Assembly: GCA_014727815.1 (NCBI GenBank)
Contig: WJMS01000257.1
Span: forward strand, 1 to 60,577
Origin: a candidate division GN15 bacterium
Lineage (GTDB): Bacteria > Zixibacteria > MSB-5A5 > GN15 > FEB-12
Direction: 5' to 3'
Length of the DNA: 60,577 nucleotides
The position numbers were made by a program, and so were the translations under genes. Shown one piece after another: positions 1-60,577 of the stretch (positions are counted from its first letter, which is position 1; the number at the start of each line of letters is the position of its first letter). Below the pieces are notes generated by a model that was not told where the DNA came from, did no database searches, and saw only the letters and a list, made by a program, of their open reading frames with translations.

Positions 1-163
1 AGCAGCAGCGTTATCGAGCGGGCAATCGAGGGAGAGTCCTTCATACACGTTTCCTGTTGTCCTTGCACGTTCACCTTATCTACCTAGTCATCGGCGGAGC
101 GTGGCCCATCCTTGAGCCGATTAGCCCTAACCCGTTGCTAAGTAACGGATAGCGTAGAGCGAG

Positions 164-1105
164 TCAAGTCTTTTTGGCCCCGCCCAACGCACCTCTCCCC
201 CACTGCATCAAAGTAGCAAATAGTTCTCCAGAATCCGAATAAAATCTCACGCCCGGCTGCCCCCGAAACCAGGTCAATTGGCGCTTGGCGTAGCGGCGCG
301 TATTCTGCTTGATCATCGCCACCGCCTCATCGAGCCCCCAGCGTCCATCCAGATAGTCCAGCAACTCGTTGTAACCTATAACGTTTGATTGACGAACCGG
401 GTCGGCAAGACCGTCCCCCACCAGCCGCTCCACCTCGTCCAGCAGACCGTCAGCCAGCATCCGGTCGACCCGATCATTGATCGTCCGGTACAATTGCTCC
501 CGGTCCGGCGCCAGGCAATGATACTGGAATGTATGTTTCGCTTTGCGATACGCCCCGGTACTCACCAGCTCCGATTTCGGCTTCCCGGTGACATAGAATA
601 TCTCCAGCGCCCGAACCAGCCGGACATGGTTGTTGGGATGAATCTTGGCGGCCTCCAGCGGATCGATCTCCCGAAGCTTCTGATAGAGACATTCGGCGCC
701 GCCATCTGCGCACTCCTGCTCGAGCTTTTCGCGGATTTCCATATCAGTGTTGTCTATCTCTACCACTCCTTCAGTCAGCGCGCGAAGGTACAGGCCGGTG
801 CCGCCGACCACCAGCGGCAGGTTGCCGCGCCTGAGAATTTCGCCGATCGCCGCATTGGCGTCGTCGATAAAACGAAAAGCCGAATAACGCTCCCCGGGTT
901 CTATGATATCTACGAGATGAATCGGCGCCTGTTGCCGTTCTTTTTCGGTCGGCTTGGCAGTACCGATATCGAGCCTGCGGATCATCTGCCGCGAATCGGC
1001 AGACACCACTTCTACCGGCAAGGGCTCGGCAAGTTTCACCGCCACGCCGGTTTTTCCGGTCGCGGTGGGCCCGCAAATGATCGCAATAGCAAACCGGTCA
1101 GCCAC
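164..1105 (-). CDS. miaA: tRNA dimethylallyltransferase MiaA
   Basis: ORF 164..1222 carries the P-loop GPTATGKTG plus DSRQ..LDIGTAKP and VVGGTGLYLRAL motifs. The first 39 tracked codons overlap mutL and look non-genic. GTG at 1105..1103, 8 nt inside the mutL 3' end, gives a normal ~313 aa protein. Confidence 0.9.
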   Translation of the reverse strand: MADRFAIAIICGPTATGKTGVAVKLAEPLPVEVVSADSRQMIRRLDIGTAKPTEKERQQAPIHLVDIIEPGERYSAFRFIDDANAAIGEILRRGNLPLVVGGTGLYLRALTEGVVEIDNTDMEIREKLEQECADGGAECLYQKLREIDPLEAAKIHPNNHVRLVRALEIFYVTGKPKSELVSTGAYRKAKHTFQYHCLAPDREQLYRTINDRVDRMLADGLLDEVERLVGDGLADPVRQSNVIGYNELLDYLDGRWGLDEAVAMIKQNTRRYAKRQLTWFRGQPGVRFYSDSGELFATLMQWGRGALGGAKKT

Positions 1106-2978
1106 GGCCGAACTGCTTGTCGAGATCCTCGCGGCCGATCCGGATAAATGTCGGACGGCCGTGCGGACAGGTGTAGCGGTTGTCACAGCGCAGCAGCTGC
1201 TCGAGCAGCCCCTCGGCCTCACGGTCGGAGAGACGATCGCCCGACATCACCGCCGCCCGGCAGGCAATCGACTGGGCCATCGCCTTGCGCATATCGTGAC
1301 CGGCCTTCTTCAGCGAAGACAGGTCATCGATCACTTTCTGGATCATCTTCTCCGGCGACTTGCGCGACAACACCGCCGGCACCGCCTCAATATTGACCAT
1401 CGTCCCCCCAAACGCCCCGATCGCAAACCCCGATTGATTGAGCAACTCCCCGGCTTCTTCAAACACCGCAAACTGCTCCGGCGACAACTCCACCTGCACC
1501 GGCATCAACAGGTGCTGACCAACCACCGCGTTCTCCTCGACCTGCCTCAACGTCTGTTCATACAACACCCGTTCGTGGGCCGTATGCTGATCGACGATAT
1601 ACAAATCATCACCCGACTGCAGCAGCAGGTACAAATCGGAAAAACGTCCGACCAGCCGCAGGCCATTCGATGGCCCATCCGCACGCTGATGTTCCGGAGC
1701 TTGGTGCTCGCGCGCCGGCGACGGCGATGTCGACTGCGATGCCGGCTCTTCGATTATCTCGCCGGTGGTCGTATCAACCTTCACCACCTCCGGCTGCTCC
1801 GGCCGCGCTTCAGCCGGCGCCGCTCGATAAAGGTCGGACAGGAACGTCCGGTTCGACTGCCCGGCCGATTGCACCCCCGGAATCGTCGGACCGTAATGAC
1901 CGGGGCGCTGGCCGGTCGCCGGGTGCTGTGTGGAGTGCTCTCCCGATGGTCGAAAGGTCGGAATGATCCCGTCCTGCCGCAGCGACTCCTTGACCAATCG
2001 ATAGATCGCGTCGTACACCTCCCGCTCGCGCGACAACCGCACCTCAGTCTTGGCCGGGTGAACATTGACATCGACCTCCGACGGATCAACCGTCAGCAGC
2101 AGCGCCCCGATCGGGAAATTCCCCCGAGGCAACATCTCGCCATACCCGGCGCCAAAAGCGTGCGACAGCGACGGGGCCTGCACATAGCGACCGTTGATAA
2201 ACAAATACTGACTGAATCGGTTGCTCACCGCCAATTCCGGCCGACCGATACAACCCTCGATCGTCACCGGACCGATCGTCCCGCTCACCGGCACAAACTT
2301 CTCCCCCGGCCGCAAAAGCGAGGCCACCCGCTCAACCAGCGGCGTCTCCGGCGGCAGCGAGAAGACCTGACGGCCGTTGAGATTGTACGTGAAACCCGGA
2401 CCGCCGCGCGCAATCGCCAGCGCCGTCGCCGTGCGCGTAATATGGCGCGCCTCGGTCGTTTCCGCTTTCAGGAATTTCCGCCGCGCCGGCACATTGTAAA
2501 ACAGGTTCTCGACCTCAACCGTCGTCCCCGCCGGCGCCGCCGTCGGCTCCTTCGATTGCAGCACGCCCCCCTCGTACAAGATCTCCGTACCGATATCTTC
2601 ATCCGCCGCCCGCGTCACCATGCGCAGACGGGCCACCGATGCTATCGATGGCAGCGCCTCACCGCGAAAACCATACGTTGTCACCCGGTCGAGATCGTGA
2701 AACTCGGAAATCTTCGAGGTGGCATGACGGGAAAACGCGACTTCAATCTGGTCCGACTCTATCCCACAGCCATTGTCGACTATCTTGATCAGCCGCAACC
2801 CCGACTTCTCGATTGTAATCTCCACCCGATCGGCGCCGGCATCGAGCGCATTTTCCACCAACTCCTTCACCACTGCGGCCGGACGTTCCACCACCTCACC
2901 GGCGGCGATCTTGTTGATCAACCGTTCGGGCAGCGGACGGATCCAGCGACGGGATTGCGAATCGGATGGTAAAGGCAT
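1098..2978 (-). CDS. mutL: DNA mismatch repair protein MutL (endonuclease type)
   Basis: GHKL ATPase N-terminus (INKIAAGEVVERPAAVVKELVENALDAGA). The C-terminal domain has DQHTAHERVLYE, matching the DQHAxxExxxxE nicking-endonuclease motif. 626 aa. Confidence 0.95.
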   Translation of the reverse strand: MPLPSDSQSRRWIRPLPERLINKIAAGEVVERPAAVVKELVENALDAGADRVEITIEKSGLRLIKIVDNGCGIESDQIEVAFSRHATSKISEFHDLDRVTTYGFRGEALPSIASVARLRMVTRAADEDIGTEILYEGGVLQSKEPTAAPAGTTVEVENLFYNVPARRKFLKAETTEARHITRTATALAIARGGPGFTYNLNGRQVFSLPPETPLVERVASLLRPGEKFVPVSGTIGPVTIEGCIGRPELAVSNRFSQYLFINGRYVQAPSLSHAFGAGYGEMLPRGNFPIGALLLTVDPSEVDVNVHPAKTEVRLSREREVYDAIYRLVKESLRQDGIIPTFRPSGEHSTQHPATGQRPGHYGPTIPGVQSAGQSNRTFLSDLYRAAPAEARPEQPEVVKVDTTTGEIIEEPASQSTSPSPAREHQAPEHQRADGPSNGLRLVGRFSDLYLLLQSGDDLYIVDQHTAHERVLYEQTLRQVEENAVVGQHLLMPVQVELSPEQFAVFEEAGELLNQSGFAIGAFGGTMVNIEAVPAVLSRKSPEKMIQKVIDDLSSLKKAGHDMRKAMAQSIACRAAVMSGDRLSDREAEGLLEQLLRCDNRYTCPHGRPTFIRIGREDLDKQFGRG

Positions 2979-2979
2979 A

Positions 2980-5583
2980 CTACTCTACGTCTTTCTTCAG
3001 GCTGTTCAAAAACTGTAACGCCTGAAGCGGAGTCATGTTCTCGATGTCAGCCTCTTTGAGACGGTTCTCGATCTCCGATGGTTGCGGGTCGAACAGGCTC
3101 GGCTGCATGCGCTGCTTGTACACACCCTTGCCGAGTTCGCTCCGGTTGAACTTGCCCGATTCGAGCAGCTTGAGAATCTGCCGCGCGCGGGTGATCGTCT
3201 GGCGCGGCACCCCGGCCAACCGGGCCACCTCGATCCCGTACGAATCATCGCACCCACCCGGGATGATCTTGTGCAGGAAAATGACCTTGTTCTCCCACTT
3301 CTTTACCGCCACCTGGTAGTTGGCGATATGCTCGTAGATCTCCGCCATGCCGGTAAGTTCATGATAGTGCGTCGCAAAAATCGTCCGGGCCTGCTTCTGC
3401 TCGTTGATATACTCCACCACCGACCAGGCCACCGACAGACCGTCAAACGTCGATGTCCCCCGACCGACTTCGTCAAGCAGCACCAGCGACCGCTCAGTCG
3501 CATTGTGCAGAATATTGGCCGTCTCAACCATCTCCACCAGGAAGGTCGACTGACCCCGCGCCAGATTGTCCAGCGCCCCGACCCGGGTGAAGACCCGGTC
3601 GACCAGCCCGATCTCGGCCCTATCAGCCGGCACCCACGAACCAATCTGGGCGAGAATGACGATCAACCCGATCTGCCGCAGATAGGTCGACTTGCCCGAC
3701 ATGTTCGGCCCCGTCAGGATAACCATGCGACCATCATCATTGAGATCAACATCGTTGGCGACAAACGAGCCCGACGGCAGCACCGACTCAATCACCGGAT
3801 GCCGCCCGCCACTGATCGCGAGGCGGGTGTCCTCGAATATCTCGGGGCGACAATACCCCCGCGCGACAGCCAGGTCAGCCAGGCCGGAAACAACATCGAC
3901 CTCGGCCAGCAGTTCGGCCGTATGAACGATATCGCCAATCCGCTCGTTCAGCGCCGCCACCAGCTCCTCGTACAGCTCGAGTTCGAGACGGACAATCTTC
4001 TCCTCGGCCGCGAGGATCAACTCTTCCTTCTCTTTCAGCTCCGGCGTGATGTAGCGCTCGGCATTCACCAGTGTCTGCTTGCGGATATACTCCTTCGGCA
4101 CATGTTGACTGTTGGCCTTGGTGACCTCGAGATAGTAGCCGAAGACCTTATTGAAACCAACCTTGAGCGTGGCTATCCCCGTCCGCTCACGCTCGACTTT
4201 CTGCAGCGAAGCGATATACTTTCGGGCGTCACGAATCGAATCGTTGAGGTCATCGAGTTTCTCGGAAAAACCGGCCCGGAAAATCCCCCCCTTGTTCGCC
4301 ACCAGCGGAGCCTCTTCAACCAGCGCCCGATCGACCATGCCGACCAGATCGGTACAGTCCGGAAACGAATCGGCAAGCTGCATCAGGTGCGGCGAGCGAC
4401 AAGCGCGCACAATCGACCCGATCTGCGCCGCCACCGCCAGACCATCCTTGATCCCCGCCATCTGCCTCGGCGACAGTTTGCCGATCCCGAGACGGCCGGC
4501 AAAGCGCTCGATATCCGGAAGCTTCTTCGTTTCTTCACGAATCCGAAAACACAGCTCGCGCTCTTTCACCAGCTCGGTGACACCGGTCAGACGACGTTCG
4601 ATCGGCGCTTTCGTCTTGAACGGATGCAGCAGCGCCCGCTGCAACCGTCGCGCTCCAAACGGCGTGTGACAGCGATTGATCACCGAGAACAGTGAGTTCT
4701 CCTCGGTATTGTTGGCGATATCACGGACCAGTTCGAGATTGCGCACGCTGGAGTAATCGAGCGTCATCAACTCGGCATCATCGAACCGACTCAGCCGTGT
4801 GATGTGTGACAATTTGTCGCGATGGTTCTCCTGTAAATACCGGAAAATCGCCCCGGCGGCCGTAATCGCCTGCTTGGCGTGACCAACCCCAAAACCATCG
4901 AGCGTGCTGACCTCAAAATGCCGCGTCAGGTCACGTGTCGCCGTGCGCACATCGAAATTGAAATCCTCGTAGGCCGTCACCCGGCCGTCATCGGAACGGA
5001 GCCCGAGCGAAGCGAGGCTGTCGTCGTCGGCTATCGACGCTGGATACAGAATCTCCGAGGGCTCCAGCAGCCGAAGCCGTTCGCCGATATCATCAGCCGG
5101 CCCTTCATCGAGTACAAACTGCCCGGTCGCCAGGTCCAGCGCCGCCATCCCGGCCGTCTTGCCGTTGCGACTGAACATCGCCGCGAGGTAATTCGCTCGG
5201 GTTTCCTCCTGCGCCCCCTCGACCGTCGCCGTCCCCGGCGTCAGAATCTCGACAATGTCCCGCTTCACCAGCCCTTTGGCCGTCTTCGGATCCTCCACCT
5301 GCTCCACCACCACCACTTTGTGGCCCCTGGCCAGCAGCTTGGCAAGATAACGCTCGGCCGAGTGATGCGGCACGCCGGCCAGCGGGATTTTCTCCGATGT
5401 GCCATGCGAACGCGAGGTCAGGGCGATACCGAGAATCGGCGCGGCCACGACAGCATCGTCGCCAAACATCTCATAAAAATCGCCCATGCGAAAAAAGAGA
5501 ATTTTGTCGGGATGCTGGGCTTTAATGGTGTGAAACTGACGCATCAACGGCGTCAGCGCAGAACCGTCGGACTTCTTGCTCAT
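2980..5583 (-). CDS. mutS: DNA mismatch repair protein MutS
   Basis: 867 aa with an N-terminal mismatch-binding region (TPLMRQFHTIKAQHPD, FYEMFGDDA), Walker A GPNMSGKST, STFLVEM and ATHYHELT motifs. Confidence 0.97.
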   Translation of the reverse strand: MSKKSDGSALTPLMRQFHTIKAQHPDKILFFRMGDFYEMFGDDAVVAAPILGIALTSRSHGTSEKIPLAGVPHHSAERYLAKLLARGHKVVVVEQVEDPKTAKGLVKRDIVEILTPGTATVEGAQEETRANYLAAMFSRNGKTAGMAALDLATGQFVLDEGPADDIGERLRLLEPSEILYPASIADDDSLASLGLRSDDGRVTAYEDFNFDVRTATRDLTRHFEVSTLDGFGVGHAKQAITAAGAIFRYLQENHRDKLSHITRLSRFDDAELMTLDYSSVRNLELVRDIANNTEENSLFSVINRCHTPFGARRLQRALLHPFKTKAPIERRLTGVTELVKERELCFRIREETKKLPDIERFAGRLGIGKLSPRQMAGIKDGLAVAAQIGSIVRACRSPHLMQLADSFPDCTDLVGMVDRALVEEAPLVANKGGIFRAGFSEKLDDLNDSIRDARKYIASLQKVERERTGIATLKVGFNKVFGYYLEVTKANSQHVPKEYIRKQTLVNAERYITPELKEKEELILAAEEKIVRLELELYEELVAALNERIGDIVHTAELLAEVDVVSGLADLAVARGYCRPEIFEDTRLAISGGRHPVIESVLPSGSFVANDVDLNDDGRMVILTGPNMSGKSTYLRQIGLIVILAQIGSWVPADRAEIGLVDRVFTRVGALDNLARGQSTFLVEMVETANILHNATERSLVLLDEVGRGTSTFDGLSVAWSVVEYINEQKQARTIFATHYHELTGMAEIYEHIANYQVAVKKWENKVIFLHKIIPGGCDDSYGIEVARLAGVPRQTITRARQILKLLESGKFNRSELGKGVYKQRMQPSLFDPQPSEIENRLKEADIENMTPLQALQFLNSLKKDVE

Positions 5584-6581
5584 CGAGCGACAACCTGGTA
5601 CACTTCGCCGTGATTCGCCTCCAGCGTCGTCTTGAACTGCAGGGCATCGTTATAAGTGGAAAACCGACCGACATACACGACATGATAGCTCTTGCCCGAG
5701 ATTGTCTTGCTGCCGATATCAACCGTCTTGCCGTACTTCTCGAACAGGTCGCGCTGTCGCCGGGCGTTGTCACCCTCGGAAAAGACACCGACCTTGACCG
5801 AGTAGTAGGTGCCGGTCAGTTGTTCGGCGGTGTTGTCGGAGCGAGCCTTGTCGGGGATACTGCCGAGCCGATCGATCAGAACATCGAGACCAACCGACTG
5901 CGGATAGGCCTCCCGAAGTATATTGTAGTAGAACACAGCATCGTCATAACGCTCCCGTTCATACGCGTCGATCGCCAGCAGGTACAACGCCTGCGGAATA
6001 CCGGGACCGCGCTGCTCGCGAGTGAGCGCCCGAAGCATCTCGATGGCGCCGATCCGCTTTTTTTGCGCGAACATCAGCCGCGCCTTGTCGATCCGACCCC
6101 ACTGCGACGGCTCCCCGTCGCTGTACTCCACCAGGTACCGGTCGACCTGGCGAAGCGCCGACTCGCGACGGCCGGCCTCTTCGTCGACCAGGATCGACAG
6201 CCGCGTCATCTCCCGATCGAACTCACCCGACTCCCAGTACGTCCGATACTCATTGACCACCCGGGCAAGCTGCTTGAACTGGTCGGTGACCAGGTAATAC
6301 TGCGCCAGACGGTAGAACAACTCCTGCCGGTAGCGGATCGACACCGATGCTTTCAGGGCGGCTTCCATCAGCCGGGCCGACTCAGCCGCATTCGGCTCGA
6401 TCAGCGCCTGAAAAAAGAGAATATCGCCGTCACGGGTGGCGGCTGACGCGTATCGCGACAGGGAGTCTTCGGCGGCGGCAAGCTCGCCGCGCACGATGAG
6501 TTCGTAGATCGTGCTCTCCGCACTCTTCGCCGTACCGAACAGCAGGATGATTCCGATGAACAGGGTAATGAACTTCTTCAT
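5580..6581 (-). CDS. secreted helical-repeat protein with C-terminal SPOR (peptidoglycan-binding) domain
   Basis: Signal peptide MKKFITLFIGIILLFGTAKSA. The C-terminus YYSVKVGVFSEGDNARRQRDLF...YHVVYVGRFSTYNDALQF fits the SPOR pattern. ATG at 6581 is preferred over the tracked GTG at 6596. The stop overlaps the mutS start by 4 nt. Confidence 0.75.
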   Translation of the reverse strand: MKKFITLFIGIILLFGTAKSAESTIYELIVRGELAAAEDSLSRYASAATRDGDILFFQALIEPNAAESARLMEAALKASVSIRYRQELFYRLAQYYLVTDQFKQLARVVNEYRTYWESGEFDREMTRLSILVDEEAGRRESALRQVDRYLVEYSDGEPSQWGRIDKARLMFAQKKRIGAIEMLRALTREQRGPGIPQALYLLAIDAYERERYDDAVFYYNILREAYPQSVGLDVLIDRLGSIPDKARSDNTAEQLTGTYYSVKVGVFSEGDNARRQRDLFEKYGKTVDIGSKTISGKSYHVVYVGRFSTYNDALQFKTTLEANHGEVYQVVAR

Positions 6582-6610
6582 GACGTCACTCGGCACGCCG
6601 GGCCGCGCGC

Positions 6611-7708
6611 TCAGGTGCCAACCGGGGTGGCATCGGGCGTGGGCGATGCGCCCGGGCCGGCGCTGCGTTTATCGCGATTCCGTTCCATGGTCTGCAGTAA
6701 CTCGGTGAGCTTGCGACGGTCACCTCGCTCGAGATAGAGTCGAATGACCTCGATCAGGACACCGAGATCGTTCGGATAGTCCTCGATCAGGTTCTCCAGC
6801 ACCTCGCACGCCTGATCCGAATCGCCCTTCTTCTCGTGGAACTCGGCCAGGGTCAATCGGGCCTGCTTGTTCTTGGGATCATGTTCGAGAATGTTCTCGC
6901 AGATCTCGATCACGTCGCCATACCGGCCGAGCTCGAACAGGGTCTTTTTCAAACGATCGATCACGAGATGCCCCTTCTCCGGCACGGCGCTGATCAGCTT
7001 GCGCCAGAAATTTACGGCATCTTCAAGACGGTTCTCCTGCGCGTACGAGTCACCGATCGCCAGGTACGCCTCGATCAGGGTCGGATCGAGCCCGATCGCT
7101 TCCTTGTAGACAATTCGCGCCTTGTGGTACTCGCGCTTCTTGTACAACTGCGAACCCATGTGAAGCTTGAACCGGGCCAGCGGCTTCTTCGACTTGTTGC
7201 CCTCGAGCTTCATCAACGCCACCGCCGTATCGTAGGCGTCCTCCCAGTGCTCGCGACGTTCCTGCACCTTGAGCAGCTGCGTGTGCCCCCAGCGGTTGCG
7301 CGAGTCAAGCGACACCAGCTCCTTGAGCGCCTTCTCGGCCGTCTCCAGATCATCCAGCGCCAGGTAATCCTCGACCAAATGCCGCAGGATCATGACCTTG
7401 GTGGGACGGTCGAGGTCGGTGCGAAGCGTCAGGTCCTTGTGCACCTGCAGGGCCCGTTCGGGGCGTTTGTGCTCCCGCAGGATCTTGCCCAGCCGCAGGT
7501 AGGCATCGATATTGTTCGTGTTCTCGGCCACCACCTGCCGCAGCTTGGTGAACGCCGACTCCGTGCGACCGTCGAGCAGGTCACACAGTGCCTTGACGTA
7601 CAATTCGGATTCGGTCTCGACGGTGCGCTTGAAAAAGCGCTCGTATGCGAGATACAGCGCCGTAGCGCCGAATACGATCACAAGAACGATCAGGACGTTC
7701 TGAAACAT
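6611..7708 (-). CDS. LapB/YciM-like inner-membrane TPR protein (no C-terminal zinc finger)
   Basis: N-terminal TM helix (VLIVLVIVFGATALYLAY) followed by about 8 TPR-like repeats. Sits directly downstream of a LapA-like gene, as in lapAB. Ends in a Pro/Ala/Thr tail without any Cys. Confidence 0.6.
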   Translation of the reverse strand: MFQNVLIVLVIVFGATALYLAYERFFKRTVETESELYVKALCDLLDGRTESAFTKLRQVVAENTNNIDAYLRLGKILREHKRPERALQVHKDLTLRTDLDRPTKVMILRHLVEDYLALDDLETAEKALKELVSLDSRNRWGHTQLLKVQERREHWEDAYDTAVALMKLEGNKSKKPLARFKLHMGSQLYKKREYHKARIVYKEAIGLDPTLIEAYLAIGDSYAQENRLEDAVNFWRKLISAVPEKGHLVIDRLKKTLFELGRYGDVIEICENILEHDPKNKQARLTLAEFHEKKGDSDQACEVLENLIEDYPNDLGVLIEVIRLYLERGDRRKLTELLQTMERNRDKRSAGPGASPTPDATPVGT

Positions 7709-7713
7709 GCGGG

Positions 7714-8082
7714 CTAACTCTCGTTAAAGGCCGATGGTTGTTCGTCCGCGTCGCGATCGGCGCCCTTGAGCAAATCGGCCGACTCTTCGATCGGACGGTT
7801 GCGCAGGATCGCCACTTCGGTCTCCAGCGCCTTGATCCGTTTGCGCGACGCGCGGACCTGTACGGACAGTTTAATGTACGTGCTGATGAACAGCAACAAC
7901 GACAAAATGACCCCCGCCACAAACGCCCAGAACACCACCGTCACCAGCGGCACATCGGCATAGTTGTGATACACCGGCTTCAGGTTGACATCAACCGTCT
8001 GATCGGCGTTGAAATTGTTATAGGCGAATGCAACGATGATGATAATCAACAGGGCCATCAACAATGCCCGTACTGCCCACAT
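7714..8082 (-). CDS. LapA-like (DUF1049-type) small membrane protein
   Basis: Two TM helices (ALLMALLIIIIVAFAY; LVTVVFWAFVAGVILSLLLFI), then a coiled-coil tail. ATG at 8082 follows AAGGGGA. The tracked start at 8127 lies inside an 11 bp hairpin. Confidence 0.6.
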   Translation of the reverse strand: MWAVRALLMALLIIIIVAFAYNNFNADQTVDVNLKPVYHNYADVPLVTVVFWAFVAGVILSLLLFISTYIKLSVQVRASRKRIKALETEVAILRNRPIEESADLLKGADRDADEQPSAFNES

Positions 8083-8102
8083 AGAAATCCCCTTTAGAAC
8101 GT

Positions 8103-8129
8103 CGATGCCGTCGCAGTACGACGGCATCG
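8103..8129 (-). other. 11 bp perfect hairpin between the 230 aa gene and the lapA-like gene
   Basis: Plus strand reads cgatgccgtcg-cagta-cgacggcatcg. No U-tract follows on the minus strand. Lies ~20 nt upstream of the preferred lapA-like ATG. Confidence 0.5.
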
Positions 8130-8179
8130 GACGGAATTATCGAACCTGTACACTCACGTTCGTCGCGCATGCACGGCGT

Positions 8180-8872
8180 TTAGCTCTTGCCCTCGTCCCC
8201 ACTGTCCTCATCACTCTCGCCGCCCCAATTCAGGGTGTTGACCATGCTGGTCGCCTCGGTACTCACCTGATTGAAGAACTCCTTCTCGCTCATGATGTGG
8301 AACAGCAGCATTTTGTTCTCTTTCTTGACGGCGATAATCGAACCCATGTACGAACGGTTCACCCGCTTGCCACCGACCCCCGAGGCCGACGTGCTGATAT
8401 TCTGGGCGTACGGCGCCTCACCGGACCAGAAATCGGTGCGGTAACCGTCGATCGTCAGTCGCTGACGCCCCTTCGGAATGATATCCATCTTATTGAGCAT
8501 GTCGAATTCGCGACGGATCTCACCCTTCTGGTCCGAGTCGTACGATGGACTCAACAGGGAATCGACAAACTGTCCCGGACCCATGTTGGTCTCGGCAACA
8601 TACACCACCATCCGCGGGACCAGCGTGTAGTCCTCGGCTTGCTGGTAGTCAGCCGGGATTCCGTAGTTCTCCTGAAGCAGGACAATGCGGAAATCCTCTT
8701 TGTTCTTTCGGATTCGATCCGACCAGTTGTCGTGGACCTCGAACGAATACTCGTGCTTCACATCGTAAAACACCCCGTCCTTGACATAACCGGCACTGGG
8801 CTGCTTGCGCCGGGCATCAGCGCTCGCGGCAGCCAGCAACAACACACAGCAGCAAATGAGCAGCTTTTTCAT
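8180..8872 (-). CDS. secreted hypothetical protein (230 aa, acidic tail)
   Basis: Clear signal peptide MKKLLICCCVLLLAAASADA, protein-like composition and a GGAGGAGAG Shine-Dalgarno upstream. No family recognised. Confidence 0.7.
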   Translation of the reverse strand: MKKLLICCCVLLLAAASADARRKQPSAGYVKDGVFYDVKHEYSFEVHDNWSDRIRKNKEDFRIVLLQENYGIPADYQQAEDYTLVPRMVVYVAETNMGPGQFVDSLLSPSYDSDQKGEIRREFDMLNKMDIIPKGRQRLTIDGYRTDFWSGEAPYAQNISTSASGVGGKRVNRSYMGSIIAVKKENKMLLFHIMSEKEFFNQVSTEATSMVNTLNWGGESDEDSGDEGKS

Positions 8873-8914
8873 CGTGACACTCTCCTCCAGTCTTCGGCAA
8901 TCGTCAGTTCTACA

Positions 8915-8942
8915 GTTTTATCCTTATACACCGAAAAGTCAA
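8915..8942 (-). promoter_or_regulatory. candidate sigma-70 promoter for the 230 aa secreted protein gene
   Basis: Minus strand: TTGACT-16 nt-TAAAAC, ~36 nt upstream of the ATG. Confidence 0.3.
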
Positions 8943-9030
8943 CCATTTTCACGAAAACGGCCGCCCGGAGGGCGAGGTATCTCGTGGTCGATCAGAAAGT
9001 TACGGCTGGAACTGGAAAGACGCGGCGGAC

Positions 9031-9903
9031 TCAGGAGGGCTCCACCCCGGTACTCACCCGGGTGCGCTCGTCGATATACTCGCCGATCGTCACAAACCGG
9101 AAATCACTGAGCAGCCGGTTGAGCTTGTACGCGAAAATGTCGGTCGAGCCGTACGTCCGAAACCACTGCACCGGCGACAACCCCTCCACCTGCGGCGGGT
9201 TCGGATCGAGCTCCCACGGGTGCAGGTAGATCATCGACGGCCGCCCGTCGTCGTTGAGCTTGCGAATCATCTGCCGGGAATACCAGTACGGCGAATGGCG
9301 CAGGTAGCCGCCACCCGACACCGGCACGTTGCGCCCCATCAACCGATAGGTCGAATTGGGAAACTCGTACAGCTCCCGGCCGTTGGTGCACTGCATGCTG
9401 AACAGCTCACGCGGACCGCTCGGCATGCCGTACAGATCGTGCTTGATCGGGAAGATCGAACTGTCGTACTCGAAACCAAGCTCGGCAAGCACATCAAACG
9501 CCCACGCCACCCGGTTGTTGATCGACCAGCTCGGCGCCCGGTAGCCCCGAGGCATCACCCCGGTCGCATTGTAGATCGCGTCGACCGCCCTTTGCGTATC
9601 CTCCCGGAACGTCTCCGGCGTCATCTGGTCGACTCGCCGGTGCCAGTACGAGTGACAGGCAATCTCGTGCCCCAGCGCCGCTATCTCCTCGATAATGACC
9701 GGGTGGTGCTCGGCGCACCAACCGAGAATGAACCAGGTCGCCTTGACCTGCTTCTCATGAAACAGCGACAACAGGCGCCGCACGTTGACCGCCAGGGTCG
9801 ACGGCAGCGTTTGCCACGTTTCCTGGGGATAACGCTCGCGCAGGATCTCGACCACAAACCACTCTTCGAGATCGACCGTAAGTAGATTTCGTTGCGCCTG
9901 CAT
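9031..9903 (-). CDS. polysaccharide deacetylase (DUF3473-type, EPS-locus associated)
   Basis: N-terminus LLTVDLEEWF and HEIACHSYWH-type His motifs are typical of NodB-like deacetylases found in XrtA/EPS loci (family recalled from memory). Confidence 0.8.
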   Translation of the reverse strand: MQAQRNLLTVDLEEWFVVEILRERYPQETWQTLPSTLAVNVRRLLSLFHEKQVKATWFILGWCAEHHPVIIEEIAALGHEIACHSYWHRRVDQMTPETFREDTQRAVDAIYNATGVMPRGYRAPSWSINNRVAWAFDVLAELGFEYDSSIFPIKHDLYGMPSGPRELFSMQCTNGRELYEFPNSTYRLMGRNVPVSGGGYLRHSPYWYSRQMIRKLNDDGRPSMIYLHPWELDPNPPQVEGLSPVQWFRTYGSTDIFAYKLNRLLSDFRFVTIGEYIDERTRVSTGVEPS

Positions 9904-9920
9904 GATCGGTATGGGCCGGC

Positions 9921-10751
9921 TCAGTTAGAGATGGAGTTGCCTTTGAGTTTCGGGCCCTCGGATGATTTCTTGGCCGAGGAACCCGACCCCGAAGATTGCG
10001 GCGACTCGTTTTTGTTCGCCCGCTTCTTCTCGGCATGCTTGTTCGCCCGCTGCTCCGCCCGGGAGGGGGCGTAGTTGTATCCGTAGTATTTGTAGTCGTA
10101 GTAGTACGGCAGGGTGTTGTTGGCGTTGTTGAGCACCACCCCGAGAATCTCGGTCTTGTTGCTGCGCATGATATCAACCGCCCGGGTGGCGACATCGCGC
10201 GAGGTCTGCCCCGCTCGAACCACCATCAAAACCCCGTCCACCTCCGGCGCCAGAAGCATCGGATCGGAAACCGGGATGATCGGCGCACAGTCGACAATGA
10301 TCAGGTCATAGTAAAACTTCATCTCCGTCAGCAACCGACCGATCGCCGGGGCATCAAACACCTCGGCCGCTTCCGCGGTCGGCCGCCCGGCGGTGATCAG
10401 ATCGAGATGCTCCAGGGGTGATTTGCGAACGACATTCTTGCCGATCAGACCGTTCTCCAGCACCCCGGTCAGACCGGGCTCGCGATCGACATTAAACAGC
10501 TTGTGAACGGTCGGCCGACGCAGGTCGGTGTCGACCAGCAGCGTCTTGATCCCCTTCTTTGCCGCCGTTATCGACATCAACGCACAGATCGTCGACTTGC
10601 CCTCGGAGAGATTGGCCGACGTGATCATGACCACCTTCAGTTCATGACCGGCGTCATGACGCTTCAGCCGCTGCAATAACCGACGGAACTCGGTGGCAAA
10701 GGGGCTCTCCAGGCTGTAGTAATCAATGATCGACAAGCTGCCTTTTTTCAT
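9921..10751 (-). CDS. BY-type protein tyrosine autokinase (CpsD/CapB-like, cytoplasmic, stand-alone)
   Basis: Walker A SANLSEGKST, Walker A' LLVDTDLRRP and Walker B DLIIVDCAP. C-terminal tyrosine cluster YYYDYKYYGYNY. Confidence 0.85.
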   Translation of the reverse strand: MKKGSLSIIDYYSLESPFATEFRRLLQRLKRHDAGHELKVVMITSANLSEGKSTICALMSITAAKKGIKTLLVDTDLRRPTVHKLFNVDREPGLTGVLENGLIGKNVVRKSPLEHLDLITAGRPTAEAAEVFDAPAIGRLLTEMKFYYDLIIVDCAPIIPVSDPMLLAPEVDGVLMVVRAGQTSRDVATRAVDIMRSNKTEILGVVLNNANNTLPYYYDYKYYGYNYAPSRAEQRANKHAEKKRANKNESPQSSGSGSSAKKSSEGPKLKGNSISN

Positions 10752-10758
10752 CGAGGCG

Positions 10759-11880
10759 TCAGCCTTTCTCCGTTATGCGACCGAGGGTCGCACAGATGTG
10801 TTCGTAGACCGTCTCGGTTTCCGACAACGCCGCCTGGGCCCGGCGCAGCGACGGGTTGATCTCGGTCGTCTTGCGGTAGTTCTCGATCGCCTTCTGCCAG
10901 GCCATCTTGGCCTGCTCGAGATAACACTGCGACAACTCTGCATACAAATCAACGTACGTCGGGTTCTTATTAATCTCAGCCTTCAAAAAGGCGATCCGAT
11001 CCGCGATCGCCCGCTCGGTCATCCAGCCCGGCACCAGCAAAAAGCGCGTGTGGAAGGCTGCAAATTCTTTACGCGTCGCTTCCCGCTTGGTTTCACGAAT
11101 CGTCTTGAGGGTCGTCAACGCCTCGCGCAACTCGCCGCGATGCAGCGCCTCGATCGCACTGTCATAGCGCGGCCCCCGGTAATCTTCATAGATCAGCGCG
11201 GCCTTCTTCAGGTAGTCCGTGATCTGGTTCGAGCGCGCCGGCCACTTGTCGCGGTTCGGCTCCCGAATCGCCTGCACGATATACGCCAGGGCCAGGTTGA
11301 AATAGGCATCGCCGTAGTACATATTGATCGCGATCGCCTCGGAAAACTGCTCGATCGCTCCCCGAAAATCATCAACCGCCAGCAACGCCTCCCCGTAGTT
11401 GTTGCGGTAGTCCGCAAACCGCGGCCGCATCGACACCGCCCGCTTGCCCGAATGCACCGCCTCGTCGGGATTGTTCAGCGCCAGCTCGGTAATCGTAAGG
11501 AAATTGTAGGCCTGGTGATGCTCGGTGCCGGTCGACGCCGTCTGGTAAAACAACTCGCGCGCCTCGGCATAAAACCCCTTGAAATAAAACGCCGTGCCCA
11601 GATGATACATCGTGTCCGGCTCGGCCGACTGGATCGCCTGGCGGTACGCCGTCAAAAGCGATTCGATCTCTTTCTTCTTCTCTCCATGACTGCTCTTGAC
11701 CAGCGTCAGCACTTCCTCGGGATCGATCTGCTGGGGGTGCGGACGGGTCACCCGCTCGGCCACCACCCCGTTGATGTAGATGGTGGTGGACACCGACCCG
11801 AGATTCGCGTCATTGGCGGTCTGGATGAGATACTCGCTTTCGTTCTCACGAAGCTTGCTGCTCAGTCGGTACGTTTCCAT
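10759..11880 (-). CDS. cytoplasmic TPR-repeat protein of unknown function
   Basis: 373 aa with no signal peptide or TM. Several TPR-like repeats (AFYFKGFYAEARELFYQ, AYFNLALAYI). Lies between the Wza-like and BY-kinase genes. Confidence 0.7.
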   Translation of the reverse strand: METYRLSSKLRENESEYLIQTANDANLGSVSTTIYINGVVAERVTRPHPQQIDPEEVLTLVKSSHGEKKKEIESLLTAYRQAIQSAEPDTMYHLGTAFYFKGFYAEARELFYQTASTGTEHHQAYNFLTITELALNNPDEAVHSGKRAVSMRPRFADYRNNYGEALLAVDDFRGAIEQFSEAIAINMYYGDAYFNLALAYIVQAIREPNRDKWPARSNQITDYLKKAALIYEDYRGPRYDSAIEALHRGELREALTTLKTIRETKREATRKEFAAFHTRFLLVPGWMTERAIADRIAFLKAEINKNPTYVDLYAELSQCYLEQAKMAWQKAIENYRKTTEINPSLRRAQAALSETETVYEHICATLGRITEKG

Positions 11881-11938
11881 CTCTCTCCTGCTCTACACTG
11901 CGACGTCACTCGCCTTGGTCACGGCCGCCGGCCGGGTC

Positions 11939-12955
11939 CTATGGCGCTGCAGCTCCCCCGGTATCCTCATCACCGGCCACCCGGTCGTAAATCAGCAGAA
12001 AGGTCGTTACCAATCCCGCCGCGGCGCCGATTATCGGCAGGGTCGTGGTCAGGAAGGACGATCGGCGTTCCGGGATATAAATTGCGTCTTCCTTACGCAG
12101 AATATAACGGCTCGGCACACCCGAGGCCGTGTACTTCTCCAGATTGAAGTGCAGCGACTGGGCGTAGTAGCTGTCCTTGGTCACCACCCGGGTCTTCTCG
12201 ATATCGGCCCCGGTCGACGGTCCCCCGGCCAGCGCGATCGCCTCGAGCACGTCCAGGTCTTCCTCGAACTGAATCGGCCCCGGCGAGTTTACCGAGCCCA
12301 TCACATAAATCACGTTGCGTTTCTCGGTCGTTCGCCCCAGCTCCTGCGAGGGCATCCCCATGACCGTCTGCGGAATCTCGACTCGATCCTGGCGCTCCAG
12401 GTCGGGAAGGTCTTTGAGTTGCCCCGATGCAATCGCCTCGGCCACATTGACCACTTCGATCGAACCGGCATCGTCACCGGCCCCGCGAATAATCGTCACC
12501 CGGGTCAGGTCGGCCGACTGGGTCGGACCGCCCGCCTCGTTGATCACCGACCAGAGATCGGGGATAGCCTCAAACGAGTACTTCCCCGGCGAGTTGACCT
12601 GACCGGTCACGTACACAAATCGATAATTGTACTCCATCACCCGCACCACTGCCTGCGAGATGGCGCGGTTGAGGCTGGAGATGCGACGGATGATGTCATC
12701 CTGGATCTCTTCGGTCGTCTTGCCGGCGACATTGACTTTGCCAATGATGTCGAGGGTGATGCTGCCGTCGAGCGCCACCCGTACCTGAGCGTTGAAATCG
12801 GGCTCCTGCCAGAATCGGATTTCGAGCACATCACCGGGGCCCACCCGATACTGCTCCTGGGCCGATACCGGAACGCTGAGGGCAAGCACCAGACAGACCG
12901 CCGCCAGGGTCGCGCTCGCAAGGGAATGGTGTCTACGGAACATATCTCGTTTCAT
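11939..12955 (-). CDS. polysaccharide export protein (Wza/EpsE-like, Poly_export + SLBB)
   Basis: Signal peptide after ATG 12955 (MKRDMFRRHHSLASATLAAVCLVLALSVPVSAQ). YRVGPGDVLEIRFWQEPDFN...GKVNVAGKTTEEIQ fits Poly_export. C-terminal TM helix present. Confidence 0.85.
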   Translation of the reverse strand: MKRDMFRRHHSLASATLAAVCLVLALSVPVSAQEQYRVGPGDVLEIRFWQEPDFNAQVRVALDGSITLDIIGKVNVAGKTTEEIQDDIIRRISSLNRAISQAVVRVMEYNYRFVYVTGQVNSPGKYSFEAIPDLWSVINEAGGPTQSADLTRVTIIRGAGDDAGSIEVVNVAEAIASGQLKDLPDLERQDRVEIPQTVMGMPSQELGRTTEKRNVIYVMGSVNSPGPIQFEEDLDVLEAIALAGGPSTGADIEKTRVVTKDSYYAQSLHFNLEKYTASGVPSRYILRKEDAIYIPERRSSFLTTTLPIIGAAAGLVTTFLLIYDRVAGDEDTGGAAAP

Positions 12956-13013
12956 AGCTAAAACCGCTTGTATTAAGAGAATCGGCAAATTACCGGGCTT
13001 CCTTAGAGCGATC

Positions 13014-13042
13014 AATATAGACCCCTCCTGATTGGGTGTAAA
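13014..13042 (-). promoter_or_regulatory. candidate sigma-70 promoter of the EPS export operon
   Basis: Minus strand: TTTACA-17 nt-TATATT, ~50 nt upstream of ATG 12955. Confidence 0.45.
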
Positions 13043-13043
13043 C

Positions 13044-13070
13044 AAAAAACACGGGAGGGCGCCCGGGGTT
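13044..13070 (-). terminator. possible intrinsic terminator after the GGDEF gene
   Basis: Minus strand: CCCCGGGCGCCCTCCCGTGTTTTTTG. A short GC stem (CGGG/CCCG) is followed by a T6 run. The stem is weak. Confidence 0.35.
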
Positions 13071-13075
13071 TCAGG

Positions 13076-14725
13076 CTATTTGACGGTCATGCCCTCTTGG
13101 TAGACCAGGAAGCTGTTTCGGCCCGCCTCCTTGGCCGTCAGCAGGGCCATGTCGGCGGCGTATATCAATCCCTTCTGGTCGGTGGCATGGTCGGGAAAGA
13201 CCGCCGCCCCCTGCGAGATTGTGCAGGCGATCACCCGGCTGTCTTCGTGCAGGTGGAATCGCGAGCTGGCTATCTTCTCGCAAAGACGAGCCATGAAACG
13301 CTGGGCGGTGGCCTGGTCGGCCTCGGGCATGATCACGCAGAACTCATCGCCTCCATATCGGGCAACAATATCGATGGCGCGAATCGAGTTGCGCAACATC
13401 TGGCCCAACCGTCGAAGCACCTGGTCACCGGACAGATGACCAAACTGGTCGTTGATCCCCTTGAGATCGTCCAGGTCGAATATGATCAACGCCAGGGAGC
13501 GCTGGTAGCGATGGGCGCGGTTGATCTCCTCCTGCAGCCGCTTGGTGAAGTAGCGCTGATTCGCCAGACCGGTCAGGTTGTCGGTAAACGAGAGCGCCTG
13601 GACCTTCTCGTACGACTCGGCATTCTGCACCAGCTCGAGCGCGGTCGGCACCAGCTGCTCCATGTGCTGGGCAATACTCTCCGGTTTCAGGTTCCCGTCG
13701 AGCAGCAACACCCCGCTGCGGCCGGAACTGATCGGAAACGCCGCCAGGAAGTCTATCCCCTCTCGCTTGAGGGACTGCGCCCAGTCGGCCAGTGAATCAT
13801 CAAGCTGAGCCAGCCGGCTCACCTCCCGGACACCCGAACCGGACAGCCCCGCTACCGCCCGGTCGAATACCTCGCGCGAAGGCACCGCCGGTCCTTTGCC
13901 ACCCGACGGATTGTAGTGCCGCAGCGGTTCGTTTTTTTCTTTCGGTTCGTAGATATAGGCTACCCGGTTCAAATTCAGCTCGCTGCGGATGCTGTCGATC
14001 AGCTTGGGCACGAGCGTGGCCGGGGTGCGATGCCGAACCAGTTTGAGAATGCCGAGCGGCGAGCGCGATGGTTCCACGGTCCGCCCGGCCGATCCGGGGG
14101 CAGACTGCATTGCATCGAGCTTGCGCGAGAGGCGCTCGAATCGCGTTTCATGCCACTTGACATGATAGGCCGCCGAAAGCGTCTGGGCCAGGCTGGCCAA
14201 CAACAGCGACAACACCGTTTCATCCGACTCACTCCGGCACTGCACAAAGTACAACCCGTACAGATTGGTGCGCCAGAAAACCGGAAAGAAACGATCGAAA
14301 CCATCGCGTTTCAGTCGCTCGTATACCCGGACAGGGACATGACTCTCGATCTCGGCCAACGGCCTCGGCTGATAGCGCTGACGGAGGAATTCGGTCAACT
14401 CGGACGTGTGCCGCACGCGAAACTCGCTGCGCTGAAAGCGGCGGATACCATGGTAGTAGTTGAGTTCGAGAAAAGCGCGTTGCTTGCGCAGGAAGACAAT
14501 CCGCTCGCACCCGAGCGGCCCCTTGAGCAGATCGGACACCGTACTGGCGACCGCCTGGATCTCCCCCCGAGCGGCATTGTCGGACAACAGCGACATGTAC
14601 CGGTCAGGCTCGAACGCCGGCGGCAACGCGGCTGACGAACCTCGCCGACTGTTTCGAATCAGGATGCCAATGAGGACGATTACCAGGGCCGACAACAGGA
14701 TGATGGCGGCAACTTGGATATCCAT
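13076..14725 (-). CDS. membrane-anchored diguanylate cyclase (GAF-like region + GGDEF)
   Basis: N-terminal TM helix. C-terminal GGDEF domain with intact RYGGDEFCVIM, and the RxxD I-site RAID five residues upstream. Confidence 0.9.
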   Translation of the reverse strand: MDIQVAAIILLSALVIVLIGILIRNSRRGSSAALPPAFEPDRYMSLLSDNAARGEIQAVASTVSDLLKGPLGCERIVFLRKQRAFLELNYYHGIRRFQRSEFRVRHTSELTEFLRQRYQPRPLAEIESHVPVRVYERLKRDGFDRFFPVFWRTNLYGLYFVQCRSESDETVLSLLLASLAQTLSAAYHVKWHETRFERLSRKLDAMQSAPGSAGRTVEPSRSPLGILKLVRHRTPATLVPKLIDSIRSELNLNRVAYIYEPKEKNEPLRHYNPSGGKGPAVPSREVFDRAVAGLSGSGVREVSRLAQLDDSLADWAQSLKREGIDFLAAFPISSGRSGVLLLDGNLKPESIAQHMEQLVPTALELVQNAESYEKVQALSFTDNLTGLANQRYFTKRLQEEINRAHRYQRSLALIIFDLDDLKGINDQFGHLSGDQVLRRLGQMLRNSIRAIDIVARYGGDEFCVIMPEADQATAQRFMARLCEKIASSRFHLHEDSRVIACTISQGAAVFPDHATDQKGLIYAADMALLTAKEAGRNSFLVYQEGMTVK

Positions 14726-14760
14726 GCGACACGTTCTCCCGGGGAGAAGGTTACCTCCTC

Positions 14761-14788
14761 AATGTAGGAATTGTCGGGGGAATGTCAA
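14761..14788 (-). promoter_or_regulatory. candidate sigma-70 promoter of the GGDEF gene
   Basis: Minus strand: TTGACA-16 nt-TACATT, ending ~35 nt upstream of ATG 14725. Confidence 0.5.
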
Positions 14789-14801
14789 CAAAAACAACGA
14801 C

Positions 14802-15032
14802 TTACAGGCGATTGCGAGCGTACCGAAAACGCGCCCGGCGCGACAACAGGCGATGCCGCTTGAGGATTCGCCAGACCTGCCACCAGCCCACCGTCACCCG
14901 CACGGCGCGCTGATTGATCTCCCGCTTCATCTCCCCGATCGTCGCAAAAGGATCGTAACGGACCATCTGCAAAACGACAATCTCCGGATCATCGCTGGAG
15001 AAATCTTCCTCCCCGGCCTGATCGCCGGGCAT
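14802..15032 (-). CDS. small hypothetical protein, possible helix-turn-helix
   Basis: 76 aa with an acidic N-terminus. The segment TIGEMKREINQRAVRVTVGWWQVWRILKRHRL resembles HTH segments of transposase and regulator N-termini. Codon third positions are GC-rich like neighbouring genes. Not certain to be real. Confidence 0.35.
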   Translation of the reverse strand: MPGDQAGEEDFSSDDPEIVVLQMVRYDPFATIGEMKREINQRAVRVTVGWWQVWRILKRHRLLSRRARFRYARNRL

Positions 15033-15082
15033 ATGATGGGTGGGGGTGGTACTGGACTGCGGCGCGACTTTGTCAACGACCG

Positions 15083-15487
15083 TTACGGTTTCCGCGACCC
15101 GGTCTTTTTTTTTCCGCCGCCCGATGAGCCGGCTTCCTGGAAGTTGGCCCGGGCATCATCAACCGACCGGTACGACTTGAGGACATTGTCGAACTCGAGC
15201 AGTTCGTAGATCTCATAGACATTCGGAATCATCCCGGCCAGCTTGATATCGCCGCCGTTGCTGCGGACGTCGCGGATGTGGGAAATGAATATACCCCAGC
15301 CGGCCGAGGAAATGTAATCGACACCGGCCAGATCGATCACGATCTTGTAGCGCTCCCGCTTGATCAGCGAATCGATCACTTCCTCCAGCTCGGAGGCGGT
15401 CAGGGTATCGATGACCCCGTCGATACGGACCTCGGACACCGCTTTGTCCTGACCCGATTCCAATAACGATATGCTGATATTGTCCAT
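15083..15487 (-). CDS. STAS-domain anti-sigma-factor antagonist (SpoIIAA/RsbV-like)
   Basis: DLAGVDYISSAGWGIFIS contains the conserved phosphorylatable Ser context. The ATG at 15487 (MDNISISLL) is preferred over the tracked start at 15535. Confidence 0.85.
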   Translation of the reverse strand: MDNISISLLESGQDKAVSEVRIDGVIDTLTASELEEVIDSLIKRERYKIVIDLAGVDYISSAGWGIFISHIRDVRSNGGDIKLAGMIPNVYEIYELLEFDNVLKSYRSVDDARANFQEAGSSGGGKKKTGSRKP

Positions 15488-15534
15488 GACAAGTATATGA
15501 TAAGTTCGTCCTGCAGTACCGCACCCATTTAACA

Positions 15535-15563
15535 ATATCGGCAGGAATCAGGCAAGAACTTTA
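15535..15563 (-). promoter_or_regulatory. sigma-28/SigD-like element upstream of the STAS gene
   Basis: Minus strand: TAAAGTT...GCCGATAT. The -10 matches the SigD consensus GCCGATAT, but the TAAA to -10 spacer is 17 nt against a canonical 15. The -35 overlaps the upstream stop codon. Confidence 0.3.
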
Positions 15564-17636
15564 TTCATCGCCGTCCTGAGGAGACGAGGACGCCGATGAA
15601 TCGGTGGATCGGTATGTCTGCGAATCGATTACCGCCCGACCAGCCGGCTCCTGATGTTTCTCCGACGAGCTTTTCCGACCTTCGGTCCGGGCCAGGATGA
15701 ACGTGATATCATCGTTTTGCTTGGCAAATCCGGAGAACGCATCCAGTTCCTCGACAATCCCCGCGGCGAGCTTCGAGAGCTGGATCGCCTCGTCACCCAC
15801 CAGTTGCTGCTGTAAAAACTCGACCAGCCGACCCATCCCGTACTGGTTGCCGTCGCGATCGGTCGCCTCCGTGATGCCGTCCGTATACACCAGGAACAGG
15901 TCGTTTTCGTCCAGTTCCACCGAGACCTCCTCGAGGCCACTGCCGAAATCACGGTCGAGCGTCACCGGCACCCCCAGCGGCATACCGGTCGGATTCAACG
16001 TCTTGAGCTGCCCGCTCTTCGCCTGGTAGTAAATCATCGGGTTGTGCCCCGCCGAGACGAACGTCAGGCGGCTCGCCGACGTGTCATAAATCGCCAGCAG
16101 CACCGTGATGAACATCCCCGGCGGAATATTGGCCTTCAAATAGTCGTCCACCGCCAGCATGACCTGCTTGGCCGACCGGGCGCCGACCGCATGAATCTGA
16201 ATGACCGTCCGAAGCATCGACATCACCAGCGACGCCGGCACACCCTTCCCGGACACATCGGCCACCACCAGACAAAAACGACCGTCACCGATCTCAAAGA
16301 CATCGTACAGGTCACCCCCGACCACCGAGGCGGCCCGGTAGTAGGCATCGAGCTGAAGCCCCGGTATCGCCGGCAACTGTACCGGCAGCAGCGTCTTCTG
16401 AATCTGTGAGGCCACCTCGATCTCCTTGGCCATCTTCTCCCGCTCGATGATGTTCCGACGGTCTTTGCTCAGCCGGGTCATCATGTCATTGAGAGCGCGG
16501 GCAATCTCGAAAAACTCGTCGGCGCCCTCGAGCGGAAGCTCCGTTTCAAGGTCACCTGATGTAAACCGTCTCACTCGATGCGTGATCTTGGCGATCGGCT
16601 TGACGAAGTAGTTCGACAAGAGATAAATGCCGAGAATACCAACCAGCAGCAGCAGACCGGTAAACATGATAATCCGCTTACGCACCGCCGCGAGTTTCTC
16701 ATCAACCGGCTCCGACGAGTAGACCGTATGCACCCGCCCGAAAAAGCGCGGTCCGGCCCGGATGTTCAGCGCCAGGTAGTTCAACTTACTCTGCGTCGTA
16801 TCGAGCGATTGGTGTACCCCGATCAACTGCGGATCGATCTCATTCGGCGCCTGGTACGGCTTCCGAATGTTCGAGATGTCACCCGAGTGCGCCCGAATCA
16901 AACCGGTGCTGTCGGTCAACACCACCAGCTTGAGCGTCGGGTTGGCCCGCGTGTAACTGACAATCAATTCGTCAAACTCGACATCGGAACGCGAGTTGAT
17001 ATAGTACCCCGCCGCCTGGTCGGCAATCGTCGAACTGAGCGCCCAGACCATGTCCTCGAGATGCCCCCGCACCTCCATCTTGGTGCGCCGGTCGACGAAA
17101 TAAAATGCCGCGGCAATGATGAGACTGACAATGAGGAAGGTGAAAAACGAGAACTTCGCCCGAAGCGTGAACATGCGGCGAAGCAGCGGCGGCGTGTCGG
17201 TCGCCGACAACCCGCGTATCCGCTTGAGCATCCGAAGCTCATTGAACCCGGCCGCCGAGATATACTCGACCGAATCCATGATCTTGCTGATCATGTAAAA
17301 GCCGAGCCCACCCTTGCGGCCCGACTCGACCAGCTTCTCGAGGTCGATCTTCCCGGTCTGCTCCGGATGAAAAGACCGCCCCGAATCGATCAGCGAAAAC
17401 GCAATGATCTTGCGGTAGACGACAATGCGCAGGCGAAGCGTGCCCTTTTCGTACAGGTAGGCGTGACGGATGATATTGGTCGCGCCCTCTTCGATCGCCA
17501 GCAGCACCGCCGTCACGTCCCGGCGCGACATCCCGGCCGCCGTGCACGCCTCCTTGACGATCCGCTGGATCGAATCGAGATACCGCTCCTCGGCGACAAA
17601 CTCGGCGTTGATTTCCTTGATCGGGCGGCGGAACAT
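15561..17636 (-). CDS. fused RsbW-type Ser kinase / 2-TM sensor / HAMP / PP2C (SpoIIE) phosphatase
   Basis: The N-terminal ~140 aa look like an anti-sigma HATPase (LLAIEEGATNIIRHAY...IDSGRSF...GGLGFYMI). Two TM helices flank ~140 aa, followed by a HAMP-like segment. PP2C motifs GGDLYDVF, VVADVSGKGVPASL, VYTDGITEA and DDITFIL are present. Confidence 0.9.
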   Translation of the reverse strand: MFRRPIKEINAEFVAEERYLDSIQRIVKEACTAAGMSRRDVTAVLLAIEEGATNIIRHAYLYEKGTLRLRIVVYRKIIAFSLIDSGRSFHPEQTGKIDLEKLVESGRKGGLGFYMISKIMDSVEYISAAGFNELRMLKRIRGLSATDTPPLLRRMFTLRAKFSFFTFLIVSLIIAAAFYFVDRRTKMEVRGHLEDMVWALSSTIADQAAGYYINSRSDVEFDELIVSYTRANPTLKLVVLTDSTGLIRAHSGDISNIRKPYQAPNEIDPQLIGVHQSLDTTQSKLNYLALNIRAGPRFFGRVHTVYSSEPVDEKLAAVRKRIIMFTGLLLLVGILGIYLLSNYFVKPIAKITHRVRRFTSGDLETELPLEGADEFFEIARALNDMMTRLSKDRRNIIEREKMAKEIEVASQIQKTLLPVQLPAIPGLQLDAYYRAASVVGGDLYDVFEIGDGRFCLVVADVSGKGVPASLVMSMLRTVIQIHAVGARSAKQVMLAVDDYLKANIPPGMFITVLLAIYDTSASRLTFVSAGHNPMIYYQAKSGQLKTLNPTGMPLGVPVTLDRDFGSGLEEVSVELDENDLFLVYTDGITEATDRDGNQYGMGRLVEFLQQQLVGDEAIQLSKLAAGIVEELDAFSGFAKQNDDITFILARTEGRKSSSEKHQEPAGRAVIDSQTYRSTDSSASSSPQDGDE

Positions 17637-17697
17637 AACTGGAACCGTTAGTGCGGGTGAGTACGCATCATCGACCGGCGCCGCGCACGGCGATAGT

Positions 17698-19527
17698 CTA
17701 CTCCGACTGCTCGGACTTCAGCCGCAGCCGAGCCTGCTCAATATTGTTCTTGGTGGCCTCGTTGTTCGGGAAGACCTCCAGCACCTGCTCCCAGGCCTCG
17801 ATCGCATGCTGGTACTCCTGGTTGCGCATGTGCCGAATCCCCTCCAGGTACAACGGCCAGATATCCGGGTTGGCCTGCAAATCTTCGAGCGTCGATGGTT
17901 TCGCCAGCGCCGACGAGATCCGGTTGAGATAATCCTGGGCGACCGCATTCGAGGGATCCGTGCGCAACACCGAACGGAACCGCTGGCGGGCCTGCTGGTA
18001 ACGCCCGCGCTGGAACAGATCGATCGCCAGCTGCAACTGCTGCGCCGCGTCAAGACCGGTCAGCGCCCGTTGACGGGCCTGCTGCGCCTCATCGTTGTCC
18101 GGATCCAGTTCCAGCACCCGGTTGTACGCTTCAATAGCATCAACCGTCCGGCCGTCCTCCCGCGCTGCCCGCGCCTCCGACAGCTTCTTCGACACCTCCG
18201 CCTCGGTGATCATCTGGATCTCACTGTTCATCGCCAGCGCCCGAATATTCCGCGGATCGATATCAAGCACGAGCTGCAGCATATCCTCGGCGGCTGCGTA
18301 GTACTTCTTGTTCTTGAACGACTCCGCCTGGGCGAGATAGCGCTCAACAAACTGCTGGATCTCCTGCTCCGCCATCTCCAGCTTGCGCGCCTGCTTCTCC
18401 TTCTGCTCCAATTCCTGTTCGATCGAACTGATCGTCCGGGCAATCTCCTGATTGTCCGGATCGAGCGTCAGCACCTGGCGGTAGTAATGCAGCGCCGAGT
18501 CAAGTTCGAGCACATGGAAGAACTCCGATGCCTTGTCGGTCAGCTCCATGATCCGCAACTCCCGCTCGGTCGGTGGCGGCGGTGGCGGCGGCGGCTCATA
18601 CGTCGGCTTCTCCGCAAACCGTTCCGCACTCGGCGCCCCGAGCAGGAACGACAGCGAAAAACGATGGCTGTCCTCGATATAATCCATCAGCTTGTAGGCA
18701 TAGTCGATCTGGATCGGCCCCGCCCGCAAACCGGCCCCAAAAGCCAGGTTGTCCCGGTCATACCCCATCCGAAGGGCATACCGGTCGTAAAACTTCAACT
18801 CGCCCCCCGCATGCACTTTCAGATCGCGGTCGGCAAAATGCTCTACATCAACGCCCGCGCTGACCTTCAGCGGCGCCACCAGGCGAATGTCACGCAAAGC
18901 CATCCCCCCGACAATTGCACGCGGAACTTCCTCGGTCGATGCTTCCAGCTTGAGATTCGGCTGCACCAAATCCCGGGCCGTCACACCCAACGACACATGA
19001 TCGTGCAGATCAACCAGCACCCCCACATCGGCCCCAACCGCCCAGTCGGAGAACGTATCCAGCGACTGATTGACCGCCTTGAAACTGGCGCCAACCGAAA
19101 ACGTCCCGCTCAGCCGTCGGCCGTACGAGAAGATCGCCTGCGAGGTCGAGTAGTCGAACTCCCCCGTCGTGGCGCCGTCAACCCGGCGGATAATCTCATC
19201 GGTGCCGATCCGCATGAAACTGAAGCCGATACCATCGTTACGCGAAATCGGGTAGGCCCAGGTTCCGCTGTTGTAAAGCGTCCCCTCGAACAGCGTTGTG
19301 TGCAGAAGTGAAACCTCGTGAAAATCGAGTCGGGACAAACCGGCCGGATTGTAAAACACCGTCGATGCATCGTCGGCCGTCGCGGTAAACGCCGCCCCCA
19401 TACCGAGCGCCCGACCACCCGTGCCGAGACTGAACAACGATTCCCGACCGGCATCCTGCGCCGAACCGACAACCGGCACAAACAGCATGAAAGCCAAAAC
19501 CACTATGAGCAGGCGATGACCCATCAT
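17698..19527 (-). CDS. FadL/PorV-like outer-membrane beta-barrel fused through a poly-Pro linker to a TPR array
   Basis: Signal peptide MMGHRLLIVVLAFMLFVPVVGSAQD. GRALGMGAAFTATADDASTVFYNPAGLS is a FadL/PorV-type signature, with alternating beta-strand pattern to ~aa 330. Then PPPPPPPP and at least 7 TPRs. ATG at 19527 abuts the upstream stop. Confidence 0.75.
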   Translation of the reverse strand: MMGHRLLIVVLAFMLFVPVVGSAQDAGRESLFSLGTGGRALGMGAAFTATADDASTVFYNPAGLSRLDFHEVSLLHTTLFEGTLYNSGTWAYPISRNDGIGFSFMRIGTDEIIRRVDGATTGEFDYSTSQAIFSYGRRLSGTFSVGASFKAVNQSLDTFSDWAVGADVGVLVDLHDHVSLGVTARDLVQPNLKLEASTEEVPRAIVGGMALRDIRLVAPLKVSAGVDVEHFADRDLKVHAGGELKFYDRYALRMGYDRDNLAFGAGLRAGPIQIDYAYKLMDYIEDSHRFSLSFLLGAPSAERFAEKPTYEPPPPPPPPTERELRIMELTDKASEFFHVLELDSALHYYRQVLTLDPDNQEIARTISSIEQELEQKEKQARKLEMAEQEIQQFVERYLAQAESFKNKKYYAAAEDMLQLVLDIDPRNIRALAMNSEIQMITEAEVSKKLSEARAAREDGRTVDAIEAYNRVLELDPDNDEAQQARQRALTGLDAAQQLQLAIDLFQRGRYQQARQRFRSVLRTDPSNAVAQDYLNRISSALAKPSTLEDLQANPDIWPLYLEGIRHMRNQEYQHAIEAWEQVLEVFPNNEATKNNIEQARLRLKSEQSE

Positions 19528-22500
19528 TTCACCACCGCCACTTTCAGGAGCTTCTGGTCGCCGTTGATCACCGTGCGCAACAAGGCGATATACACGCCGT
19601 TCAGCACCGTATGCCCCTCGCCGTTGCGACCGTCCCACTCCAGCACATGACTGCCCGCGTCGGTACCGGCCTCACCGAGCGACCGCTCGATGCTGTACAC
19701 TTCTTCCCCGGTCAGCGTCAGGATCCTGAACTGAATCGGCGTCGCCTCGGCCAGCTCGTACGAGAAGACCGCCGGTTCGTAATCGGGGTTAAACGGGTTA
19801 TCCCGAATCGTCAGCGACTGCGCTCCCGCAGACACCGCCGTGATATTCTGTGAGAAAATCGAACCGTCAGGACTGCCCGGCGTCATCGCGCCGGTCGACT
19901 CACCGGCAAAGGGACCGGCCAGGTACGTCGAGACAATATCGTCGGCGGTGAACTCGATCCGGAAATCATCCGGCGCGCCCGACTTGATTCGCGCCCGGAA
20001 CGTCAAAAAGCGCTGCTCCCCCTCATCGATCACGTAATTGTCGAACGTCATGATCAAACGCTCGGTCCCGGCGGTGGCGGTAGTGACTATCTGTCCGCCC
20101 TCGGCGAAACCGGTCGCCGATGTTTCCACTATCGACCGCACCGACACCGGTTGCCCGCTGCGATCGACAAACGACATGCCGATCTGTTCGATCTCGATCG
20201 GCGAGCGCGCCGACAAACCGCGATTGGTAAGATAGAGTGTGAAGATCTCGGCATCTCGACCGCGCGCCACCAGATTGCCCGGCTGCGCTTCGCTCTCGAC
20301 AACCAGGTCCGACTGCATCGAGGACACCTGCACCCGGAGCGTACAGGCGGTGAAATTTATCTGGGCCGGATCACCGGTGTTCAACGCCATCGGCGTCTCG
20401 AGCAGCTCAAACGCAACCGTCGCCAGCGTATCGAAATCAGGCGCCGTCAAAATGAAACTTATCGAACTGTCGGCATCGATCTCGCCCAGCGTCGGATCTG
20501 CAACCCCGAGGTTCAGCCCGAATGTCGACATGGAATAGTCCGAGGTCACCACCTCGCCCTGCCCCTCATTCGAGAGCGAGGCCACCAGGGCAAACCGCTC
20601 GCCAACCCCGACATAGTCCGCGTCGAGTCCGGCAAACTCACACGTCAATACCAGGCTGGCCGGCGTCTGCACCGTCACCAGCGCTTCATTGTCCACCGGC
20701 TCCAGCACCTCGGCCCCGGTCGACAGTACCTCGACCGTAAACGTCTCCGCCAGGTTTGATACGACCGAAGCCGTTACCGGGATCATCACGTCAATCGTGT
20801 CATACGCCGGAATACTGCCGACCATGACCGTGTCCTGGGATGGCTGAGACTGGCCGTTGGTTGCAATGACCACCTCGACGTCGGTTGCCTCGCGATCGGC
20901 CAGGTTGGCTACCCTGGCCGTAACTTCGAACTGCTGGTTGGTGTTGACGAACGGTGCATTTGGCACCCCCGTGATCTCCGTCTCGACCAGCTGGATGGCG
21001 ATCGGCGTCAGTATCTCGATCTGCTGTCCGGCAAACGATGTCTCCAGCCGAGCTGAGTTGCCCAACCCGATCTCACGATACGAAACCACCGCTTCGGCCG
21101 TCAACGTGTCCGGCGCCAGCTCGGCGGGAATCTGGATCGGATCGGCCGTCAGCAGGTTGATACCCGGGTTGAGCGTGCCGTTCTCTGCGCGAAGACTGAC
21201 CGTCGTTGAGAACGTACTGTCCACCACGCTGAACGTCGTGCGCGAGCCGACCAACTCCACCGGCTCGTCTCCGTCGAGCGAAACCTCGAACTCAAACGAC
21301 ACCGTCGCCCCACTGACCAACGAGGTAGGTGTCAGCGTCGTGTCGAGCGAACTGAGCGCCGGCGGCTGCTTGAGCAGCATCGAGTCAGCCACGACATTCT
21401 TGATAATGGTCGGCGGCGCGCCGGAATAAACGGCATAGTCAAACTCCACCCGATACCAGCCCGAGTCGATCAGCACCGTCCCTCCCGGAATGGCAATATT
21501 GCGGTACTGCAGGATATCCGGCTGCGGCTGGGTGTAACTGGGCGTGCCGGAAAACAGGGTCGAGACTACCGTCCCGGCCGGGTCACGCACCAGGCGAATC
21601 GTCACCGGGGTGCTGTCGATATCGGTAACCACCGACTCCGCCCGCACGTCAAAGCCCAGCGTAAAATCAAGCCCGGTGTAGATACTGTCGGGCGAGACCG
21701 TGCCCGGGATGATCGTCAGCGATGGTGTCGGCAGGATCGAAACCGGGATCAGCAGCGTGTCGGCCGTGCTGTATACGGAATCACCCAGACTGAACCCCGA
21801 CATCAACTCGACCAGCAGCGTATCCTCACGCGGGGCCCCGGTGACCTCCGGAAGCAGCACCGAGACAGTATCGACCCGGCCGTTGTTCTGCCCATCGAAA
21901 AAGACCTTTACCGAGCCGCCACCCGACGTGAAATAGGTCCGGATCCAGGGATCCTCCGCCGGTAACAGCGAACCGTTGTTTTGAACGGGGACCGTGATCG
22001 AGGTCGGCACACCGGCGAATATCTGGGAAATCGAACTGCCGTCGGTGAAAAAGGCGCCGAGAATATCATAGCCGTTGAACGAGACAACGGTCGCATTGGA
22101 CGCGAGTGTATCGGCAAGCGCCGTGATATCTACCACCGCCGAAGGCCCCCGGTAGGTCACGCCAAGCGGCAGGAGATTGATCAGGCCGTTGCTGAAAAGT
22201 GACTGGTCATCGACTGTATCAGGTGTCAATTCACCCGCACTGGGAACCAACACCAGGGGCGAATCGACCAGACTATAGTCGGCCACCGGATCATCGTTTT
22301 CGTCAAACAGACGGATACGGGCATCGCCGCGCAGAGGATGACCCACCACCTGATTTGGATTGATAATCAAATCAATAGTAGTCAGGTCCTCGGTGCCGCC
22401 AGGCGTGGCGGTATCGGCATACACGGACAGTCCACCGATCGCGAGGACAAAAACGGCAAGTATGTAGATACAGTATTTCAGCGGTTGCACGAGGTATCTC

Positions 22501-22538
22501 AATCTCAACGCCAGAAAGCTACAAACATGATGCAACAA
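19524..22538 (-). CDS. large surface protein with CARDB-like repeats and T9SS-type (FlgD-Ig-like) C-terminal sorting domain
   Basis: 1004 aa, Thr/Ser/Val-rich beta-repeat protein. The C-terminus NPFNPDYEPAVFSYEL...HVLEWDGRNGEGHTVLNGVYIALLRTV...LLKVAVVK fits the Por secretion tail pattern. The start is ambiguous: TTG 22538, or GTG 22490 which gives a cleaner signal peptide. Confidence 0.8.
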   Translation of the reverse strand: MLHHVCSFLALRLRYLVQPLKYCIYILAVFVLAIGGLSVYADTATPGGTEDLTTIDLIINPNQVVGHPLRGDARIRLFDENDDPVADYSLVDSPLVLVPSAGELTPDTVDDQSLFSNGLINLLPLGVTYRGPSAVVDITALADTLASNATVVSFNGYDILGAFFTDGSSISQIFAGVPTSITVPVQNNGSLLPAEDPWIRTYFTSGGGSVKVFFDGQNNGRVDTVSVLLPEVTGAPREDTLLVELMSGFSLGDSVYSTADTLLIPVSILPTPSLTIIPGTVSPDSIYTGLDFTLGFDVRAESVVTDIDSTPVTIRLVRDPAGTVVSTLFSGTPSYTQPQPDILQYRNIAIPGGTVLIDSGWYRVEFDYAVYSGAPPTIIKNVVADSMLLKQPPALSSLDTTLTPTSLVSGATVSFEFEVSLDGDEPVELVGSRTTFSVVDSTFSTTVSLRAENGTLNPGINLLTADPIQIPAELAPDTLTAEAVVSYREIGLGNSARLETSFAGQQIEILTPIAIQLVETEITGVPNAPFVNTNQQFEVTARVANLADREATDVEVVIATNGQSQPSQDTVMVGSIPAYDTIDVMIPVTASVVSNLAETFTVEVLSTGAEVLEPVDNEALVTVQTPASLVLTCEFAGLDADYVGVGERFALVASLSNEGQGEVVTSDYSMSTFGLNLGVADPTLGEIDADSSISFILTAPDFDTLATVAFELLETPMALNTGDPAQINFTACTLRVQVSSMQSDLVVESEAQPGNLVARGRDAEIFTLYLTNRGLSARSPIEIEQIGMSFVDRSGQPVSVRSIVETSATGFAEGGQIVTTATAGTERLIMTFDNYVIDEGEQRFLTFRARIKSGAPDDFRIEFTADDIVSTYLAGPFAGESTGAMTPGSPDGSIFSQNITAVSAGAQSLTIRDNPFNPDYEPAVFSYELAEATPIQFRILTLTGEEVYSIERSLGEAGTDAGSHVLEWDGRNGEGHTVLNGVYIALLRTVINGDQKLLKVAVVK

Positions 22539-22801
22539 CTACCTCAAAGCAAACCCTATGCCTTGTATCCTAATGAGACACAAAGAAATACGGAAATTTT
22601 TTCCGCTGTGACGCCCCGTGTGTGCCTCCGTCTAACTAATTCAAACAAAATATCTTATTGCGGTCTGGGAAAGTAAAAAATCAGGCGGGCCGGAGTTTTC
22701 CACATTAATCCCGGCGATGTTGACAAATTGCGTCAGGGAAATGTGTAACCCCTTGCAAACTTGCGGCAGCCAAATTGCTACGAGCTCGCGACAAAGCAGC
22801 C

Positions 22802-23704
22802 CTACTTACCCGTAATCCGAGCCGCCGCCTCAACCGTATTCGACATCAACATCGCAATTGTCATCGGCCCCACCCCACCCGGTACCGGCGTAATCGCCGA
22901 GCATTTCGGAGCTACCTTATCGAAATCGACATCGCCAACCAGACGGTAGCCCTTTTCGGTGCTGCTGTCATCAACCCGATTGACGCCCACATCGATAACC
23001 ACCGCCCCCTCCCTGACCATATCCTCGGTGATCGTATCCGGACGGCCAATGGCCGCAATCAGAATATCAGCCCGCCGACAGACCTCGGCCAGATTGGCCG
23101 TGCGCGAATGGGCAATCGTAACCGTCGCGTTGGCCATCGGCGCCTTCTGTACCAGGATCGCCGCGATCGGCTTGCCGACAATATTCGAGCGGCCGACCAC
23201 GACTACCTGTTTGCCCGATGGATCGATCTCGTAGTGTTCGAGCAGCTTGACGATACCGTGCGGCGTGCACGGCAACAGGCCCGGTCGGCCGATCAACATC
23301 ATACCGACATTGAACGGATGAAACCCATCGACATCCTTGGCCGGATCGATCGCCAGAGTCACCGACAACTCATCCATATGCTTCGGCAGCGGTGACTGGA
23401 CCAGGATACCGTGAATCTGGTCGTTGGCGTTGAGATCATTGACGATACCCAGCAGTTCATCCTGCGAGATATCAGCGGGGCGGCGGATAACCTCCGAGTA
23501 GAGCTTCAGCTTCTCACACGCCCTCGCCTTGCTGTTGACATACGTCTGCGAGGCCGGGTCATCACCCACCAGCACCGCCGCCAGCCCGGGCGTCACGCCC
23601 GCGGCAGCAAGCCCCTTGATTCGATCCTTCAGGGCCCGTCGAACCGACTTGGCCACCTCTTTACCGTCGATAATCTGTGTCTTCTCGCCAACGCTCCCGC
23701 TCAC
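22802..23704 (-). CDS. folD: bifunctional methylenetetrahydrofolate dehydrogenase/cyclohydrolase
   Basis: 300 aa with [12 protein letters not shown]..., [35 protein letters not shown] and [14 protein letters not shown] motifs. Confidence 0.95.
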
Positions 23705-24531
23705 TGATCCACCTCCGCCTGTTTGCGACTCTGGTACTCTTCCATGTCAAAACGAAGCATCAACCGTTCGATCTCCACCGCCCGCCCCGACTCGGCATCG
23801 ATCCGCACGATCACCCCGGCCAGCCGGACATCGTCACTCGCCGTCGTGAACCGCTTCGGCATGCCGGTCAGGAAACGCCCCAGCGACGGCCCCTTCTCCA
23901 TCCCGATAATCGAATCGTACGGCCCGGTCATGCCGGCATCGGTTAAATACGCCGTGCCCCGCGCGCTGATCGACTCATCGGCCGTCTGCACATGCGTATG
24001 GGTGCCGATCACGGCCGACACCCGCCCATCGAGATAATACGCCAGCGCCTGCTTCTCCGAGGTCGCTTCGGCATGGAAATCGACAAAGATGATATTCGTC
24101 TGCGACTGGATTCGTTTCACCTCACGCATGGCCGCCTGGAAAGGACAATCGAGATTGGCCATATACACCCGACCCATCAGGTTTATGACACCAATCTTCA
24201 CCGAGCCGACCTCGTCGACATACGAACCGCTGCCGGGCGCGGTCGGCGGGTAGTTGGCCGGGCGAATCAGCTTGGGATGCTCATTGAAGTAGTCGAGAAT
24301 GTCGACCCGATCCCAGATGTGGTTACCCGATGTCTGCAGGTTCATCCCGTACGAAAACATCTTCCGCGACATCTCGGGCGTCACCCCGAACCCGCCCGCA
24401 GCGTTTTCGACATTGGCGACGACGTAATCGATCTGGTACTGCTCGCGAAGCGGTTTGATCATGTGCGCGGCCGCCTGACGACCCGGCTTGCCGCAGATAT
24501 CCGCCACAAACAGCAGATTGAATGTGGACAT
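23701..24531 (-). CDS. ymdB: YmdB-family metallophosphoesterase (2',3'-cyclic-nucleotide phosphodiesterase)
   Basis: [13 protein letters not shown]...[15 protein letters not shown] and HAEATSEK are the TIGR00282-type pattern. Lies downstream of rny, as in Bacillus. Confidence 0.9.
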
Positions 24532-24614
24532 GGAAGCAACTTTCTAAGACGGAGACATAAAGCAAAAAGGCCGGAAGTGCTCCGCCGTCACCCCGGCTCC
24601 AACATCTCATAGTA

Positions 24615-24644
24615 GTGACGGGAGACTACTATATCTCCCGTCAC
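24615..24644 (-). other. 11 bp perfect hairpin in the rny-ymdB intergenic region
   Basis: gtgacgggaga-ctactata-tctcccgtcac. The nearby 12 bp palindrome cccgtcgacggg is at ~24659..24670. No U-tract. Confidence 0.5.
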
Positions 24645-24699
24645 TTAGCAACCGATTTCCCGTCGACGGGTTCCCGCAGCAACCCGACGACATCACATC

Positions 24700-26262
24700 T
24701 TACTTGGCAAATTCCGTATAGCGGCTCTCGCGAATCACCGTTACTTTGACCTGCCCCGGATACTGCATCTCGGCCTCGATCCGCCCGGCAATATCACCGG
24801 CCAGCACCGACGTCGCCAGGTCATCGATCGTCTCGTTTTCAACGATAACACGAATCTCCCGACCCGCCTGAATGGCATACGCCTTCGAAACGCCCTTGAA
24901 GCTGTCGGCCAGCTCCTCGAGCTGCTGCAGCCGCTTGATATACGCTTCCAGCGGCTCCCGACGGGCTCCCGGACGGGCGCCCGAGACCGCATCCGCCGTC
25001 TGCACCAGCACCGGGTACGGCGAGAGCATCGGCACATCACCATGATGCGACTCGATCGCATTGACCACCGCATCATGCTCCCGGAACCGACGCATGAAAT
25101 CGGCCCCGATCTGCGTGTGCGTCCCCTCGGTCTCCCGATCGATCGCCTTGCCGATATCGTGCAGCAGCCCGCAGCGCTTGGCCAACGGCGCATCCAGCTC
25201 CAGCTCGGCCGCCATCAGGCCGCACAGCATCGCCACCTCTTTTGAATGAGCCAGGACATTCTGGCCATACGACGTCCGGTAATTCAGCTTGCCGAGCAGC
25301 TTGACCACTTCCGGATGAAGCCCGTGTATGCCCAGCTCGAAACAGGCCTGCTCGCCCGCCTCCCGGACAATCACTTCCATCTCATTCTGGCACTTGGCCA
25401 CTACTTCCTCGATCCGGGTCGGGTGGATCCTCCCGTCCGAGATCAACCGCTCCAGCGCCATCCGCCCGATCTCCCGGCGCACCGGGTCATACCCGGACAG
25501 AATGACCGCCTCCGGGGTGTCATCAACTATCACATCGATCCCGGTACAGGTCTCAAAGGCCCGAATATTGCGCCCCTCACGACCGATAATCCGGCCCTTC
25601 ATTTCATCCGACGGCAGATTCACGACCGAAACGGTACTCTCCACCGTGTGATCGGCGGCACAACGATAGATCGCCGACATGATTATCTCGCGCGCCTCTT
25701 TCTCGGCGTCACGCTCGGCCTTTTCGCGAATCTCCTTGATATGCGCGGCAGCTTCCATCTTGGCTTCGCTGATCATGTTATCCATCAACTGCCGCTTCGC
25801 CTCTTCAGGGGTCATCTGGGCGATCCGCTGGAGCTTTTCGTTCTGGGAAGTAATAATGGCGTCGATCTCGTTCTCACGAATCTCGATGCCTTTCTGGCGG
25901 GTCTGGAGAGTCTTTTCTTTGGTAACGAGGTCCTTCTCGCGGCTGTCGATCCCCTCGATCCGTTTCTCCAGGGAGTTCTGCGTCTCTTCGACAGTCCGCT
26001 CAGCCTTCTCAACCTCGCGGCGGCGCTGGTCCATTTCCTTGTCGAAGCCCGATTTCTCCTTCATCCAGGCTTCGCGCGCTTCAAGGACCGCCTCCTTCTT
26101 TATAATCTCCGCTTCCTTCTTGGCCTCGGTGAGGATACGCCGAGACTCATTTCCGGCCGAGTCGAGTTTCTTCTTGTCGGCCCGCCTCGCCAAAAATATG
26201 GCCAGCAGAAAGCCGACAATCCCGACGCCGAGTGCCAGAAGCAGAGCAGTCAGCAGGTTCAT
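24700..26262 (-). CDS. rny: ribonuclease Y
   Basis: N-terminal TM helix, long coiled-coil, KH domain (GRIIGREGRNIRAFE) and HD domain (LLHDIGKA). 520 aa. Confidence 0.95.
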   Translation of the reverse strand: MNLLTALLLALGVGIVGFLLAIFLARRADKKKLDSAGNESRRILTEAKKEAEIIKKEAVLEAREAWMKEKSGFDKEMDQRRREVEKAERTVEETQNSLEKRIEGIDSREKDLVTKEKTLQTRQKGIEIRENEIDAIITSQNEKLQRIAQMTPEEAKRQLMDNMISEAKMEAAAHIKEIREKAERDAEKEAREIIMSAIYRCAADHTVESTVSVVNLPSDEMKGRIIGREGRNIRAFETCTGIDVIVDDTPEAVILSGYDPVRREIGRMALERLISDGRIHPTRIEEVVAKCQNEMEVIVREAGEQACFELGIHGLHPEVVKLLGKLNYRTSYGQNVLAHSKEVAMLCGLMAAELELDAPLAKRCGLLHDIGKAIDRETEGTHTQIGADFMRRFREHDAVVNAIESHHGDVPMLSPYPVLVQTADAVSGARPGARREPLEAYIKRLQQLEELADSFKGVSKAYAIQAGREIRVIVENETIDDLATSVLAGDIAGRIEAEMQYPGQVKVTVIRESRYTEFAK

Positions 26263-26272
26263 CGTGTCCTCC

Positions 26273-26293
26273 CGTTCGGTAACATACCGAACG
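26273..26293 (-). promoter_or_regulatory. 9 bp perfect stem-loop abutting the rny Shine-Dalgarno
   Basis: Minus strand: CGTTCGGTA-TGT-TACCGAACG, immediately followed by GGAGGACACGATG (the rny start). Confidence 0.55.
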
Positions 26294-26303
26294 CTGCAGT
26301 TCT

Positions 26304-26332
26304 ATTCTAAATGGGGATTGAGGAGATGAAAA
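26304..26332 (-). promoter_or_regulatory. candidate sigma-70 promoter of rny
   Basis: Minus strand: TTTTCA-17 nt-TAGAAT. The predicted start would place the 26273..26293 hairpin at the extreme 5' end of the mRNA. Confidence 0.35.
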
Positions 26333-26353
26333 TGCGGAATCGAGACGGCACGC

Positions 26354-26686
26354 TTACCGGTCAACCGGATCGTCGCCCAATGCAGCTTCGAGTTTCGCCA
26401 GCAGCGAGTCCATACGGGCCTCTGCCTGCTCGACCGCCTTAAGCGAGTCGCCCCGCTCGTTTGCTTCCGACGCAAACGACATGGCGGCCAGGATCGCCAC
26501 CTTGTCACGAGCGTGCGACCTCGATGCTCGAGCTACCTGTTTCATCCGCGAATCAACCATATCAGCGATCCGCGCGGTGTATTTCGGGTCGTTTTCCCCG
26601 GTGATCGGGTAATCCTCACCGAAAATCCTGACTACTACTCGGTTTTCCAGTGTCAGATCAGACATACCGACAGCAATATATTCCAA
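26354..26686 (-). CDS. zapA: cell division protein ZapA
   Basis: 110 aa. VVVRIFGEDYPITGENDPKYTARIADMVDSRMKQV plus a coiled-coil tail fits ZapA. An alternative start at Met8 is possible. Confidence 0.8.
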   Translation of the reverse strand: MEYIAVGMSDLTLENRVVVRIFGEDYPITGENDPKYTARIADMVDSRMKQVARASRSHARDKVAILAAMSFASEANERGDSLKAVEQAEARMDSLLAKLEAALGDDPVDR

Positions 26687-26726
26687 TTCCGAATATTCGT
26701 TATCCTATCCCACTATCTGACAAAAT

Positions 26727-26755
26727 CTTATACCTGATTGTAAGATTTTTGTCAA
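26727..26755 (-). promoter_or_regulatory. near-consensus sigma-70 promoter upstream of zapA
   Basis: Minus strand: TTGACA-17 nt-TATAAG. It is overlapped by the 9 bp inverted repeat aaaatctta (26722..26730) / taagatttt (26741..26749). Confidence 0.55.
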
Positions 26756-26762
26756 GAAAAAA

Positions 26763-27005
26763 CTACAGGCCCATCGACTCCAGCTCTTCGATCCGATTCA
26801 GCACCGAACTGAGCTTGGCCCGTACCGCCCCGGCCTGGTCATTCTGGGATAGTCTCAGCGAATCAAACTCCCGCTGCAGCTCGGCCATATCAGCCTTCAG
26901 CCCGCGGTTTTGCTCGCGCAGCCGACGGTTGTCGTCCTTCAACCGCTCCACCAGCGCCAGCAGCTTGTCCACCCGGTCTTCAATCCGGGCTAACTTGTCA
27001 CTCAT
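26763..27005 (-). CDS. small coiled-coil protein (ZapB-like)
   Basis: 80 aa, entirely heptad-like (LERLKDDNRRLREQNRGLKADMAELQ). The start overlaps the pheT stop by 4 nt. Confidence 0.55.
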   Translation of the reverse strand: MSDKLARIEDRVDKLLALVERLKDDNRRLREQNRGLKADMAELQREFDSLRLSQNDQAGAVRAKLSSVLNRIEELESMGL

Positions 27006-29392
27006 TCCTGCTTGTCCCTGATATCGGCGTTAAACTTCTGCTTGAGGGCTGCAATCACATCCTGCTGCTTTTGTTCAACTTCCTCGCTCGACAGACTTCG
27101 CTCCGGCGAGCGGTAACTGATCGCCACCGCGACCGACTTCTTCCCCTTCGGAATCTGCTTGCCGGTGTACAGGTCAAACAACTCCACCGATTCGGCCAGC
27201 CCCCCGGCCACCGATCGAATCTCATCGATTATATCCCCCACCCGCACCGACTCGCTCACAATCATGGCCAGGTCCCGCGGCGCCGCCGGATAGATCGGCA
27301 ACGGCGTGAAGACCGGTTGACGGTCGCTGAGGGCAAGTAACGAAGAAAGCTGCAATTCAGCAAGGAAGACCGGCTGCTTGATGTCAAATTTCCGCCCCGT
27401 CGCCGGATCAAGCGCGCCCATAACACCCGCCGACCGGCCCTCCAGAGATATGGCAAAGCTTTGCCCGGTCTCGAGATACGGCACGGTCGCGGGTTCAAAC
27501 GATGGTTGCGGCCAGCGGAAATGACCACGGAGATTCTCAAGCGCGCCGGCCAGATCATGGAAATCGCACGGACGCGGCTTGTCCCGCCAGCTGCCCGGCG
27601 TACTGCCGGTCACCAGTACCAGCAGACGGTCCTCTTCCCGCCCCGCGCCGCTGTTGTCCGGCGGGAAATACGCTTTCCCGATCTCGAAGAGCTGCAGGTC
27701 GAGATTCCGGTGCGCGATATTGTGGGCGACGACCGGAAGCGCCGACAGCACCAGCGAATTGCGCATAATGTCCAGATCTTCCGACACCGGGTTGATAATC
27801 TTCAATTGCGGCACATCAGCCTCGAGCCGGGCGGCATCCTTGCTGTGCGCCAAACCATGCCCGAGCATCTCGTCATAGCCCGCCGACGTCATAACCCGAC
27901 GGACGTCATCGATAAAGCGATCCTCGAGATGAATCGGCGTAAACAACGGCCCCGAATTGATATCGGCATCGTCGATTGCATCGTAACCCTCGATCCGCGC
28001 GACCTCTTCGATCAGGTCAATCTCACGCGTGATATCATGCCGGAATGTCGGAACAAGACACTCGATCGGATCGCTGCCGGAAACCTCGAACTCGAGATTG
28101 CCAAGGATCTCCTTCATCCGCCCGGCCGAAAACTCAGCCCCCAGAATCGCACGGCAGCGGTCCGGCCGGAGATTGACCTGCCGCGGCGCAAACGGCTTCG
28201 GGTAGTTGTCGACAATGCCGCCAAGCACCTTGCCACCGCACAGCTCCTGGAACAAGTACGCCGCCCGGTTGCTGGCATGCACGGCGTTATTGGGGTCAAC
28301 ACCCTTTTCAAAACGCTGTGAGGCCTCGGTGACCAGTCCCAGATGCCGGCGGCTCTTGCGGATCACCGACGGGTCAAAATAAGCGACCTCGAGCAGGATA
28401 TTGGTCGTACTGTCCTTGACTTCGGAATCGAGTCCACCCATCACACCACCGGCGCCGACCGACTCGGTTCCGTTGGTAATCATCAGGACATCGGGGGTGA
28501 GCGTATGCTCTTTGCCATCAAGCGTGGTGAACTTCTCACCGTCGTGCGCCCGTCGAACCAGCACCTGGTTTGATCCGAACAGGTCGAGATCAAAAGCATG
28601 CAGCGGGTTGCCCGTTTCAAGCAGGATGTAATTCGTAATATCAACGATATTCGAAATCGGCCGGATACCCGAGGCGATCAGCTTCTTCTGCAGCCACCAC
28701 GGCGACGGTCCGATCGTCACGCCTTTGATCACCCGGGCCGTAAAACGCCCGCAGGCATCGGTGTCCTGAATGGCGACACTGACATGATCGGAGGACAGCT
28801 CCGTATCTTCGTTGATAGCATAGGTAGGATAGTTGATCCGCACGCCGGCCAGCGCCGCCAGGTCACGAGCGATCCCGATCGCCGACATCGAATCGGCCCG
28901 GTTGGGCGTCAGTTCGAAATCCAGTATGTAATCATCGTAATCGAGCGCTGTAACCAGTGACTCACCGACTGTGAGATCCGCCTCGAGCACCCAGATACCG
29001 GCGTGGTCATCGCTCAGCCCCAGTTCGGCCTGGGAGCAGATCATCGCCGATGATTCCACGCCGCGGATCTTCGTCTTTTTGATCGTCAACCCGCCGGCCA
29101 GTTCGGCCCCGAGCGTCGCCACCGGGACTTTCTGCCCCACCGCCACATTCGGCGCGCCGCAGACAACATCCATCGTCTCCGAGCCGATACTAACCGTCGC
29201 CAGGCGAATCTTGTCGGCGCCCTCGATCGGCTTGAGATCGCGCACCTCGCCCACCACCACGTTTTTCATATGCCGGGCCGTGGAGACAATGTCCTCACAG
29301 GCGGTACCGCACAGCGTCAGCCGGTCGGCCACCTGGTCAACCGGCCAGTCCAGCCCGGTCAGTTCGAGCAACCACTGATAGGATATCTTCAT
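27002..29392 (-). CDS. pheT: phenylalanine--tRNA ligase beta subunit
   Basis: 796 aa. N-terminus MKISYQWLLEL, then tRNA-binding, B3/4, B5 and FDX-ACB-like regions in the canonical order. Confidence 0.97.
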   Translation of the reverse strand: MKISYQWLLELTGLDWPVDQVADRLTLCGTACEDIVSTARHMKNVVVGEVRDLKPIEGADKIRLATVSIGSETMDVVCGAPNVAVGQKVPVATLGAELAGGLTIKKTKIRGVESSAMICSQAELGLSDDHAGIWVLEADLTVGESLVTALDYDDYILDFELTPNRADSMSAIGIARDLAALAGVRINYPTYAINEDTELSSDHVSVAIQDTDACGRFTARVIKGVTIGPSPWWLQKKLIASGIRPISNIVDITNYILLETGNPLHAFDLDLFGSNQVLVRRAHDGEKFTTLDGKEHTLTPDVLMITNGTESVGAGGVMGGLDSEVKDSTTNILLEVAYFDPSVIRKSRRHLGLVTEASQRFEKGVDPNNAVHASNRAAYLFQELCGGKVLGGIVDNYPKPFAPRQVNLRPDRCRAILGAEFSAGRMKEILGNLEFEVSGSDPIECLVPTFRHDITREIDLIEEVARIEGYDAIDDADINSGPLFTPIHLEDRFIDDVRRVMTSAGYDEMLGHGLAHSKDAARLEADVPQLKIINPVSEDLDIMRNSLVLSALPVVAHNIAHRNLDLQLFEIGKAYFPPDNSGAGREEDRLLVLVTGSTPGSWRDKPRPCDFHDLAGALENLRGHFRWPQPSFEPATVPYLETGQSFAISLEGRSAGVMGALDPATGRKFDIKQPVFLAELQLSSLLALSDRQPVFTPLPIYPAAPRDLAMIVSESVRVGDIIDEIRSVAGGLAESVELFDLYTGKQIPKGKKSVAVAISYRSPERSLSSEEVEQKQQDVIAALKQKFNADIRDKQE

Positions 29393-29395
29393 GAT

Positions 29396-30409
29396 CTACA
29401 GAAACTGCCTGAGAAACCGTACGTTGTTGTTGAACAGCAAGCGAATGTCGTTGATGTGATACTTCAACATGGCAATCCGCTCCACCCCGATCCCGAACGC
29501 GTAGCCGGTGTATTTCTCAGCATCGTATCCGGCCGTTTCGAGCACGTTTGGATGGATCATGCCGCAGCCCAGAATCTCCAGCCAGCCCGAGTACTTGCAC
29601 AGCTGGCAGCCCTCACCGCGACAGAGAAAGCAGTTGATATCGACTTCGGCCGATGGTTCCGTGAAGGGAAAAAACGACGGTCGAAACTTCAGCTTCAGCC
29701 CCTCCCCGAAAAACGCCTTGCAGAACGCCACCAGCACCCCCTTCAGGTCGGCCATCGACACCCCTTCGTCGACCAGGAAACCGTCCACCTGGTGGAACGA
29801 GACATGCGCCCGGGTGGAAATCTCCTCGTTGCGGAACGTCTTGCCGGGCGTAATGATCTTCATCGGCGGCTGCCGCCGCTCCAGCTCGCGCGCCTGCACC
29901 GGCGTCGTATGCGTGCGCAGCACCAGGTCACCCTCGACAAAAAACGTGTCCTGCATGTCGCGGGCGGGATGGTCCGGCGGAAAATTGAGCGCCTCAAAAT
30001 TATAATGATCGGTCTCGACATGCGGCCCGTGGGCGATCTCGAAACCCATGCCGTAAAACGTGCGACAGATCTCATCCATCACCTGGTTGACGACATGGAC
30101 GGCCCCGATACGGTTGCCGGTGCCGGGCAGGGTGGGATCGATCGAAGCTGCTTCGGTGGTCTCTTCGAATGCCCGGGCGGCTTCCTCAAAACGCGCTTCG
30201 AGTTTGCTGCGGAGGGCGTTGGCGCGGGCGCCGATCTCCTTGCGCTGGTCGGGCGGGAGTTGACCGAGCGACTTGAGAATCGCCATCACCGGTCCTTTTC
30301 GCCCGAGATAGCGGACCTTCAACTCCCCAAGCGAATCGAGCGAATCGGCGGAACCGATTCGCTCGAGCGCTTCTTCTTCAAGCTGTACAATCTCTTCAGC
30401 AAGAGACAT
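29396..30409 (-). CDS. pheS: phenylalanine--tRNA ligase alpha subunit
   Basis: Class II core motifs (FRNEEISTRAHVSFHQVDG, GYAFGIGVERIAML). ATG 30409 (MSLAEEIVQL) is preferred. The tracked 63-codon extension overlaps rplT. Confidence 0.95.
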   Translation of the reverse strand: MSLAEEIVQLEEEALERIGSADSLDSLGELKVRYLGRKGPVMAILKSLGQLPPDQRKEIGARANALRSKLEARFEEAARAFEETTEAASIDPTLPGTGNRIGAVHVVNQVMDEICRTFYGMGFEIAHGPHVETDHYNFEALNFPPDHPARDMQDTFFVEGDLVLRTHTTPVQARELERRQPPMKIITPGKTFRNEEISTRAHVSFHQVDGFLVDEGVSMADLKGVLVAFCKAFFGEGLKLKFRPSFFPFTEPSAEVDINCFLCRGEGCQLCKYSGWLEILGCGMIHPNVLETAGYDAEKYTGYAFGIGVERIAMLKYHINDIRLLFNNNVRFLRQFL

Positions 30410-30426
30410 AGGCCGCCCGGACGCGC

Positions 30427-30777
30427 TTACTTGCCGGTCGCCATGTTGGCGAGCGTTTTGAACGTCGTCATATCGCGGGCGGCGATATCGGCCAGCATCT
30501 TGCGGTCCATCTCCACCCCGGACTTGTGCAGCCCGTTGATCATCGTGGAGTAATTGGTGCCGCACATCTTGGCCGCGGCCGAGATACGCGTGATCCACAA
30601 CGAACGCATCTCGCGCTTTTTGTTCCGGCGGTCGCGGTAGGCGTACTTGAGACCCTTGTTGACGGTCTCGAGCGCCGTCCGGTAGAGCTTCCGCCGACCG
30701 GAATAGTTTCCCCGCGCCTTCTTCAGCACCTTGCGGTGACGCTGGTGGGCGGCAACGTTATTCTTCGCACGTGGCAT
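30427..30777 (-). CDS. rplT: 50S ribosomal protein L20
   Basis: MPRAKNNVAAHQRHRKVLKKARG... is a classic L20 N-terminus. 116 aa. Confidence 0.97.
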   Translation of the reverse strand: MPRAKNNVAAHQRHRKVLKKARGNYSGRRKLYRTALETVNKGLKYAYRDRRNKKREMRSLWITRISAAAKMCGTNYSTMINGLHKSGVEMDRKMLADIAARDMTTFKTLANMATGK

Positions 30778-30807
30778 GGGATTCTCCTGTCACATTCACG
30801 CGCTGCA

Positions 30808-31002
30808 CTAATAGGGCAGCAGTTTGTTCAGGCGCTTCTCATCGGCTTCCGACACCAGGGTCGACTTGCGCAACTGGCGCTTGCGCTTCGGACTCATCTT
30901 GGTCAGAATATGCGTCTTGTACGCATGGTACCGTTTCAGTTTGCCGGTGCCGGTCCGCTTGAACCGCTTGGCCGCGCCCCGGTTGGTCTTCATCTTCGGC
31001 AT
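30808..31002 (-). CDS. rpmI: 50S ribosomal protein L35
   Basis: [24 protein letters not shown]... 64 aa. Confidence 0.95.
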
Positions 31003-31063
31003 AGTATCCTCAACACGCTATCTCAATGTACTTCATTGCAAAATCGTGACACAAACAGCCGGA

Positions 31064-31660
31064 TCACTCGTTGTTGTCGGAGCCGTCTTGCTCCTGCTTC
31101 TTCTCGCTCTTTTTCGACTTCGACTTCTCCTGTGCCTTCTTCACGATATCCGACTTGGGCGACAGAATCATCGTCATCCGGTTGCCCTCGAGACTCGGCT
31201 GGACATCAACACTCGCGATATCCGACATTTCATCGGCCAGTCGCGTAAGAATCTGGCGGCCGAAATCGACGTGGGCCATCTCTCTGCCGCGAAACATCAC
31301 AAACGCCTTCACCTTGTTGCCGCCCTCGAGAAACGAACGCACATGCTTCGTCTTGAACGAATAGTCATGCTCGTCGATTTTCGGGCGGTAGCGCATCTCC
31401 TTGAGCTGCACCGACTGCTGCTTCTTCTTGGCAGCGCGATCTTTCTTGGAAAGCTCGTACTTGTACTTTCCGTAATCCATGATCCGGCAGACCGGCGGAC
31501 GGCTGTTCGGGGCAACCTCGACAAGGTCGAGTCCCTGCTCGCGGGCGCGCTGCAGCGCCTCGTTGGTCGGGATGATCCCGATCTGCTCACCGTCTACTCC
31601 AATTAACCGGACCGGTGAAATCCGAATGCGGTCGTTCACGCGGACGTCTTGTTTAGCTAT
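31064..31660 (-). CDS. infC: translation initiation factor IF-3 (probable non-AUG ATA start)
   Basis: IF-3 N- and C-domains (PPVCRIMDYGKYKY, KIDEHDY). The in-frame upstream codons IAKQDVRV match the length and character of the Bacillus IF-3 N-terminus. ATA at 31660..31658 lies 4-5 nt after AGGAGGG. The tracked GTG is at 31639. Confidence 0.85.
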   Translation of the reverse strand: MAKQDVRVNDRIRISPVRLIGVDGEQIGIIPTNEALQRAREQGLDLVEVAPNSRPPVCRIMDYGKYKYELSKKDRAAKKKQQSVQLKEMRYRPKIDEHDYSFKTKHVRSFLEGGNKVKAFVMFRGREMAHVDFGRQILTRLADEMSDIASVDVQPSLEGNRMTMILSPKSDIVKKAQEKSKSKKSEKKQEQDGSDNNE

Positions 31661-31681
31661 AGAACCCTCCTGAGTCCCTGA

Positions 31682-33619
31682 TTACTGCTCTGTCTCTTCA
31701 CGGCCCTTGGTGCGGATCTCCCGGCGGACCAATTCAATCGCCTCATCGAGCGAGCGGCCGCCCAGATCACCGGACCCGTGCCGGCGCACCGAAACCGTGC
31801 CGTTCTCGGCTTCCTTGCCGCCAACGATAAACATATATGGCACTTTTAGCAACTCTGCATCGCGAATCTTTGCCCCGATTTTCTCCGACCGGTCATCCAG
31901 GCTGGCCCGAATACCGGCCTCGGTCAGCTTCGCCACCAGCGAATCACCATATTCGTTGATACTGTCGGTGATCGGCAGGATTTTCACCTGCTCCGGCGCC
32001 AGCCAGACCGGGAAGTTCCCGGCATAGTGCTCGATCAGCACCCCGAAAAAGCGCTCGATCGAACCAAGCAGCGCCCGGTGAATCATAAACGGGCGTTTCG
32101 CCTGACCGTCACTGTCGATATAGGTCAAATCAAACCGCTCCGGCAGCGAAAAATCAAACTGGATCGTCGAGCACTGCCATGACCGCCCGATCGCATCCTT
32201 GATCTTGATATCGATCTTCGGCCCGTAAAAAGCGCCCCCGCCTTCGTCGGTATCGTACGCCAGCCCGGCCTTGTCCAGCGCCCGGCGCAACCCGTGCTGG
32301 GCCTTCTCCCAGTCCGCCGGATCGCCGATCGCCTTCTCCGGACGGGTCGACAGCATAATGTCGTAATCCGAAAAACCAAACGAACTGAGCATGTAGGTGC
32401 AGAAATCCAGAAGCCAGACCAGCTCCTCCTCCATCTGCTCCTGCGTCACGAAATGGTGGGCGTCATCCTGCGTAAAACCGCGCACCCGCATCAAGCCGTG
32501 CAAAACACCCGGTTTCTCATACCGGTAGACCGTGCCCAGCTCGCCCCACCGAAGCGGCAGGTCCCGATACGACCAGCGCCGCGACTTGTACATCATGATA
32601 TGGAACGGGCAGTTCATCGGCTTGAGCTGGTACGCCTTCTGGTCCAGCTCCATCGGCCGAAACATGTCGTCGGAATAAAAGTCGGTATGCCCGGACTGAT
32701 TCCAGAGCCGAAGATCAGCCACATGCGGCGAGAAAACCAGCTCGTAGCCGTTCTTCAAGTGCTCTTCGCGCCAGAAGTTCTCCACTTCGTTACGGATCCG
32801 CGCCCCGCGCGGCAGCCACATCACCAGGCCGGGCCCGACTTCCTCGGCAATCGTAAACAGCTCCAGCTGCTTGCCGAGCATCCGGTGATCCCGCTTCTTG
32901 GCCTCCTCCATCCGGTGGAGGTAGTCCTCCAGCATCGACTTCTTCGGGTACGAAACACCGTAAATCCGCTGGAGCATCTGGCGGTGCTCATCACCTCGCC
33001 AGTACGCCCCGGAACTGGCCGTCAGCTTGAACGCCTTGACCATCCCGGTGCTCGGAATATGCGGCCCGCGACAGAGATCCTCAAAACCGGAATGCTTGTA
33101 GACCGTCACCTCGTCATCATCGATATCCTCTTCGAGAATCTCGATCTTGTAATCTTCGCCCTTCTGACGATAATGCTCGATCAGGTCCTGCCGGGTGAAG
33201 ACTTCGCAGCGAAACGCCGCATCCTCCTTGACGATCTCAGCCATCCGCTTTTCGATTTTCTCCAAGTCCTCCGGCAAAAACGGCTTGTCGACCTCAAAGT
33301 CGTAATACCAGCCCTCCTCGATCGCCGGCCCGATCGCCAGCTTGGTGCCGGGAAACAGCTCCTGCACGGCCTGGGCCATGATATGCGAACTCGAGTGCCA
33401 GAAAACCTCCCGGCCCTCCGGATCGGCAAACGTCAGGATCGCCACCGGAGCGTCCTCCGGAATCGGCGCGTGCAAATCACGCACGTCACCGTTCACCTTC
33501 ACGGCAATCGCCTCTTTGGCCAGCCGCGGCGAAATCGACCGGGCCACATCGTAGCCGGTCGTCCCGGACTCATAAGCCCGGGTCGATCCGTCCGGTAATG
33601 TTATCTGCAACTGTGACAT
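31682..33619 (-). CDS. thrS: threonine--tRNA ligase
   Basis: 645 aa with TGS, editing-domain (HSSSHIMAQA), class II core and anticodon-binding regions. ATG at 33619 is one codon inside the tracked GTG. Confidence 0.97.
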   Translation of the reverse strand: MSQLQITLPDGSTRAYESGTTGYDVARSISPRLAKEAIAVKVNGDVRDLHAPIPEDAPVAILTFADPEGREVFWHSSSHIMAQAVQELFPGTKLAIGPAIEEGWYYDFEVDKPFLPEDLEKIEKRMAEIVKEDAAFRCEVFTRQDLIEHYRQKGEDYKIEILEEDIDDDEVTVYKHSGFEDLCRGPHIPSTGMVKAFKLTASSGAYWRGDEHRQMLQRIYGVSYPKKSMLEDYLHRMEEAKKRDHRMLGKQLELFTIAEEVGPGLVMWLPRGARIRNEVENFWREEHLKNGYELVFSPHVADLRLWNQSGHTDFYSDDMFRPMELDQKAYQLKPMNCPFHIMMYKSRRWSYRDLPLRWGELGTVYRYEKPGVLHGLMRVRGFTQDDAHHFVTQEQMEEELVWLLDFCTYMLSSFGFSDYDIMLSTRPEKAIGDPADWEKAQHGLRRALDKAGLAYDTDEGGGAFYGPKIDIKIKDAIGRSWQCSTIQFDFSLPERFDLTYIDSDGQAKRPFMIHRALLGSIERFFGVLIEHYAGNFPVWLAPEQVKILPITDSINEYGDSLVAKLTEAGIRASLDDRSEKIGAKIRDAELLKVPYMFIVGGKEAENGTVSVRRHGSGDLGGRSLDEAIELVRREIRTKGREETEQ

Positions 33620-33699
33620 CACTATCTTCGCTCTAATGCTCTAATATATAAAGGCGGGGTGCCGGGGTCCTGTTCCGCCCGACATCCCGCGAAATTTAA

Positions 33700-33776
33700 T
33701 GGTGGGCGATACTGGAATCGAACCAGTGACCCCTTGCATGTCAAGCAAGTACTCTAACCATCTGAGCTAATCGCCC
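33700..33776 (-). tRNA. trnV: tRNA-Val (anticodon GAC), CCA encoded
   Basis: Reverse complement is GGGCGATTAGCTCAGATGGTTAGAGTACTTGCTTGACATGCAAGGGGTCACTGGTTCGATTCCAGTATCGCCCACCA. It has a 7 bp acceptor stem, D arm, anticodon stem CTTGC/GCAAG with loop TTGACAT, and a T arm ACTGG-TTCGATT-CCAGT. Confidence 0.95.
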
Positions 33777-33820
33777 AACACTGGGTTGCTCGGCGGACCT
33801 CGCCGCCGGGCAAGGAATCG

Positions 33821-33850
33821 AATATATAGAGAATATATCGTACTTGTCAA
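33821..33850 (-). promoter_or_regulatory. candidate sigma-70 promoter for tRNA-Val (and possibly the thrS operon)
   Basis: Minus strand: TTGACA-18 nt-TATATT, ~40 nt upstream of the tRNA 5' end. Confidence 0.45.
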
Positions 33851-33878
33851 TACCTATTTTAACCGGCGGCACCACAAA

Positions 33879-33948
33879 AACCTCCTGTCGGTCAAGAGGT
33901 TACTGGCCCAACGACAGCGGCCGCCTCCCTCGCTCGGAAGGCGGCCGC
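33879..33948 (-). terminator. terminator region after the dockerin-protein gene
   Basis: A GC-rich 9 bp hairpin gcggccgcc/ggcggccgc (33917..33948) is followed on the minus strand by AACCTC-11 nt-GAGGTTTTTG (33901..33875). Confidence 0.4.
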
Positions 33949-33978
33949 GGAACGATACGCTAGCGGTTATCGGTCGAC

Positions 33979-36750
33979 TCAGCGATCACATGGCCCAATC
34001 GGCGGCCCGCCCAGGAACAGGGCGTTGCCCATATAGACAACATCACTCAGGTCGATATTGCCCGCCTCGTCACAGTTGATATTGGCCGCCTCCATCACCA
34101 CCGGATCCGGCCCACCCAGGTACAACGCATTGACCAGATACGTCAGATCAATCAGGTCGACCCGTAAATCGCCATTCAGGTCCCCGGTCTGCAACCCGAC
34201 CACATTGGCCACACTGGCCGCCTCAAAAGCCTGCTGATCCGTCGTCGCAAACGCCACCGTGTACGGCAGCGGGTTCTCCCCAACTATCGGCGGGAACGTC
34301 GGGATCAGATGTGCCCGGCGCACCGTTATCTCCAGCGCCTCGCCGGTGAAATCCGGATGCGAACCCAGCACGGCCACATCGACCGGCATGCTTTCACCAT
34401 TGATCTGCAGCGTCCCCTGGTCGATATCATTGACCGTATAGCCACCCTGAAGGTCGCCCAGGAAAATCGTCGCATCCTCATTCATGATCGGCAGGATCCG
34501 ATCCGGCTCGATCGTCGTTGCCGCCGCCAGTGGCGCCGTGGCAGCCTCGCCGATCAGCACCACCTCCTCCAGCACCGCCCCGGACACCGAGTCGGTAACC
34601 GTCAAGGTCCCCGAATAGACTCCGGCCGACGCGGGCGCAAAACTGACCGGCATCTCCTGACTCGTCGAAAACGTAAAAATCGTCTTCTCCAGCGGTATCG
34701 TAAAAGCACCGGCGCCTGTTACCTCGAACAGGAGCGTCGACAGCCCCGACGACGTCGCGCTTACCGTCACCTCCTGCTGAGTCATCTCGCCAGGCTCGAC
34801 ATCCCGGAAAAAGACCGTGTCGGGCGCACCGTTCGGATTCAGGACCTGAGGTTGAAATACAAGTTTCTGTCCATCGGCCAGATCGAGCATGGAATGACCA
34901 GCCTCGATCGCAAACCGACCGAAATACAACACGTCGAGACTGTCGGAAATCAGATTCAGGTTCGTATAGTCGATCGGCGTGTTGGTCGGATCAGCACCGC
35001 TGTACTCCGACTCTGCAATTAAGAGATAGTCGCTTGGCTCGTAGCTGCCGGCAGGCGGCGGCGCCCATGTCTGATCCCAGTACGAGGCGTAAGAATCGTT
35101 TTCGTAGAAGAAGACATTCAGCTGCCGGTTATTCTCCACATCCCAGGCCGTGAACGGCACCTGATAGTAGCCGCAATAATCATACAGGTGACCGTTGCCA
35201 CGGCAGTAGAGGTACGCGTTTTGCACGTTGTGATTCGAGAACCGAAGCTCCACCGTGGTGAAGGCATCCGGATCTGTCTCCGGATTCAGGGAGCTGCCAA
35301 ACCAGGACTCGTAGCCCATCTGCCCGACACCGGGAGCCGTAAGCGGCTGACCGAATCGACCGGTGAGCCAGCGCTCCGACGACGGTGCAAACCAGAGATC
35401 ATGCAGATACCTATAGTCGGTGATCTCAAGCTCAGCGCCATCGGCCGCCGTCACCTGCGGATCGGGTCCGCCGGAACCGGACTCCAGGATGTTCTTGACG
35501 TCGATCAACGAGGCGATCCGCTCGAGCCCCTGCCCGACCGCCATCGTGAAGACGACCTGCTGACTGTCACCGGGAGCAAACGTCATCGGGCCGTAGCTCG
35601 CCATGATGCGGCAGTCGCGCGGATCATCGTCGATCCAGCCGGTGCCGGCAATCGGATCGCCGCGCAACATAAACCGGGTTACCTCGGCGGTGGTCGGGTC
35701 GACCCGGGGACTACCGTCGGCATTGAGACCGCGCATATAGTTGTACGTCTCCATGATGTCGTTTGGGTCGGTGCCGTTGACATACTTGTTGGCCGAGTAC
35801 AAGCCGAGATTCCGATAATCGGGAATCGGCACGCCGTTGTAATAGGCGGTGTCACCCGGCGAGGGCACCATCGGACCCTGCTCGAACTTCACGCCGAGAG
35901 CCGGTGGCGTGGCGCCATAGTGCGTGCACTCGTTGTCGCCGTTGTAAACGAAAATCATCTGGTTGGCGCTGTCGCAGCCGCCAAGATCATCGCCGGCGTC
36001 ACCAATATCAGGATCAAGCCAGATCGAGATAAAGAAACTGTCGATCGTGTGGCCACCCTTGTTGTGCAGGTCGTACTGAATACGGATAATCGTCTGTTGA
36101 CCGGCGGCGTCTTCGGCCCACACGCTCTGGCGCGCTTCCACGCCAAGCGGTTCGCTGGCGCCGGGGAAGGCCTGGTGCTGGTCGGGGTCGGCATCATTAA
36201 ACACGGTCCAGACATGCTGGTCGCCCCGCGTCAGGGGATGGCCCCCCTCAATCGGCGCTCCCTGATCAATCGGCCAGGTGGTGTAGTCCTCGTTGGGATT
36301 GCCGGCCAGGCTGTCTTCGTGCAGCCGGTACACACGAAACTCGGGACTATCCGGCTGAAATGTCCCCCCGGCCATCGGCCCGGGCACATACTCCGAGGTG
36401 TACTCCGACACGGCCACCCGATGATCACCGTTGACTTTCCCTCCCAGCCACAGTCCCGCCGCAAACAGCGGCGAACTCGTGTTGGCGCCGGAGATGATGT
36501 CGGCGGTCGAGGTGTACGGATAAAACGTGCCGTAATCATAGTCGAATACGTCAGCCAGGTCACGGCCGAAATTGCCGTGGTTGGTAACAAACATCAAGAT
36601 GAGATTGGCGTCGATGTACGTGTCGTTGTCAACGGTAAGAGCGTCGTCGGTCCCCGGTTGCCCGGGACCATCGTAAGTTGCCGGCGGCAACGCCAGCGCG
36701 ATAGTAGAACAGATGGCGAGCAACATGCAAGTGCAGACAAAACGTCGCAT
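33979..36750 (-). CDS. large secreted protein with C-terminal dockerin-like module
   Basis: Signal peptide MRRFVCTCMLLAICSTIALA. Body of ~850 aa of unknown family. The C-terminus holds two EF-hand-like repeats, GDLNGDLRVDLIDLTYLVNALYLGGP and INCDEAGNIDLSDVVYMGNALFLGGP. SD GGGAGGGG lies upstream. Confidence 0.8.
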   Translation of the reverse strand: MRRFVCTCMLLAICSTIALALPPATYDGPGQPGTDDALTVDNDTYIDANLILMFVTNHGNFGRDLADVFDYDYGTFYPYTSTADIISGANTSSPLFAAGLWLGGKVNGDHRVAVSEYTSEYVPGPMAGGTFQPDSPEFRVYRLHEDSLAGNPNEDYTTWPIDQGAPIEGGHPLTRGDQHVWTVFNDADPDQHQAFPGASEPLGVEARQSVWAEDAAGQQTIIRIQYDLHNKGGHTIDSFFISIWLDPDIGDAGDDLGGCDSANQMIFVYNGDNECTHYGATPPALGVKFEQGPMVPSPGDTAYYNGVPIPDYRNLGLYSANKYVNGTDPNDIMETYNYMRGLNADGSPRVDPTTAEVTRFMLRGDPIAGTGWIDDDPRDCRIMASYGPMTFAPGDSQQVVFTMAVGQGLERIASLIDVKNILESGSGGPDPQVTAADGAELEITDYRYLHDLWFAPSSERWLTGRFGQPLTAPGVGQMGYESWFGSSLNPETDPDAFTTVELRFSNHNVQNAYLYCRGNGHLYDYCGYYQVPFTAWDVENNRQLNVFFYENDSYASYWDQTWAPPPAGSYEPSDYLLIAESEYSGADPTNTPIDYTNLNLISDSLDVLYFGRFAIEAGHSMLDLADGQKLVFQPQVLNPNGAPDTVFFRDVEPGEMTQQEVTVSATSSGLSTLLFEVTGAGAFTIPLEKTIFTFSTSQEMPVSFAPASAGVYSGTLTVTDSVSGAVLEEVVLIGEAATAPLAAATTIEPDRILPIMNEDATIFLGDLQGGYTVNDIDQGTLQINGESMPVDVAVLGSHPDFTGEALEITVRRAHLIPTFPPIVGENPLPYTVAFATTDQQAFEAASVANVVGLQTGDLNGDLRVDLIDLTYLVNALYLGGPDPVVMEAANINCDEAGNIDLSDVVYMGNALFLGGPPIGPCDR

Positions 36751-36800
36751 GTGAAGCCCCTCCCTGTGGGTATGGTGGGTAATAGGATCCGATCACTGAA

Positions 36801-36829
36801 AAGATACTCCCGGCCGGGAAATCCGTCAA
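36801..36829 (-). promoter_or_regulatory. candidate sigma-70 promoter of the dockerin-protein gene
   Basis: Minus strand: TTGACG-17 nt-TATCTT, ~45 nt upstream of ATG 36750. Confidence 0.4.
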
Positions 36830-37402
36830 GGAACGATTGGCTGCGTCTGCCCACCCAACCGCACGGAATGTGACCGTCATCTCTCCCCGGCCGTGCACGA
36901 CGCCTCATCCCGTTCCGGTACCCGAGCAGGTCAGGTCGCCCTTCGTCGGGCTCAGGATAAACTTGCGACCTGACAGACCACTGCAAAGCAGGTTTGTCCG
37001 CAATCCTGCCGCAAGAAAACGGCACGCGTGAAAACAAATGTGCCCTGCTGCCGACTCACCACACGTTCCGTCAGATGCTGGCGAGTCGGCCCGCCCCACT
37101 TTCACTACAACTTCGCCCCTGAATGCGACCCCACCCCCTCATAAAAAGACATCCGTCAATCGCCCCATGCACATTCACTACAAAGGGACTCGCGATGCGA
37201 CCGAAAAGAACGCTCCGTAAAACAACTAACCCGATACGCCTCAACCGGCTACGTCGAATCACCGAGAATAAAACACCCCCAAAAATGACAAAACGAACCC
37301 ATTTCGCTGTAACCCGCACCGGGACAACCTTGTACCACGACTTTTTCGTTTTCCATGGCGATTTGCCCACGGTCGTCGCACCGTCATACCTGCACTCTCG
37401 GC

Positions 37403-37431
37403 AACAAAAAAGCCCCGCCGAGACGGGGCTT
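37403..37431 (-). terminator. rho-independent terminator of the flgM-HDOD transcript
   Basis: Minus strand: AGCCCCG-TCTCGG-CGGGGCT followed by TTTTTTG, 27 nt after the HDOD stop. Confidence 0.8.
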
Positions 37432-37457
37432 GAACGCACTTCACTTGATGAAACGTG

Positions 37458-38363
37458 TCACCCGGTCAGACCGGCCATCTGCATGAACGTCTCCGCCTTG
37501 ACATACTCTTCGCGCAGCGACTCGCAGAACATCTCGATCTGTCCGTCGGTCAATTGCATATAGTCCATCACCTCGGCCGACAACTCGCCTACCCGGAATG
37601 CGTCATCGTCGAAATAGAACGTCTTCTTCGCAATATGATTGGCCACATGCACGAGATAACCGATCGCCTCACCGGAGGGTGCTTTTTCAGGATGATGATG
37701 ATACGTTATCGCTTCACACAACTTGGCGGGCAGCTTCCACTGGGCGGCCAGCAGTGCCCCAACCTGATCATGCGTATAACCGAGTACCGACGATTCAATA
37801 TCGTAATCGGTTGCCACCTTCTCGGCCGCGCGCGCTTCGCTGTAGCGCTTGTAGTGGTCGGGCAGATAGCAGGCGATAATGATCTTGCCGATATCGTGCA
37901 GCAGCCCGCCGGAAAAAGCCGTGTCGGGATCAACCAGCCCGCGGGCGCGAAGTTTGCGGGAGATGATCCGGCCGCAGAAAGCCGTTGCCAGCGAGTGACG
38001 CCAGAACTGTTCCTGAAACTCCTGGTCGTAGTCCTTGCCCTTGAACATGTCGATCACCGACGCCGACAGCACGAGGTTCTTGATAGCCTCGAGACCAACC
38101 ACGACCACCGCCTGTTTGACCGAATCGATCTCGCGCGACAGGCCGTAAAACGCCGAGTTGGTCAGCTTGAGCACCTTGACCGACATGGCCGGGTCCTCGG
38201 ACAGGATACCCGCGATCTGGCCGGCCGAGACTTTCGGATCGTTTATGACTTTTTGAATCTGATGAAAGACGATTGGCGGGGTCGGCAGATTACGTATGTT
38301 GGAAACAACCTGTTTTACCTTGCTGTCGACTACCGGTTCGTTGCTGCTGATTGCTTCTGCCAT
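37458..38363 (-). CDS. HDOD-domain signalling protein
   Basis: LPTPPIVFHQIQKVINDPKVSAGQIAGILSEDPAMSVKVLKLTNSAFYG plus HD-like GGLLHDIGK form the HDOD pattern. Lies 19 nt downstream of flgM. Confidence 0.85.
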   Translation of the reverse strand: MAEAISSNEPVVDSKVKQVVSNIRNLPTPPIVFHQIQKVINDPKVSAGQIAGILSEDPAMSVKVLKLTNSAFYGLSREIDSVKQAVVVVGLEAIKNLVLSASVIDMFKGKDYDQEFQEQFWRHSLATAFCGRIISRKLRARGLVDPDTAFSGGLLHDIGKIIIACYLPDHYKRYSEARAAEKVATDYDIESSVLGYTHDQVGALLAAQWKLPAKLCEAITYHHHPEKAPSGEAIGYLVHVANHIAKKTFYFDDDAFRVGELSAEVMDYMQLTDGQIEMFCESLREEYVKAETFMQMAGLTG

Positions 38364-38382
38364 ATGTCATCCACCCTCGCCG

Positions 38383-38730
38383 TCAGGCGCCCATATCGTC
38401 GGACAGACGATCGGCAATCGTGTCGATCACGTCGCGGTTCTGATAAAACCCCGAGAGAATCTTCAGTCGAATCTGCTCCAGTTTACCGTCCGCCAGGCTC
38501 GACTCTTCGGCCGTCGCCGATGCTTCCTCGACCGATCCACCGTCCATTGTCAGTTGCTCCCGGCGCGCCTGGTCGGCTTCGTGCGCCAGCCGGGCGCGGC
38601 CGTCTTCTGAGATCTCGACCCGGTCGTCGGCCGGTTTTTTCGATGACTCGTCGTGCTGATTCGGCATCGGCTTCGCTACCTGAGTCGGATCCGGTCGCTG
38701 GTGATGTGCAAGAGGTCCAATCTTCATCAT
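38383..38730 (-). CDS. flgM: anti-sigma-28 factor FlgM
   Basis: 115 aa with a disordered N-terminal half. The C-terminus DGKLEQIRLKILSGFYQNRDVIDTIADRL matches the FlgM sigma-28-binding helices. Flagellar context. Confidence 0.7.
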   Translation of the reverse strand: MMKIGPLAHHQRPDPTQVAKPMPNQHDESSKKPADDRVEISEDGRARLAHEADQARREQLTMDGGSVEEASATAEESSLADGKLEQIRLKILSGFYQNRDVIDTIADRLSDDMGA

Positions 38731-38777
38731 CTCACCATCCAGTTAAAGGGTTCCTTCCTATATGTCCCTATATAGTG

Positions 38778-38806
38778 CTATCGTCCGATTTGTCGCACTC
38801 CTTTAG
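38778..38806 (-). promoter_or_regulatory. sigma-28-like promoter upstream of flgM
   Basis: Minus strand: CTAAAGGAGTGCGACAAATCGGACGATAG. That is TAAA-16 nt-GACGATAG, 6/8 to GCCGATAA, ~47 nt upstream of the flgM start. Confidence 0.4.
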
Positions 38807-38822
38807 GCCGTTGCTGGCCCGG

Positions 38823-39278
38823 CTATTTCCGACCGTCCACGAACTGGGGCGAGGACGGTTCGGTATCCCGCAGGTACTGCAGGATCTTGTGACTGTGCTT
38901 CAGCTCTTCAAGCTCCACCCGTATCCGCTGGTGGCGACCGCGCAGGTACTCCTCGTTGCTCTCCACCAGGGCGACGTTCTTCTTGACCAGGGTCACGATA
39001 CTCGTCACCAGCCGCTTGATCTCGGGATTGACCGAGGCCAGCTTGAACTGCCGCGGATCCCGGTTCTTGATCTCCGTGATTTTCTCTTCCGACGCGTTGA
39101 TCCGCTTCTGGCAGCGCTCGATTTCCGCGTACAGGTCGAGCAGGTGCTCGTCCTTGTCGTACTTGAGCAGATCGCGCTGTTTGTCCAGCAGGATATACAG
39201 CGACTGGTAAAAGGAGTACTCCTGCTTGAGGACCCCGATCAGTTCTCGTTCCAGACGAGTCAGTGCGTTTTCAGTCAT
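38823..39278 (-). CDS. flagellar export chaperone, FliT/FlgN-like
   Basis: 151 aa all-helical protein placed directly after fliS, the position fliT occupies in fliD-fliS-fliT operons. No stronger sequence evidence. Confidence 0.5.
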   Translation of the reverse strand: MTENALTRLERELIGVLKQEYSFYQSLYILLDKQRDLLKYDKDEHLLDLYAEIERCQKRINASEEKITEIKNRDPRQFKLASVNPEIKRLVTSIVTLVKKNVALVESNEEYLRGRHQRIRVELEELKHSHKILQYLRDTEPSSPQFVDGRK

Positions 39279-39279
39279 G

Positions 39280-39714
39280 TTACCCCGATACGGTAAAACC
39301 GTTGCTGGGCGCGGTGGCGGCCGGGGCGGGCGCGCTCGACCGGTCGGCCGGCTGCTCCTTGAGCCCCTTCCACCCGCTTTTCAGGTTTTCGAGGATACGA
39401 ATATTGGCCGCGATAATCTCCTGGTCACGGGTCGCCTGCGCGATATCGATCTGGCAGATCAAAAACGTGTACAGCTTGCCCAGCGATTGGGCGATCTCCC
39501 CGCCCTGCTCATCGTCCAGCGTCGTGTACAGGTGCACCAGGAACTTGCGCGCCCGCTGCATCTGCTCGTAACCGGCATCATAGCGCTTGTTCTGATAGGC
39601 GTCACCGGCGCTGCGGAAAGCGCCGATTGCGCCGTCGTAAACCTGCAGGATCAGGTCAATCTGCGACTTGCCGAGAGTGTCGATCGTCCGATAGGTGTTC
39701 AGTTTGCCGTCCAT
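39280..39714 (-). CDS. fliS: flagellin-specific chaperone FliS
   Basis: YRTIDTLGKSQIDLILQVYDGAIGAFRSA...IIAANIRILENLKSGW is the typical FliS four-helix pattern. 144 aa. Confidence 0.85.
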   Translation of the reverse strand: MDGKLNTYRTIDTLGKSQIDLILQVYDGAIGAFRSAGDAYQNKRYDAGYEQMQRARKFLVHLYTTLDDEQGGEIAQSLGKLYTFLICQIDIAQATRDQEIIAANIRILENLKSGWKGLKEQPADRSSAPAPAATAPSNGFTVSG

Positions 39715-39742
39715 GGTCCTCCCAGTACGGTATACCGGCGGC

Positions 39743-42079
39743 CTAGCCGCCCTGGTTGAATTTCCAGTTGTTGTCCAGCGATGCGATTTTGCTGCTCAGG
39801 AAACTGCCGATCGAATTCATCTGCCCGATCGCCTGCTCCATTGCGTAGAAGTCTTTTAAGAGGCGCTCGCGGCGAAGTTCGAGTCGCTGGTCGAACTCAC
39901 CGATCCGCGCGTTGAGGTTGTCGATCTGCCCCTGGACACCCTTGATCCGGACATCCAGCATGCCACTGCCCGCCTGCGACAGGCTGTCCACCGTATCGTC
40001 GAGACGCGAGGCAATCCCCTTGGCAATCGTCACGCTCCCCTCAGCGCCGTCAGTGACCTGGCTCGTGTCGAGCGTGATGCGCAACTGCAAGCCCTCGGTG
40101 GTGGCGTTGCCCTCTTTGCCTTTGAGTAGCTGCCCGGTGCCTTCGGCGGCTTCACCGTTGATCGTCCCCTCGACATCAACACCGTCCTCCGATACGCCCG
40201 TGGCCAGCCCGAGGGCGCCGGCCGCGCTGTTGGTTACCGAAGTAATGACGTTGACGCTCGATGACGACCCGTAGGTGGAACTGCTGAACGCCAGGTAGCC
40301 GGAGTCGGCGCCCGTCTCGACCCATTCGACCGTCAGGCCGCGCGTGCCGAGCTTGGCGTCGTTGTCGATCTGGTTCTGGATCTCGGTGACGAGTTCCTCG
40401 GTCGTGTCGTACGTCCGCTCGCTGAGAATGATCTCCTCAGACTCGACCCCGTCCATCGACAGCCGAAGACGATTGTTGCTGCCGTCGAGCGTCAGCGGCG
40501 TGACATACGGGCTGTCGATCGACATGCCGCGGAACTGCCCGCGCGTGGCGGCCTTCGTAATGTCGACATCAAACGCCTCCCCCACTTTCGTCCTGGCAGT
40601 GGCGGAAACGAAGCTGATGCTCTCGGTCGAACTGTTGCCGGAGTCGACAAAGAGGTTGATGACATCGTCGAGATTGTTGCGGATCGCGTTTTCGAGCGCA
40701 CTCGAATCGCGAACGGTCAGCTGCCCCTGGGCGTTGGTTCGAATACCGATCGTCGCGAGCTGGTTGTACTTGCTTTCCAGTCCGGCCACCGGGTTGGCGA
40801 TCGCCCGGCGCAACGAGTACTGCATCATCTGCACCGAGTAGTCACCCAGCAGCGTCCCGGCTTCGCCGGTGTCCGCGTTGTAGTCGTTCTGGCTGTCGAC
40901 GAATTTATTGACGTCGTTGAGCTTGGTCAGCAAGCCCTGGATCGTCTCTTTGATCGCGGCAACATCAATATCGGTCTTCAGCGAGACTGTCTCCCCCGGC
41001 GGCGTTACCTTACCGGCCGTCAGCGACAGACCCGATATGACCTGCTTGAACTCATTGGTTTCGGAAGTAATCGTAATTGGTGAGCCGCCACCGTCGGAAG
41101 ATCCAATGGCCAGACGGGCGTCGGACGCGTCCTGCAACAGCGGCGCAAACGTGCCGACCTGGAAGGTATCGCCGGCCTGTAATTGGCCCGACGAGAAAGT
41201 CAGCTTGAGCCCGTCGGCCCCCTCACCGACCAGCTCAACCTCCGTGTCTGCCTGGGTGACGACGATCGAACCGGAGTTCGTGCCGTCGGTCCAGTCGAGC
41301 ACGATATTGTCACTGCCGACCGTCTGTTGACCGGTACCGGCCACTGTGAAGGTGTACGTCTTGTTGGTCGTGCCGGTATACGCGGCGGTCGCGCCCAGGG
41401 CCAGCGTAGCGTCAGACTCGGCATCGACCGACACTGCTTCCGGGTTGTCGAAGGTGGCGGTCGTGAAGTTCAGAGACTTATCGCCGGTGAGGTTCGACTC
41501 GAGATGTATGCGGTTTTTGACGCCGGTCTTGTCGGCCGACAGGACAAGCCGATACGGATTCGATTCGGAACCGTCATTGACAATACTGGCCCGCACGCCG
41601 GCATCGGCGCTGTTGATCGCGTTTTTGATACCGGTCAGCGAGTTATTACCGGCGTCGATGGTGATGTCCGTCGTGGCGCCATCACCGACGCTGATACTAA
41701 TCGTTCCGGTACCGAACTGAGCCAGCGATTCATCGTCAAACCCCTGGCTGGCGATCTGGTGGTTTCGAGCCAGCGCCTGGACCTGGATATCGTAGGAGCC
41801 GCTGCCGACCCGCCCGGAAGCGGTAGCCGTCAGGTAGCTGTCATCGGAGACCGACACGTCCGTAGCTTCAAACGTCGTGGCCCGCGACAACGACCGGGTC
41901 TGGGTCGCCAGGGCGAGCAGTTTCGCCTGAAAGGCCTTGTAGGTCGTAACGATATTCGTCTTTTCGGCGACCTGCCGTTCCATGAGAACAGCCGGACGGC
42001 GCTCGTACTGGAGAATGGAGTTGATGATCTCGGTGGTATTGAGACCGGATGAGATTCCGTCGATCGACGTGAGTGGCAT
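39743..42079 (-). CDS. fliD: flagellar filament cap protein FliD (expanded, 778 aa)
   Basis: N-terminus ISSGLNTTEIINSILQYERRP and C-terminus RLLKDFYAMEQAIGQMNSIGSFL are FliD N/C domains. The long Thr/Ser/Gly-rich middle includes SLTGIKNAINSADAGVRASIVNDGS...YRLVLS. Confidence 0.9.
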   Translation of the reverse strand: MPLTSIDGISSGLNTTEIINSILQYERRPAVLMERQVAEKTNIVTTYKAFQAKLLALATQTRSLSRATTFEATDVSVSDDSYLTATASGRVGSGSYDIQVQALARNHQIASQGFDDESLAQFGTGTISISVGDGATTDITIDAGNNSLTGIKNAINSADAGVRASIVNDGSESNPYRLVLSADKTGVKNRIHLESNLTGDKSLNFTTATFDNPEAVSVDAESDATLALGATAAYTGTTNKTYTFTVAGTGQQTVGSDNIVLDWTDGTNSGSIVVTQADTEVELVGEGADGLKLTFSSGQLQAGDTFQVGTFAPLLQDASDARLAIGSSDGGGSPITITSETNEFKQVISGLSLTAGKVTPPGETVSLKTDIDVAAIKETIQGLLTKLNDVNKFVDSQNDYNADTGEAGTLLGDYSVQMMQYSLRRAIANPVAGLESKYNQLATIGIRTNAQGQLTVRDSSALENAIRNNLDDVINLFVDSGNSSTESISFVSATARTKVGEAFDVDITKAATRGQFRGMSIDSPYVTPLTLDGSNNRLRLSMDGVESEEIILSERTYDTTEELVTEIQNQIDNDAKLGTRGLTVEWVETGADSGYLAFSSSTYGSSSSVNVITSVTNSAAGALGLATGVSEDGVDVEGTINGEAAEGTGQLLKGKEGNATTEGLQLRITLDTSQVTDGAEGSVTIAKGIASRLDDTVDSLSQAGSGMLDVRIKGVQGQIDNLNARIGEFDQRLELRRERLLKDFYAMEQAIGQMNSIGSFLSSKIASLDNNWKFNQGG

Positions 42080-42142
42080 GGGACTCCTAATCCTCTGTTA
42101 TGACGTCACTGTCAGCAACAATTGCTCATCGTGTAAAGGGCG

Positions 42143-42173
42143 GTTCCGGAGGAGGCTGAACCTCCTCCGGAAC
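42143..42173 (-). terminator. 13 bp perfect hairpin after the flagellin gene (terminator/attenuator before fliD)
   Basis: gttccggaggagg-ctgaa-cctcctccggaac, 17 nt after the flagellin stop. On the minus strand it is followed by CGCCCTTTACA, only a weak U-tract. Confidence 0.6.
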
Positions 42174-42189
42174 GCGCGTGCTATTCGAC

Positions 42190-44370
42190 TTAGAAGAGCG
42201 ACAGAACCGTCTGCGGAACCTGGTTGGCCTGAGCCAGCATGGCGGTGCCAGCCTGGACCAGAATCTGGTTCTTGGTGAATTCTGACATCTCTTCAGCCAT
42301 ATCGGTGTCACGAATCATCGATTCGGAGGCCGAGAGGTTCTGGGCCGCGACCCGGAGGTTACGCAAGTTGGATTCCAGCGTGTTCTTCTGGAAGCTACCG
42401 AGCGTACCGCGAGTCGTGGAAACCTCGTTGATCGCCGCATCGATAATCGTCTGGGCATCCTGAGCGCCCTGGACAGTGGTCACATCGATCTCGGAGAGCG
42501 AGCGGAACGTGTTGCCCGCAATGTTCTTACCGAGAGACGAGGCGGACATGTCGCGCACGCCGATGGAGGCCGTCTGACCGACGTTTGCGCCGATCTGGAA
42601 GACCAGCGACTGGTCGGTGTTGTTGATCGTCTCGGAACCACCGGTCGAGGTCAGACCGATGTTCAGCAGCAGCGACTCGGAGCGATCGGCGTTGTAGACG
42701 GTCGAATCGAAGCCGGCCGTCACGGACTGCGACGGGCCACCATCGAGACGGACATCGAACTTCGCCGCTTCGACATCGAGCAGCAGGTTCCCGACGTCGA
42801 TACCGGTCGAGGCCTTGGCGACGACCATATCGATCGAGCCGCGGTTGGCGTCGTCGGAATCGCCGGTGTACAGGGTCACGTTCTGCGTGGTCGCGTAGGC
42901 AACCTTGTCAATCGTGTTGGTGTAGTTGTCGAACCGGATGATCGCGTCGGTACCACGGACGGCCAGCGTGTCGTTGCTCAGGTTCAGGGCGTGACGGAGG
43001 TTACCGGTGGTGGTATCGCCGTCGTCGGCCAGGACCTGAATCGAGTAGTTGGAGCCTTCGTCCTTGGTCCGGAACTCGATCCGGTTGCTGTCGACCAGGA
43101 ACGCCTCAATATCGTTGACGCCGCCGGAAATGGTGGCGAAGGCGGTGGAGCTGGCCAGCGCCGTGTTGATATCGTCGACCAGCTGCGAGTACGACGTGTA
43201 AGTCGTGGCACTCAGCTGAATCTGGGCGTTGGTGTTGCCGTTGGCCTCGGTGTTCACGGTCAGGTTCAGACCATCATCGGAAACACCGCGCTTGGAACCC
43301 GTGGTGAAGGCGAAGTACTCAACACCGTCGGTACCACCGGAGACCTTGGTCGAGGCGCCGGTCTGGACCGAGTACTGGGCGCCGGCATTAGCGGTCTGCA
43401 GCGCGATCTCGGCGCCGGCGGTCGCGAAGACGACCTTACCGGACAGCGACGAGTTCAGGGCGACCTGGGTGTTCAGCTTGCCGACCACGTCTTCCTGCGT
43501 ATCGCTCTCGGCGATCGTGACGGTCAGGGTCTGGTTACCGGTCGGGGACTCGCCGTTCTCCTGGTAGTTGATCACGACGTTGTAGGTACCGGCGGTCGAG
43601 GCCTGCACGGCACCGGAGGTGGCGGTAGCGTTGATCGTCGCCACGGCCGAGGCGGTGTTGACCTGCAACCCGTTACCAAAGGCATCGGTCAGCGTGATCG
43701 CATCAGAGCGCTTCTTGGCGACGTCGGAGGCCTGGACCACGTCCACGTTGTGGATCTTCTCTTCCAGGTTGTACGGATCACCATCAGTGTTCTGCAGCGA
43801 CAGACCCAGCGAGGTAGTGTTCAGCGATGCGCTGGCCTCGGCGGTCTTCGTGATCGTTACCGAGTGGGTGCCGTCAGTGAGGTTCGACCGGCGGACGGTC
43901 AGTTCGGACGTGTTGGACGACGTGATCGTCGCAATGTTGTCCTTGGAGCCATCGAGGATCTTCTTGGTACCGAACTGCGTGTTGGCAGCGATACGGTCGA
44001 CGGTCTTGATGGCGTTTTCGATTTCGGCCTGGTCCGCAGCCAGCTGGTCGGCATCGTTGAAGCCTTCGTTGGCGGCGTGAATGGCCAGTTCGCGCATCGA
44101 GATCAGCAGGTTGTTGATTTCCGTCAGCGCGCCCTCAGCAGTCTGGATCATCGAGATCGATCCTTCGTTGTTCTGGATCGCGCGGTTGAGACCGGCGATC
44201 TGCGAGCGGAACTGCTCGGAGATCACCAACCCGGCCGGATCATCGGCGGCCTGGTTGATACGGAAACCGGACGACAGCTTCTGCATGGATTTGTTCATGG
44301 CAGTTGTCGTCAGTTTCAGATTGCGGTTCGCATTGATTGCCGCAATGTTGTGATTGATGCGAAGTGACAT
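42190..44370 (-). CDS. fliC: flagellin (726 aa, Hag-like termini with very large internal insertion)
   Basis: N-terminus MSLRINHNIAAINANRNL...GFRINQAADDPAGL and C-terminus IRDTDMAEEMSEFTKNQILVQAGTAMLAQANQVPQTVLSLF are near-textbook flagellin D0/D1. Confidence 0.95.
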   Translation of the reverse strand: MSLRINHNIAAINANRNLKLTTTAMNKSMQKLSSGFRINQAADDPAGLVISEQFRSQIAGLNRAIQNNEGSISMIQTAEGALTEINNLLISMRELAIHAANEGFNDADQLAADQAEIENAIKTVDRIAANTQFGTKKILDGSKDNIATITSSNTSELTVRRSNLTDGTHSVTITKTAEASASLNTTSLGLSLQNTDGDPYNLEEKIHNVDVVQASDVAKKRSDAITLTDAFGNGLQVNTASAVATINATATSGAVQASTAGTYNVVINYQENGESPTGNQTLTVTIAESDTQEDVVGKLNTQVALNSSLSGKVVFATAGAEIALQTANAGAQYSVQTGASTKVSGGTDGVEYFAFTTGSKRGVSDDGLNLTVNTEANGNTNAQIQLSATTYTSYSQLVDDINTALASSTAFATISGGVNDIEAFLVDSNRIEFRTKDEGSNYSIQVLADDGDTTTGNLRHALNLSNDTLAVRGTDAIIRFDNYTNTIDKVAYATTQNVTLYTGDSDDANRGSIDMVVAKASTGIDVGNLLLDVEAAKFDVRLDGGPSQSVTAGFDSTVYNADRSESLLLNIGLTSTGGSETINNTDQSLVFQIGANVGQTASIGVRDMSASSLGKNIAGNTFRSLSEIDVTTVQGAQDAQTIIDAAINEVSTTRGTLGSFQKNTLESNLRNLRVAAQNLSASESMIRDTDMAEEMSEFTKNQILVQAGTAMLAQANQVPQTVLSLF

Positions 44371-44574
44371 GTGGTCCTTCCTCCTTGAGTATTACTGTAA
44401 GGTTTCCTTACCCTTTTGTTTTCGTACTCCGTTTCACGGTCATGTCACTTCCTATGTCGGGGAAATCACCGGTGTCGATGGTCCTATTCACACCGCGCGT
44501 GTTGTTTATTCCTGAACACCCTCCTCTGCTACAGACCTGAATCTGTTTACCGCCTTCTTTTTATCTTATCAGTT

Positions 44575-44601
44575 TTTTCGGCATTCGCGGGCCCAACTTA
44601 A
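44575..44601 (-). promoter_or_regulatory. sigma-28-like promoter of the flagellin gene
   Basis: Minus strand: TTAAGTTGGGCCCGCGAATGCCGAAAA. That is TAAG-14 nt-GCCGAAAA, 7/8 to GCCGATAA. It implies a ~195 nt leader. Confidence 0.45.
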
Positions 44602-44641
44602 TAGAATTGCCCGCATTTTTTGGGCCTCGCGGCCGGTGCGA

Positions 44642-47356
44642 TCAGCCCCGCATCGGGGCGGTTTGACCGGCCTGCGCCAGGGCTGCAAGGCGTTCCTGCG
44701 CCGGCTTGAAGCCGGGGTCGAGCTGGATGATGCGACGGTAGCCCATGATCGCCGAATCCGTATGTCCCATATTGAGATAGCACTCCGACAGATGAAACAA
44801 CGCGAGCAGGTCGGCCGGATGCGAGACCAGATAACGTTCGTAATACGCCAGGGCCTGCTCGAAACGCCCCCCCTGACGGTGCAAATCACCGATAATATGG
44901 ACAATTTCTGACTGGTCTGGCGACACCGCGAGTGCATGTTCCAGCAACTCGATGGCCTCGGCCGCGCGGTCCAAACGGGCCAGGGTTAAGCCAAGATTGC
45001 GAGTCGCCGAGAAGTCCCTCGATTCCAGCCGAAGCGCCTCGCGGTAGAAGAGCTCGGCCTGGTCGAACTGTTCCGTTTTGAAATAGCAGTTGGCGAGGTC
45101 ATTGTACGTCGCAGCTGTCGCCTCCTCCGCCTCGATGAGCTGACGGTAATGAAGTGCAGCGTCCTCATAGCGTCCCAACGCAAACAGCGATTGGGCCATC
45201 GCCAGGTGCTCGTCGCTGTCGGTCGTCTCGATGTCCTTCATTCTCGAGAGCAGCTCGGCCGCCTCATCGTAGCGGCCAGATTCGCGATAAATCTCGATCA
45301 GTTTCGCCAGCGCGGTCGTGTTTTCCGGCTCGTGTTCCAGCACCTCGCGGTAGTGGCTTTCGGCCGAGCCATAGTCGCCGCGCCTAAAGGCGATGTATGC
45401 AAGGCCGAGATGGGACGACACCTCGTAAGCGCCCGCTTCGAGTTGACGGGTGAAATGTAACTCGGCTTTTTCCCAGTCATGTTCGGCCAGGAAGATCTGG
45501 CCGAGTCGCACCGCTGTCTTGAGATAGGTGGGCGACAGTCCCGCCGTTTGCAGCAGATACTTCTTCTCGCTCTCGGTATCCTCCAGTTCGTGCGCGAGGA
45601 GTGCCAGACCATAGTAGGCGGAGATGCGGCTGTCGATATGCTGCAGGATGAGCGGGTCGTGCTCTTTACTCGGCTCGTAGGCGGCCTGAGCGGCGAGATA
45701 GCCTTCGTAGGCCTCTTTCGCGTCGTCCAGTCGTGCCATGGTGCTGAGAATGTGCCCTCGAAGCAGCAGCGGGTCGAGATAGTCGGGGCGAATCTTCAGG
45801 GCGCGGTCACAGGAGTCCAGCGCCTTGTCGAACTGCTTGGTCTTGTAGTAGCACCAACCGAGCTGGTCAAGCGCCATAAGATGGAGGTGGCGACGGTTGC
45901 GGGTTGACGGATCGGTCAGTTCGACCACCCGATGGGCTGACTCCAGAAGCTGCCGCGCATCCTCGTCGTCGAAGTCGTCCTTGCCCCGAAGCAGCTGGGC
46001 GTAGTTGAAGTGAGCGAACGGATCGTTCGGGTTTTGCTCCAGTTGTTTTTCGAGCAAGGCCCGGGAGCGTTCCACCTTGCGGCGCATTTTCTCTTTCGAC
46101 AGCCCGTAACCGTAGTGCTTGAGTTTGACACCAATACGGGCCGTACGGGCATCGGCTGGCACCTGCAGTTGGTTGTGAACGATGCCATCGTAACGCAGGT
46201 TGAGCCGGCGGCGGAACAGCCGCATTGACGGCAGGAAGGTCACCTGGTCCGGTTTGTCGGTGTATACATTGAAGACATCGAGACAGACAATGTCGTAGCG
46301 TTCGTCCTTGAGGACCGGCTTTAGCCGGGGAATGTCCTCGACCACAATCTCCTCGTCGGCGTCGATGATAAACACCCAGTCACAGGTCGCCTGCTCGATA
46401 GAGTAGTTGCGATGTTTGGAGAAGTCACCTTCCCATTCCTGATGGAAGACCTTGGCGCCGAAGCTTTCGGCGATTTCGACCGTTCGGTCGGTAGAACCGG
46501 TGTCAACGATGACGATTTCATCGACCCAGTCGCGAATCGACTCGAGGCAGCCCGGCAACAGCTCTTCTTCGTTTTTGACAATCATGCAGGCCGAGACAGT
46601 CGGGCGGTCGATCAGGTCGGCCTCGAGCATCCGCAACTCCTGCACCTGTCGGCAGCTTGATAAACCGCGGCGGATGACGTCGTGCGCTTCGTCACGCCGA
46701 CTCAGGCGAGCCAGAACGCGGGCCAGGTTCAGATACGGCAGATAGTTGTGCGACAGGGCCGCGATCGACTGTTCCATCGGTTCGATCGCCTCTTCCAGGC
46801 GATTGCTGTCCATGTAAGCCGAGCCGATGATATTCAGCAGTTGCGAGCGGTGGGCGTCGGTAACGGCGAAGTCGAAGCCCGGAATCTCAGCATTACCGGA
46901 CGCTTCCAAAGCTCCGAGGTATTTCTCACCGAGTTCGATGGTGCGCTGGTGTTCGCCCATAGAGATGGCGACAAAGGCCAGGATGAAGGCAAAATCGGCC
47001 GAATCCGGCAGCAACGCGTCGCCTCGTTTGGCAGCCTGTTCGGCCTTGTCGAGTTGACCGAGCGCGGCAAAGCCGAAGGCGAGCAGGCGGTCGTAATGTA
47101 CTCGCTGGCGCTTGTCCGGGAACGGATACTTCGGCTCCAGCGGCACGATCGCTTCGGGGATCTTGTCGTGCTGGAAAGCGGTCAGATAATAGGTGCCGAG
47201 CGCCAGCCGCGCGGATATATCATCGGGATCCCGTCGTACACGAACCAGCAATTCATCGAGGCTGACCGCCCGGGGCCGCGATTGGACATCAGTTCGCGCT
47301 GTGCGGGGAGATTTTTTCTTTTTGCGTTTGGCCTGTTTGCGGGATGTTCCAGCCAT
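44642..47356 (-). CDS. TPR - family-2 glycosyltransferase - TPR protein (candidate flagellin glycosyltransferase)
   Basis: 904 aa. The central GT2 core is VSACMIVKNEEELLPGCLESI...IVDTGSTDRT...FIIDADEE (DxD), flanked on both sides by multiple TPRs. Located between fliW and the flagellin gene. Confidence 0.85.
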   Translation of the reverse strand: MAGTSRKQAKRKKKKSPRTARTDVQSRPRAVSLDELLVRVRRDPDDISARLALGTYYLTAFQHDKIPEAIVPLEPKYPFPDKRQRVHYDRLLAFGFAALGQLDKAEQAAKRGDALLPDSADFAFILAFVAISMGEHQRTIELGEKYLGALEASGNAEIPGFDFAVTDAHRSQLLNIIGSAYMDSNRLEEAIEPMEQSIAALSHNYLPYLNLARVLARLSRRDEAHDVIRRGLSSCRQVQELRMLEADLIDRPTVSACMIVKNEEELLPGCLESIRDWVDEIVIVDTGSTDRTVEIAESFGAKVFHQEWEGDFSKHRNYSIEQATCDWVFIIDADEEIVVEDIPRLKPVLKDERYDIVCLDVFNVYTDKPDQVTFLPSMRLFRRRLNLRYDGIVHNQLQVPADARTARIGVKLKHYGYGLSKEKMRRKVERSRALLEKQLEQNPNDPFAHFNYAQLLRGKDDFDDEDARQLLESAHRVVELTDPSTRNRRHLHLMALDQLGWCYYKTKQFDKALDSCDRALKIRPDYLDPLLLRGHILSTMARLDDAKEAYEGYLAAQAAYEPSKEHDPLILQHIDSRISAYYGLALLAHELEDTESEKKYLLQTAGLSPTYLKTAVRLGQIFLAEHDWEKAELHFTRQLEAGAYEVSSHLGLAYIAFRRGDYGSAESHYREVLEHEPENTTALAKLIEIYRESGRYDEAAELLSRMKDIETTDSDEHLAMAQSLFALGRYEDAALHYRQLIEAEEATAATYNDLANCYFKTEQFDQAELFYREALRLESRDFSATRNLGLTLARLDRAAEAIELLEHALAVSPDQSEIVHIIGDLHRQGGRFEQALAYYERYLVSHPADLLALFHLSECYLNMGHTDSAIMGYRRIIQLDPGFKPAQERLAALAQAGQTAPMRG

Positions 47357-47424
47357 GGAAACGGTCCTTTCCTATCGGGATACACGCGTGACAATGCGGC
47401 CGGGTGCGAGCGCGACTCGAGTGT

Positions 47425-47904
47425 TTACAGCTCGACCAGCTCTTCGGCCGGCTGTTCCACCATCTCATCTGCCTTCTCGAGTTCGTCGAGGAGGAAATGG
47501 CGCACGCGATACGATGAGTTCACCAGCACCAGCTGCTTGGCCAGGTTCGTCTCGGTATTGACCAGAATCGGTCCCTGCAGGTTGGCCGAGATCTGTTGGG
47601 GATCGTCGGGAATCGTCACGATGCAGTAGGTTTCGACCGACCTGACTTCGGCAACCTCCAGTTCGGCGATTTCCTGCGGGTTAACCTCGATATGGTAGCC
47701 CTTGTGAAAGAGCAGCGGGTTGGCCAGCAGGAATGCGACCGCTGGATCCTCGGTTGACTGGAACCACAAGAAGGGTCGCAGATCCTCGATATCGACCAGG
47801 CAGAACGTGGCCAGCTGTTCGAACCCAAGGATGGGTCGGGCCATAGTGATTATCTTGTCGTCCGGCACATCCAATGGTCCAAAGCGAAGACTGTGTACGA
47901 TCAT
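47425..47904 (-). CDS. fliW: flagellar assembly factor FliW
   Basis: FGPLDVPDDKIITMARPILGFEQL..FCLVDIEDLRPFLWFQS...ANLQGPILVNTETNLAKQLVL is the typical FliW pattern. 159 aa. Confidence 0.9.
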   Translation of the reverse strand: MIVHSLRFGPLDVPDDKIITMARPILGFEQLATFCLVDIEDLRPFLWFQSTEDPAVAFLLANPLLFHKGYHIEVNPQEIAELEVAEVRSVETYCIVTIPDDPQQISANLQGPILVNTETNLAKQLVLVNSSYRVRHFLLDELEKADEMVEQPAEELVEL

Positions 47905-47924
47905 ATCCTATCCTCGTCTCCCCC

Positions 47925-49865
47925 TTACCGGCTCAGGAAGTCCAGCAGGCTGGGTTGTATGATTTTGGCGCTGGCGAGCAACGCCGACTGATAATTGGCT
48001 TCATGGGTTGACAGTTTCGTCAGCACTTCGGTGATATCCGCGTCTTCAACCTCGGACAGCAGCCGGGTGAAGCTCAGCTCCTGGTCAACCAGGCGGGTGT
48101 CAGTAGTCTCCAGACGAACCGTTCTGGTACCGACCGTGCCCCGAACATCGAGCAATTCCTGGATACTCCGATCGAGCGGCTCAAGCAGGATACCGGCACC
48201 CTCTCGGTCGTTGTTTTCAAGGGCATTGCCGAGCATGATCAGGGTTCCAATCATGTCGGTAGAGCCGTAGATGCCAAGATCCTTGGCGGCGTCGCTGTTG
48301 CCGACATCCTCGATCGTCAGTGATCGGTTCGGGTCGTTATTCTCAATTTGAATACCGGTGCCGTTGGCGTTGATCGACGCCACGATATCGACACTGGCAC
48401 TGTTGAGCCGATCAAGTACATCCTGTATGGTAGTTATGGTCGGATCGTCGAGGTCGAGGACGAAATTGCGTTCGCCCTGCCAGATACTTATCTCGCCGCG
48501 GTTGAAGTCGTTGCCCGTATTCAGGTCGGCCAGCAGGCTGTCGGCGGTGAGCAACGGATCGAGGTCATCGCCGGGCTGGTCGACGTAAAACGTCTTGAGC
48601 AACCCGAGATCCTCGGCAGTACTGCCGCCGTTTTCGGCGACCTCAAAGGAAACGCCGGGATTGAGATCGGCGCCGACCAGCTGCGCGCCGATCGAGCCGG
48701 CAATGCCCAGTTGCTGAGCGATATTGTAGTTGTCCGGCGGGTCTTCGATCTGCAAACCGATTGGCGGCAGGTTGGTATCATCAATCTGCAGACCGGTGCT
48801 GGCAGCGTTCAGACTCATCGAGACGTTGTTCAGTTCCGGGTGGGCCACGGCAGCCGCCGTCAGGGCATCGTTGAACAACGTAATCACATCATCGATCGTC
48901 TCGGCCGAGGAAACATCGATCGGCACATCGATCGCGCCACCGTCAAACAGCCGGAACGTACCCGGTTCGAGAATGACGCCGGCGCCGTCATGCAGCCGAT
49001 CCAGCTTGGTATCGCCGGTGATTTGCCCGCTGGGGGTGGTGTTCCAGAGGATGTTGTTACCCTCAGGCGAGAGCTCGGCCACCACATCGGTAATGCCGGC
49101 GGCGGCCAGATCGGCATTGATCTGCGTGATCGCCTGGTCGATAGTCGTGATCGCCGGGTCGCTCAGGTCGATCGTGGCGGTAACATTCAGGTTGTGATCG
49201 GTGACGGTGAAGCCGGCGGCCTGGTCGATGCCATCACCACGGTGCAGGTCGACCAGCAGCGTGCCGGCGGACACACCCACATTCAAGTCGGCCTCTTCGC
49301 CGATAACTCCGATCTGCTTGAGGAAAACTTCAGTGCCGGGCAGGTTGATGCTCAACCGCTGGCTGTTGTCGACTTCGAATTCGATAGCGCCGTCATTGCC
49401 CTCATAGACCGCACCCGTTCCGGTTATATTGAACGGCGTGGTACGAGTCCGAAAGCCTGCGAATATCGAGCGATCCTCGAGCTTGGTGTTCGCCAGCGTC
49501 GTGATCTGGTCTATCAATGAGCGGACCTGACTGGCCGAGGCTTCGCGGGCGATATCGTCGTACGTGTCGTTCGACATCGCCACCGCCATCTCCTTGGCCT
49601 CGGAGACGAAGTTTTTCACGTCGCTCAGGACCTGATCGTACGTGGCTGTCCAGGTCATCGCCTGGCTGATATTCTTGCGGAACTGCTCGATCTTGGCCAG
49701 TTCGGTGCGGTAGTTGAGATCGCGCAGCGTGCCGGAAGGGTCGTCCGATGGTTTGTTGATGCGCCGTCCTGAAGACATCTGCGTCTCCAGGTCGAAAAAG
49801 CGCTGCAGCGAACGTTGCATGTTGAACACGACCTGGTTCTGGATCATGTTGTTGGTAACACGCAT
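47925..49865 (-). CDS. flgL: flagellar hook-associated protein 3 FlgL (expanded, 646 aa)
   Basis: N-terminus MRVTNNMIQNQVVFNMQRSLQR...GRRINKPSDDPSG and C-terminus ITEVLTKLSTHEANYQSALLASAKIIQPSLLDFL are flagellin-like HAP3 ends. The ~330 aa middle contains three related repeats. Confidence 0.85.
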   Translation of the reverse strand: MRVTNNMIQNQVVFNMQRSLQRFFDLETQMSSGRRINKPSDDPSGTLRDLNYRTELAKIEQFRKNISQAMTWTATYDQVLSDVKNFVSEAKEMAVAMSNDTYDDIAREASASQVRSLIDQITTLANTKLEDRSIFAGFRTRTTPFNITGTGAVYEGNDGAIEFEVDNSQRLSINLPGTEVFLKQIGVIGEEADLNVGVSAGTLLVDLHRGDGIDQAAGFTVTDHNLNVTATIDLSDPAITTIDQAITQINADLAAAGITDVVAELSPEGNNILWNTTPSGQITGDTKLDRLHDGAGVILEPGTFRLFDGGAIDVPIDVSSAETIDDVITLFNDALTAAAVAHPELNNVSMSLNAASTGLQIDDTNLPPIGLQIEDPPDNYNIAQQLGIAGSIGAQLVGADLNPGVSFEVAENGGSTAEDLGLLKTFYVDQPGDDLDPLLTADSLLADLNTGNDFNRGEISIWQGERNFVLDLDDPTITTIQDVLDRLNSASVDIVASINANGTGIQIENNDPNRSLTIEDVGNSDAAKDLGIYGSTDMIGTLIMLGNALENNDREGAGILLEPLDRSIQELLDVRGTVGTRTVRLETTDTRLVDQELSFTRLLSEVEDADITEVLTKLSTHEANYQSALLASAKIIQPSLLDFLSR

Positions 49866-49876
49866 ACTGGCCCCTT

Positions 49877-50221
49877 TCAGGCAGACTTTCCGTCGTTGAG
49901 CGAATCCGGGTTGCGCTTGTCTTTGCCACCGCCCGGTTTCTTTTTGTTTTTGTAGTCGACCACCGAGGAGTCCTCGGGCTCATCGCCCTTGATCTTGTCT
50001 TTCAAGACATTGACCATGTTAATCAGGTCACCCTTGATCGTCTTGAGCGCCTTGCGGTTCTCTTCCTGGATCTTGACGTAAATCTCCTCGCGATGTACGA
50101 CCACATTGGCCGGCGCCTCGATCCCGAGCCGCACCTGTCGTCCGCGAATGCCCAGAACGGAGACGCGAATCTCGTCGCCGATCGTGATGCATTCGCCCAA
50201 CTTCCGTGTAAGTATCAGCAC
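49877..50221 (-). CDS. csrA: carbon storage regulator CsrA with ~45 aa C-terminal extension
   Basis: [48 protein letters not shown] is a canonical CsrA core. It is followed by a Lys/Asp/Gly-rich tail. 114 aa. Confidence 0.9.
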
Positions 50222-50266
50222 TGAGTGACCCTCCTTGGTGCCGTCCGGCTCACTGCCGGTCTACTG

Positions 50267-51658
50267 CTATCGTCCCACAATTCCCATCGAGGAGATGACC
50301 GTGTCGAGTGCCTGGTCCATGGTGGTGATGACTCGCGCGGCAGCGTCGTACGCGTGCTGGAATTTGATCATGTTGGCCATTTCCTCATCCAGGGACACGC
50401 CCTGGACCGACTGCCGGCTGTTATCAATCTGCTGGGCCAGGAGCTCGAAGTTCTTCGTGAACGAGCCCGCCTCGTGAGTTTCCACGCCCAATGTCCCTAT
50501 CAGGCTGCTGTAAAAGTCGTTTATCGTCTGGGTATCGTTGTTCATGACCGTCTGGTTGCGCAAATCCGACAGCGCCAGGGCGATCTGGTTGTCACCATCG
50601 GGAGTCGTCCCCGCCGCGATCTTGTTCATGTCGGCCTCGATCGCCGGGTTGAGCCGAATCGTCAGGGCATCGGTAAAATTCGGATCGAAAAAGTTGATCC
50701 CGGTGTCACCGTCGAGCCCGTATCCGCTGCTGTGGATGGCGTTGACCTGCTCCACGAGCGTCCGAGCAAGATCATCGAGTTGCCGCTGGTACTCCGGAAT
50801 GACGCGATCGCGCGACTCGATAAGCCCGGACAACTGGCCGTTTTTGTTGGTGAGCTGCACTGACGTGCCTTGCCAGACCAGGCGACTGGTCGGAACACCG
50901 TTTTTGCTCTCGACTTCGGTCCCGATATCAAAACTCTCGCTGCCGTCGACCAGCGCCATCCCGCCCATCTGGACGATCGTGGAACCGTTGTCTTTCTCGA
51001 CGACACGCACGTCGATCAGCTCGGAGAGCTGGTCGGTCAGCAGGTCGCGGGCGTCGCGCAGGTCGTTGGCCCGACGGCCGCCCAGTTCCTGTGACTTGAT
51101 CTGGTCGTTTAACCCGGCGATTTCCCGGGTAAGCTGGTTGACCTGGCTGGTGACGACATTCATGTCGCGATCGACCGAGGCCCGCAGCGCATCGAGTTTC
51201 TGCGCGAGTTGCTTGATACCGTTGATCAACTGGTCGGCTTCGGCCAGGATCAGTTTGCGGTTGTTCGACGAGTCGGAGTTGGTCGCCAACTGCGACCAGG
51301 AATCAAAAAACTTGTTGAGCAGTTCATTGAGCGAGTTCTCCTGCGGCTCGTTGAACAGCGATTCGATCTGCTGCAGGGTTTTGCTCTTGTAGCCCCACTG
51401 CCCTTCCGATTTGCGCGCTTCCCGGAACTGTTCACCGAGAAAGAGATCGCGGATCTGGCGGACATCGGTGGCGGTCACACCGGTGCCGATCTGTCCCATC
51501 GAGGCGTCCTCGGGGAAGGTCGACACGATTGTTACGCGCTGGCGAGAGAATCCCGGTGTGTTGACGTTGGCGATATTGTGACCGATCGTCTGCAGGGAGA
51601 ACTGATGGGTCAACAGGGCGCGCTTGCCCACTTCCAGTGATTGCATCAATCCCGGCAT
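50267..51658 (-). CDS. flgK: flagellar hook-associated protein 1 FlgK
   Basis: N-terminus LEVGKRALLTHQFSLQTIGHNIANVNTPGFSRQ and C-terminus GVSLDEEMANMIKFQHAYDAAARVITTMDQALDTV are FlgK signatures. 463 aa. Confidence 0.9.
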   Translation of the reverse strand: MPGLMQSLEVGKRALLTHQFSLQTIGHNIANVNTPGFSRQRVTIVSTFPEDASMGQIGTGVTATDVRQIRDLFLGEQFREARKSEGQWGYKSKTLQQIESLFNEPQENSLNELLNKFFDSWSQLATNSDSSNNRKLILAEADQLINGIKQLAQKLDALRASVDRDMNVVTSQVNQLTREIAGLNDQIKSQELGGRRANDLRDARDLLTDQLSELIDVRVVEKDNGSTIVQMGGMALVDGSESFDIGTEVESKNGVPTSRLVWQGTSVQLTNKNGQLSGLIESRDRVIPEYQRQLDDLARTLVEQVNAIHSSGYGLDGDTGINFFDPNFTDALTIRLNPAIEADMNKIAAGTTPDGDNQIALALSDLRNQTVMNNDTQTINDFYSSLIGTLGVETHEAGSFTKNFELLAQQIDNSRQSVQGVSLDEEMANMIKFQHAYDAAARVITTMDQALDTVISSMGIVGR

Positions 51659-52143
51659 CAGGCCCTCCTGTCCACGGCCATGGCAGCCTCGGACTGAGCC
51701 GGACCGCCGGGGCGGCTGTAGGTTTTGTCGGGATGATGGATTTTCGACAGCATGCTCATCATCCGGGCGATTGACTCGCGCGACTGATTCAGCAGCAGCG
51801 CGTTTGAGTTGCGCACCGCGCCGATCTGCTCATTGAGCGTGAGGATCAGCTGCTGCAGCCGGGTCAGCTGGGTCGCCTGCGTGTCATCGACCAGTTCGAG
51901 CAGGCGCGACAGCGTGAGGTCACCCTCGATATCATAGCCGGCCCGGAGCTGTTCGATAGTCTCCTCGCGCTCCCGGTGCAATGCCTGGGTGTCGGCTACG
52001 ACCTGTCGCTGCTCGGCCGTCACCGCATTGAGGCGGGTCAGGTCGTTGGCGACCAGGGCTTGCTGTTGCTGCTCGAGAAGCGTGAGATAGCGATCGAAGG
52101 CGGCAGCTTCCCTGCTGATGATGTTGATCAGACGGTCAATCAT
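51658..52143 (-). CDS. flgN: flagellar chaperone FlgN
   Basis: 161 aa helical protein (LTLLEQQQQALVANDLTRLNAVTAEQ) directly upstream of flgK, with a 1 nt overlap. Confidence 0.7.
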   Translation of the reverse strand: MIDRLINIISREAAAFDRYLTLLEQQQQALVANDLTRLNAVTAEQRQVVADTQALHREREETIEQLRAGYDIEGDLTLSRLLELVDDTQATQLTRLQQLILTLNEQIGAVRNSNALLLNQSRESIARMMSMLSKIHHPDKTYSRPGGPAQSEAAMAVDRRA

Positions 52144-52177
52144 ATCCGATATGTCTTCATGTTTTCGTCCACCGTAT

Positions 52178-52205
52178 GTATCGACTGTTTTCGCACCCGC
52201 CTTAA
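52178..52205 (-). promoter_or_regulatory. sigma-28-like promoter upstream of flgN-flgK
   Basis: Minus strand: TTAAGGCGGGTGCGAAAACAGTCGATAC. That is TAAG-15 nt-GTCGATAC, 6/8 to GCCGATAA. Confidence 0.4.
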
Positions 52206-52209
52206 CCCT

Positions 52210-53127
52210 TTAGCGATCATTCGCTTCAGTGAGTGTGCGAGTGGCCTGGAACAGCCGCGTGACTTTTTCGACATAGTTTTCGGTCTCCGCGTACGGCGGC
52301 ACGCCGCCGTGCTTCTCCACCGCCCCGGGGCCGGCGTTGTATGCGGCCAGGGCCAGCCTGAGATCACCGAACCGGTTGAGCAGCGCCGCCAGGTAGCGGG
52401 TGCCGCCCGCGATGTTCTGGGCCGGGTCAAAACTGTCCGTGACACCCAGGTCGGCAGCCGTGCTGTCCATAAGCTGCATCAGCCCCTTGGCCCCGGCATG
52501 CGACACGGCCTGCGGGTCGCCGTTGGATTCGGCCCGGATAACCGACCGGATCAACGCCGAATCGAGCTTATGCTCGGCGGCGGCCCGGTCGATAATCTCG
52601 CCGAATCGACTCGTAATCGGGTCGGAACCGCTTCGAACACGGTTGCGGATCGGCACGTACGAGGAGTTGTCAGGGATGTCGATTGGTCGACGCACCGGCA
52701 TGCCCGGTGAATCGCCGTCGCGGTCGATGGGAATACCATTCTCCTGAAGCGAGTTCGTTCCACCAGGATCACCTGCGCTGTCGGCGGCTTTGTAGCGGGC
52801 ATCGACTACCTTCTCCAGCGACTTGTACAGCATGCCCGAAATCGACCCGGGGCCGCCCCGCGCAACCCGTCGGCCGATCTCCATGTCGAACATCTGGGTA
52901 AACGTGTCCTTGCCCATCGAGCCGGACATCGGCGTATTCTCCGCCAGGACCGACTTGGGGATAGTCTTGCGCATAGTTTTGAGCAGCTCATACATGAAGA
53001 AGGCCTCAAACTCTTTGGTCGCCTTTTGCAGGCGGGCCTTTTCCTCCGATGCGGTCGCGCCCTTCTGACCGCGCAGCCGTTCGAGACCGGAGACCGGTAC
53101 CGGATCTGTCGCTACGACCGGTTTCAT
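52210..53127 (-). CDS. flgJ: FlgJ-like rod-binding domain fused to SLT lytic transglycosylase
   Basis: The N-terminal segment KEFEAFFMYELLKTMRKT is the rod-binding motif. The C-terminal segment RAESNGDPQAVSHAGAKGLMQLM...AAYNAGPGAV is a family-1 lytic transglycosylase. Confidence 0.8.
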   Translation of the reverse strand: MKPVVATDPVPVSGLERLRGQKGATASEEKARLQKATKEFEAFFMYELLKTMRKTIPKSVLAENTPMSGSMGKDTFTQMFDMEIGRRVARGGPGSISGMLYKSLEKVVDARYKAADSAGDPGGTNSLQENGIPIDRDGDSPGMPVRRPIDIPDNSSYVPIRNRVRSGSDPITSRFGEIIDRAAAEHKLDSALIRSVIRAESNGDPQAVSHAGAKGLMQLMDSTAADLGVTDSFDPAQNIAGGTRYLAALLNRFGDLRLALAAYNAGPGAVEKHGGVPPYAETENYVEKVTRLFQATRTLTEANDR

Positions 53128-54263
53128 TACATGATCACCAGCTCGGCCTGCAGCGCCCCGGCCTGTTTGAGCGCCTGGAAGATCGCCACGATGTCACGCG
53201 GGGTGGCGCCGATTCGATTGAGCGCACTGGCGACATCGGAGAGGTAGACCGACTCCTCCAGATGCACCACCCGGGCGACATCCTGCTGGACATTTATCGA
53301 CGGTTCCTGGGTGACGACCGTCTCCCCCTGGCTGAACGGCGCCGGCTGGGAGATGATCGGTGAGGATTGGATCGACACGGTAATCGTGCCGTGGGCAATC
53401 GCCACCGGTTCGATCTTGACGAATTGCCCGGCCACGATCGTGCCGGTCTTTTCGTTTATCACGACGCGAGCTGTCTGGTCGGGCACCACCTGCAGGTGGC
53501 CAATATCGGAGATAAACTCCATCCGCAGGGTCGGGTACATCAGCGTATCGGGTACAATCACCCGAACCGTACCGCCATCGACCGGATAAGCCACGTGGCC
53601 GTACTTGATGTTGATTCGTTCCGCAACGCGGTGCGATGTGGTCGGGTCGGGTGTACGAAGCGAGAGATAGAGTTCCTTTTCGCTGCCCGGGGTGGGCATG
53701 ACCGGGTTGACGATCCGTCCACCGTTGGGGACCCGTCCGACCAGCGTATAGTTGTTGAATATCTTGTTGCCTTCATCGACCTGAACGTTGAAGCCGCCGA
53801 TCGAGACCGGTCCCTGGGCGGTGGCCCGGACCTGACCATTGGGGTCCGACAACTGCGTCAGCAGCAAGGTCCCGCCCTGAAGTGAGGATGCATCGCCAAG
53901 CGACGATACGGTTACATCGATATAGCTGCCCTGAGCATAATCACTGGAGATGCGGGCGGTGACCATGACGGCGGCGACGTTCTTGACTTTGACATCGTCA
54001 GGATCAACCGTCAGCCCCATCCGCTCCATCATGTTGACGAGCGACTGGGTGGTGAACTGCGTGCCGTTACCATCGCCGGTACCATCGAGACCGACCACCA
54101 GGCCGTAGCCGAGCAGGTCGACATCCTGGGTGTTCTGGAAGGCCGCGATATCTTTGATGCGCACTCGGGCCCCTTCGGCGCTCGGCGCCAGCAGCATGAT
54201 CAGCCAGACGATAGCCGTCAGGCCAACCGGCAGGAGCAGGCGATTGTAGATCATCATCAGCAT
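53127..54263 (-). CDS. flgI: flagellar P-ring protein FlgI
   Basis: RIKDIAAFQNTQDVDLLGYGLVVGLDGTGD ... IVAIFQALKQAGALQAELVIM is canonical FlgI. 378 aa. Confidence 0.95.
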   Translation of the reverse strand: MLMMIYNRLLLPVGLTAIVWLIMLLAPSAEGARVRIKDIAAFQNTQDVDLLGYGLVVGLDGTGDGNGTQFTTQSLVNMMERMGLTVDPDDVKVKNVAAVMVTARISSDYAQGSYIDVTVSSLGDASSLQGGTLLLTQLSDPNGQVRATAQGPVSIGGFNVQVDEGNKIFNNYTLVGRVPNGGRIVNPVMPTPGSEKELYLSLRTPDPTTSHRVAERINIKYGHVAYPVDGGTVRVIVPDTLMYPTLRMEFISDIGHLQVVPDQTARVVINEKTGTIVAGQFVKIEPVAIAHGTITVSIQSSPIISQPAPFSQGETVVTQEPSINVQQDVARVVHLEESVYLSDVASALNRIGATPRDIVAIFQALKQAGALQAELVIM

Positions 54264-54272
54264 AACCGCCTC

Positions 54273-54863
54273 CTAAAACAGCCAGTTGAACAGCCGCGTG
54301 AAGAAGCCCGGACGCGCTGCGGTGTTGGCGTTGCCTTTGCCGGTGTAGTGAATTTCCGCGTCCGCTACCAGATGGGAGTAAATCGTATTGTCCGAGGTGA
54401 TGTCTTTCGGGCGAACGACACCGGTAATCGTGATCGTCTCCCGGTCACCCGAGATACCGAGCACACGCGTCCCTTCAATCACGAGGTTGCCGTTCGGCAT
54501 CACTTCGATTATGGTGCAGGTAATCCTGGCACGGATCGATCCCTGGCGCAGATTTTCACCCTTGCCGTCGAACTTGGCGTCATCGCTGGCATTGAACCCA
54601 AACAGCGGAATGTGTCCGAAAATCGGGCCGGTGCCGGGACCACCCGAGGTACTGACCTCGCTGGATTTTTCCGTCTTGGTTTCGACCTGCGACGATGCCC
54701 GGTTTTGCTCTTCGATCAGGATAGTCACGATATCGCCGACGTTGTGGGCTTTGATATCGGAGAAGAGCGACTGCCCGCGGCCGAAGTCCTGACCCTGCAG
54801 ACGCAGTGACAGCGGCAGCAGCAGCATGATGGCCAGGATCAGTAGGATCTTTCTGATACTCAT
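54273..54863 (-). CDS. flgH: flagellar L-ring protein FlgH
   Basis: SLFSDIKAHNVGDIVTILIEE...NLVIEGTRVLGISGDRETITITGVVRPKDI is the FlgH pattern. A signal peptide is present but there is no lipobox Cys. Confidence 0.9.
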   Translation of the reverse strand: MSIRKILLILAIMLLLPLSLRLQGQDFGRGQSLFSDIKAHNVGDIVTILIEEQNRASSQVETKTEKSSEVSTSGGPGTGPIFGHIPLFGFNASDDAKFDGKGENLRQGSIRARITCTIIEVMPNGNLVIEGTRVLGISGDRETITITGVVRPKDITSDNTIYSHLVADAEIHYTGKGNANTAARPGFFTRLFNWLF

Positions 54864-54886
54864 ATCTCTACCCTCGAATCCTATTC

Positions 54887-55576
54887 TTAGGGTGTAACGG
54901 TGACCGAGTTGTTATCGGAGATTTCGGCGGTGATGATCTTGCCCGACGAGCTGTTGCGTACGCGGACGATTTCACCGCGGTAGCCGGTTTCGAGCGCTTT
55001 GCCAAGCGCCGTAATCGTGCAGGGTCCGTCCTCAAACACGATCGTGACGTCATTGCCGGCTTCGACATCCGGGATCGCCTCGATATCGCGCATGGTGACG
55101 ATATCGCCGCGACGGATATTGCGCGCCGCTCGAAGACCAAGCGCATTGTTGACGTCCAACAGCGGCTGTTCACGCAGCCGGGTGATGTCGCGTCGTTCGA
55201 CCGTCAGGCGATCGGCCTGCATCAGGTCGAACCGGCCGAAGCGATCCGTCGCGCAGACTACTTCGGCGAAGCGAGTGATGCGAAGCCGGACCTGGGCCTG
55301 TTCGGTGTTGCCGGCGGCATCGGTAATCGTTGTCAGGACACTGAACAGCCCGATCGGGTCCTTGCGGGTGAGGGCCTTGTCCACCACGACCGTCACGTCA
55401 TCCTGGACATGATCCAGCCGACCGGTGAGCACTTCAAACTCGTACCACTCCGGGTCGAGTTCGTACGTATCGATGACCCAGTCGATCACGTCGTCTTTGG
55501 GCGATGCCGCTGCGATCGAGATCGACGACAGGGTCAGGATGAGAATCCAGAAGATGATTTTACGGAGTCGTTCCAT
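54887..55576 (-). CDS. flgA: flagellar P-ring assembly chaperone FlgA
   Basis: Signal peptide plus a C-terminal SAF-like region (RGDIVTMRDI...GNDVTIVFEDG...GEIVRVRNSSSGKIITAEI). Confidence 0.8.
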   Translation of the reverse strand: MERLRKIIFWILILTLSSISIAAASPKDDVIDWVIDTYELDPEWYEFEVLTGRLDHVQDDVTVVVDKALTRKDPIGLFSVLTTITDAAGNTEQAQVRLRITRFAEVVCATDRFGRFDLMQADRLTVERRDITRLREQPLLDVNNALGLRAARNIRRGDIVTMRDIEAIPDVEAGNDVTIVFEDGPCTITALGKALETGYRGEIVRVRNSSSGKIITAEISDNNSVTVTP

Positions 55577-55582
55577 GACTAC

Positions 55583-56371
55583 TTATCTCTTCAGTTGGTT
55601 GGCGATTTGCGCCATGTCATCGGATGTTTGAATGGCTTTGGAGTTCATTTCGTAGGCGCGCTGGGCGACGATCATGTTGACCATCTCATCGACCACGCTC
55701 ACATTGGAGCCTTCGAGAAAACCCTGGTCAACCGTTCCCAGGCCTTCCAGGCCGGGGTTGTCGGTGATCGGGTCGCCCGAGGCGCTGGTCTGCACCATGA
55801 GGTTGCGGCCCACCGCCGCCAGACCGGCCGGGTTGACAAAGCGGGCCAGTTCGATCTGCCCCACCTGGACGGCATCGGTCTGACCGAACTGTAAAACCTC
55901 GACTGTGCCGTCACTTCCGATCGAAACCGACACGGCGTCCTCGGGAATAGTGATCTCCGGTTCGAGGAAATAGCCATCGGAGGTGACCAGTCGGCCGTCG
56001 GCCGACAGCTTGAAGGACCCATCGCGGGTGTACGCAATCGTGCCGTCAAGCTGGGTCACCTGGAAGAAACCGTCGCCACGGATAGCCATATCGAACGGGT
56101 TGTCGGTCTGCATCAGGTCGCCGGTGGTGAACTGGCGGATGGTGGCCGATGGTTTCGTGCCGTAACCAATCGAAAGCCCGGTGGGCACGCGCGAGCCGAC
56201 AGCCGATGCGGCGCCGGCGCGACGGTAGTTCTGGTAGAGCACATCCTGGAATTCGAGATTGGTCTTCTTGAATCCGGTCGTGCTGACGTTGGCCAGGTTG
56301 TTGGCGATATTGTCGACATTCATCTGCTGCGCGGACATGCCGGTTGCAGCGGTTCGAAGGGCTTTAATCAT
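55583..56371 (-). CDS. flgG: flagellar distal rod protein FlgG
   Basis: MIKALRTAATGMSAQQMNVDNIANNLANVSTTGFKK ... VVDEMVNMIVAQRAYEMNSKAIQTSDDM. 262 aa. Confidence 0.95.
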   Translation of the reverse strand: MIKALRTAATGMSAQQMNVDNIANNLANVSTTGFKKTNLEFQDVLYQNYRRAGAASAVGSRVPTGLSIGYGTKPSATIRQFTTGDLMQTDNPFDMAIRGDGFFQVTQLDGTIAYTRDGSFKLSADGRLVTSDGYFLEPEITIPEDAVSVSIGSDGTVEVLQFGQTDAVQVGQIELARFVNPAGLAAVGRNLMVQTSASGDPITDNPGLEGLGTVDQGFLEGSNVSVVDEMVNMIVAQRAYEMNSKAIQTSDDMAQIANQLKR

Positions 56372-56402
56372 CGCGTCACTCCTATGTTCGCGAACTCATG
56401 TG

Positions 56403-57134
56403 CTATTCGTTGCCGGCGACCCGTCGGAAGAGATGATCCAGCGACTGGTCCTGCGACTGCAGTGACCGGGCGTTGGCCTCGTACTCGCGGTAGGTGATGA
56501 TCATGTCGACCATCTCCCCGACCACGTCGACATTGGCCGCCTCGAGATATCCCTGCTGAAGTTCGGCGCGCAGCGGCGGGATCAGCTCCTGTCCCGGCGG
56601 TACGCCGAAGAGGGCGCCGCCGAGTTTCTCGAGCGCCGACTGATCCGGCACATCGACCGGGACAATCCGGTCGGTCGAGAAACCGTCGACGGAGACTTCG
56701 CCGCTCGGATCAATCGTCACCTTCCCCTCGCCCACCTGCACCGGGCCGCCCTCGCCGATCAGCCGGTAGCCGCCGGGGAAAGCCATGAATCCCTGGTTGT
56801 CGACCGTGAAGTTGCCGGATCGGGTCAGGTAGATATTGCCCTGGTCATCCTGGAGCTGGAAGAACCCGTCGCCATCGATGGCGATATTGAGCGGGTTGCC
56901 GGTGTGGTTGAAGGTGCCCGAGGAGTAGTCGGTGTACACCTGGTCGACCATCGGCTTCTCCCACGACGACTTGGTGGGGGTACGTTTCTGCTCGGCTCGA
57001 CTGAGTTCCTTGGTGAACATCATGTCCTTCTTGTAGCCGGGCGAGGCGACGTTCGCGATGTTGTTCGCGATCAGTTCCTGCTTGCGCGCCCGGGGGATCA
57101 TCCCCGACGCGGATGTATGAATACCTTTCAGCAT
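56403..57134 (-). CDS. flgF: flagellar proximal rod protein FlgF
   Basis: MLKGIHTSASGMIPRARKQELIANNIANVASPGYKK ... EMVDMIITYREYEANARSLQ. ATG at 57134 is preceded by GGAGGA. The tracked 21-codon extension was rejected. Confidence 0.85.
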   Translation of the reverse strand: MLKGIHTSASGMIPRARKQELIANNIANVASPGYKKDMMFTKELSRAEQKRTPTKSSWEKPMVDQVYTDYSSGTFNHTGNPLNIAIDGDGFFQLQDDQGNIYLTRSGNFTVDNQGFMAFPGGYRLIGEGGPVQVGEGKVTIDPSGEVSVDGFSTDRIVPVDVPDQSALEKLGGALFGVPPGQELIPPLRAELQQGYLEAANVDVVGEMVDMIITYREYEANARSLQSQDQSLDHLFRRVAGNE

Positions 57135-57156
57135 AGAATCCTCCGTCACCGGACAT

Positions 57157-57172
57157 AGCAGGGGCTGTGCCA
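57157..57172 (-). promoter_or_regulatory. sigma-54 (-24/-12) type promoter upstream of flgF
   Basis: Minus strand: TGGCACagcccCTGCT, with correctly spaced GG and GC elements, ending 22 nt upstream of the flgF ATG. SD GGAGGA lies in between. Confidence 0.5.
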
Positions 57173-57309
57173 AGCGTGCGAACGCCAGCGCAAGCAACTA
57201 TACTACAGGTGGTTACAGGAACGGCCGGGACGCGCGAGGAGGGCGGATCGGGGCTGATTCGGGAATCGGTTTCTGAGTCAACGAGAAATTATTTCCGGGC
57301 AACGGCCGG

Positions 57310-57522
57310 CTATTTGGGCAGGTCTTCGTACTTGGCCTTGGTCTTGTTGATGAGCGTGTCCATGGCCTCGTGGAACCGTTCCTCGCTGTATAGTTCCCCG
57401 TTCGACTTCTGGTAGAGGACGCAATCGGTGCGGTAACCGAAACAGCGCAGTTCCTCGGCCAGATAGCAGGCGCGGATGTAGGCGCAGCGGCTGATTTTCT
57501 GTGATTCACGGGTACTGCTCAT
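57310..57522 (-). CDS. small Cys-containing hypothetical protein (70 aa)
   Basis: Protein-like Lys/Glu-rich composition and GC-rich third codon positions like its neighbours. Four Cys (C13, C19, C27, C34). Occupies an otherwise empty gap in the flagellar cluster. No family recognised. Confidence 0.55.
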   Translation of the reverse strand: MSSTRESQKISRCAYIRACYLAEELRCFGYRTDCVLYQKSNGELYSEERFHEAMDTLINKTKAKYEDLPK

Positions 57523-57828
57523 GTTCTACTCTATCGGCAGGGTGGGCCGTTTCGTGAGCAGGGATCGCCATGTTTTGTCCTGAAACAGCAGGCAGGGGCG
57601 GAAGCAAAGATAGCCGGTAAGGTAGCGCAGCAGCCTGCACAGTCCCCTGGCCATCAGCCAAAAAGCGGTTGGATTCGAAGACCGGGGGGACTATATTGTA
57701 TAAGATTTACATGCTTTGCCGGCATATGGTTACGCTGATCGCAACGGACGAACGCCGGCAGCCATCAGTGGCTTCAATTGGTCCTCCAGGATTCTTGCAC
57801 GGATTTTGCTGAAACAGACGGGCAAACC

Positions 57829-59151
57829 ATGACTGTACAGAAAGCGATACGAACAGATATGGCCAAACAGGTACGTATACTTCTGCTGATCGGCGCGCTG
57901 ATGCTTCTGGCCGCGGTCTCCTCGCGCGCCCAGACCGATCCCGGGATTCCCGATACCCTCCGGATCGATGACGCGGTCGCGTTCACCAATACCGGCTCGG
58001 GCGTGCTGCCGGTCTATCTCTTCAACGATGAAGAGTTGGCGTACTTCGAACTGACACTTGAGATGAGTTCATCGGCGATCGACTTCGACTCCGTATCGTT
58101 CGTCGGGACGCGTTTCGAGGACGCCGGTTTCCGGGTTTACAGAGACTTGGACAGCAGCACGACTTTCACGCTTGGGGCTCAGCAGACCACGGATCTGCTG
58201 CCGGCCGGATCAGGACTGGCGGCTCGTATTTACTTTTCGTTCGAGACCAGCATCACACCAATGACCGTCACTTTTGACACAACCACATTCCTCACGCCGA
58301 GCAATATTGAGTACTCAACAACGGTGAGCGAAGATCCCTTCGACCCGCCGTTCGTCCCGCAGTTCGTGCCCGGATCATTAACAATCGAGGAGCCGCCGCC
58401 GATTCTCGATTCGGTCTGGATTGCCGATGTGCAGTCGGAGCCGACCCAGAGCTTCGCTGCCGATGTCCACCTCTTCAACGAGACCGACATCCTGAACATG
58501 CAGCTCTCGCTCGACTACGGTTCGCCCTACCTGAGCTACGACTCGGTGTCGTTTACCGGTGTGCGGGGCGCCTCGGCAAATTCCAAGCAGGTCTTCCCCT
58601 TCACCAGCATGCAACGGTTACAGATTCAGCTCGACTGGACCGAGGGCTCTCCCCTGACACCGGGCGACGGAGTACTGATGCGGCTGCATTTCACGGTCGA
58701 CTCGACAGCCGTCGACACCTCGATCACGATCGACACGGCCATCGGACAGAATAACTTCATCACGCAGACCGCAGCGGCCGGGGGCGAGCAGTTCACGCCG
58801 ATCTTCAACAGCGGTATCGTGAGCATTCAGATTTCGACCGATGTGGGTGATGATCCCGATCAGCCCCTGCCCGACAATTACTACCTGAGTCAGAATTACC
58901 CGAACCCGTTTAATCCGACCACCTATATCGAGTTCTCGATTCCACAGGCCGGTCACGTGCGACTCGATGTTTTCAACGTCCTCGGACGTCGCGTGCGGAC
59001 CCTGCTCGATGACGAGTTGTCGGCCGGGATGCACCGGGTGATGTTTGACGGTCGCTCCGAGACGGGTGGCCAGCTCTCGACCGGTGTCTACCTCTACCGC
59101 CTGAGTACCGAAAGCTACACCGAGAGCAAGAAGATGTTGATGATGAAGTAA
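57829..59151 (+). CDS. secreted protein with two tandem cohesin-like modules and a T9SS C-terminal sorting domain
   Basis: The only credible plus-strand gene. Signal peptide MAKQVRILLLIGALMLLAAVSSRAQ; the start is ATG 57829 or 57859. Two ~150 aa repeats share LFNxxx...DSVSFxGxR. The C-terminus NYPNPFNPTTYIEF...GVYLYRL...KKMLMMK is a Por secretion tail. Confidence 0.8.
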   Translation: MTVQKAIRTDMAKQVRILLLIGALMLLAAVSSRAQTDPGIPDTLRIDDAVAFTNTGSGVLPVYLFNDEELAYFELTLEMSSSAIDFDSVSFVGTRFEDAGFRVYRDLDSSTTFTLGAQQTTDLLPAGSGLAARIYFSFETSITPMTVTFDTTTFLTPSNIEYSTTVSEDPFDPPFVPQFVPGSLTIEEPPPILDSVWIADVQSEPTQSFAADVHLFNETDILNMQLSLDYGSPYLSYDSVSFTGVRGASANSKQVFPFTSMQRLQIQLDWTEGSPLTPGDGVLMRLHFTVDSTAVDTSITIDTAIGQNNFITQTAAAGGEQFTPIFNSGIVSIQISTDVGDDPDQPLPDNYYLSQNYPNPFNPTTYIEFSIPQAGHVRLDVFNVLGRRVRTLLDDELSAGMHRVMFDGRSETGGQLSTGVYLYRLSTESYTESKKMLMMK

Positions 59152-59178
59152 GAATGTCGCGCGGTAGGAGTATGTACG

Positions 59179-59215
59179 AAAGGGCCACCCGTGAGTCGGG
59201 CGGCCCTTTCTTTTG
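59179..59215. terminator. bidirectional rho-independent terminator between the plus-strand T9SS gene and fliJ
   Basis: AAAGGGCCACCCG-TGAGT-CGGGCGGCCCTTT (12 bp, one mismatch) followed by CTTTTGGG on the plus strand. An A-run on the other side serves the minus strand. Confidence 0.75.
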
Positions 59216-59236
59216 GGTGAGATAGAGGGGTGCGAG

Positions 59237-59686
59237 TTATCTCTGCTGGTTGAGACGGAAAGTCTGCAAGGCTATCTCATCGTTTTCTATCTTCTCGAGG
59301 TGTTCGATCTCTTTGACGAATCGTTCCTGCTGCTTTTCTTTGAGTTTCTCATAGATCTGCCGCTCCTGCGATGCCTGCACCAGTTTCTGGCGCCGCTTCT
59401 CGGCCTCGGCCTGGTAGCCGCGAAGGGTCTCCCGGCCGACCATCGTGTCACGCTTCAGTTTCACCAGGAAGCGAGAGCAGGCCTGCAAATGGGCCAGCGA
59501 CAGCGTGCCGTGCAGGCGGCCCCGTTGCTGGTTCAGCGTCGACAGTCGATTCTGGTCGATCTGCTCCAGACGACGGTTCTGGTCGTAGACCTGCTGCAGC
59601 GCCTCGGCGTGTTCTTTCTGTCGTTCCCGCTCCCGATGCTCCTTGATCTTCAGCAGCGACGCGAGCCTGTAGCGGAACTTCTTCAC
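59237..59686 (-). CDS. fliJ: flagellar export protein FliJ
   Basis: 149 aa coiled-coil (FRYRLASLLKIKEHRERERQKE...) immediately after fliI, with a 4 nt overlap. Confidence 0.7.
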   Translation of the reverse strand: MKKFRYRLASLLKIKEHRERERQKEHAEALQQVYDQNRRLEQIDQNRLSTLNQQRGRLHGTLSLAHLQACSRFLVKLKRDTMVGRETLRGYQAEAEKRRQKLVQASQERQIYEKLKEKQQERFVKEIEHLEKIENDEIALQTFRLNQQR

Positions 59687-60577
59687 TTCTCACCACCCGG
59701 GCTTTCCAGCAGCGCCTGCAGATTCGAAACCGACTGCTCGTGATCGACCGTCTCCATGATCCCCTGGCGCAGAAGCGTGTTGAGATCATCGATCTTGTCG
59801 ATCGCCCGGTCGATCCTGGCGCTCGAGCCTTTGACATAGGCGCCGACATTGATCAAGTCTTCCGATTCACGATAGGTGGCGACTATCCTGCGAACCTCGG
59901 CAGCCAGTTCCTTTTCCTGCTCGGTGGCAACCTCGGGGGCCAGGCGGCTGACGGAATCGAGGACATCGACTGCCGGATACTGGTTCATCGAAGCCAGCCG
60001 TCGCGACAGCGACACGTGTCCGTCGAGTATCGACCGGACCGCATCGGAGATCGGCTCGTTCATGTCATCGCCTTCCACCAAGACCGTGTACAGTCCGGTG
60101 ATCGACCCCTCTTCGGTCATGCCCGCCCGTTCCAGCAGAACCGGCAGCATAGCAAACACCGAGGGCGTGTAACCTTTGGTGGCGGGCGGTTCACCGATAG
60201 CCAGGCCGATTTCGCGCTGGGCCATCGCGATGCGGGTAACCGAATCCATCAAGAGCAGAACATTCTTACCCTGGTCGCGGAAGTACTCAGCAATAGTCGT
60301 GGCGGTCATGGCGCCCTTGATACGCACCAGTGCCGGTTCGTCGGAGCTGACGGCAACGACAACCGACCGCTTGAGACCTTCCGGACCGAGGTCGCGTTCG
60401 ATAAACTCACGTACCTCTCGCCCCCGTTCACCGACCAGGGCAATGACGTTGACATCGGCCGATGTCCCCCGGGACATCATGCCGAGCATAACCGACTTGC
60501 CGACCCCGGAACCGGCGAAAATACCCATGCGCTGCCCCTGCCCGACGGGCGTGAGCAGATCGATCGCTTTGATGCCG
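59683..60577 (-). CDS. fliI: flagellum-specific ATPase FliI (C-terminal ~297 aa; 5' end beyond window)
   Basis: The reading frame stays open to the window edge: ...GIKAIDLLTPVGQGQRMGIFAGSGVGKS (Walker A), LLLMDSVTR (Walker B). The tracked Met at 60528 is internal. Confidence 0.95.
   Translation of the reverse strand, partial: GIKAIDLLTPVGQGQRMGIFAGSGVGKSVMLGMMSRGTSADVNVIALVGERGREVREFIERDLGPEGLKRSVVVAVSSDEPALVRIKGAMTATTIAEYFRDQGKNVLLLMDSVTRIAMAQREIGLAIGEPPATKGYTPSVFAMLPVLLERAGMTEEGSITGLYTVLVEGDDMNEPISDAVRSILDGHVSLSRRLASMNQYPAVDVLDSVSRLAPEVATEQEKELAAEVRRIVATYRESEDLINVGAYVKGSSARIDRAIDKIDDLNTLLRQGIMETVDHEQSVSNLQALLESPGGEK

What the first reader, a model, noticed from the sequence alone, without database searches (positions are those of the whole stretch)
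13076..17636. Sigma-less partner-switching module coupled to a diguanylate cyclase (HsbR/HsbA/HsbD-like logic) beside a flagellar regulon
Seen in the sequence:
- 15561..17636 encodes an RsbW-type HATPase, two TM helices, a HAMP segment and a PP2C domain.
- 15083..15487 encodes a STAS protein with a phosphorylatable Ser in DYISSAGWG.
- 13076..14725 encodes a TM, GAF-like and GGDEF protein with an intact GGDEF and the RAID I-site.
- The three genes are co-oriented, and no sigma factor or classical anti-sigma target gene lies in the block.

Established knowledge: in Pseudomonas aeruginosa, the HptB-HsbR-HsbA pathway uses one protein with both PP2C and kinase domains. It toggles the STAS protein HsbA between the anti-sigma-28 factor FlgM and the diguanylate cyclase HsbD.

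Inference: this block may be a differently built version of that motility/biofilm switch. It has a membrane sensor instead of a receiver domain, and the kinase is N-terminal. A flgM gene (38383..38730) and sigma-28-type promoters sit in the same window.
Basis: partly seen in the sequence, partly recalled or inferred. Interest (0 to 1): 0.7.

Follow-up and report, generated by a model that had tools for sequence, protein, structure and literature searches.

The report
Fused kinase-phosphatase switch with recoded STAS
A Zixibacteria genome carries a conserved phosphorylation switch next to a c-di-GMP synthase and slime-export genes, and the switch's small target protein appears to be made in a short and a long form through a conserved slippery run of nine A's, which nobody has described.

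Summary
The three genes exist as described, all on the minus strand, and their catalytic motifs are intact. They are an RsbW-type kinase fused to TM, periplasmic sensor, TM, HAMP and PP2C (15561-17636); a STAS protein with acceptor Ser61 (15083-15487); and a TM, 2x GAF-like, GGDEF cyclase with an RxxD I-site (13076-14725).

The gene order is kept in about 45 Zixibacteria/GN15 species. The flagellar/FlgM link is not supported. The claimed flgM matches no profile and lies 21 kb away behind housekeeping genes. The conserved neighbours are a PorV-like/TPR outer-membrane protein and Wza/Wzc-type polysaccharide export genes. SiaABCD and SypE/SypA are closer analogues than HsbR/HsbA/HsbD.

The 76-aa ORF between STAS and GGDEF is really a C-terminal domain of STAS. 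It is fused in-frame in distant relatives, but here it sits in the -1 frame behind an A9 tract. That tract (A9-A11) is present in 45 of 45 loci analysed, with frames -1:34, 0:6 and +1:5, and it is identical in nine independent same-species assemblies. This points to programmed slippage giving 134-aa and 228-aa isoforms.

The cyclase has its own conserved sigma-70-type promoter and is absent from several distant relatives, so it is a plausible output but not a proven one.

Verdict: new variant of a known kind; interest 0.6.

The parts
17698..19638 (-). PorV/PorQ-family outer-membrane beta-barrel fused to TPR repeats. It is the conserved gene immediately upstream of the kinase-phosphatase.
   Evidence: NCBIfam PorV_fam scores 112.5 bits against a cutoff of 90, plus TPR Pfam hits. 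Orthologues lie directly upstream of the kinase-phosphatase in the Zixibacteria loci. The same holds in distant relatives L058, L061, L062 and L066, at 31-36% identity over full length.
15561..17636 (-). 691-aa bifunctional membrane protein. Domains: RsbW-type Ser kinase (17223-17600), TM1, periplasmic Cache-like region (16674-17081), TM2, HAMP (16467-16622), PP2C phosphatase (15684-16286).
   Evidence: Pfam hits; motif alignments to RsbW, Rv1364c and SiaA; hydropathy. sCache_3_2 is detected in homologues. About 100 of the best 150 50%-identity cluster representatives share the full architecture.
15083..15487 (-). Zero-frame STAS ORF (134 aa). The acceptor Ser61 codon is at 15305-15307.
   Evidence: STAS PF01740, E 8e-18. 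Aligned to TM1442, SpoIIAA and RsbV structures with the Ser conserved. 65-79% identical in 45 species.
15105..15113 (-). A9 slippery tract (GGA AAA AAA AAG, an in-phase A_AAA_AAG heptamer), 7 codons before the STAS stop. Proposed site of a -1 shift or an extra A in the mRNA.
   Evidence: It is the only A/T run of 8 or more in the 60.6-kb window. An A9-A11 tract sits at the same place in 45 of 45 loci analysed. 46 of the 51 A/T runs of 9 or more in 891 kb of relatives are at this site. The tract is identical in 6 + 3 independent same-species assemblies.
14802..15104 (-). The -1 frame continuation of STAS: a linker with a conserved T(R/K)(L/V)TV(V)D-type motif, then a three-helix, Arg-rich C-terminal domain. 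It is annotated in public records as a separate 76-aa hypothetical protein (14802-15032). The conceptual long isoform is 228 aa.
   Evidence: 40-58% identical in relatives. One in-frame ORF with STAS in 6 Zixibacteria loci and in L059, L061, L062 and L066. The conserved motif follows directly after the tract, and 28 of 45 loci have no in-frame ATG before the domain. AF2 predicts a three-helix bundle, pLDDT 68. Foldseek gives only weak HTH/winged-helix matches. No Pfam or PDB sequence match. Conceptual product computed.
14761..14788 (-). Sigma-70-type promoter (TTGACA-16-TACATT) between the STAS C-terminal domain stop and the cyclase start.
   Evidence: Best promoter-like match of the region, 10 of 12. 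TTTT-N2-TTGACA-N16-TATATT is conserved 0-47 nt after the stop in 37 loci.
13076..14725 (-). 549-aa diguanylate cyclase: TM helix, two GAF-like domains (14102-14608 and 13592-14053), coiled-coil helix, GGDEF domain (13115-13588) with GGDEF A-site and RAID I-site.
9031..13045 (-). Downstream polysaccharide genes on the same strand: Wza-type export protein (11939-13045), TPR protein (10759-11880), BY-type tyrosine autokinase (9921-10751), XrtA-system polysaccharide deacetylase (9031-9903).
   Evidence: Pfam and NCBIfam hits (TIGR03006 scores 315 bits against a cutoff of 276). The order is conserved in relatives. A TPR protein of 365-390 aa follows the long STAS in the distant relatives.

Best explanation
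SHOWN BY SEQUENCE
A single inner-membrane protein carries a cytoplasmic RsbW-type serine kinase at its N-terminus. After a periplasmic Cache-like loop between two TM helices and a HAMP domain, it carries a cytoplasmic PP2C phosphatase. The next gene encodes a STAS protein with the canonical acceptor Ser61.

The STAS ORF stops 7 codons after an A9 tract. The -1 frame then continues for about 100 codons into a conserved three-helix, arginine-rich domain. In distant relatives that domain is simply the C-terminus of the STAS protein. A conserved sigma-70-type promoter follows, then a TM, GAF, GAF, GGDEF cyclase with I-site, then Wza/Wzc-type polysaccharide export genes.

INFERRED MECHANISM
1. A periplasmic signal shifts the balance between the kinase and phosphatase activities of the one protein.
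2. That balance sets the phosphorylation state of STAS Ser61.
3. RNA-polymerase slippage (one extra A) or -1 ribosomal slippage on A_AAA_AAG makes a fixed fraction of a 228-aa STAS-linker-CTD isoform beside the 134-aa STAS-only isoform.
4. One phospho-state of STAS binds an effector and changes surface or biofilm behaviour without a sigma factor.

The most likely effector is the neighbouring cyclase, as SiaC activates SiaD and HsbA-P binds HsbD. c-di-GMP would then drive the adjacent polysaccharide export machinery. The C-terminal domain supplies a second, still unknown contact (DNA, membrane or protein).
For: - Domains and catalytic motifs.
- The cyclase is intact and its fold was modelled.
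- Gene order folD, large surface protein, PorV/TPR, kinase-phosphatase, STAS, CTD, GGDEF, Wza, TPR, BY-kinase, deacetylase is kept in about 40-45 of 56 species-level loci at only 40-70% protein identity.
- An orthologous cyclase (34% identity over full length) directly follows the kinase-phosphatase in L058, and another GGDEF gene lies nearby in L066.
- Recoding, tract conservation: the A9-A11 tract is in 45 of 45 loci, although the Lys codon bias is AAG:AAA = 170:49.
- Recoding, frames: -1 in 34 loci, 0 in 6 and +1 in 5.
- Recoding, coding signal: a conserved peptide motif starts 3-5 codons after the tract in the shifted frame, at a constant 44-51 residues before the DPF motif.
- Recoding, shift site: in three loci the shifted frame opens only inside the tract.
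- Recoding, ancestral state: four distant relatives have one continuous ORF with no A9-A11 tract; three have no A run of 6 or more, and L066 has an in-frame A7 at the equivalent linker position.
- Recoding, reproducibility: the same out-of-frame tract length appears in 6 and in 3 independent assemblies of two species.
- Recoding, product size: the conceptual +1A product is 228 aa, the same length as the naturally in-frame ORFs in L002 and L048.
- Precedents: poly-A slippage giving two functional length variants of TssM (PMC4256274); A runs longer than 7 and A_AAA_AAG as recoding signals (PMC3711429); STAS-like proteins controlling cyclases (PMC8457831, PMC5085249, PMC7647112).
Against: - There are no experimental data and no complex modelling.
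- The cyclase has its own conserved promoter. It is absent next to the module in L059, L061, L062 and L064.
- In L058 the cyclase follows the kinase-phosphatase with no STAS gene between them.
- The window protein's own periplasmic region does not reach a Pfam threshold; only homologues do.
- The C-terminal domain model is of moderate confidence, and its structural matches have E>=0.4.
- No significant RNA structure lies downstream of the tract (z = 0.28), and no Rfam match was found.
- Eleven species are in frame 0 or +1, so the product ratio cannot be uniform.
- Two loci (L006 confirmed by ORF listing, L055 inferred from missing hits) lose synteny right after the kinase-phosphatase.
Confidence: 0.55

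Rival explanations
1. The switch does not act through the cyclase. The output is carried by the STAS C-terminal domain or by the other conserved neighbours (PorV-like/TPR protein, the 373-aa TPR protein, Wza/Wzc export machinery). The parallel is SypA, which controls Syp polysaccharide by an unknown, non-sigma route. The cyclase would be a later, lineage-specific insertion that is regulated separately.
For: - The core PorV/TPR, kinase-phosphatase, long STAS, TPR protein is conserved at 30-42% kinase-phosphatase identity without a cyclase in L059, L061 and L062.
- The cyclase has its own conserved promoter.
- The C-terminal domain is under clear purifying selection.
- Its model resembles HTH domains.
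- Some kinase-phosphatase homologues carry a C-terminal HTH_28 domain.
- The SypE/SypA precedent sits inside a polysaccharide locus (PMC4517449).
Against: - Cyclase adjacency recurs in three separate lineages: the core clade, L058 and L066.
- The HTH assignment is statistically weak.
- No operator-like conserved element was seen around the downstream promoter.
- The C-terminal domain shows no profile similarity to the HTH_28 of the homologues.
Confidence: 0.3
2. One reading: an HsbR/HsbA/HsbD-like motility-biofilm toggle in which the STAS protein alternates between the anti-sigma-28 factor FlgM and the cyclase.
For: - A flagellar gene cluster (flgF to fliS) lies at 38.8-57.2 kb.
- ORF 38383-38730 has a C-terminal stretch (KLEQIRLKILSGFYQNRDVIDTIADRL) that looks FlgM-like to me.
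- HsbA binds both FlgM and HsbD in P. aeruginosa (PMC5085249).
Against: - The ORF matches no FlgM profile, even at E<=1.
- It is 21 kb away, with eight housekeeping genes between it and the module.
- The architecture differs: no receiver domain, no Hpt gene in the block, and the kinase is N-terminal.
- The neighbours conserved across relatives are envelope and polysaccharide genes.
Confidence: 0.1
3. The frame break at the A tract is not programmed recoding. Either it is DNA-level phase variation (slipped-strand mispairing switching the C-terminal domain on and off), or it is decay or assembly error, with the C-terminal domain translated independently or not at all.
For: - Poly-A tracts are also slippery for DNA polymerase (PMC3711429).
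- All three frames occur among species.
- The window ORF has its own ATG at 15032.
- Some assemblies are long-read based.
Against: - Tract length and frame are identical in nine independent assemblies of two species, from different samples and pipelines.
- 34 of 45 loci are shifted in the same direction, across MEGAHIT, SPAdes and long-read assemblies.
- The domain and the motif directly after the tract are conserved in the shifted frame.
- 28 of 45 loci have no ATG, and the window shows no Shine-Dalgarno sequence before its ATG.
- Decay would not preserve an A9-A11 tract against codon bias in 45 species.
Confidence: 0.15
4. A classical partner switch: the N-terminal RsbW-type domain sequesters a sigma factor encoded elsewhere, and unphosphorylated STAS releases it.
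For: The kinase domain is closest to anti-sigma-B factor RsbW (NCBIfam E 6e-16; PDB 6M36).
Against: - No sigma factor gene is in the conserved block in any of about 60 loci examined with the window's own proteins or with precomputed Pfam tables.
- The kinase is tethered to the membrane as part of a 691-aa protein.
Confidence: 0.1

Closest known systems
SiaABCD of Pseudomonas aeruginosa (PMC7647112, PMC8457831)
   Same: - A membrane protein with two TM helices, HAMP and PP2C; SiaA is the best NCBIfam match for residues 317-649 (E 8e-19).
- A partner kinase.
- A small phosphoprotein with an anti-sigma-antagonist fold.
- A co-located GGDEF cyclase with I-site.
- Sigma-independent output onto biofilm and aggregation.
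   Different: - Here the kinase is fused to the N-terminus of the phosphatase protein.
- The phosphoprotein is a canonical STAS (PF01740) with an acceptor Ser. In the paper, SiaC is phosphorylated on Thr68.
- The cyclase has TM + two GAF-like domains rather than SiaD's small N-domain + stalk.
- Scores are far below the SiaA and SiaD equivalog cutoffs (67.6 vs 700; 149.6 vs 290).
- SiaD is co-transcribed with siaABC (PMC7278518); here the cyclase has its own promoter.
- The recoded C-terminal domain has no counterpart.
SypE/SypA of Vibrio fischeri (PMC4517449, PMC10120452)
   Same: - One protein with both serine kinase and serine phosphatase activity acting on one Ser of a single-domain STAS protein. 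The N-terminal kinase, C-terminal PP2C order is from my own knowledge.
- The genes sit inside a polysaccharide (syp) locus.
- The target of the STAS protein is not a known sigma factor.
   Different: - SypE is cytoplasmic, with a central receiver domain controlled by a phosphorelay. Here the middle of the protein is TM, periplasmic sensor, TM, HAMP.
- No cyclase is adjacent in syp.
- SypA has no C-terminal extension or frameshift.
HptB-HsbR-HsbA-HsbD of Pseudomonas aeruginosa (PMC5085249, PMC6482189)
   Same: - Kinase and PP2C are on one polypeptide.
- The STAS protein has an acceptor Ser.
- A GGDEF cyclase is encoded nearby, and it binds the STAS protein in a phospho-dependent way.
   Different: - HsbR has receiver, PP2C, kinase order (my knowledge) and is fed by Hpt. 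Here there is no receiver domain or Hpt, and the kinase comes first.
- The Hsb genes are embedded in a flagellar locus and HsbA also binds FlgM. Here the flagellar genes are 21 kb away and the FlgM candidate is unverified.
Programmed transcriptional realignment or -1 frameshifting at poly-A tracts (tssM of Citrobacter rodentium, PMC4256274; dnaX, IS elements, PMC3711429)
   Same: - An A9-A11 tract or A_AAA_AAG heptamer shortly before a stop codon.
- A conserved downstream ORF in another frame.
- Two length variants sharing an N-terminus are expected.
- In-frame orthologues that keep the tract also exist, as in Yersinia tssM3.
   Different: - It is a new gene family for this mechanism: a STAS signalling protein.
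- It is conserved across about 45 species of one phylum.
- No product or mRNA data exist.
- No stimulatory RNA structure was detected.

Membership tests
Partner-switching system (RsbU/RsbV/RsbW type) | STAS (anti-sigma antagonist) protein with a conserved phosphorylatable Ser/Thr | tested here: met
   PF01740, E 8e-18. TIGR00377 scores 63.8 bits against a cutoff of 53.45. Ser61 aligns with the Ser of the conserved D-S motif in SpoIIAA and TM1442.
Partner-switching system (RsbU/RsbV/RsbW type) | GHKL-type serine kinase (HATPase_c_2) with N, G1 and G2 boxes | tested here: met
   PF13581, E 2.7e-20. E50/N54, DSG and GGLGFY align to RsbW 6M36.
Partner-switching system (RsbU/RsbV/RsbW type) | PP2C (SpoIIE-family) phosphatase with metal-binding aspartates | tested here: met
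   PF07228, E 1.9e-43. All four Asp motifs align to Rv1364c and SiaA.
Partner-switching system (RsbU/RsbV/RsbW type) | A sigma factor sequestered by the kinase | tested here: not met
   No sigma factor gene is in the block or in the conserved neighbourhood of relatives. A distant sigma partner cannot be excluded with these tools.
HptB-HsbR-HsbA-HsbD pathway | Receiver domain on the kinase/phosphatase protein, fed by an Hpt protein | tested here: not met
   The 691-aa protein has no Response_reg hit, and no Hpt gene is among the scanned neighbours.
HptB-HsbR-HsbA-HsbD pathway | STAS protein switches between FlgM and the cyclase; genes embedded in a flagellar locus | tested here: not met
   The locus part was tested. 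The module sits in an envelope/polysaccharide block and the FlgM candidate matches no profile. The protein-protein interactions are not testable here.
SiaABCD system | SiaA equivalog (TM-HAMP-PP2C) and SiaD equivalog scores above the NCBIfam cutoffs | tested here: not met
   SiaA scores 67.6 bits against a cutoff of 700. SiaD scores 149.6 bits against a cutoff of 290. This is an architectural resemblance only.
SiaABCD system | Separate SiaB kinase and SiaC-type phosphoprotein (Thr acceptor) | tested here: not met
   The kinase is fused to the phosphatase protein. The phosphoprotein is a canonical STAS with a Ser acceptor. SiaC Thr68 is from PMC7647112.
SypE/SypA system | One protein with serine kinase and PP2C phosphatase activity, separated by a receiver domain | tested here: inconclusive
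   Both catalytic domains are on one protein in N-to-C order kinase then PP2C. However, the central module is TM, sensor, TM, HAMP rather than a receiver domain. No sequence comparison with SypE was run.
SypE/SypA system | Encoded within a polysaccharide biosynthesis/export locus | tested here: met
   Wza-type, BY-kinase and XrtA-type deacetylase genes lie directly downstream, and the order is conserved.
Programmed recoding at a poly-A tract (transcriptional realignment or -1 ribosomal frameshift) | Slippery tract conserved at nucleotide level at the frame junction | tested here: met
   A9-A11 in 45 of 45 loci. It is the only such run in the window, and it persists against an AAG codon bias of 170:49.
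Programmed recoding at a poly-A tract (transcriptional realignment or -1 ribosomal frameshift) | Downstream frame encodes a conserved polypeptide contiguous with the upstream one | tested here: met
   A conserved motif and domain sit in the shifted frame. In-frame fusions occur in 6 close and 4 distant relatives.
Programmed recoding at a poly-A tract (transcriptional realignment or -1 ribosomal frameshift) | Two protein products, or heterogeneous mRNA from a homogeneous gene | not testable with these tools
   Only the genomic consensus is available. That consensus is stable in nine independent assemblies.
Active diguanylate cyclase (GGDEF, PF00990) | GG(D/E)EF active site, metal/GTP-binding residues and RxxD I-site | tested here: met
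   RYGGDEFC, D417/D419, N425, D434 and R449-A-I-D452 are invariant in 45 orthologues.

The most novel reading that the evidence does not exclude
A phylum-wide programmed slippage site inside an anti-sigma-antagonist-type STAS gene makes two isoforms at a set ratio. One is a bare STAS domain. The other is STAS tethered to an HTH-like, Arg-rich effector domain. Both would be substrates of the same membrane kinase/phosphatase. The partner switch would then have two outputs (for example cyclase control and DNA or envelope-protein binding), and their balance would be set by recoding rather than by transcription. That layer has not been described for any partner-switching system.
Probability: 0.35. 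Interest if true: 0.8.

Novelty: new variant of a known kind. Interest (0 to 1): 0.6.

Why it matters
Partner switches that act on something other than a sigma factor are known from only a few proteobacterial cases: Sia, Hsb, Syp and Btr. This cassette shows a compact version is widespread in an uncultured phylum, with kinase, extracytoplasmic sensor and phosphatase on one membrane protein. It is conserved next to envelope and polysaccharide genes and often next to a cyclase.

The A-tract is a strong candidate for a new conserved recoding family in a signalling gene. It would be directly testable in E. coli reporters. It would also explain why public annotation splits the gene into a STAS protein and an orphan 'hypothetical protein'.

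If both isoforms are functional, it gives a simple system to ask how the stoichiometry of STAS partners tunes a switch.

Tried and rejected
- FlgM identity of 38383-38730: Pfam at E<=1 and NCBIfam gave nothing. It is kept only as an unverified candidate.
- Homology of the C-terminal domain to known families: only a sub-threshold HTH_Tnp_Tc3_2 hit (E 1.6e-3, 19 bits against a cutoff of 31.5). The PDB profile search gave no hits. hhalign against the HTH_28-bearing homologue P0127 found no similarity. Foldseek matches all have E>=0.4.
- A stimulatory RNA structure for -1 frameshifting: the fold of 15040-15135 is no better than shuffles (z = 0.28), and there is no Rfam match.
- An operator near the conserved promoter: the spacer and flanks are not conserved beyond -35, -10 and an upstream TTTT.
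- Population variation in tract length: nine same-species assemblies showed none. The one 1-nt indel seen lies in the intergenic region, not in the tract.
- Independent initiation of the 76-aa ORF: rejected. The conserved coding signal starts at the tract, most species lack an ATG, and the window's ATG has no Shine-Dalgarno sequence.
- Complex prediction of STAS with the cyclase or with FlgM was not possible with the available tools.

Full report
**1. What is there**

The window is a contig of a candidate division GN15/Zixibacteria MAG. The 691-aa protein is 100% identical to an NCBI entry from a 60,577-bp contig. All genes of the finding are on the minus strand.

Gene 15561-17636 (691 aa):
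- Pfam finds HATPase_c_2 at residues 13-138, HAMP at 339-390 and SpoIIE/PP2C at 451-651.
- Hydropathy gives two membrane segments, at about 155-183 and 316-348. That leaves a loop of about 135 residues outside the membrane.
- In many homologues this loop is recognised as sCache_3_2.
- The kinase N, G1 and G2 boxes align to RsbW.
- The four PP2C aspartate motifs align to Rv1364c and SiaA.

Gene 15083-15487 (134 aa):
- It is a STAS protein.
- Ser61 in DYISSAGWG aligns with the Ser of the conserved D-S motif of SpoIIAA and TM1442. That Ser is their phospho-acceptor by my own knowledge.

Gene 13076-14725 (549 aa):
- It is a GGDEF protein.
- The GGDEF and RxxD motifs and the metal/GTP residues are invariant in 45 orthologues.
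- A confident AF2 model (pLDDT 84.9) shows a TM helix, two alpha/beta domains, a long helix and the GGDEF domain.
- The best structural matches are GAF/PHY-GGDEF and GAF-GGDEF cyclases.

**2. Context**

No sigma or anti-sigma gene lies among the neighbours scanned.

Upstream of the module:
- A PorV/PorQ-like barrel fused to TPR repeats (17698-19638).
- A 1004-aa protein with a FlgD_ig-like tail.

Downstream of the module:
- A Wza-type exporter.
- A TPR protein.
- A BY-type tyrosine kinase.
- An XrtA-system polysaccharide deacetylase.

Further upstream lie folD, ymdB, rny, pheST and thrS. The flagellar genes start only at about 38.8 kb.

The proposed flgM (38383-38730) matches no FlgM model, even at E<=1. 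Only its C-terminal motif looks FlgM-like to me.

**3. Conservation**

A scan of one genome per species returned 56 related loci, all Zixibacteria-type MAGs.

tblastn with the window's proteins shows this order in about 40-45 of them:
- folD, large surface protein, PorV/TPR, kinase-phosphatase, STAS, small ORF, GGDEF, Wza, an extra gene in about half the loci, TPR, BY-kinase, deacetylase.
- Protein identities are only 40-70%.

Two loci lose synteny right after the kinase-phosphatase. L006 was confirmed by ORF listing and L055 is inferred from missing hits.

The kinase-first architecture is common beyond this clade:
- About 100 of the best 150 50%-identity cluster representatives match over residues 1-650.
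- Some carry extra C-terminal HTH_28, TPR or triple-STAS regions.

Neighbourhoods of six distant members (30-42% identity) are as follows:

| Locus | What follows or surrounds the kinase-phosphatase |
|---|---|
| L059, L061, L062, L066 | PorV/TPR protein, kinase-phosphatase, a long STAS of 216-236 aa; a TPR protein of 365-390 aa follows directly (L061, L066), after an interposed ParA-like gene before the STAS (L062), or after Wza/Wzz (L059) |
| L058 | A full-length orthologue of the cyclase directly follows the kinase-phosphatase, with no STAS gene between |
| L066 | A different GGDEF gene lies two genes away |
| L059, L061, L062, L064 | No cyclase nearby |
| L064/L065 | No STAS gene follows the kinase-phosphatase; hrcA, grpE and dnaK come next |

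Linkage to a cyclase is therefore recurrent but not universal.

**4. The missed fourth part**

The 357-bp 'gap' between STAS and GGDEF holds a 76-aa ORF (14802-15032). It is conserved at 40-58% identity.

Fusion state:
- In six Zixibacteria loci, and in all four distant relatives that have a STAS gene, this sequence is the C-terminus of the STAS protein in one ORF.
- In the window it is in the -1 frame.
- That frame is open from about 15155 and overlaps the STAS ORF by 73 nt.
- The overlap contains GGC GGA AAA AAA AAG ACC, which is an A9 run and an in-phase A_AAA_AAG heptamer.
- Reading on in the -1 frame gives KKKDRVAETVTVVDK. This is homologous to KKKDPALTRVTVVDS of the in-frame proteins.
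- With one extra A, the product is 228 aa. That is the length of the natural in-frame ORFs in L002 and L048.

Conservation of the tract:
- All 45 loci that could be analysed have an A9-A11 run at this spot.
- The frames are -1 in 34 loci, 0 in 6 and +1 in 5.
- The run is the only A/T homopolymer of 8 or more in the window.
- It accounts for 46 of the 51 runs of 9 or more in 891 kb of relatives.
- Lys codons in this genome are AAG:AAA = 170:49.

Evidence that the shifted frame is translated from the tract:
- A T(R/K)(L/V)TV(V)D-type motif follows the run within 3-5 codons.
- The distance from the run to the DPF motif is a constant 44-51 residues.
- 28 of 45 loci have no in-frame ATG between the tract and the domain.
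- In three loci the shifted frame is closed by a TAA made of T plus the first two A's, so the shift has to occur inside the run.

Other points:
- Three of the four distant relatives have no A run of 6 or more in this gene. L066 has only an in-frame A7 at the equivalent linker position.
- Six independent assemblies of the window's closest relative all have A9 in the -1 frame. Three assemblies of another species all have A10 in the -1 frame.
- This argues against assembly error and against visible DNA-level phase variation.
- No stimulatory RNA fold or Rfam element was found.

Known biology fits. A runs longer than 7 cause RNA-polymerase slippage, and A_AAA_AAG causes -1 ribosomal frameshifting (PMC3711429). 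In tssM, a poly-A tract yields two length variants and both are needed (PMC4256274).

The domain itself:
- It has no Pfam or PDB sequence match.
- Public records hold it only as small hypothetical proteins of Zixibacteria.
- Its model is a three-helix bundle with a disordered Arg-rich tail, pLDDT 68.
- Structural matches are consistently HTH or winged-helix domains, but none is significant.

**5. Transcription**

A canonical TTGACA-N16-TATATT promoter with an upstream TTTT sits 0-47 nt after the C-terminal domain stop in 37 loci. In the window it is at 14788-14761.

The cyclase is therefore expressed from its own promoter. Any control by the switch would be post-translational. That is how SiaC and HsbA act on their cyclases (PMC8457831, PMC5085249).

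**6. Mechanism and rivals**

The most likely reading has four steps:
1. A periplasmic signal sets the kinase/phosphatase balance of one membrane protein.
2. That balance sets the phospho-state of STAS Ser61.
3. Slippage at the A tract supplies a short and a long STAS isoform.
4. One phospho-state binds an effector without a sigma factor.

The neighbouring cyclase is the best candidate for the effector. The adjacent polysaccharide export genes are the likely physiological output.

The main rival is that the output runs through the C-terminal domain or through the conserved TPR, PorV-like or export proteins, with the cyclase as a later addition. I give this 0.3. I give the FlgM toggle about 0.1. 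Phase variation or decay at the tract gets about 0.15. A remote sigma factor gets about 0.1.

**7. Comparison and novelty**

The module passes the three enzymatic and structural tests of a partner-switching system. It fails the sigma-factor test within the locus.

It is not a member of the Sia, Hsb or Syp families. Scores lie far below the equivalog cutoffs, there is no receiver domain or Hpt, and the STAS is canonical. It does share logic with all three, most closely with SiaABCD (a membrane HAMP-PP2C plus a cyclase) and SypE/SypA (a bifunctional enzyme in a polysaccharide locus).

No paper in the library mentions this system. A search for Zixibacteria together with STAS found nothing relevant.

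I rate it a new variant of a known kind, with interest 0.6. The value lies mainly in the conserved recoding site and the recurrent architecture, both of which can be tested directly.

Noticed in passing
window 15105-15113 and 14802-15104 (minus strand); L001-L054: An A9-A11 tract is conserved at the 3' end of the STAS gene in 45 of 45 relatives. It links STAS, mostly in the -1 frame, to a conserved C-terminal domain that public annotation lists as a separate hypothetical protein. This is a candidate for programmed slippage.
   Followed up: yes
window 14761-14788 (minus strand); 37 related loci: A near-consensus sigma-70 promoter (TTTT-N2-TTGACA-N16-TATATT) is conserved directly upstream of the cyclase gene. 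This is notable for a phylum whose promoters have not been studied.
   Followed up: partly
window 17698-19638 and 19524-22538 (minus strand): A PorV/PorQ-like barrel fused to about 300 residues of TPR, and a 1004-aa protein with a FlgD_ig-like C-terminal tail that overlaps it by 115 bp. Both are conserved upstream of the kinase-phosphatase, even in relatives at 30-40% identity. Their relation to the switch is unknown.
   Followed up: partly
P0127, P0131, P0132, P0141, P0149 (relatives of the 691-aa protein): The kinase, sensor, PP2C architecture occurs with extra C-terminal modules: HTH_28, long TPR regions, or three STAS domains on the same polypeptide (a fully fused partner switch).
   Followed up: partly
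L006 12000-16500; L055: In two species, synteny appears to stop immediately after the kinase-phosphatase gene. In L006 an enoyl-CoA hydratase, an antiporter and an ABC ATPase follow. L055 was inferred only from missing tblastn hits. The cause could be a rearrangement or a chimeric assembly.
   Followed up: no
window 11939-13045 vs relatives (e.g. L009 15647-17204; L059 12118-13611): About half of the relatives have an extra gene of about 1.5 kb between the Wza-type gene and the TPR gene. In L059 it is a Wzz/GNVR chain-length protein. The window and its closest relatives lack it, so the 276-aa BY-kinase here has no adjacent membrane partner.
   Followed up: no
window 12955-13045 (minus strand): The mechanical Wza ORF starts at a TTG. 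A signal-peptide-like sequence begins at the internal MKRDMF, about 30 codons in. A promoter-like site (TTTACA-17-TATATT, 13042-13014) lies in the extension, so the real start is probably downstream.
   Followed up: no
window 38383-39278 and 51658-52143 (minus strand): There are two FlgN-like genes: a strong match at 51658-52143 next to flgK and a weak one at 38823-39278 next to fliS. The 115-aa ORF at 38383-38730 has a FlgM-like C-terminal motif but matches no profile. An HDOD protein follows at 37458-38363.
   Followed up: partly
window 44642-47356 (minus strand): A 904-aa glycosyltransferase-family-2 protein with many TPR repeats sits between the flagellin gene and flgL. It could be involved in flagellin glycosylation.
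   Followed up: no
window 57778-59151 (plus strand) and 33703-33776 (minus strand): A 457-aa protein with a Por_Secre_tail (type IX secretion sorting domain) lies beside the flagellar rod genes. The window has a single tRNA gene, downstream of thrS.
   Followed up: no

Follow-up and report, generated by a model that had tools for sequence, protein, structure and literature searches.

We analysed a 60,577-nt stretch of DNA from an uncultured Zixibacterium (the window), in which the gene for a 726-aa flagellin lies among other genes of the flagellar system (Table 1). The element upstream of this gene is presumably a sigma-28 promoter, as judged by comparison with the generally known consensus. 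The G+C-rich inverted repeat beyond the stop codon is likely a terminator by its sequence, although it has no clear T run. The position of the gene encoding the 904-aa protein, in which a glycosyltransferase domain is flanked by TPR families, suggests that this protein may glycosylate the flagellin.

Table 1 Features of the flagellin locus, with positions in the window
Feature	Position	Strand	Basis
fliD, cap protein, 778 aa, enlarged	39743..42079	(-)	Pfam FliD_N and FliD_C
G+C-rich inverted repeat, CCGGAGGAGG ttcag CCTCCTCCGG	42146..42170	(-)	Read from sequence, 20 nt past the flagellin stop codon
Flagellin gene, 726 aa and stop codon	42190..44370	(-)	ORF list and translation; Pfam Flagellin_N and Flagellin_C
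C-terminal core, aa 635-726, CD1 and CD0 helix	42193..42468	(-)	Pfam Flagellin_C; model helix 633-725
Short linker, aa 615-634, at the textbook post-hairpin variable site	42469..42528	(-)	HMM gap of 20 aa
D1 beta-hairpin region, aa 589-614 (LVFQIGANVGQTASIGVRDMSASSLG)	42529..42606	(-)	Hag aligned from residue 152 onwards; hairpin HMM, 45.9 bits; model strands
Outer-domain block, aa 142-588 (447 aa), beta-rich	42607..43947	(-)	Hag alignment; motif positions
N-terminal core, aa 1-141, ND0, ND1a and ND1b helices, ending in FGTKKILDG	43948..44370	(-)	Pfam Flagellin_N; model helices 9-33, 45-102 and 107-130
AGGAGG ribosome-binding site of the flagellin gene	44380-44385	(-)	
Sigma-28-like promoter, TTAAG-N14-GCCGAAAA, upstream of the flagellin gene	44575..44601	(-)	Read from sequence
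TPR / family-2 glycosyltransferase / TPR protein, 904 aa	44642..47356	(-)	Pfam TPR families; Glycos_transf_2 at 255-374
flgL, hook-filament junction protein, 646 aa, enlarged	47925..49865	(-)	NCBIfam FlgL equivalog, 266.6 bits, cut-off 127.2

Both ends of the 726-aa protein were recognized by Pfam as flagellin: Flagellin_N (PF00669) matched aa 5-143 with 122.6 bits (cut-off 26.6) and Flagellin_C (PF00700) matched aa 642-726 with 87.7 bits (cut-off 23). The top NCBIfam model was 'flagellin Hag' (NF009446), with a score of 247.7 bits that falls below the cut-off of 352; an insert of 447 aa splits the match. A phmmer search against the PDB paired aa 3-153 with residues 1-151 of Bacillus subtilis Hag, and aa 586-725 with Hag residues 152-302 (102 bits), the latter alignment running unbroken from the hairpin to the C-terminus. 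By sequence, the nearest core is that of Hag (PDB 5WJT-5WJZ; E 1e-60); its ND0/ND1, hairpin and CD1/CD0 regions align, the aligned core is ~50% identical, and the FxxKKxLDG and LVFQIGAN motifs are shared. The Hag-like termini described in the original prediction were thus borne out on both sides of the insert.

The same prediction had placed a block of about 445 residues between FGTKKILDG (aa 133-141) and LVFQIGAN (aa 589-596), and we found 447 residues there (aa 142-588), mapping exactly onto 42607..43947. Anchor HMMs likewise counted 447 residues before the hairpin and 20 after it, beyond the SASSLG motif (aa 609-614), and with the structure model included this stretch up to the C-terminal helix measures 18-20 aa; it is therefore as short as foreseen, though its size had been put at ~25 aa. 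Since the Hag alignment splits at residues 151/152, the 447-aa block falls in the short loop of Hag between ND1b and the hairpin, where Hag has ~10 residues and no outer domains. An artefact or a mobile insertion was ruled out, since the insert preserves the reading frame and its conservation extends to 162 genomes.

The protein was also modelled with AlphaFold2. The full-length model reached a pLDDT of 87, with most of the outer block above 90, and a model of the insert only reached a pLDDT of 88.8 and a pTM of 0.78. In the full-length model, two hairpin strands are predicted at aa 589-592 and 600-603, which together with the Hag alignment identifies LVFQIGAN as the D1 beta-hairpin, as had been proposed; aa 604-632 contain one short turn and otherwise no regular structure. 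The outer block is predicted to be beta-rich apart from helices at aa 292-305, 394-406 and 458-461. Structure prediction had been suggested as a check on the flagellin core, and in Foldseek the core of this confident model superposed on core-only flagellins with TM-scores of 0.79-0.82 (9hpz, TM 0.82, rmsd 3.7 A), while the closest structure to the whole model was 9au6 (E 2.3e-27). Secondary structure and Foldseek scores were the basis on which we judged the probable packing of the hairpin on ND1/CD1 and the approximate domain boundaries of the outer block.

When the outer block was compared with solved structures, its best 17 Foldseek matches were chains of the filament cap protein FliD, and the significant ones were FliD D2-D3 heads only (6IWY, 6SIH, 5H5V, 5H5W, 5H5T and 5XLK; E 1e-5 to 1e-3, probability 0.98-1.0). 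The TM-scores were just 0.15-0.44, because several domains with differing relative orientations were compared together, and the sequence identity was 7-12%; FliD is a separate protein whose terminal helices differ from those of flagellin. These models suggest that the helix-bearing modules of the outer block resemble FliD head domains at the level of the fold. The segments resembling Flagellin_IN that had been noticed in the insert were not recovered: the insert gave no match to Pfam, including to Flagellin_IN (PF07196) at E <= 10, the whole protein gave none to this family at E <= 0.1, and the one match in this genome was FlgL at chance level (E 1.5). Sequence searches of the PDB with the insert returned chance-level matches only (a polyketide synthase and 6-phosphogluconate dehydrogenase). 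Homology of the insert to the FliD or FlgL of this genome was rejected as too weak (BLASTP E 0.032 and 0.8, respectively), the resemblance of FliD residues 532-639 to flagellin residues 366-474 being slight (hhalign probability 9%).

Two readings of the protein compete with that of a filament subunit whose outer domains are inserted ahead of the D1 hairpin. The motif LVFQIGAN is short, and its chance recurrence is conceivable in principle, in which case it would not mark the D1 hairpin and the block would occupy the standard D2/D3 position. We consider this extremely unlikely: the Hag alignment is continuous from the LVFQIGAN hairpin to the C-terminus, the hairpin HMM finds a single match in the protein with no further one after ND1b, and the model has a two-strand hairpin at this motif followed by only 20 residues before the C-terminal helix. 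With LVFQIGAN as the D1 hairpin, the whole outer block leaves D1 through the loop between ND1b and the hairpin, not at the post-hairpin site of Salmonella-type flagellins. The protein might instead be a specialised member of the flagellin family, either proximal to the junction or cap or secreted as an adhesin through the flagellar system, rather than the main filament subunit. The enlarged cap and junction proteins at the same locus would fit such a role, as would a small flagellin-like paralogue (258 aa) elsewhere in the genome. The paralogue, however, has a divergent N-terminus and no hairpin and is thus the poorer candidate for the filament, and the 3.7-Mb assembly has no full flagellin gene other than that for the 726-aa protein. 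A separate FlgL in the genome passes the equivalog cut-off of TIGR02550, whereas the 726-aa protein fails it (63.5 versus 127.2 bits). The gene also sits between the sigma-28-like promoter and fliD, and its core, besides its identity to Hag, is 86-89% conserved across the phylum. This specialised role is accordingly improbable, and we hold, at a probability of about 0.9, that the gene encodes the flagellar filament subunit of this Zixibacterium, with its outer block before the hairpin. Core conservation and locus context also suggest that the protein assembles into a filament.

We then compared the site of the insert with that in other flagellins. The flagellins of Salmonella and of other Pseudomonadota and Campylobacterota (1UCU, 3A5X, 8SUG, 6X80, 9YH1 and others) have the same D0/D1 core, and their surface-exposed outer domains are likewise nested in D1. 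In contrast to the present flagellin, those of Salmonella, E. coli, Pseudomonas, Campylobacter, Helicobacter, Vibrio and others carry these domains after the hairpin. In proteobacterial and campylobacterial flagellins, 3-4 residues precede the hairpin and 104-310 follow it, and the match from helix to hairpin is contiguous. In a Salmonella FliC/FljB flagellin, the anchor HMMs placed 3 residues ahead of the hairpin and 232 beyond it, in agreement with the reference spacings given in the original prediction. The flagellin of Geovibrio thiophilus (PDB 9AU6, solved by cryo-EM; Fields et al. 2024, Nat Commun, PMC11532411) has the same pre-hairpin layout and short post-hairpin linker as the one described here. 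In this protein of 793 aa, ND1b ends near residue 142 and the hairpin, MEMQIGANEGQ, lies at about residue 664 (~664-692), after the outer domains. It was located by aligning a Synergistaceae homologue across the hairpin region; neither the hairpin segment of our protein nor a 796-aa metagenomic relative gave an alignment, 9AU6 being too divergent there. Fields et al. connect some of the 9AU6 outer domains with FliD and further hook-associated proteins and do not comment on the insertion site (PMC11532411). The insert studied here also matched FliD heads in Foldseek, at low TM-scores, but the outer regions of the two flagellins gave no sequence match at E <= 10; 9AU6 was absent from the best 50 fold matches of the insert alone, and homology to its D2-D5 domains was not found. 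The hosts also differ in phylum, Deferribacterota for 9AU6 and Zixibacteria here.

To survey the insertion site, as had been recommended, relatives were classified with the anchor HMMs by the numbers of residues before and after the hairpin, the genome scan being based on a 27-sequence alignment. Among 150 representatives at the 50% clustering level, 116 were pre-hairpin, 2 post-hairpin and 8 core-only (116/126 classifiable pre-hairpin), and the named GTDB loci comprised 47 pre-hairpin and no post-hairpin cases; these surveys were seeded from relatives of this core, so that the pre-hairpin group is over-sampled and the counts do not give its true share among all flagellins. Another 15 of the representatives and 16 GTDB loci had a long middle region without a detectable hairpin and were left unclassified. 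Named PLSDB records served as controls: those of Salmonella, Cupriavidus, Campylobacter and Proteus were post-hairpin and that of Clostridia was pre-hairpin. They replaced genomes reached via a MAG labelled Alcaligenaceae; the genomes returned were planctomycete-like, and the label is probably wrong. The pre-hairpin site was present in named genomes from at least ten phyla, its users being Bacillota, Actinomycetota, Planctomycetota, Armatimonadota, Thermotogota, Synergistota, SAR324, Omnitrophota, Fibrobacterota, candidate division WS1 and Zixibacteria, and in a tree of the helical core the insertion site clustered by clade. Judged by sequence, it appears to be the site of most flagellins with a Hag-like core that bear outer domains, well beyond Zixibacteria alone; Pseudomonadota and Campylobacterota typically use the post-hairpin site. 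The broader proposal is more tentative, falling slightly short of even odds: that the pre-hairpin loop prevails in most bacterial phyla and the post-hairpin site belongs largely to Pseudomonadota and Campylobacterota, with occasional others such as Nocardioides.

These data also bear on whether the insertion site is a new topology, found in no characterised flagellin, as was originally thought. The hairpin directly follows ND1b in 59 of the 60 PDB flagellin chains listed with an insert-deleted query, 9au6_A alone stopping at the helix end. Within the searchable literature, the split between pre- and post-hairpin flagellins has apparently never been stated, the reviews and surveys there do not mention the pre-hairpin site, and in one flagellin survey 'D0/D1' is cut off as a constant 163 residues at the N-terminus and 100 at the C-terminus. 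A new topology is nevertheless very unlikely, given that Geovibrio thiophilus 9AU6 shares the arrangement and that 116 of the 126 classifiable representatives, together with the named genomes of those phyla, are pre-hairpin. The outer domains do emerge from a different D1 loop than in Salmonella, Pseudomonas and Campylobacter, but not than in all characterised flagellins, and the site is not unusual. These results indicate that the architecture is already known from one solved flagellum structure and is common outside Proteobacteria. The protein had also been called giant; it is large at 726 aa, but published giant flagellins are defined as > 1000 aa (Bermanella and Oleibacter; Thomson et al. 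2018, PMC6248924). Those flagellins are gammaproteobacterial, and are also enlarged and expected to form thick filaments.

What distinguishes the present flagellin is the conservation of one insert throughout a phylum. Of the 201 genomes of Zixibacteria, 162 carried the insert, as did 92 of the 108 genera, mostly with one match per genome and in reading frames of mostly 720-775 aa. Over 122 orthologues, the mean identity was 86% in the N-terminal core, 89% in the C-terminal core and 54% in the insert, the latter ranging from 37% to 84% across most genera of the phylum.

[quoted passage not shown] A multi-domain beta-rich block of 447 residues interrupts the loop that joins ND1b to the D1 beta-hairpin; portions of it would fold like the D2-D3 heads of FliD, and beyond it the chain would return to form the hairpin, the 20-residue linker and the C-terminal helix. 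Projecting from the other D1 loop than in Salmonella-type flagellins, the outer domains would coat and thicken the filament. The outer block may thus be displayed on the surface, where it may stiffen the filament, interact with surfaces or act as a shield.

Taken by itself, the gene is ordinary: it encodes a flagellin from an uncultured phylum, and its architecture already has one solved representative. The survey indicates that the D1 exit site of the outer domains is a property of the lineage, of which model organisms show one of two solutions, and this two-site picture bears on the domain-trimming rules of structural surveys and on flagellin display scaffolds with Hag-type cores. The outer domains of flagellins are usually their fastest-evolving part. 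The retention of a 447-residue block at 37-84% identity points to a structural or ecological role under constraint, possibly protection, attachment to surfaces or the building of an outer lattice, and speaks against antigenic drift. If the pre-hairpin site does prevail, D0/D1 cuts at fixed numbers would count the hairpin as outer domain, the orientation of the outer domains on the filament would also be affected, and Zixibacteria, with a single FliD-like block of 447 residues retained throughout the phylum, would represent an extreme.

The position of the insert in the flagellin (P0001) was determined from motif coordinates, alignment with Bacillus subtilis Hag and anchor HMMs. FGTKKILDG occupies aa 133–141 and LVFQIGAN aa 589–596, and the intervening 447 residues correspond exactly to 42607..43947 of the window. 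In a phmmer search against all PDB chains, aa 3–153 aligned with Hag 1–151 and aa 586–725 with Hag 152–302; the alignment splits at Hag 151/152, and the extra block therefore lies in the short loop before the hairpin of Hag. Three anchor HMMs, derived from short relatives and covering the N-terminal core (as far as LLDG), the hairpin and the C-terminal core, placed 447 residues ahead of the hairpin and 20 behind it. The insertion site named in the original prediction was thus borne out in full.

The full-length AlphaFold2 model (150 homologues; mean pLDDT 87) contained the ND0, ND1a and ND1b helices, a beta-rich region with three short helices (aa 145–586), a two-strand hairpin (589–592 and 600–603) and a single long C-terminal helix (633–725). 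It superposed in Foldseek on the core-only flagellins of Roseburia hominis (9HPZ; TM 0.82, rmsd 3.7 Å) and Kurthia (6T17; TM 0.79), with TM normalised to target length, a result expected only if the whole D0/D1 core including the hairpin is in place. The Hag alignment, the modeled strands and this superposition agree with the earlier assignment of LVFQIGAN to the D1 hairpin. The insert modeled alone (pLDDT 88.8, pTM 0.78) had FliD cap chains as its 17 best PDB matches, mostly D2–D3 head domains from Helicobacter, E. coli, Salmonella and other species (E 1e-5 to 3e-3, probability 0.94–1.0 in nearly all), and a Serratia head came at rank 38. The insert sequence had no match in PDB and none in Pfam, Flagellin_IN included, and its likeness to FliD of its own genome was at the edge of detection. 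The segments once likened to the Flagellin_IN motif coincide with helices 292–305 and 394–406; a likeness to hook-associated proteins gains some support at fold level, but the family assignment fails. A strand-helix-strand module at aa 366–474 weakly resembles FliD 532–639 (BLASTP E 0.032) and FlgL 221–280 (E 0.8), and an outer module may be common to the three proteins of this locus.

We further compared the flagellin with solved structures by searching PDB with an insert-deleted version. In 59 of the 60 listed flagellin chains, including those of Salmonella, E. coli, Pseudomonas, Campylobacter, Helicobacter, Vibrio, Legionella, Stenotrophomonas and Cupriavidus, the match ran unbroken from ND1 into the hairpin. 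The sole break was in 9au6_A, where the match ended at residue 142. This chain is the 793-aa Geovibrio thiophilus flagellin solved by cryo-EM (Fields et al. 2024, PMC11532411). Its residues 396–695 aligned with a Synergistaceae homologue, revealing the hairpin MEMQIGANEGQTILANIPQVDTTSLGI at ~664–692, behind the outer domains and ~100 residues short of the C-terminus, the same topology as in our flagellin. 9AU6 was also the top structural match of the full-length model, with the next flagellin ten orders of magnitude behind (Foldseek). A characterised flagellin with pre-hairpin topology therefore already exists: the proposal that the outer domains emerge from a different D1 loop holds against model organisms, relative to which the position is non-canonical, but not against 9AU6. 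The Geovibrio paper is silent on the insertion site, does not contain the word 'hairpin' and clustered sequences after a fixed trim of 163 N-terminal and 100 C-terminal residues (PMC11532411).

The gene is a single open reading frame flanked by a TPR/family-2 glycosyltransferase gene and fliD. Its product was far over the Pfam thresholds for Flagellin_N (aa 5–143) and Flagellin_C (aa 642–726), its top NCBIfam model was 'flagellin Hag', and the FlgL model scored well under cut-off, whereas the adjoining 646-aa protein passed. At 726 aa it falls short of 'giant', a term defined as >1000 aa (PMC6248924). The whole 3.7-Mb assembly holds no second full flagellin, just FlgL and a small flagellin-like gene beside ftsZ on another contig, away from the flagellar locus. 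The protein encoded there has a divergent N-terminus, a Flagellin_N match of 72.9 bits, a weak Flagellin_C match and no beta-hairpin, with ~25 residues from ND1b to the C-terminal helix. Cys and Trp are absent from the whole flagellin, and Thr, Ala, Ser and Asn abound in its outer block. The TPR protein, encoded directly upstream of this Ser/Thr-rich flagellin, is a candidate flagellin glycosyltransferase; because its gene adjoins, O-glycosylation is plausible. FliD and FlgL are both far above their usual size.

Features of the flagellin gene, its locus and the flagellin-like gene elsewhere in the genome
Feature	Position	Strand	Details
Flagellin gene	42190..44370	-	726 residues
Sigma-28-like promoter			TTAAG-N14-GCCGAAAA, read from sequence
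Ribosome-binding site			strong
G+C-rich hairpin	3' of flagellin stop codon
TPR/glycosyltransferase gene	44642-47356	-	904 aa; family-2 glycosyltransferase core between long TPR arrays
fliD	39743-42079	-	778 aa
flgL	47925-49865	-	646 aa
Flagellin-like gene (L002, contig C16)	1462-2238	+	258 aa

More than 120 full-length homologues (704–741 aa, 61–89% identity) were found, the named ones mostly from Zixibacteria, GN15 or the FCB group, which identifies the organism as a Zixibacterium. Of the 201 genomes of the phylum, 162 carried the insert, usually as one match each and at 37–84% identity, and 92 of the 108 genera were represented; most of the reading frames concerned were 720–775 aa long. Among 122 orthologues, identity to the flagellin was 86–89% in the core and 54% in the insert, with 60–62% at both insert ends and 40–47% in the middle, a pattern that would fit a D1-proximal domain made by the two ends, with the middle as the most exposed part. 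In contrast to enterobacterial flagellins, whose outer region is hypervariable, Zixibacteria have kept one outer block phylum-wide, which suggests that it is under a constrained role.

The distribution of the pre-hairpin site was surveyed in two samples seeded from relatives of the query, which therefore reflect how widely the site occurs, not how frequent it is overall. When 1.84 billion cluster representatives were searched exhaustively with HMMER, 36,890 flagellin-family matches emerged. Under a strict hairpin criterion, the best 150 comprised 116 with a pre-hairpin insert only (63–588 aa, median 238), 2 post-hairpin only, 8 core-only, 15 unclassified and 9 fragments. A GTDB scan with one genome per species yielded 80 named loci, with pre-hairpin inserts in Zixibacteria, Omnitrophota, SAR324, Armatimonadota, Planctomycetota, Thermotogota, Synergistaceae, Chitinispirillales, candidate division WS1, Actinomycetota (Actinoplanes and relatives) and Bacillota (Lachnospiraceae, Eubacterium, Anoxybacillus); post-hairpin inserts were limited to two Nocardioides genes under a relaxed hairpin cut-off. 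Named PLSDB records served as method controls and all behaved as expected (residues before, after the hairpin): for the post-hairpin site, Salmonella 3, 232; Cupriavidus 4, 136; Campylobacter 4, 310; Proteus 4, 104; and, for the pre-hairpin site, Acetoanaerobium (Clostridia) 156, 10. One SAR324 genome has an unusually large flagellin gene family: Flagellin_N matched it 15 times, in reading frames of 278–631 aa, many of which lie in tandem on a few contigs.

In a tree of the helical core only, the insertion site grouped by clade: proteobacterial post-hairpin genes formed one long-branched group and Nocardioides a second, and core-only flagellins were dispersed among pre-hairpin ones. Three MAGs deposited as Ignavibacteriales carry a Zixibacteria-type flagellin (62–67% identity) that falls inside the Zixibacteria clade of this tree, and one deposited as Alcaligenaceae carries a planctomycete-type flagellin, its GTDB phylum sample also looking planctomycete-like; these deposited names are probably wrong. 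The last 63 positions (322–384) of NCBIfam NF033876 (flagellinolysin) align with flagellin aa 579–657, which cover the hairpin and the beginning of CD1; this suggests that proteolytic flagellins likewise carry their HExxH protease domain ahead of the hairpin.

The architecture of this flagellin is already known, with 9AU6 as a solved example, and the gene adds another instance. Of greater interest than the gene is a by-product of its analysis: in samples seeded from its relatives, flagellins outside Proteobacteria seem usually to have their insert at the pre-hairpin site, a prevalence that seems to have gone unremarked.
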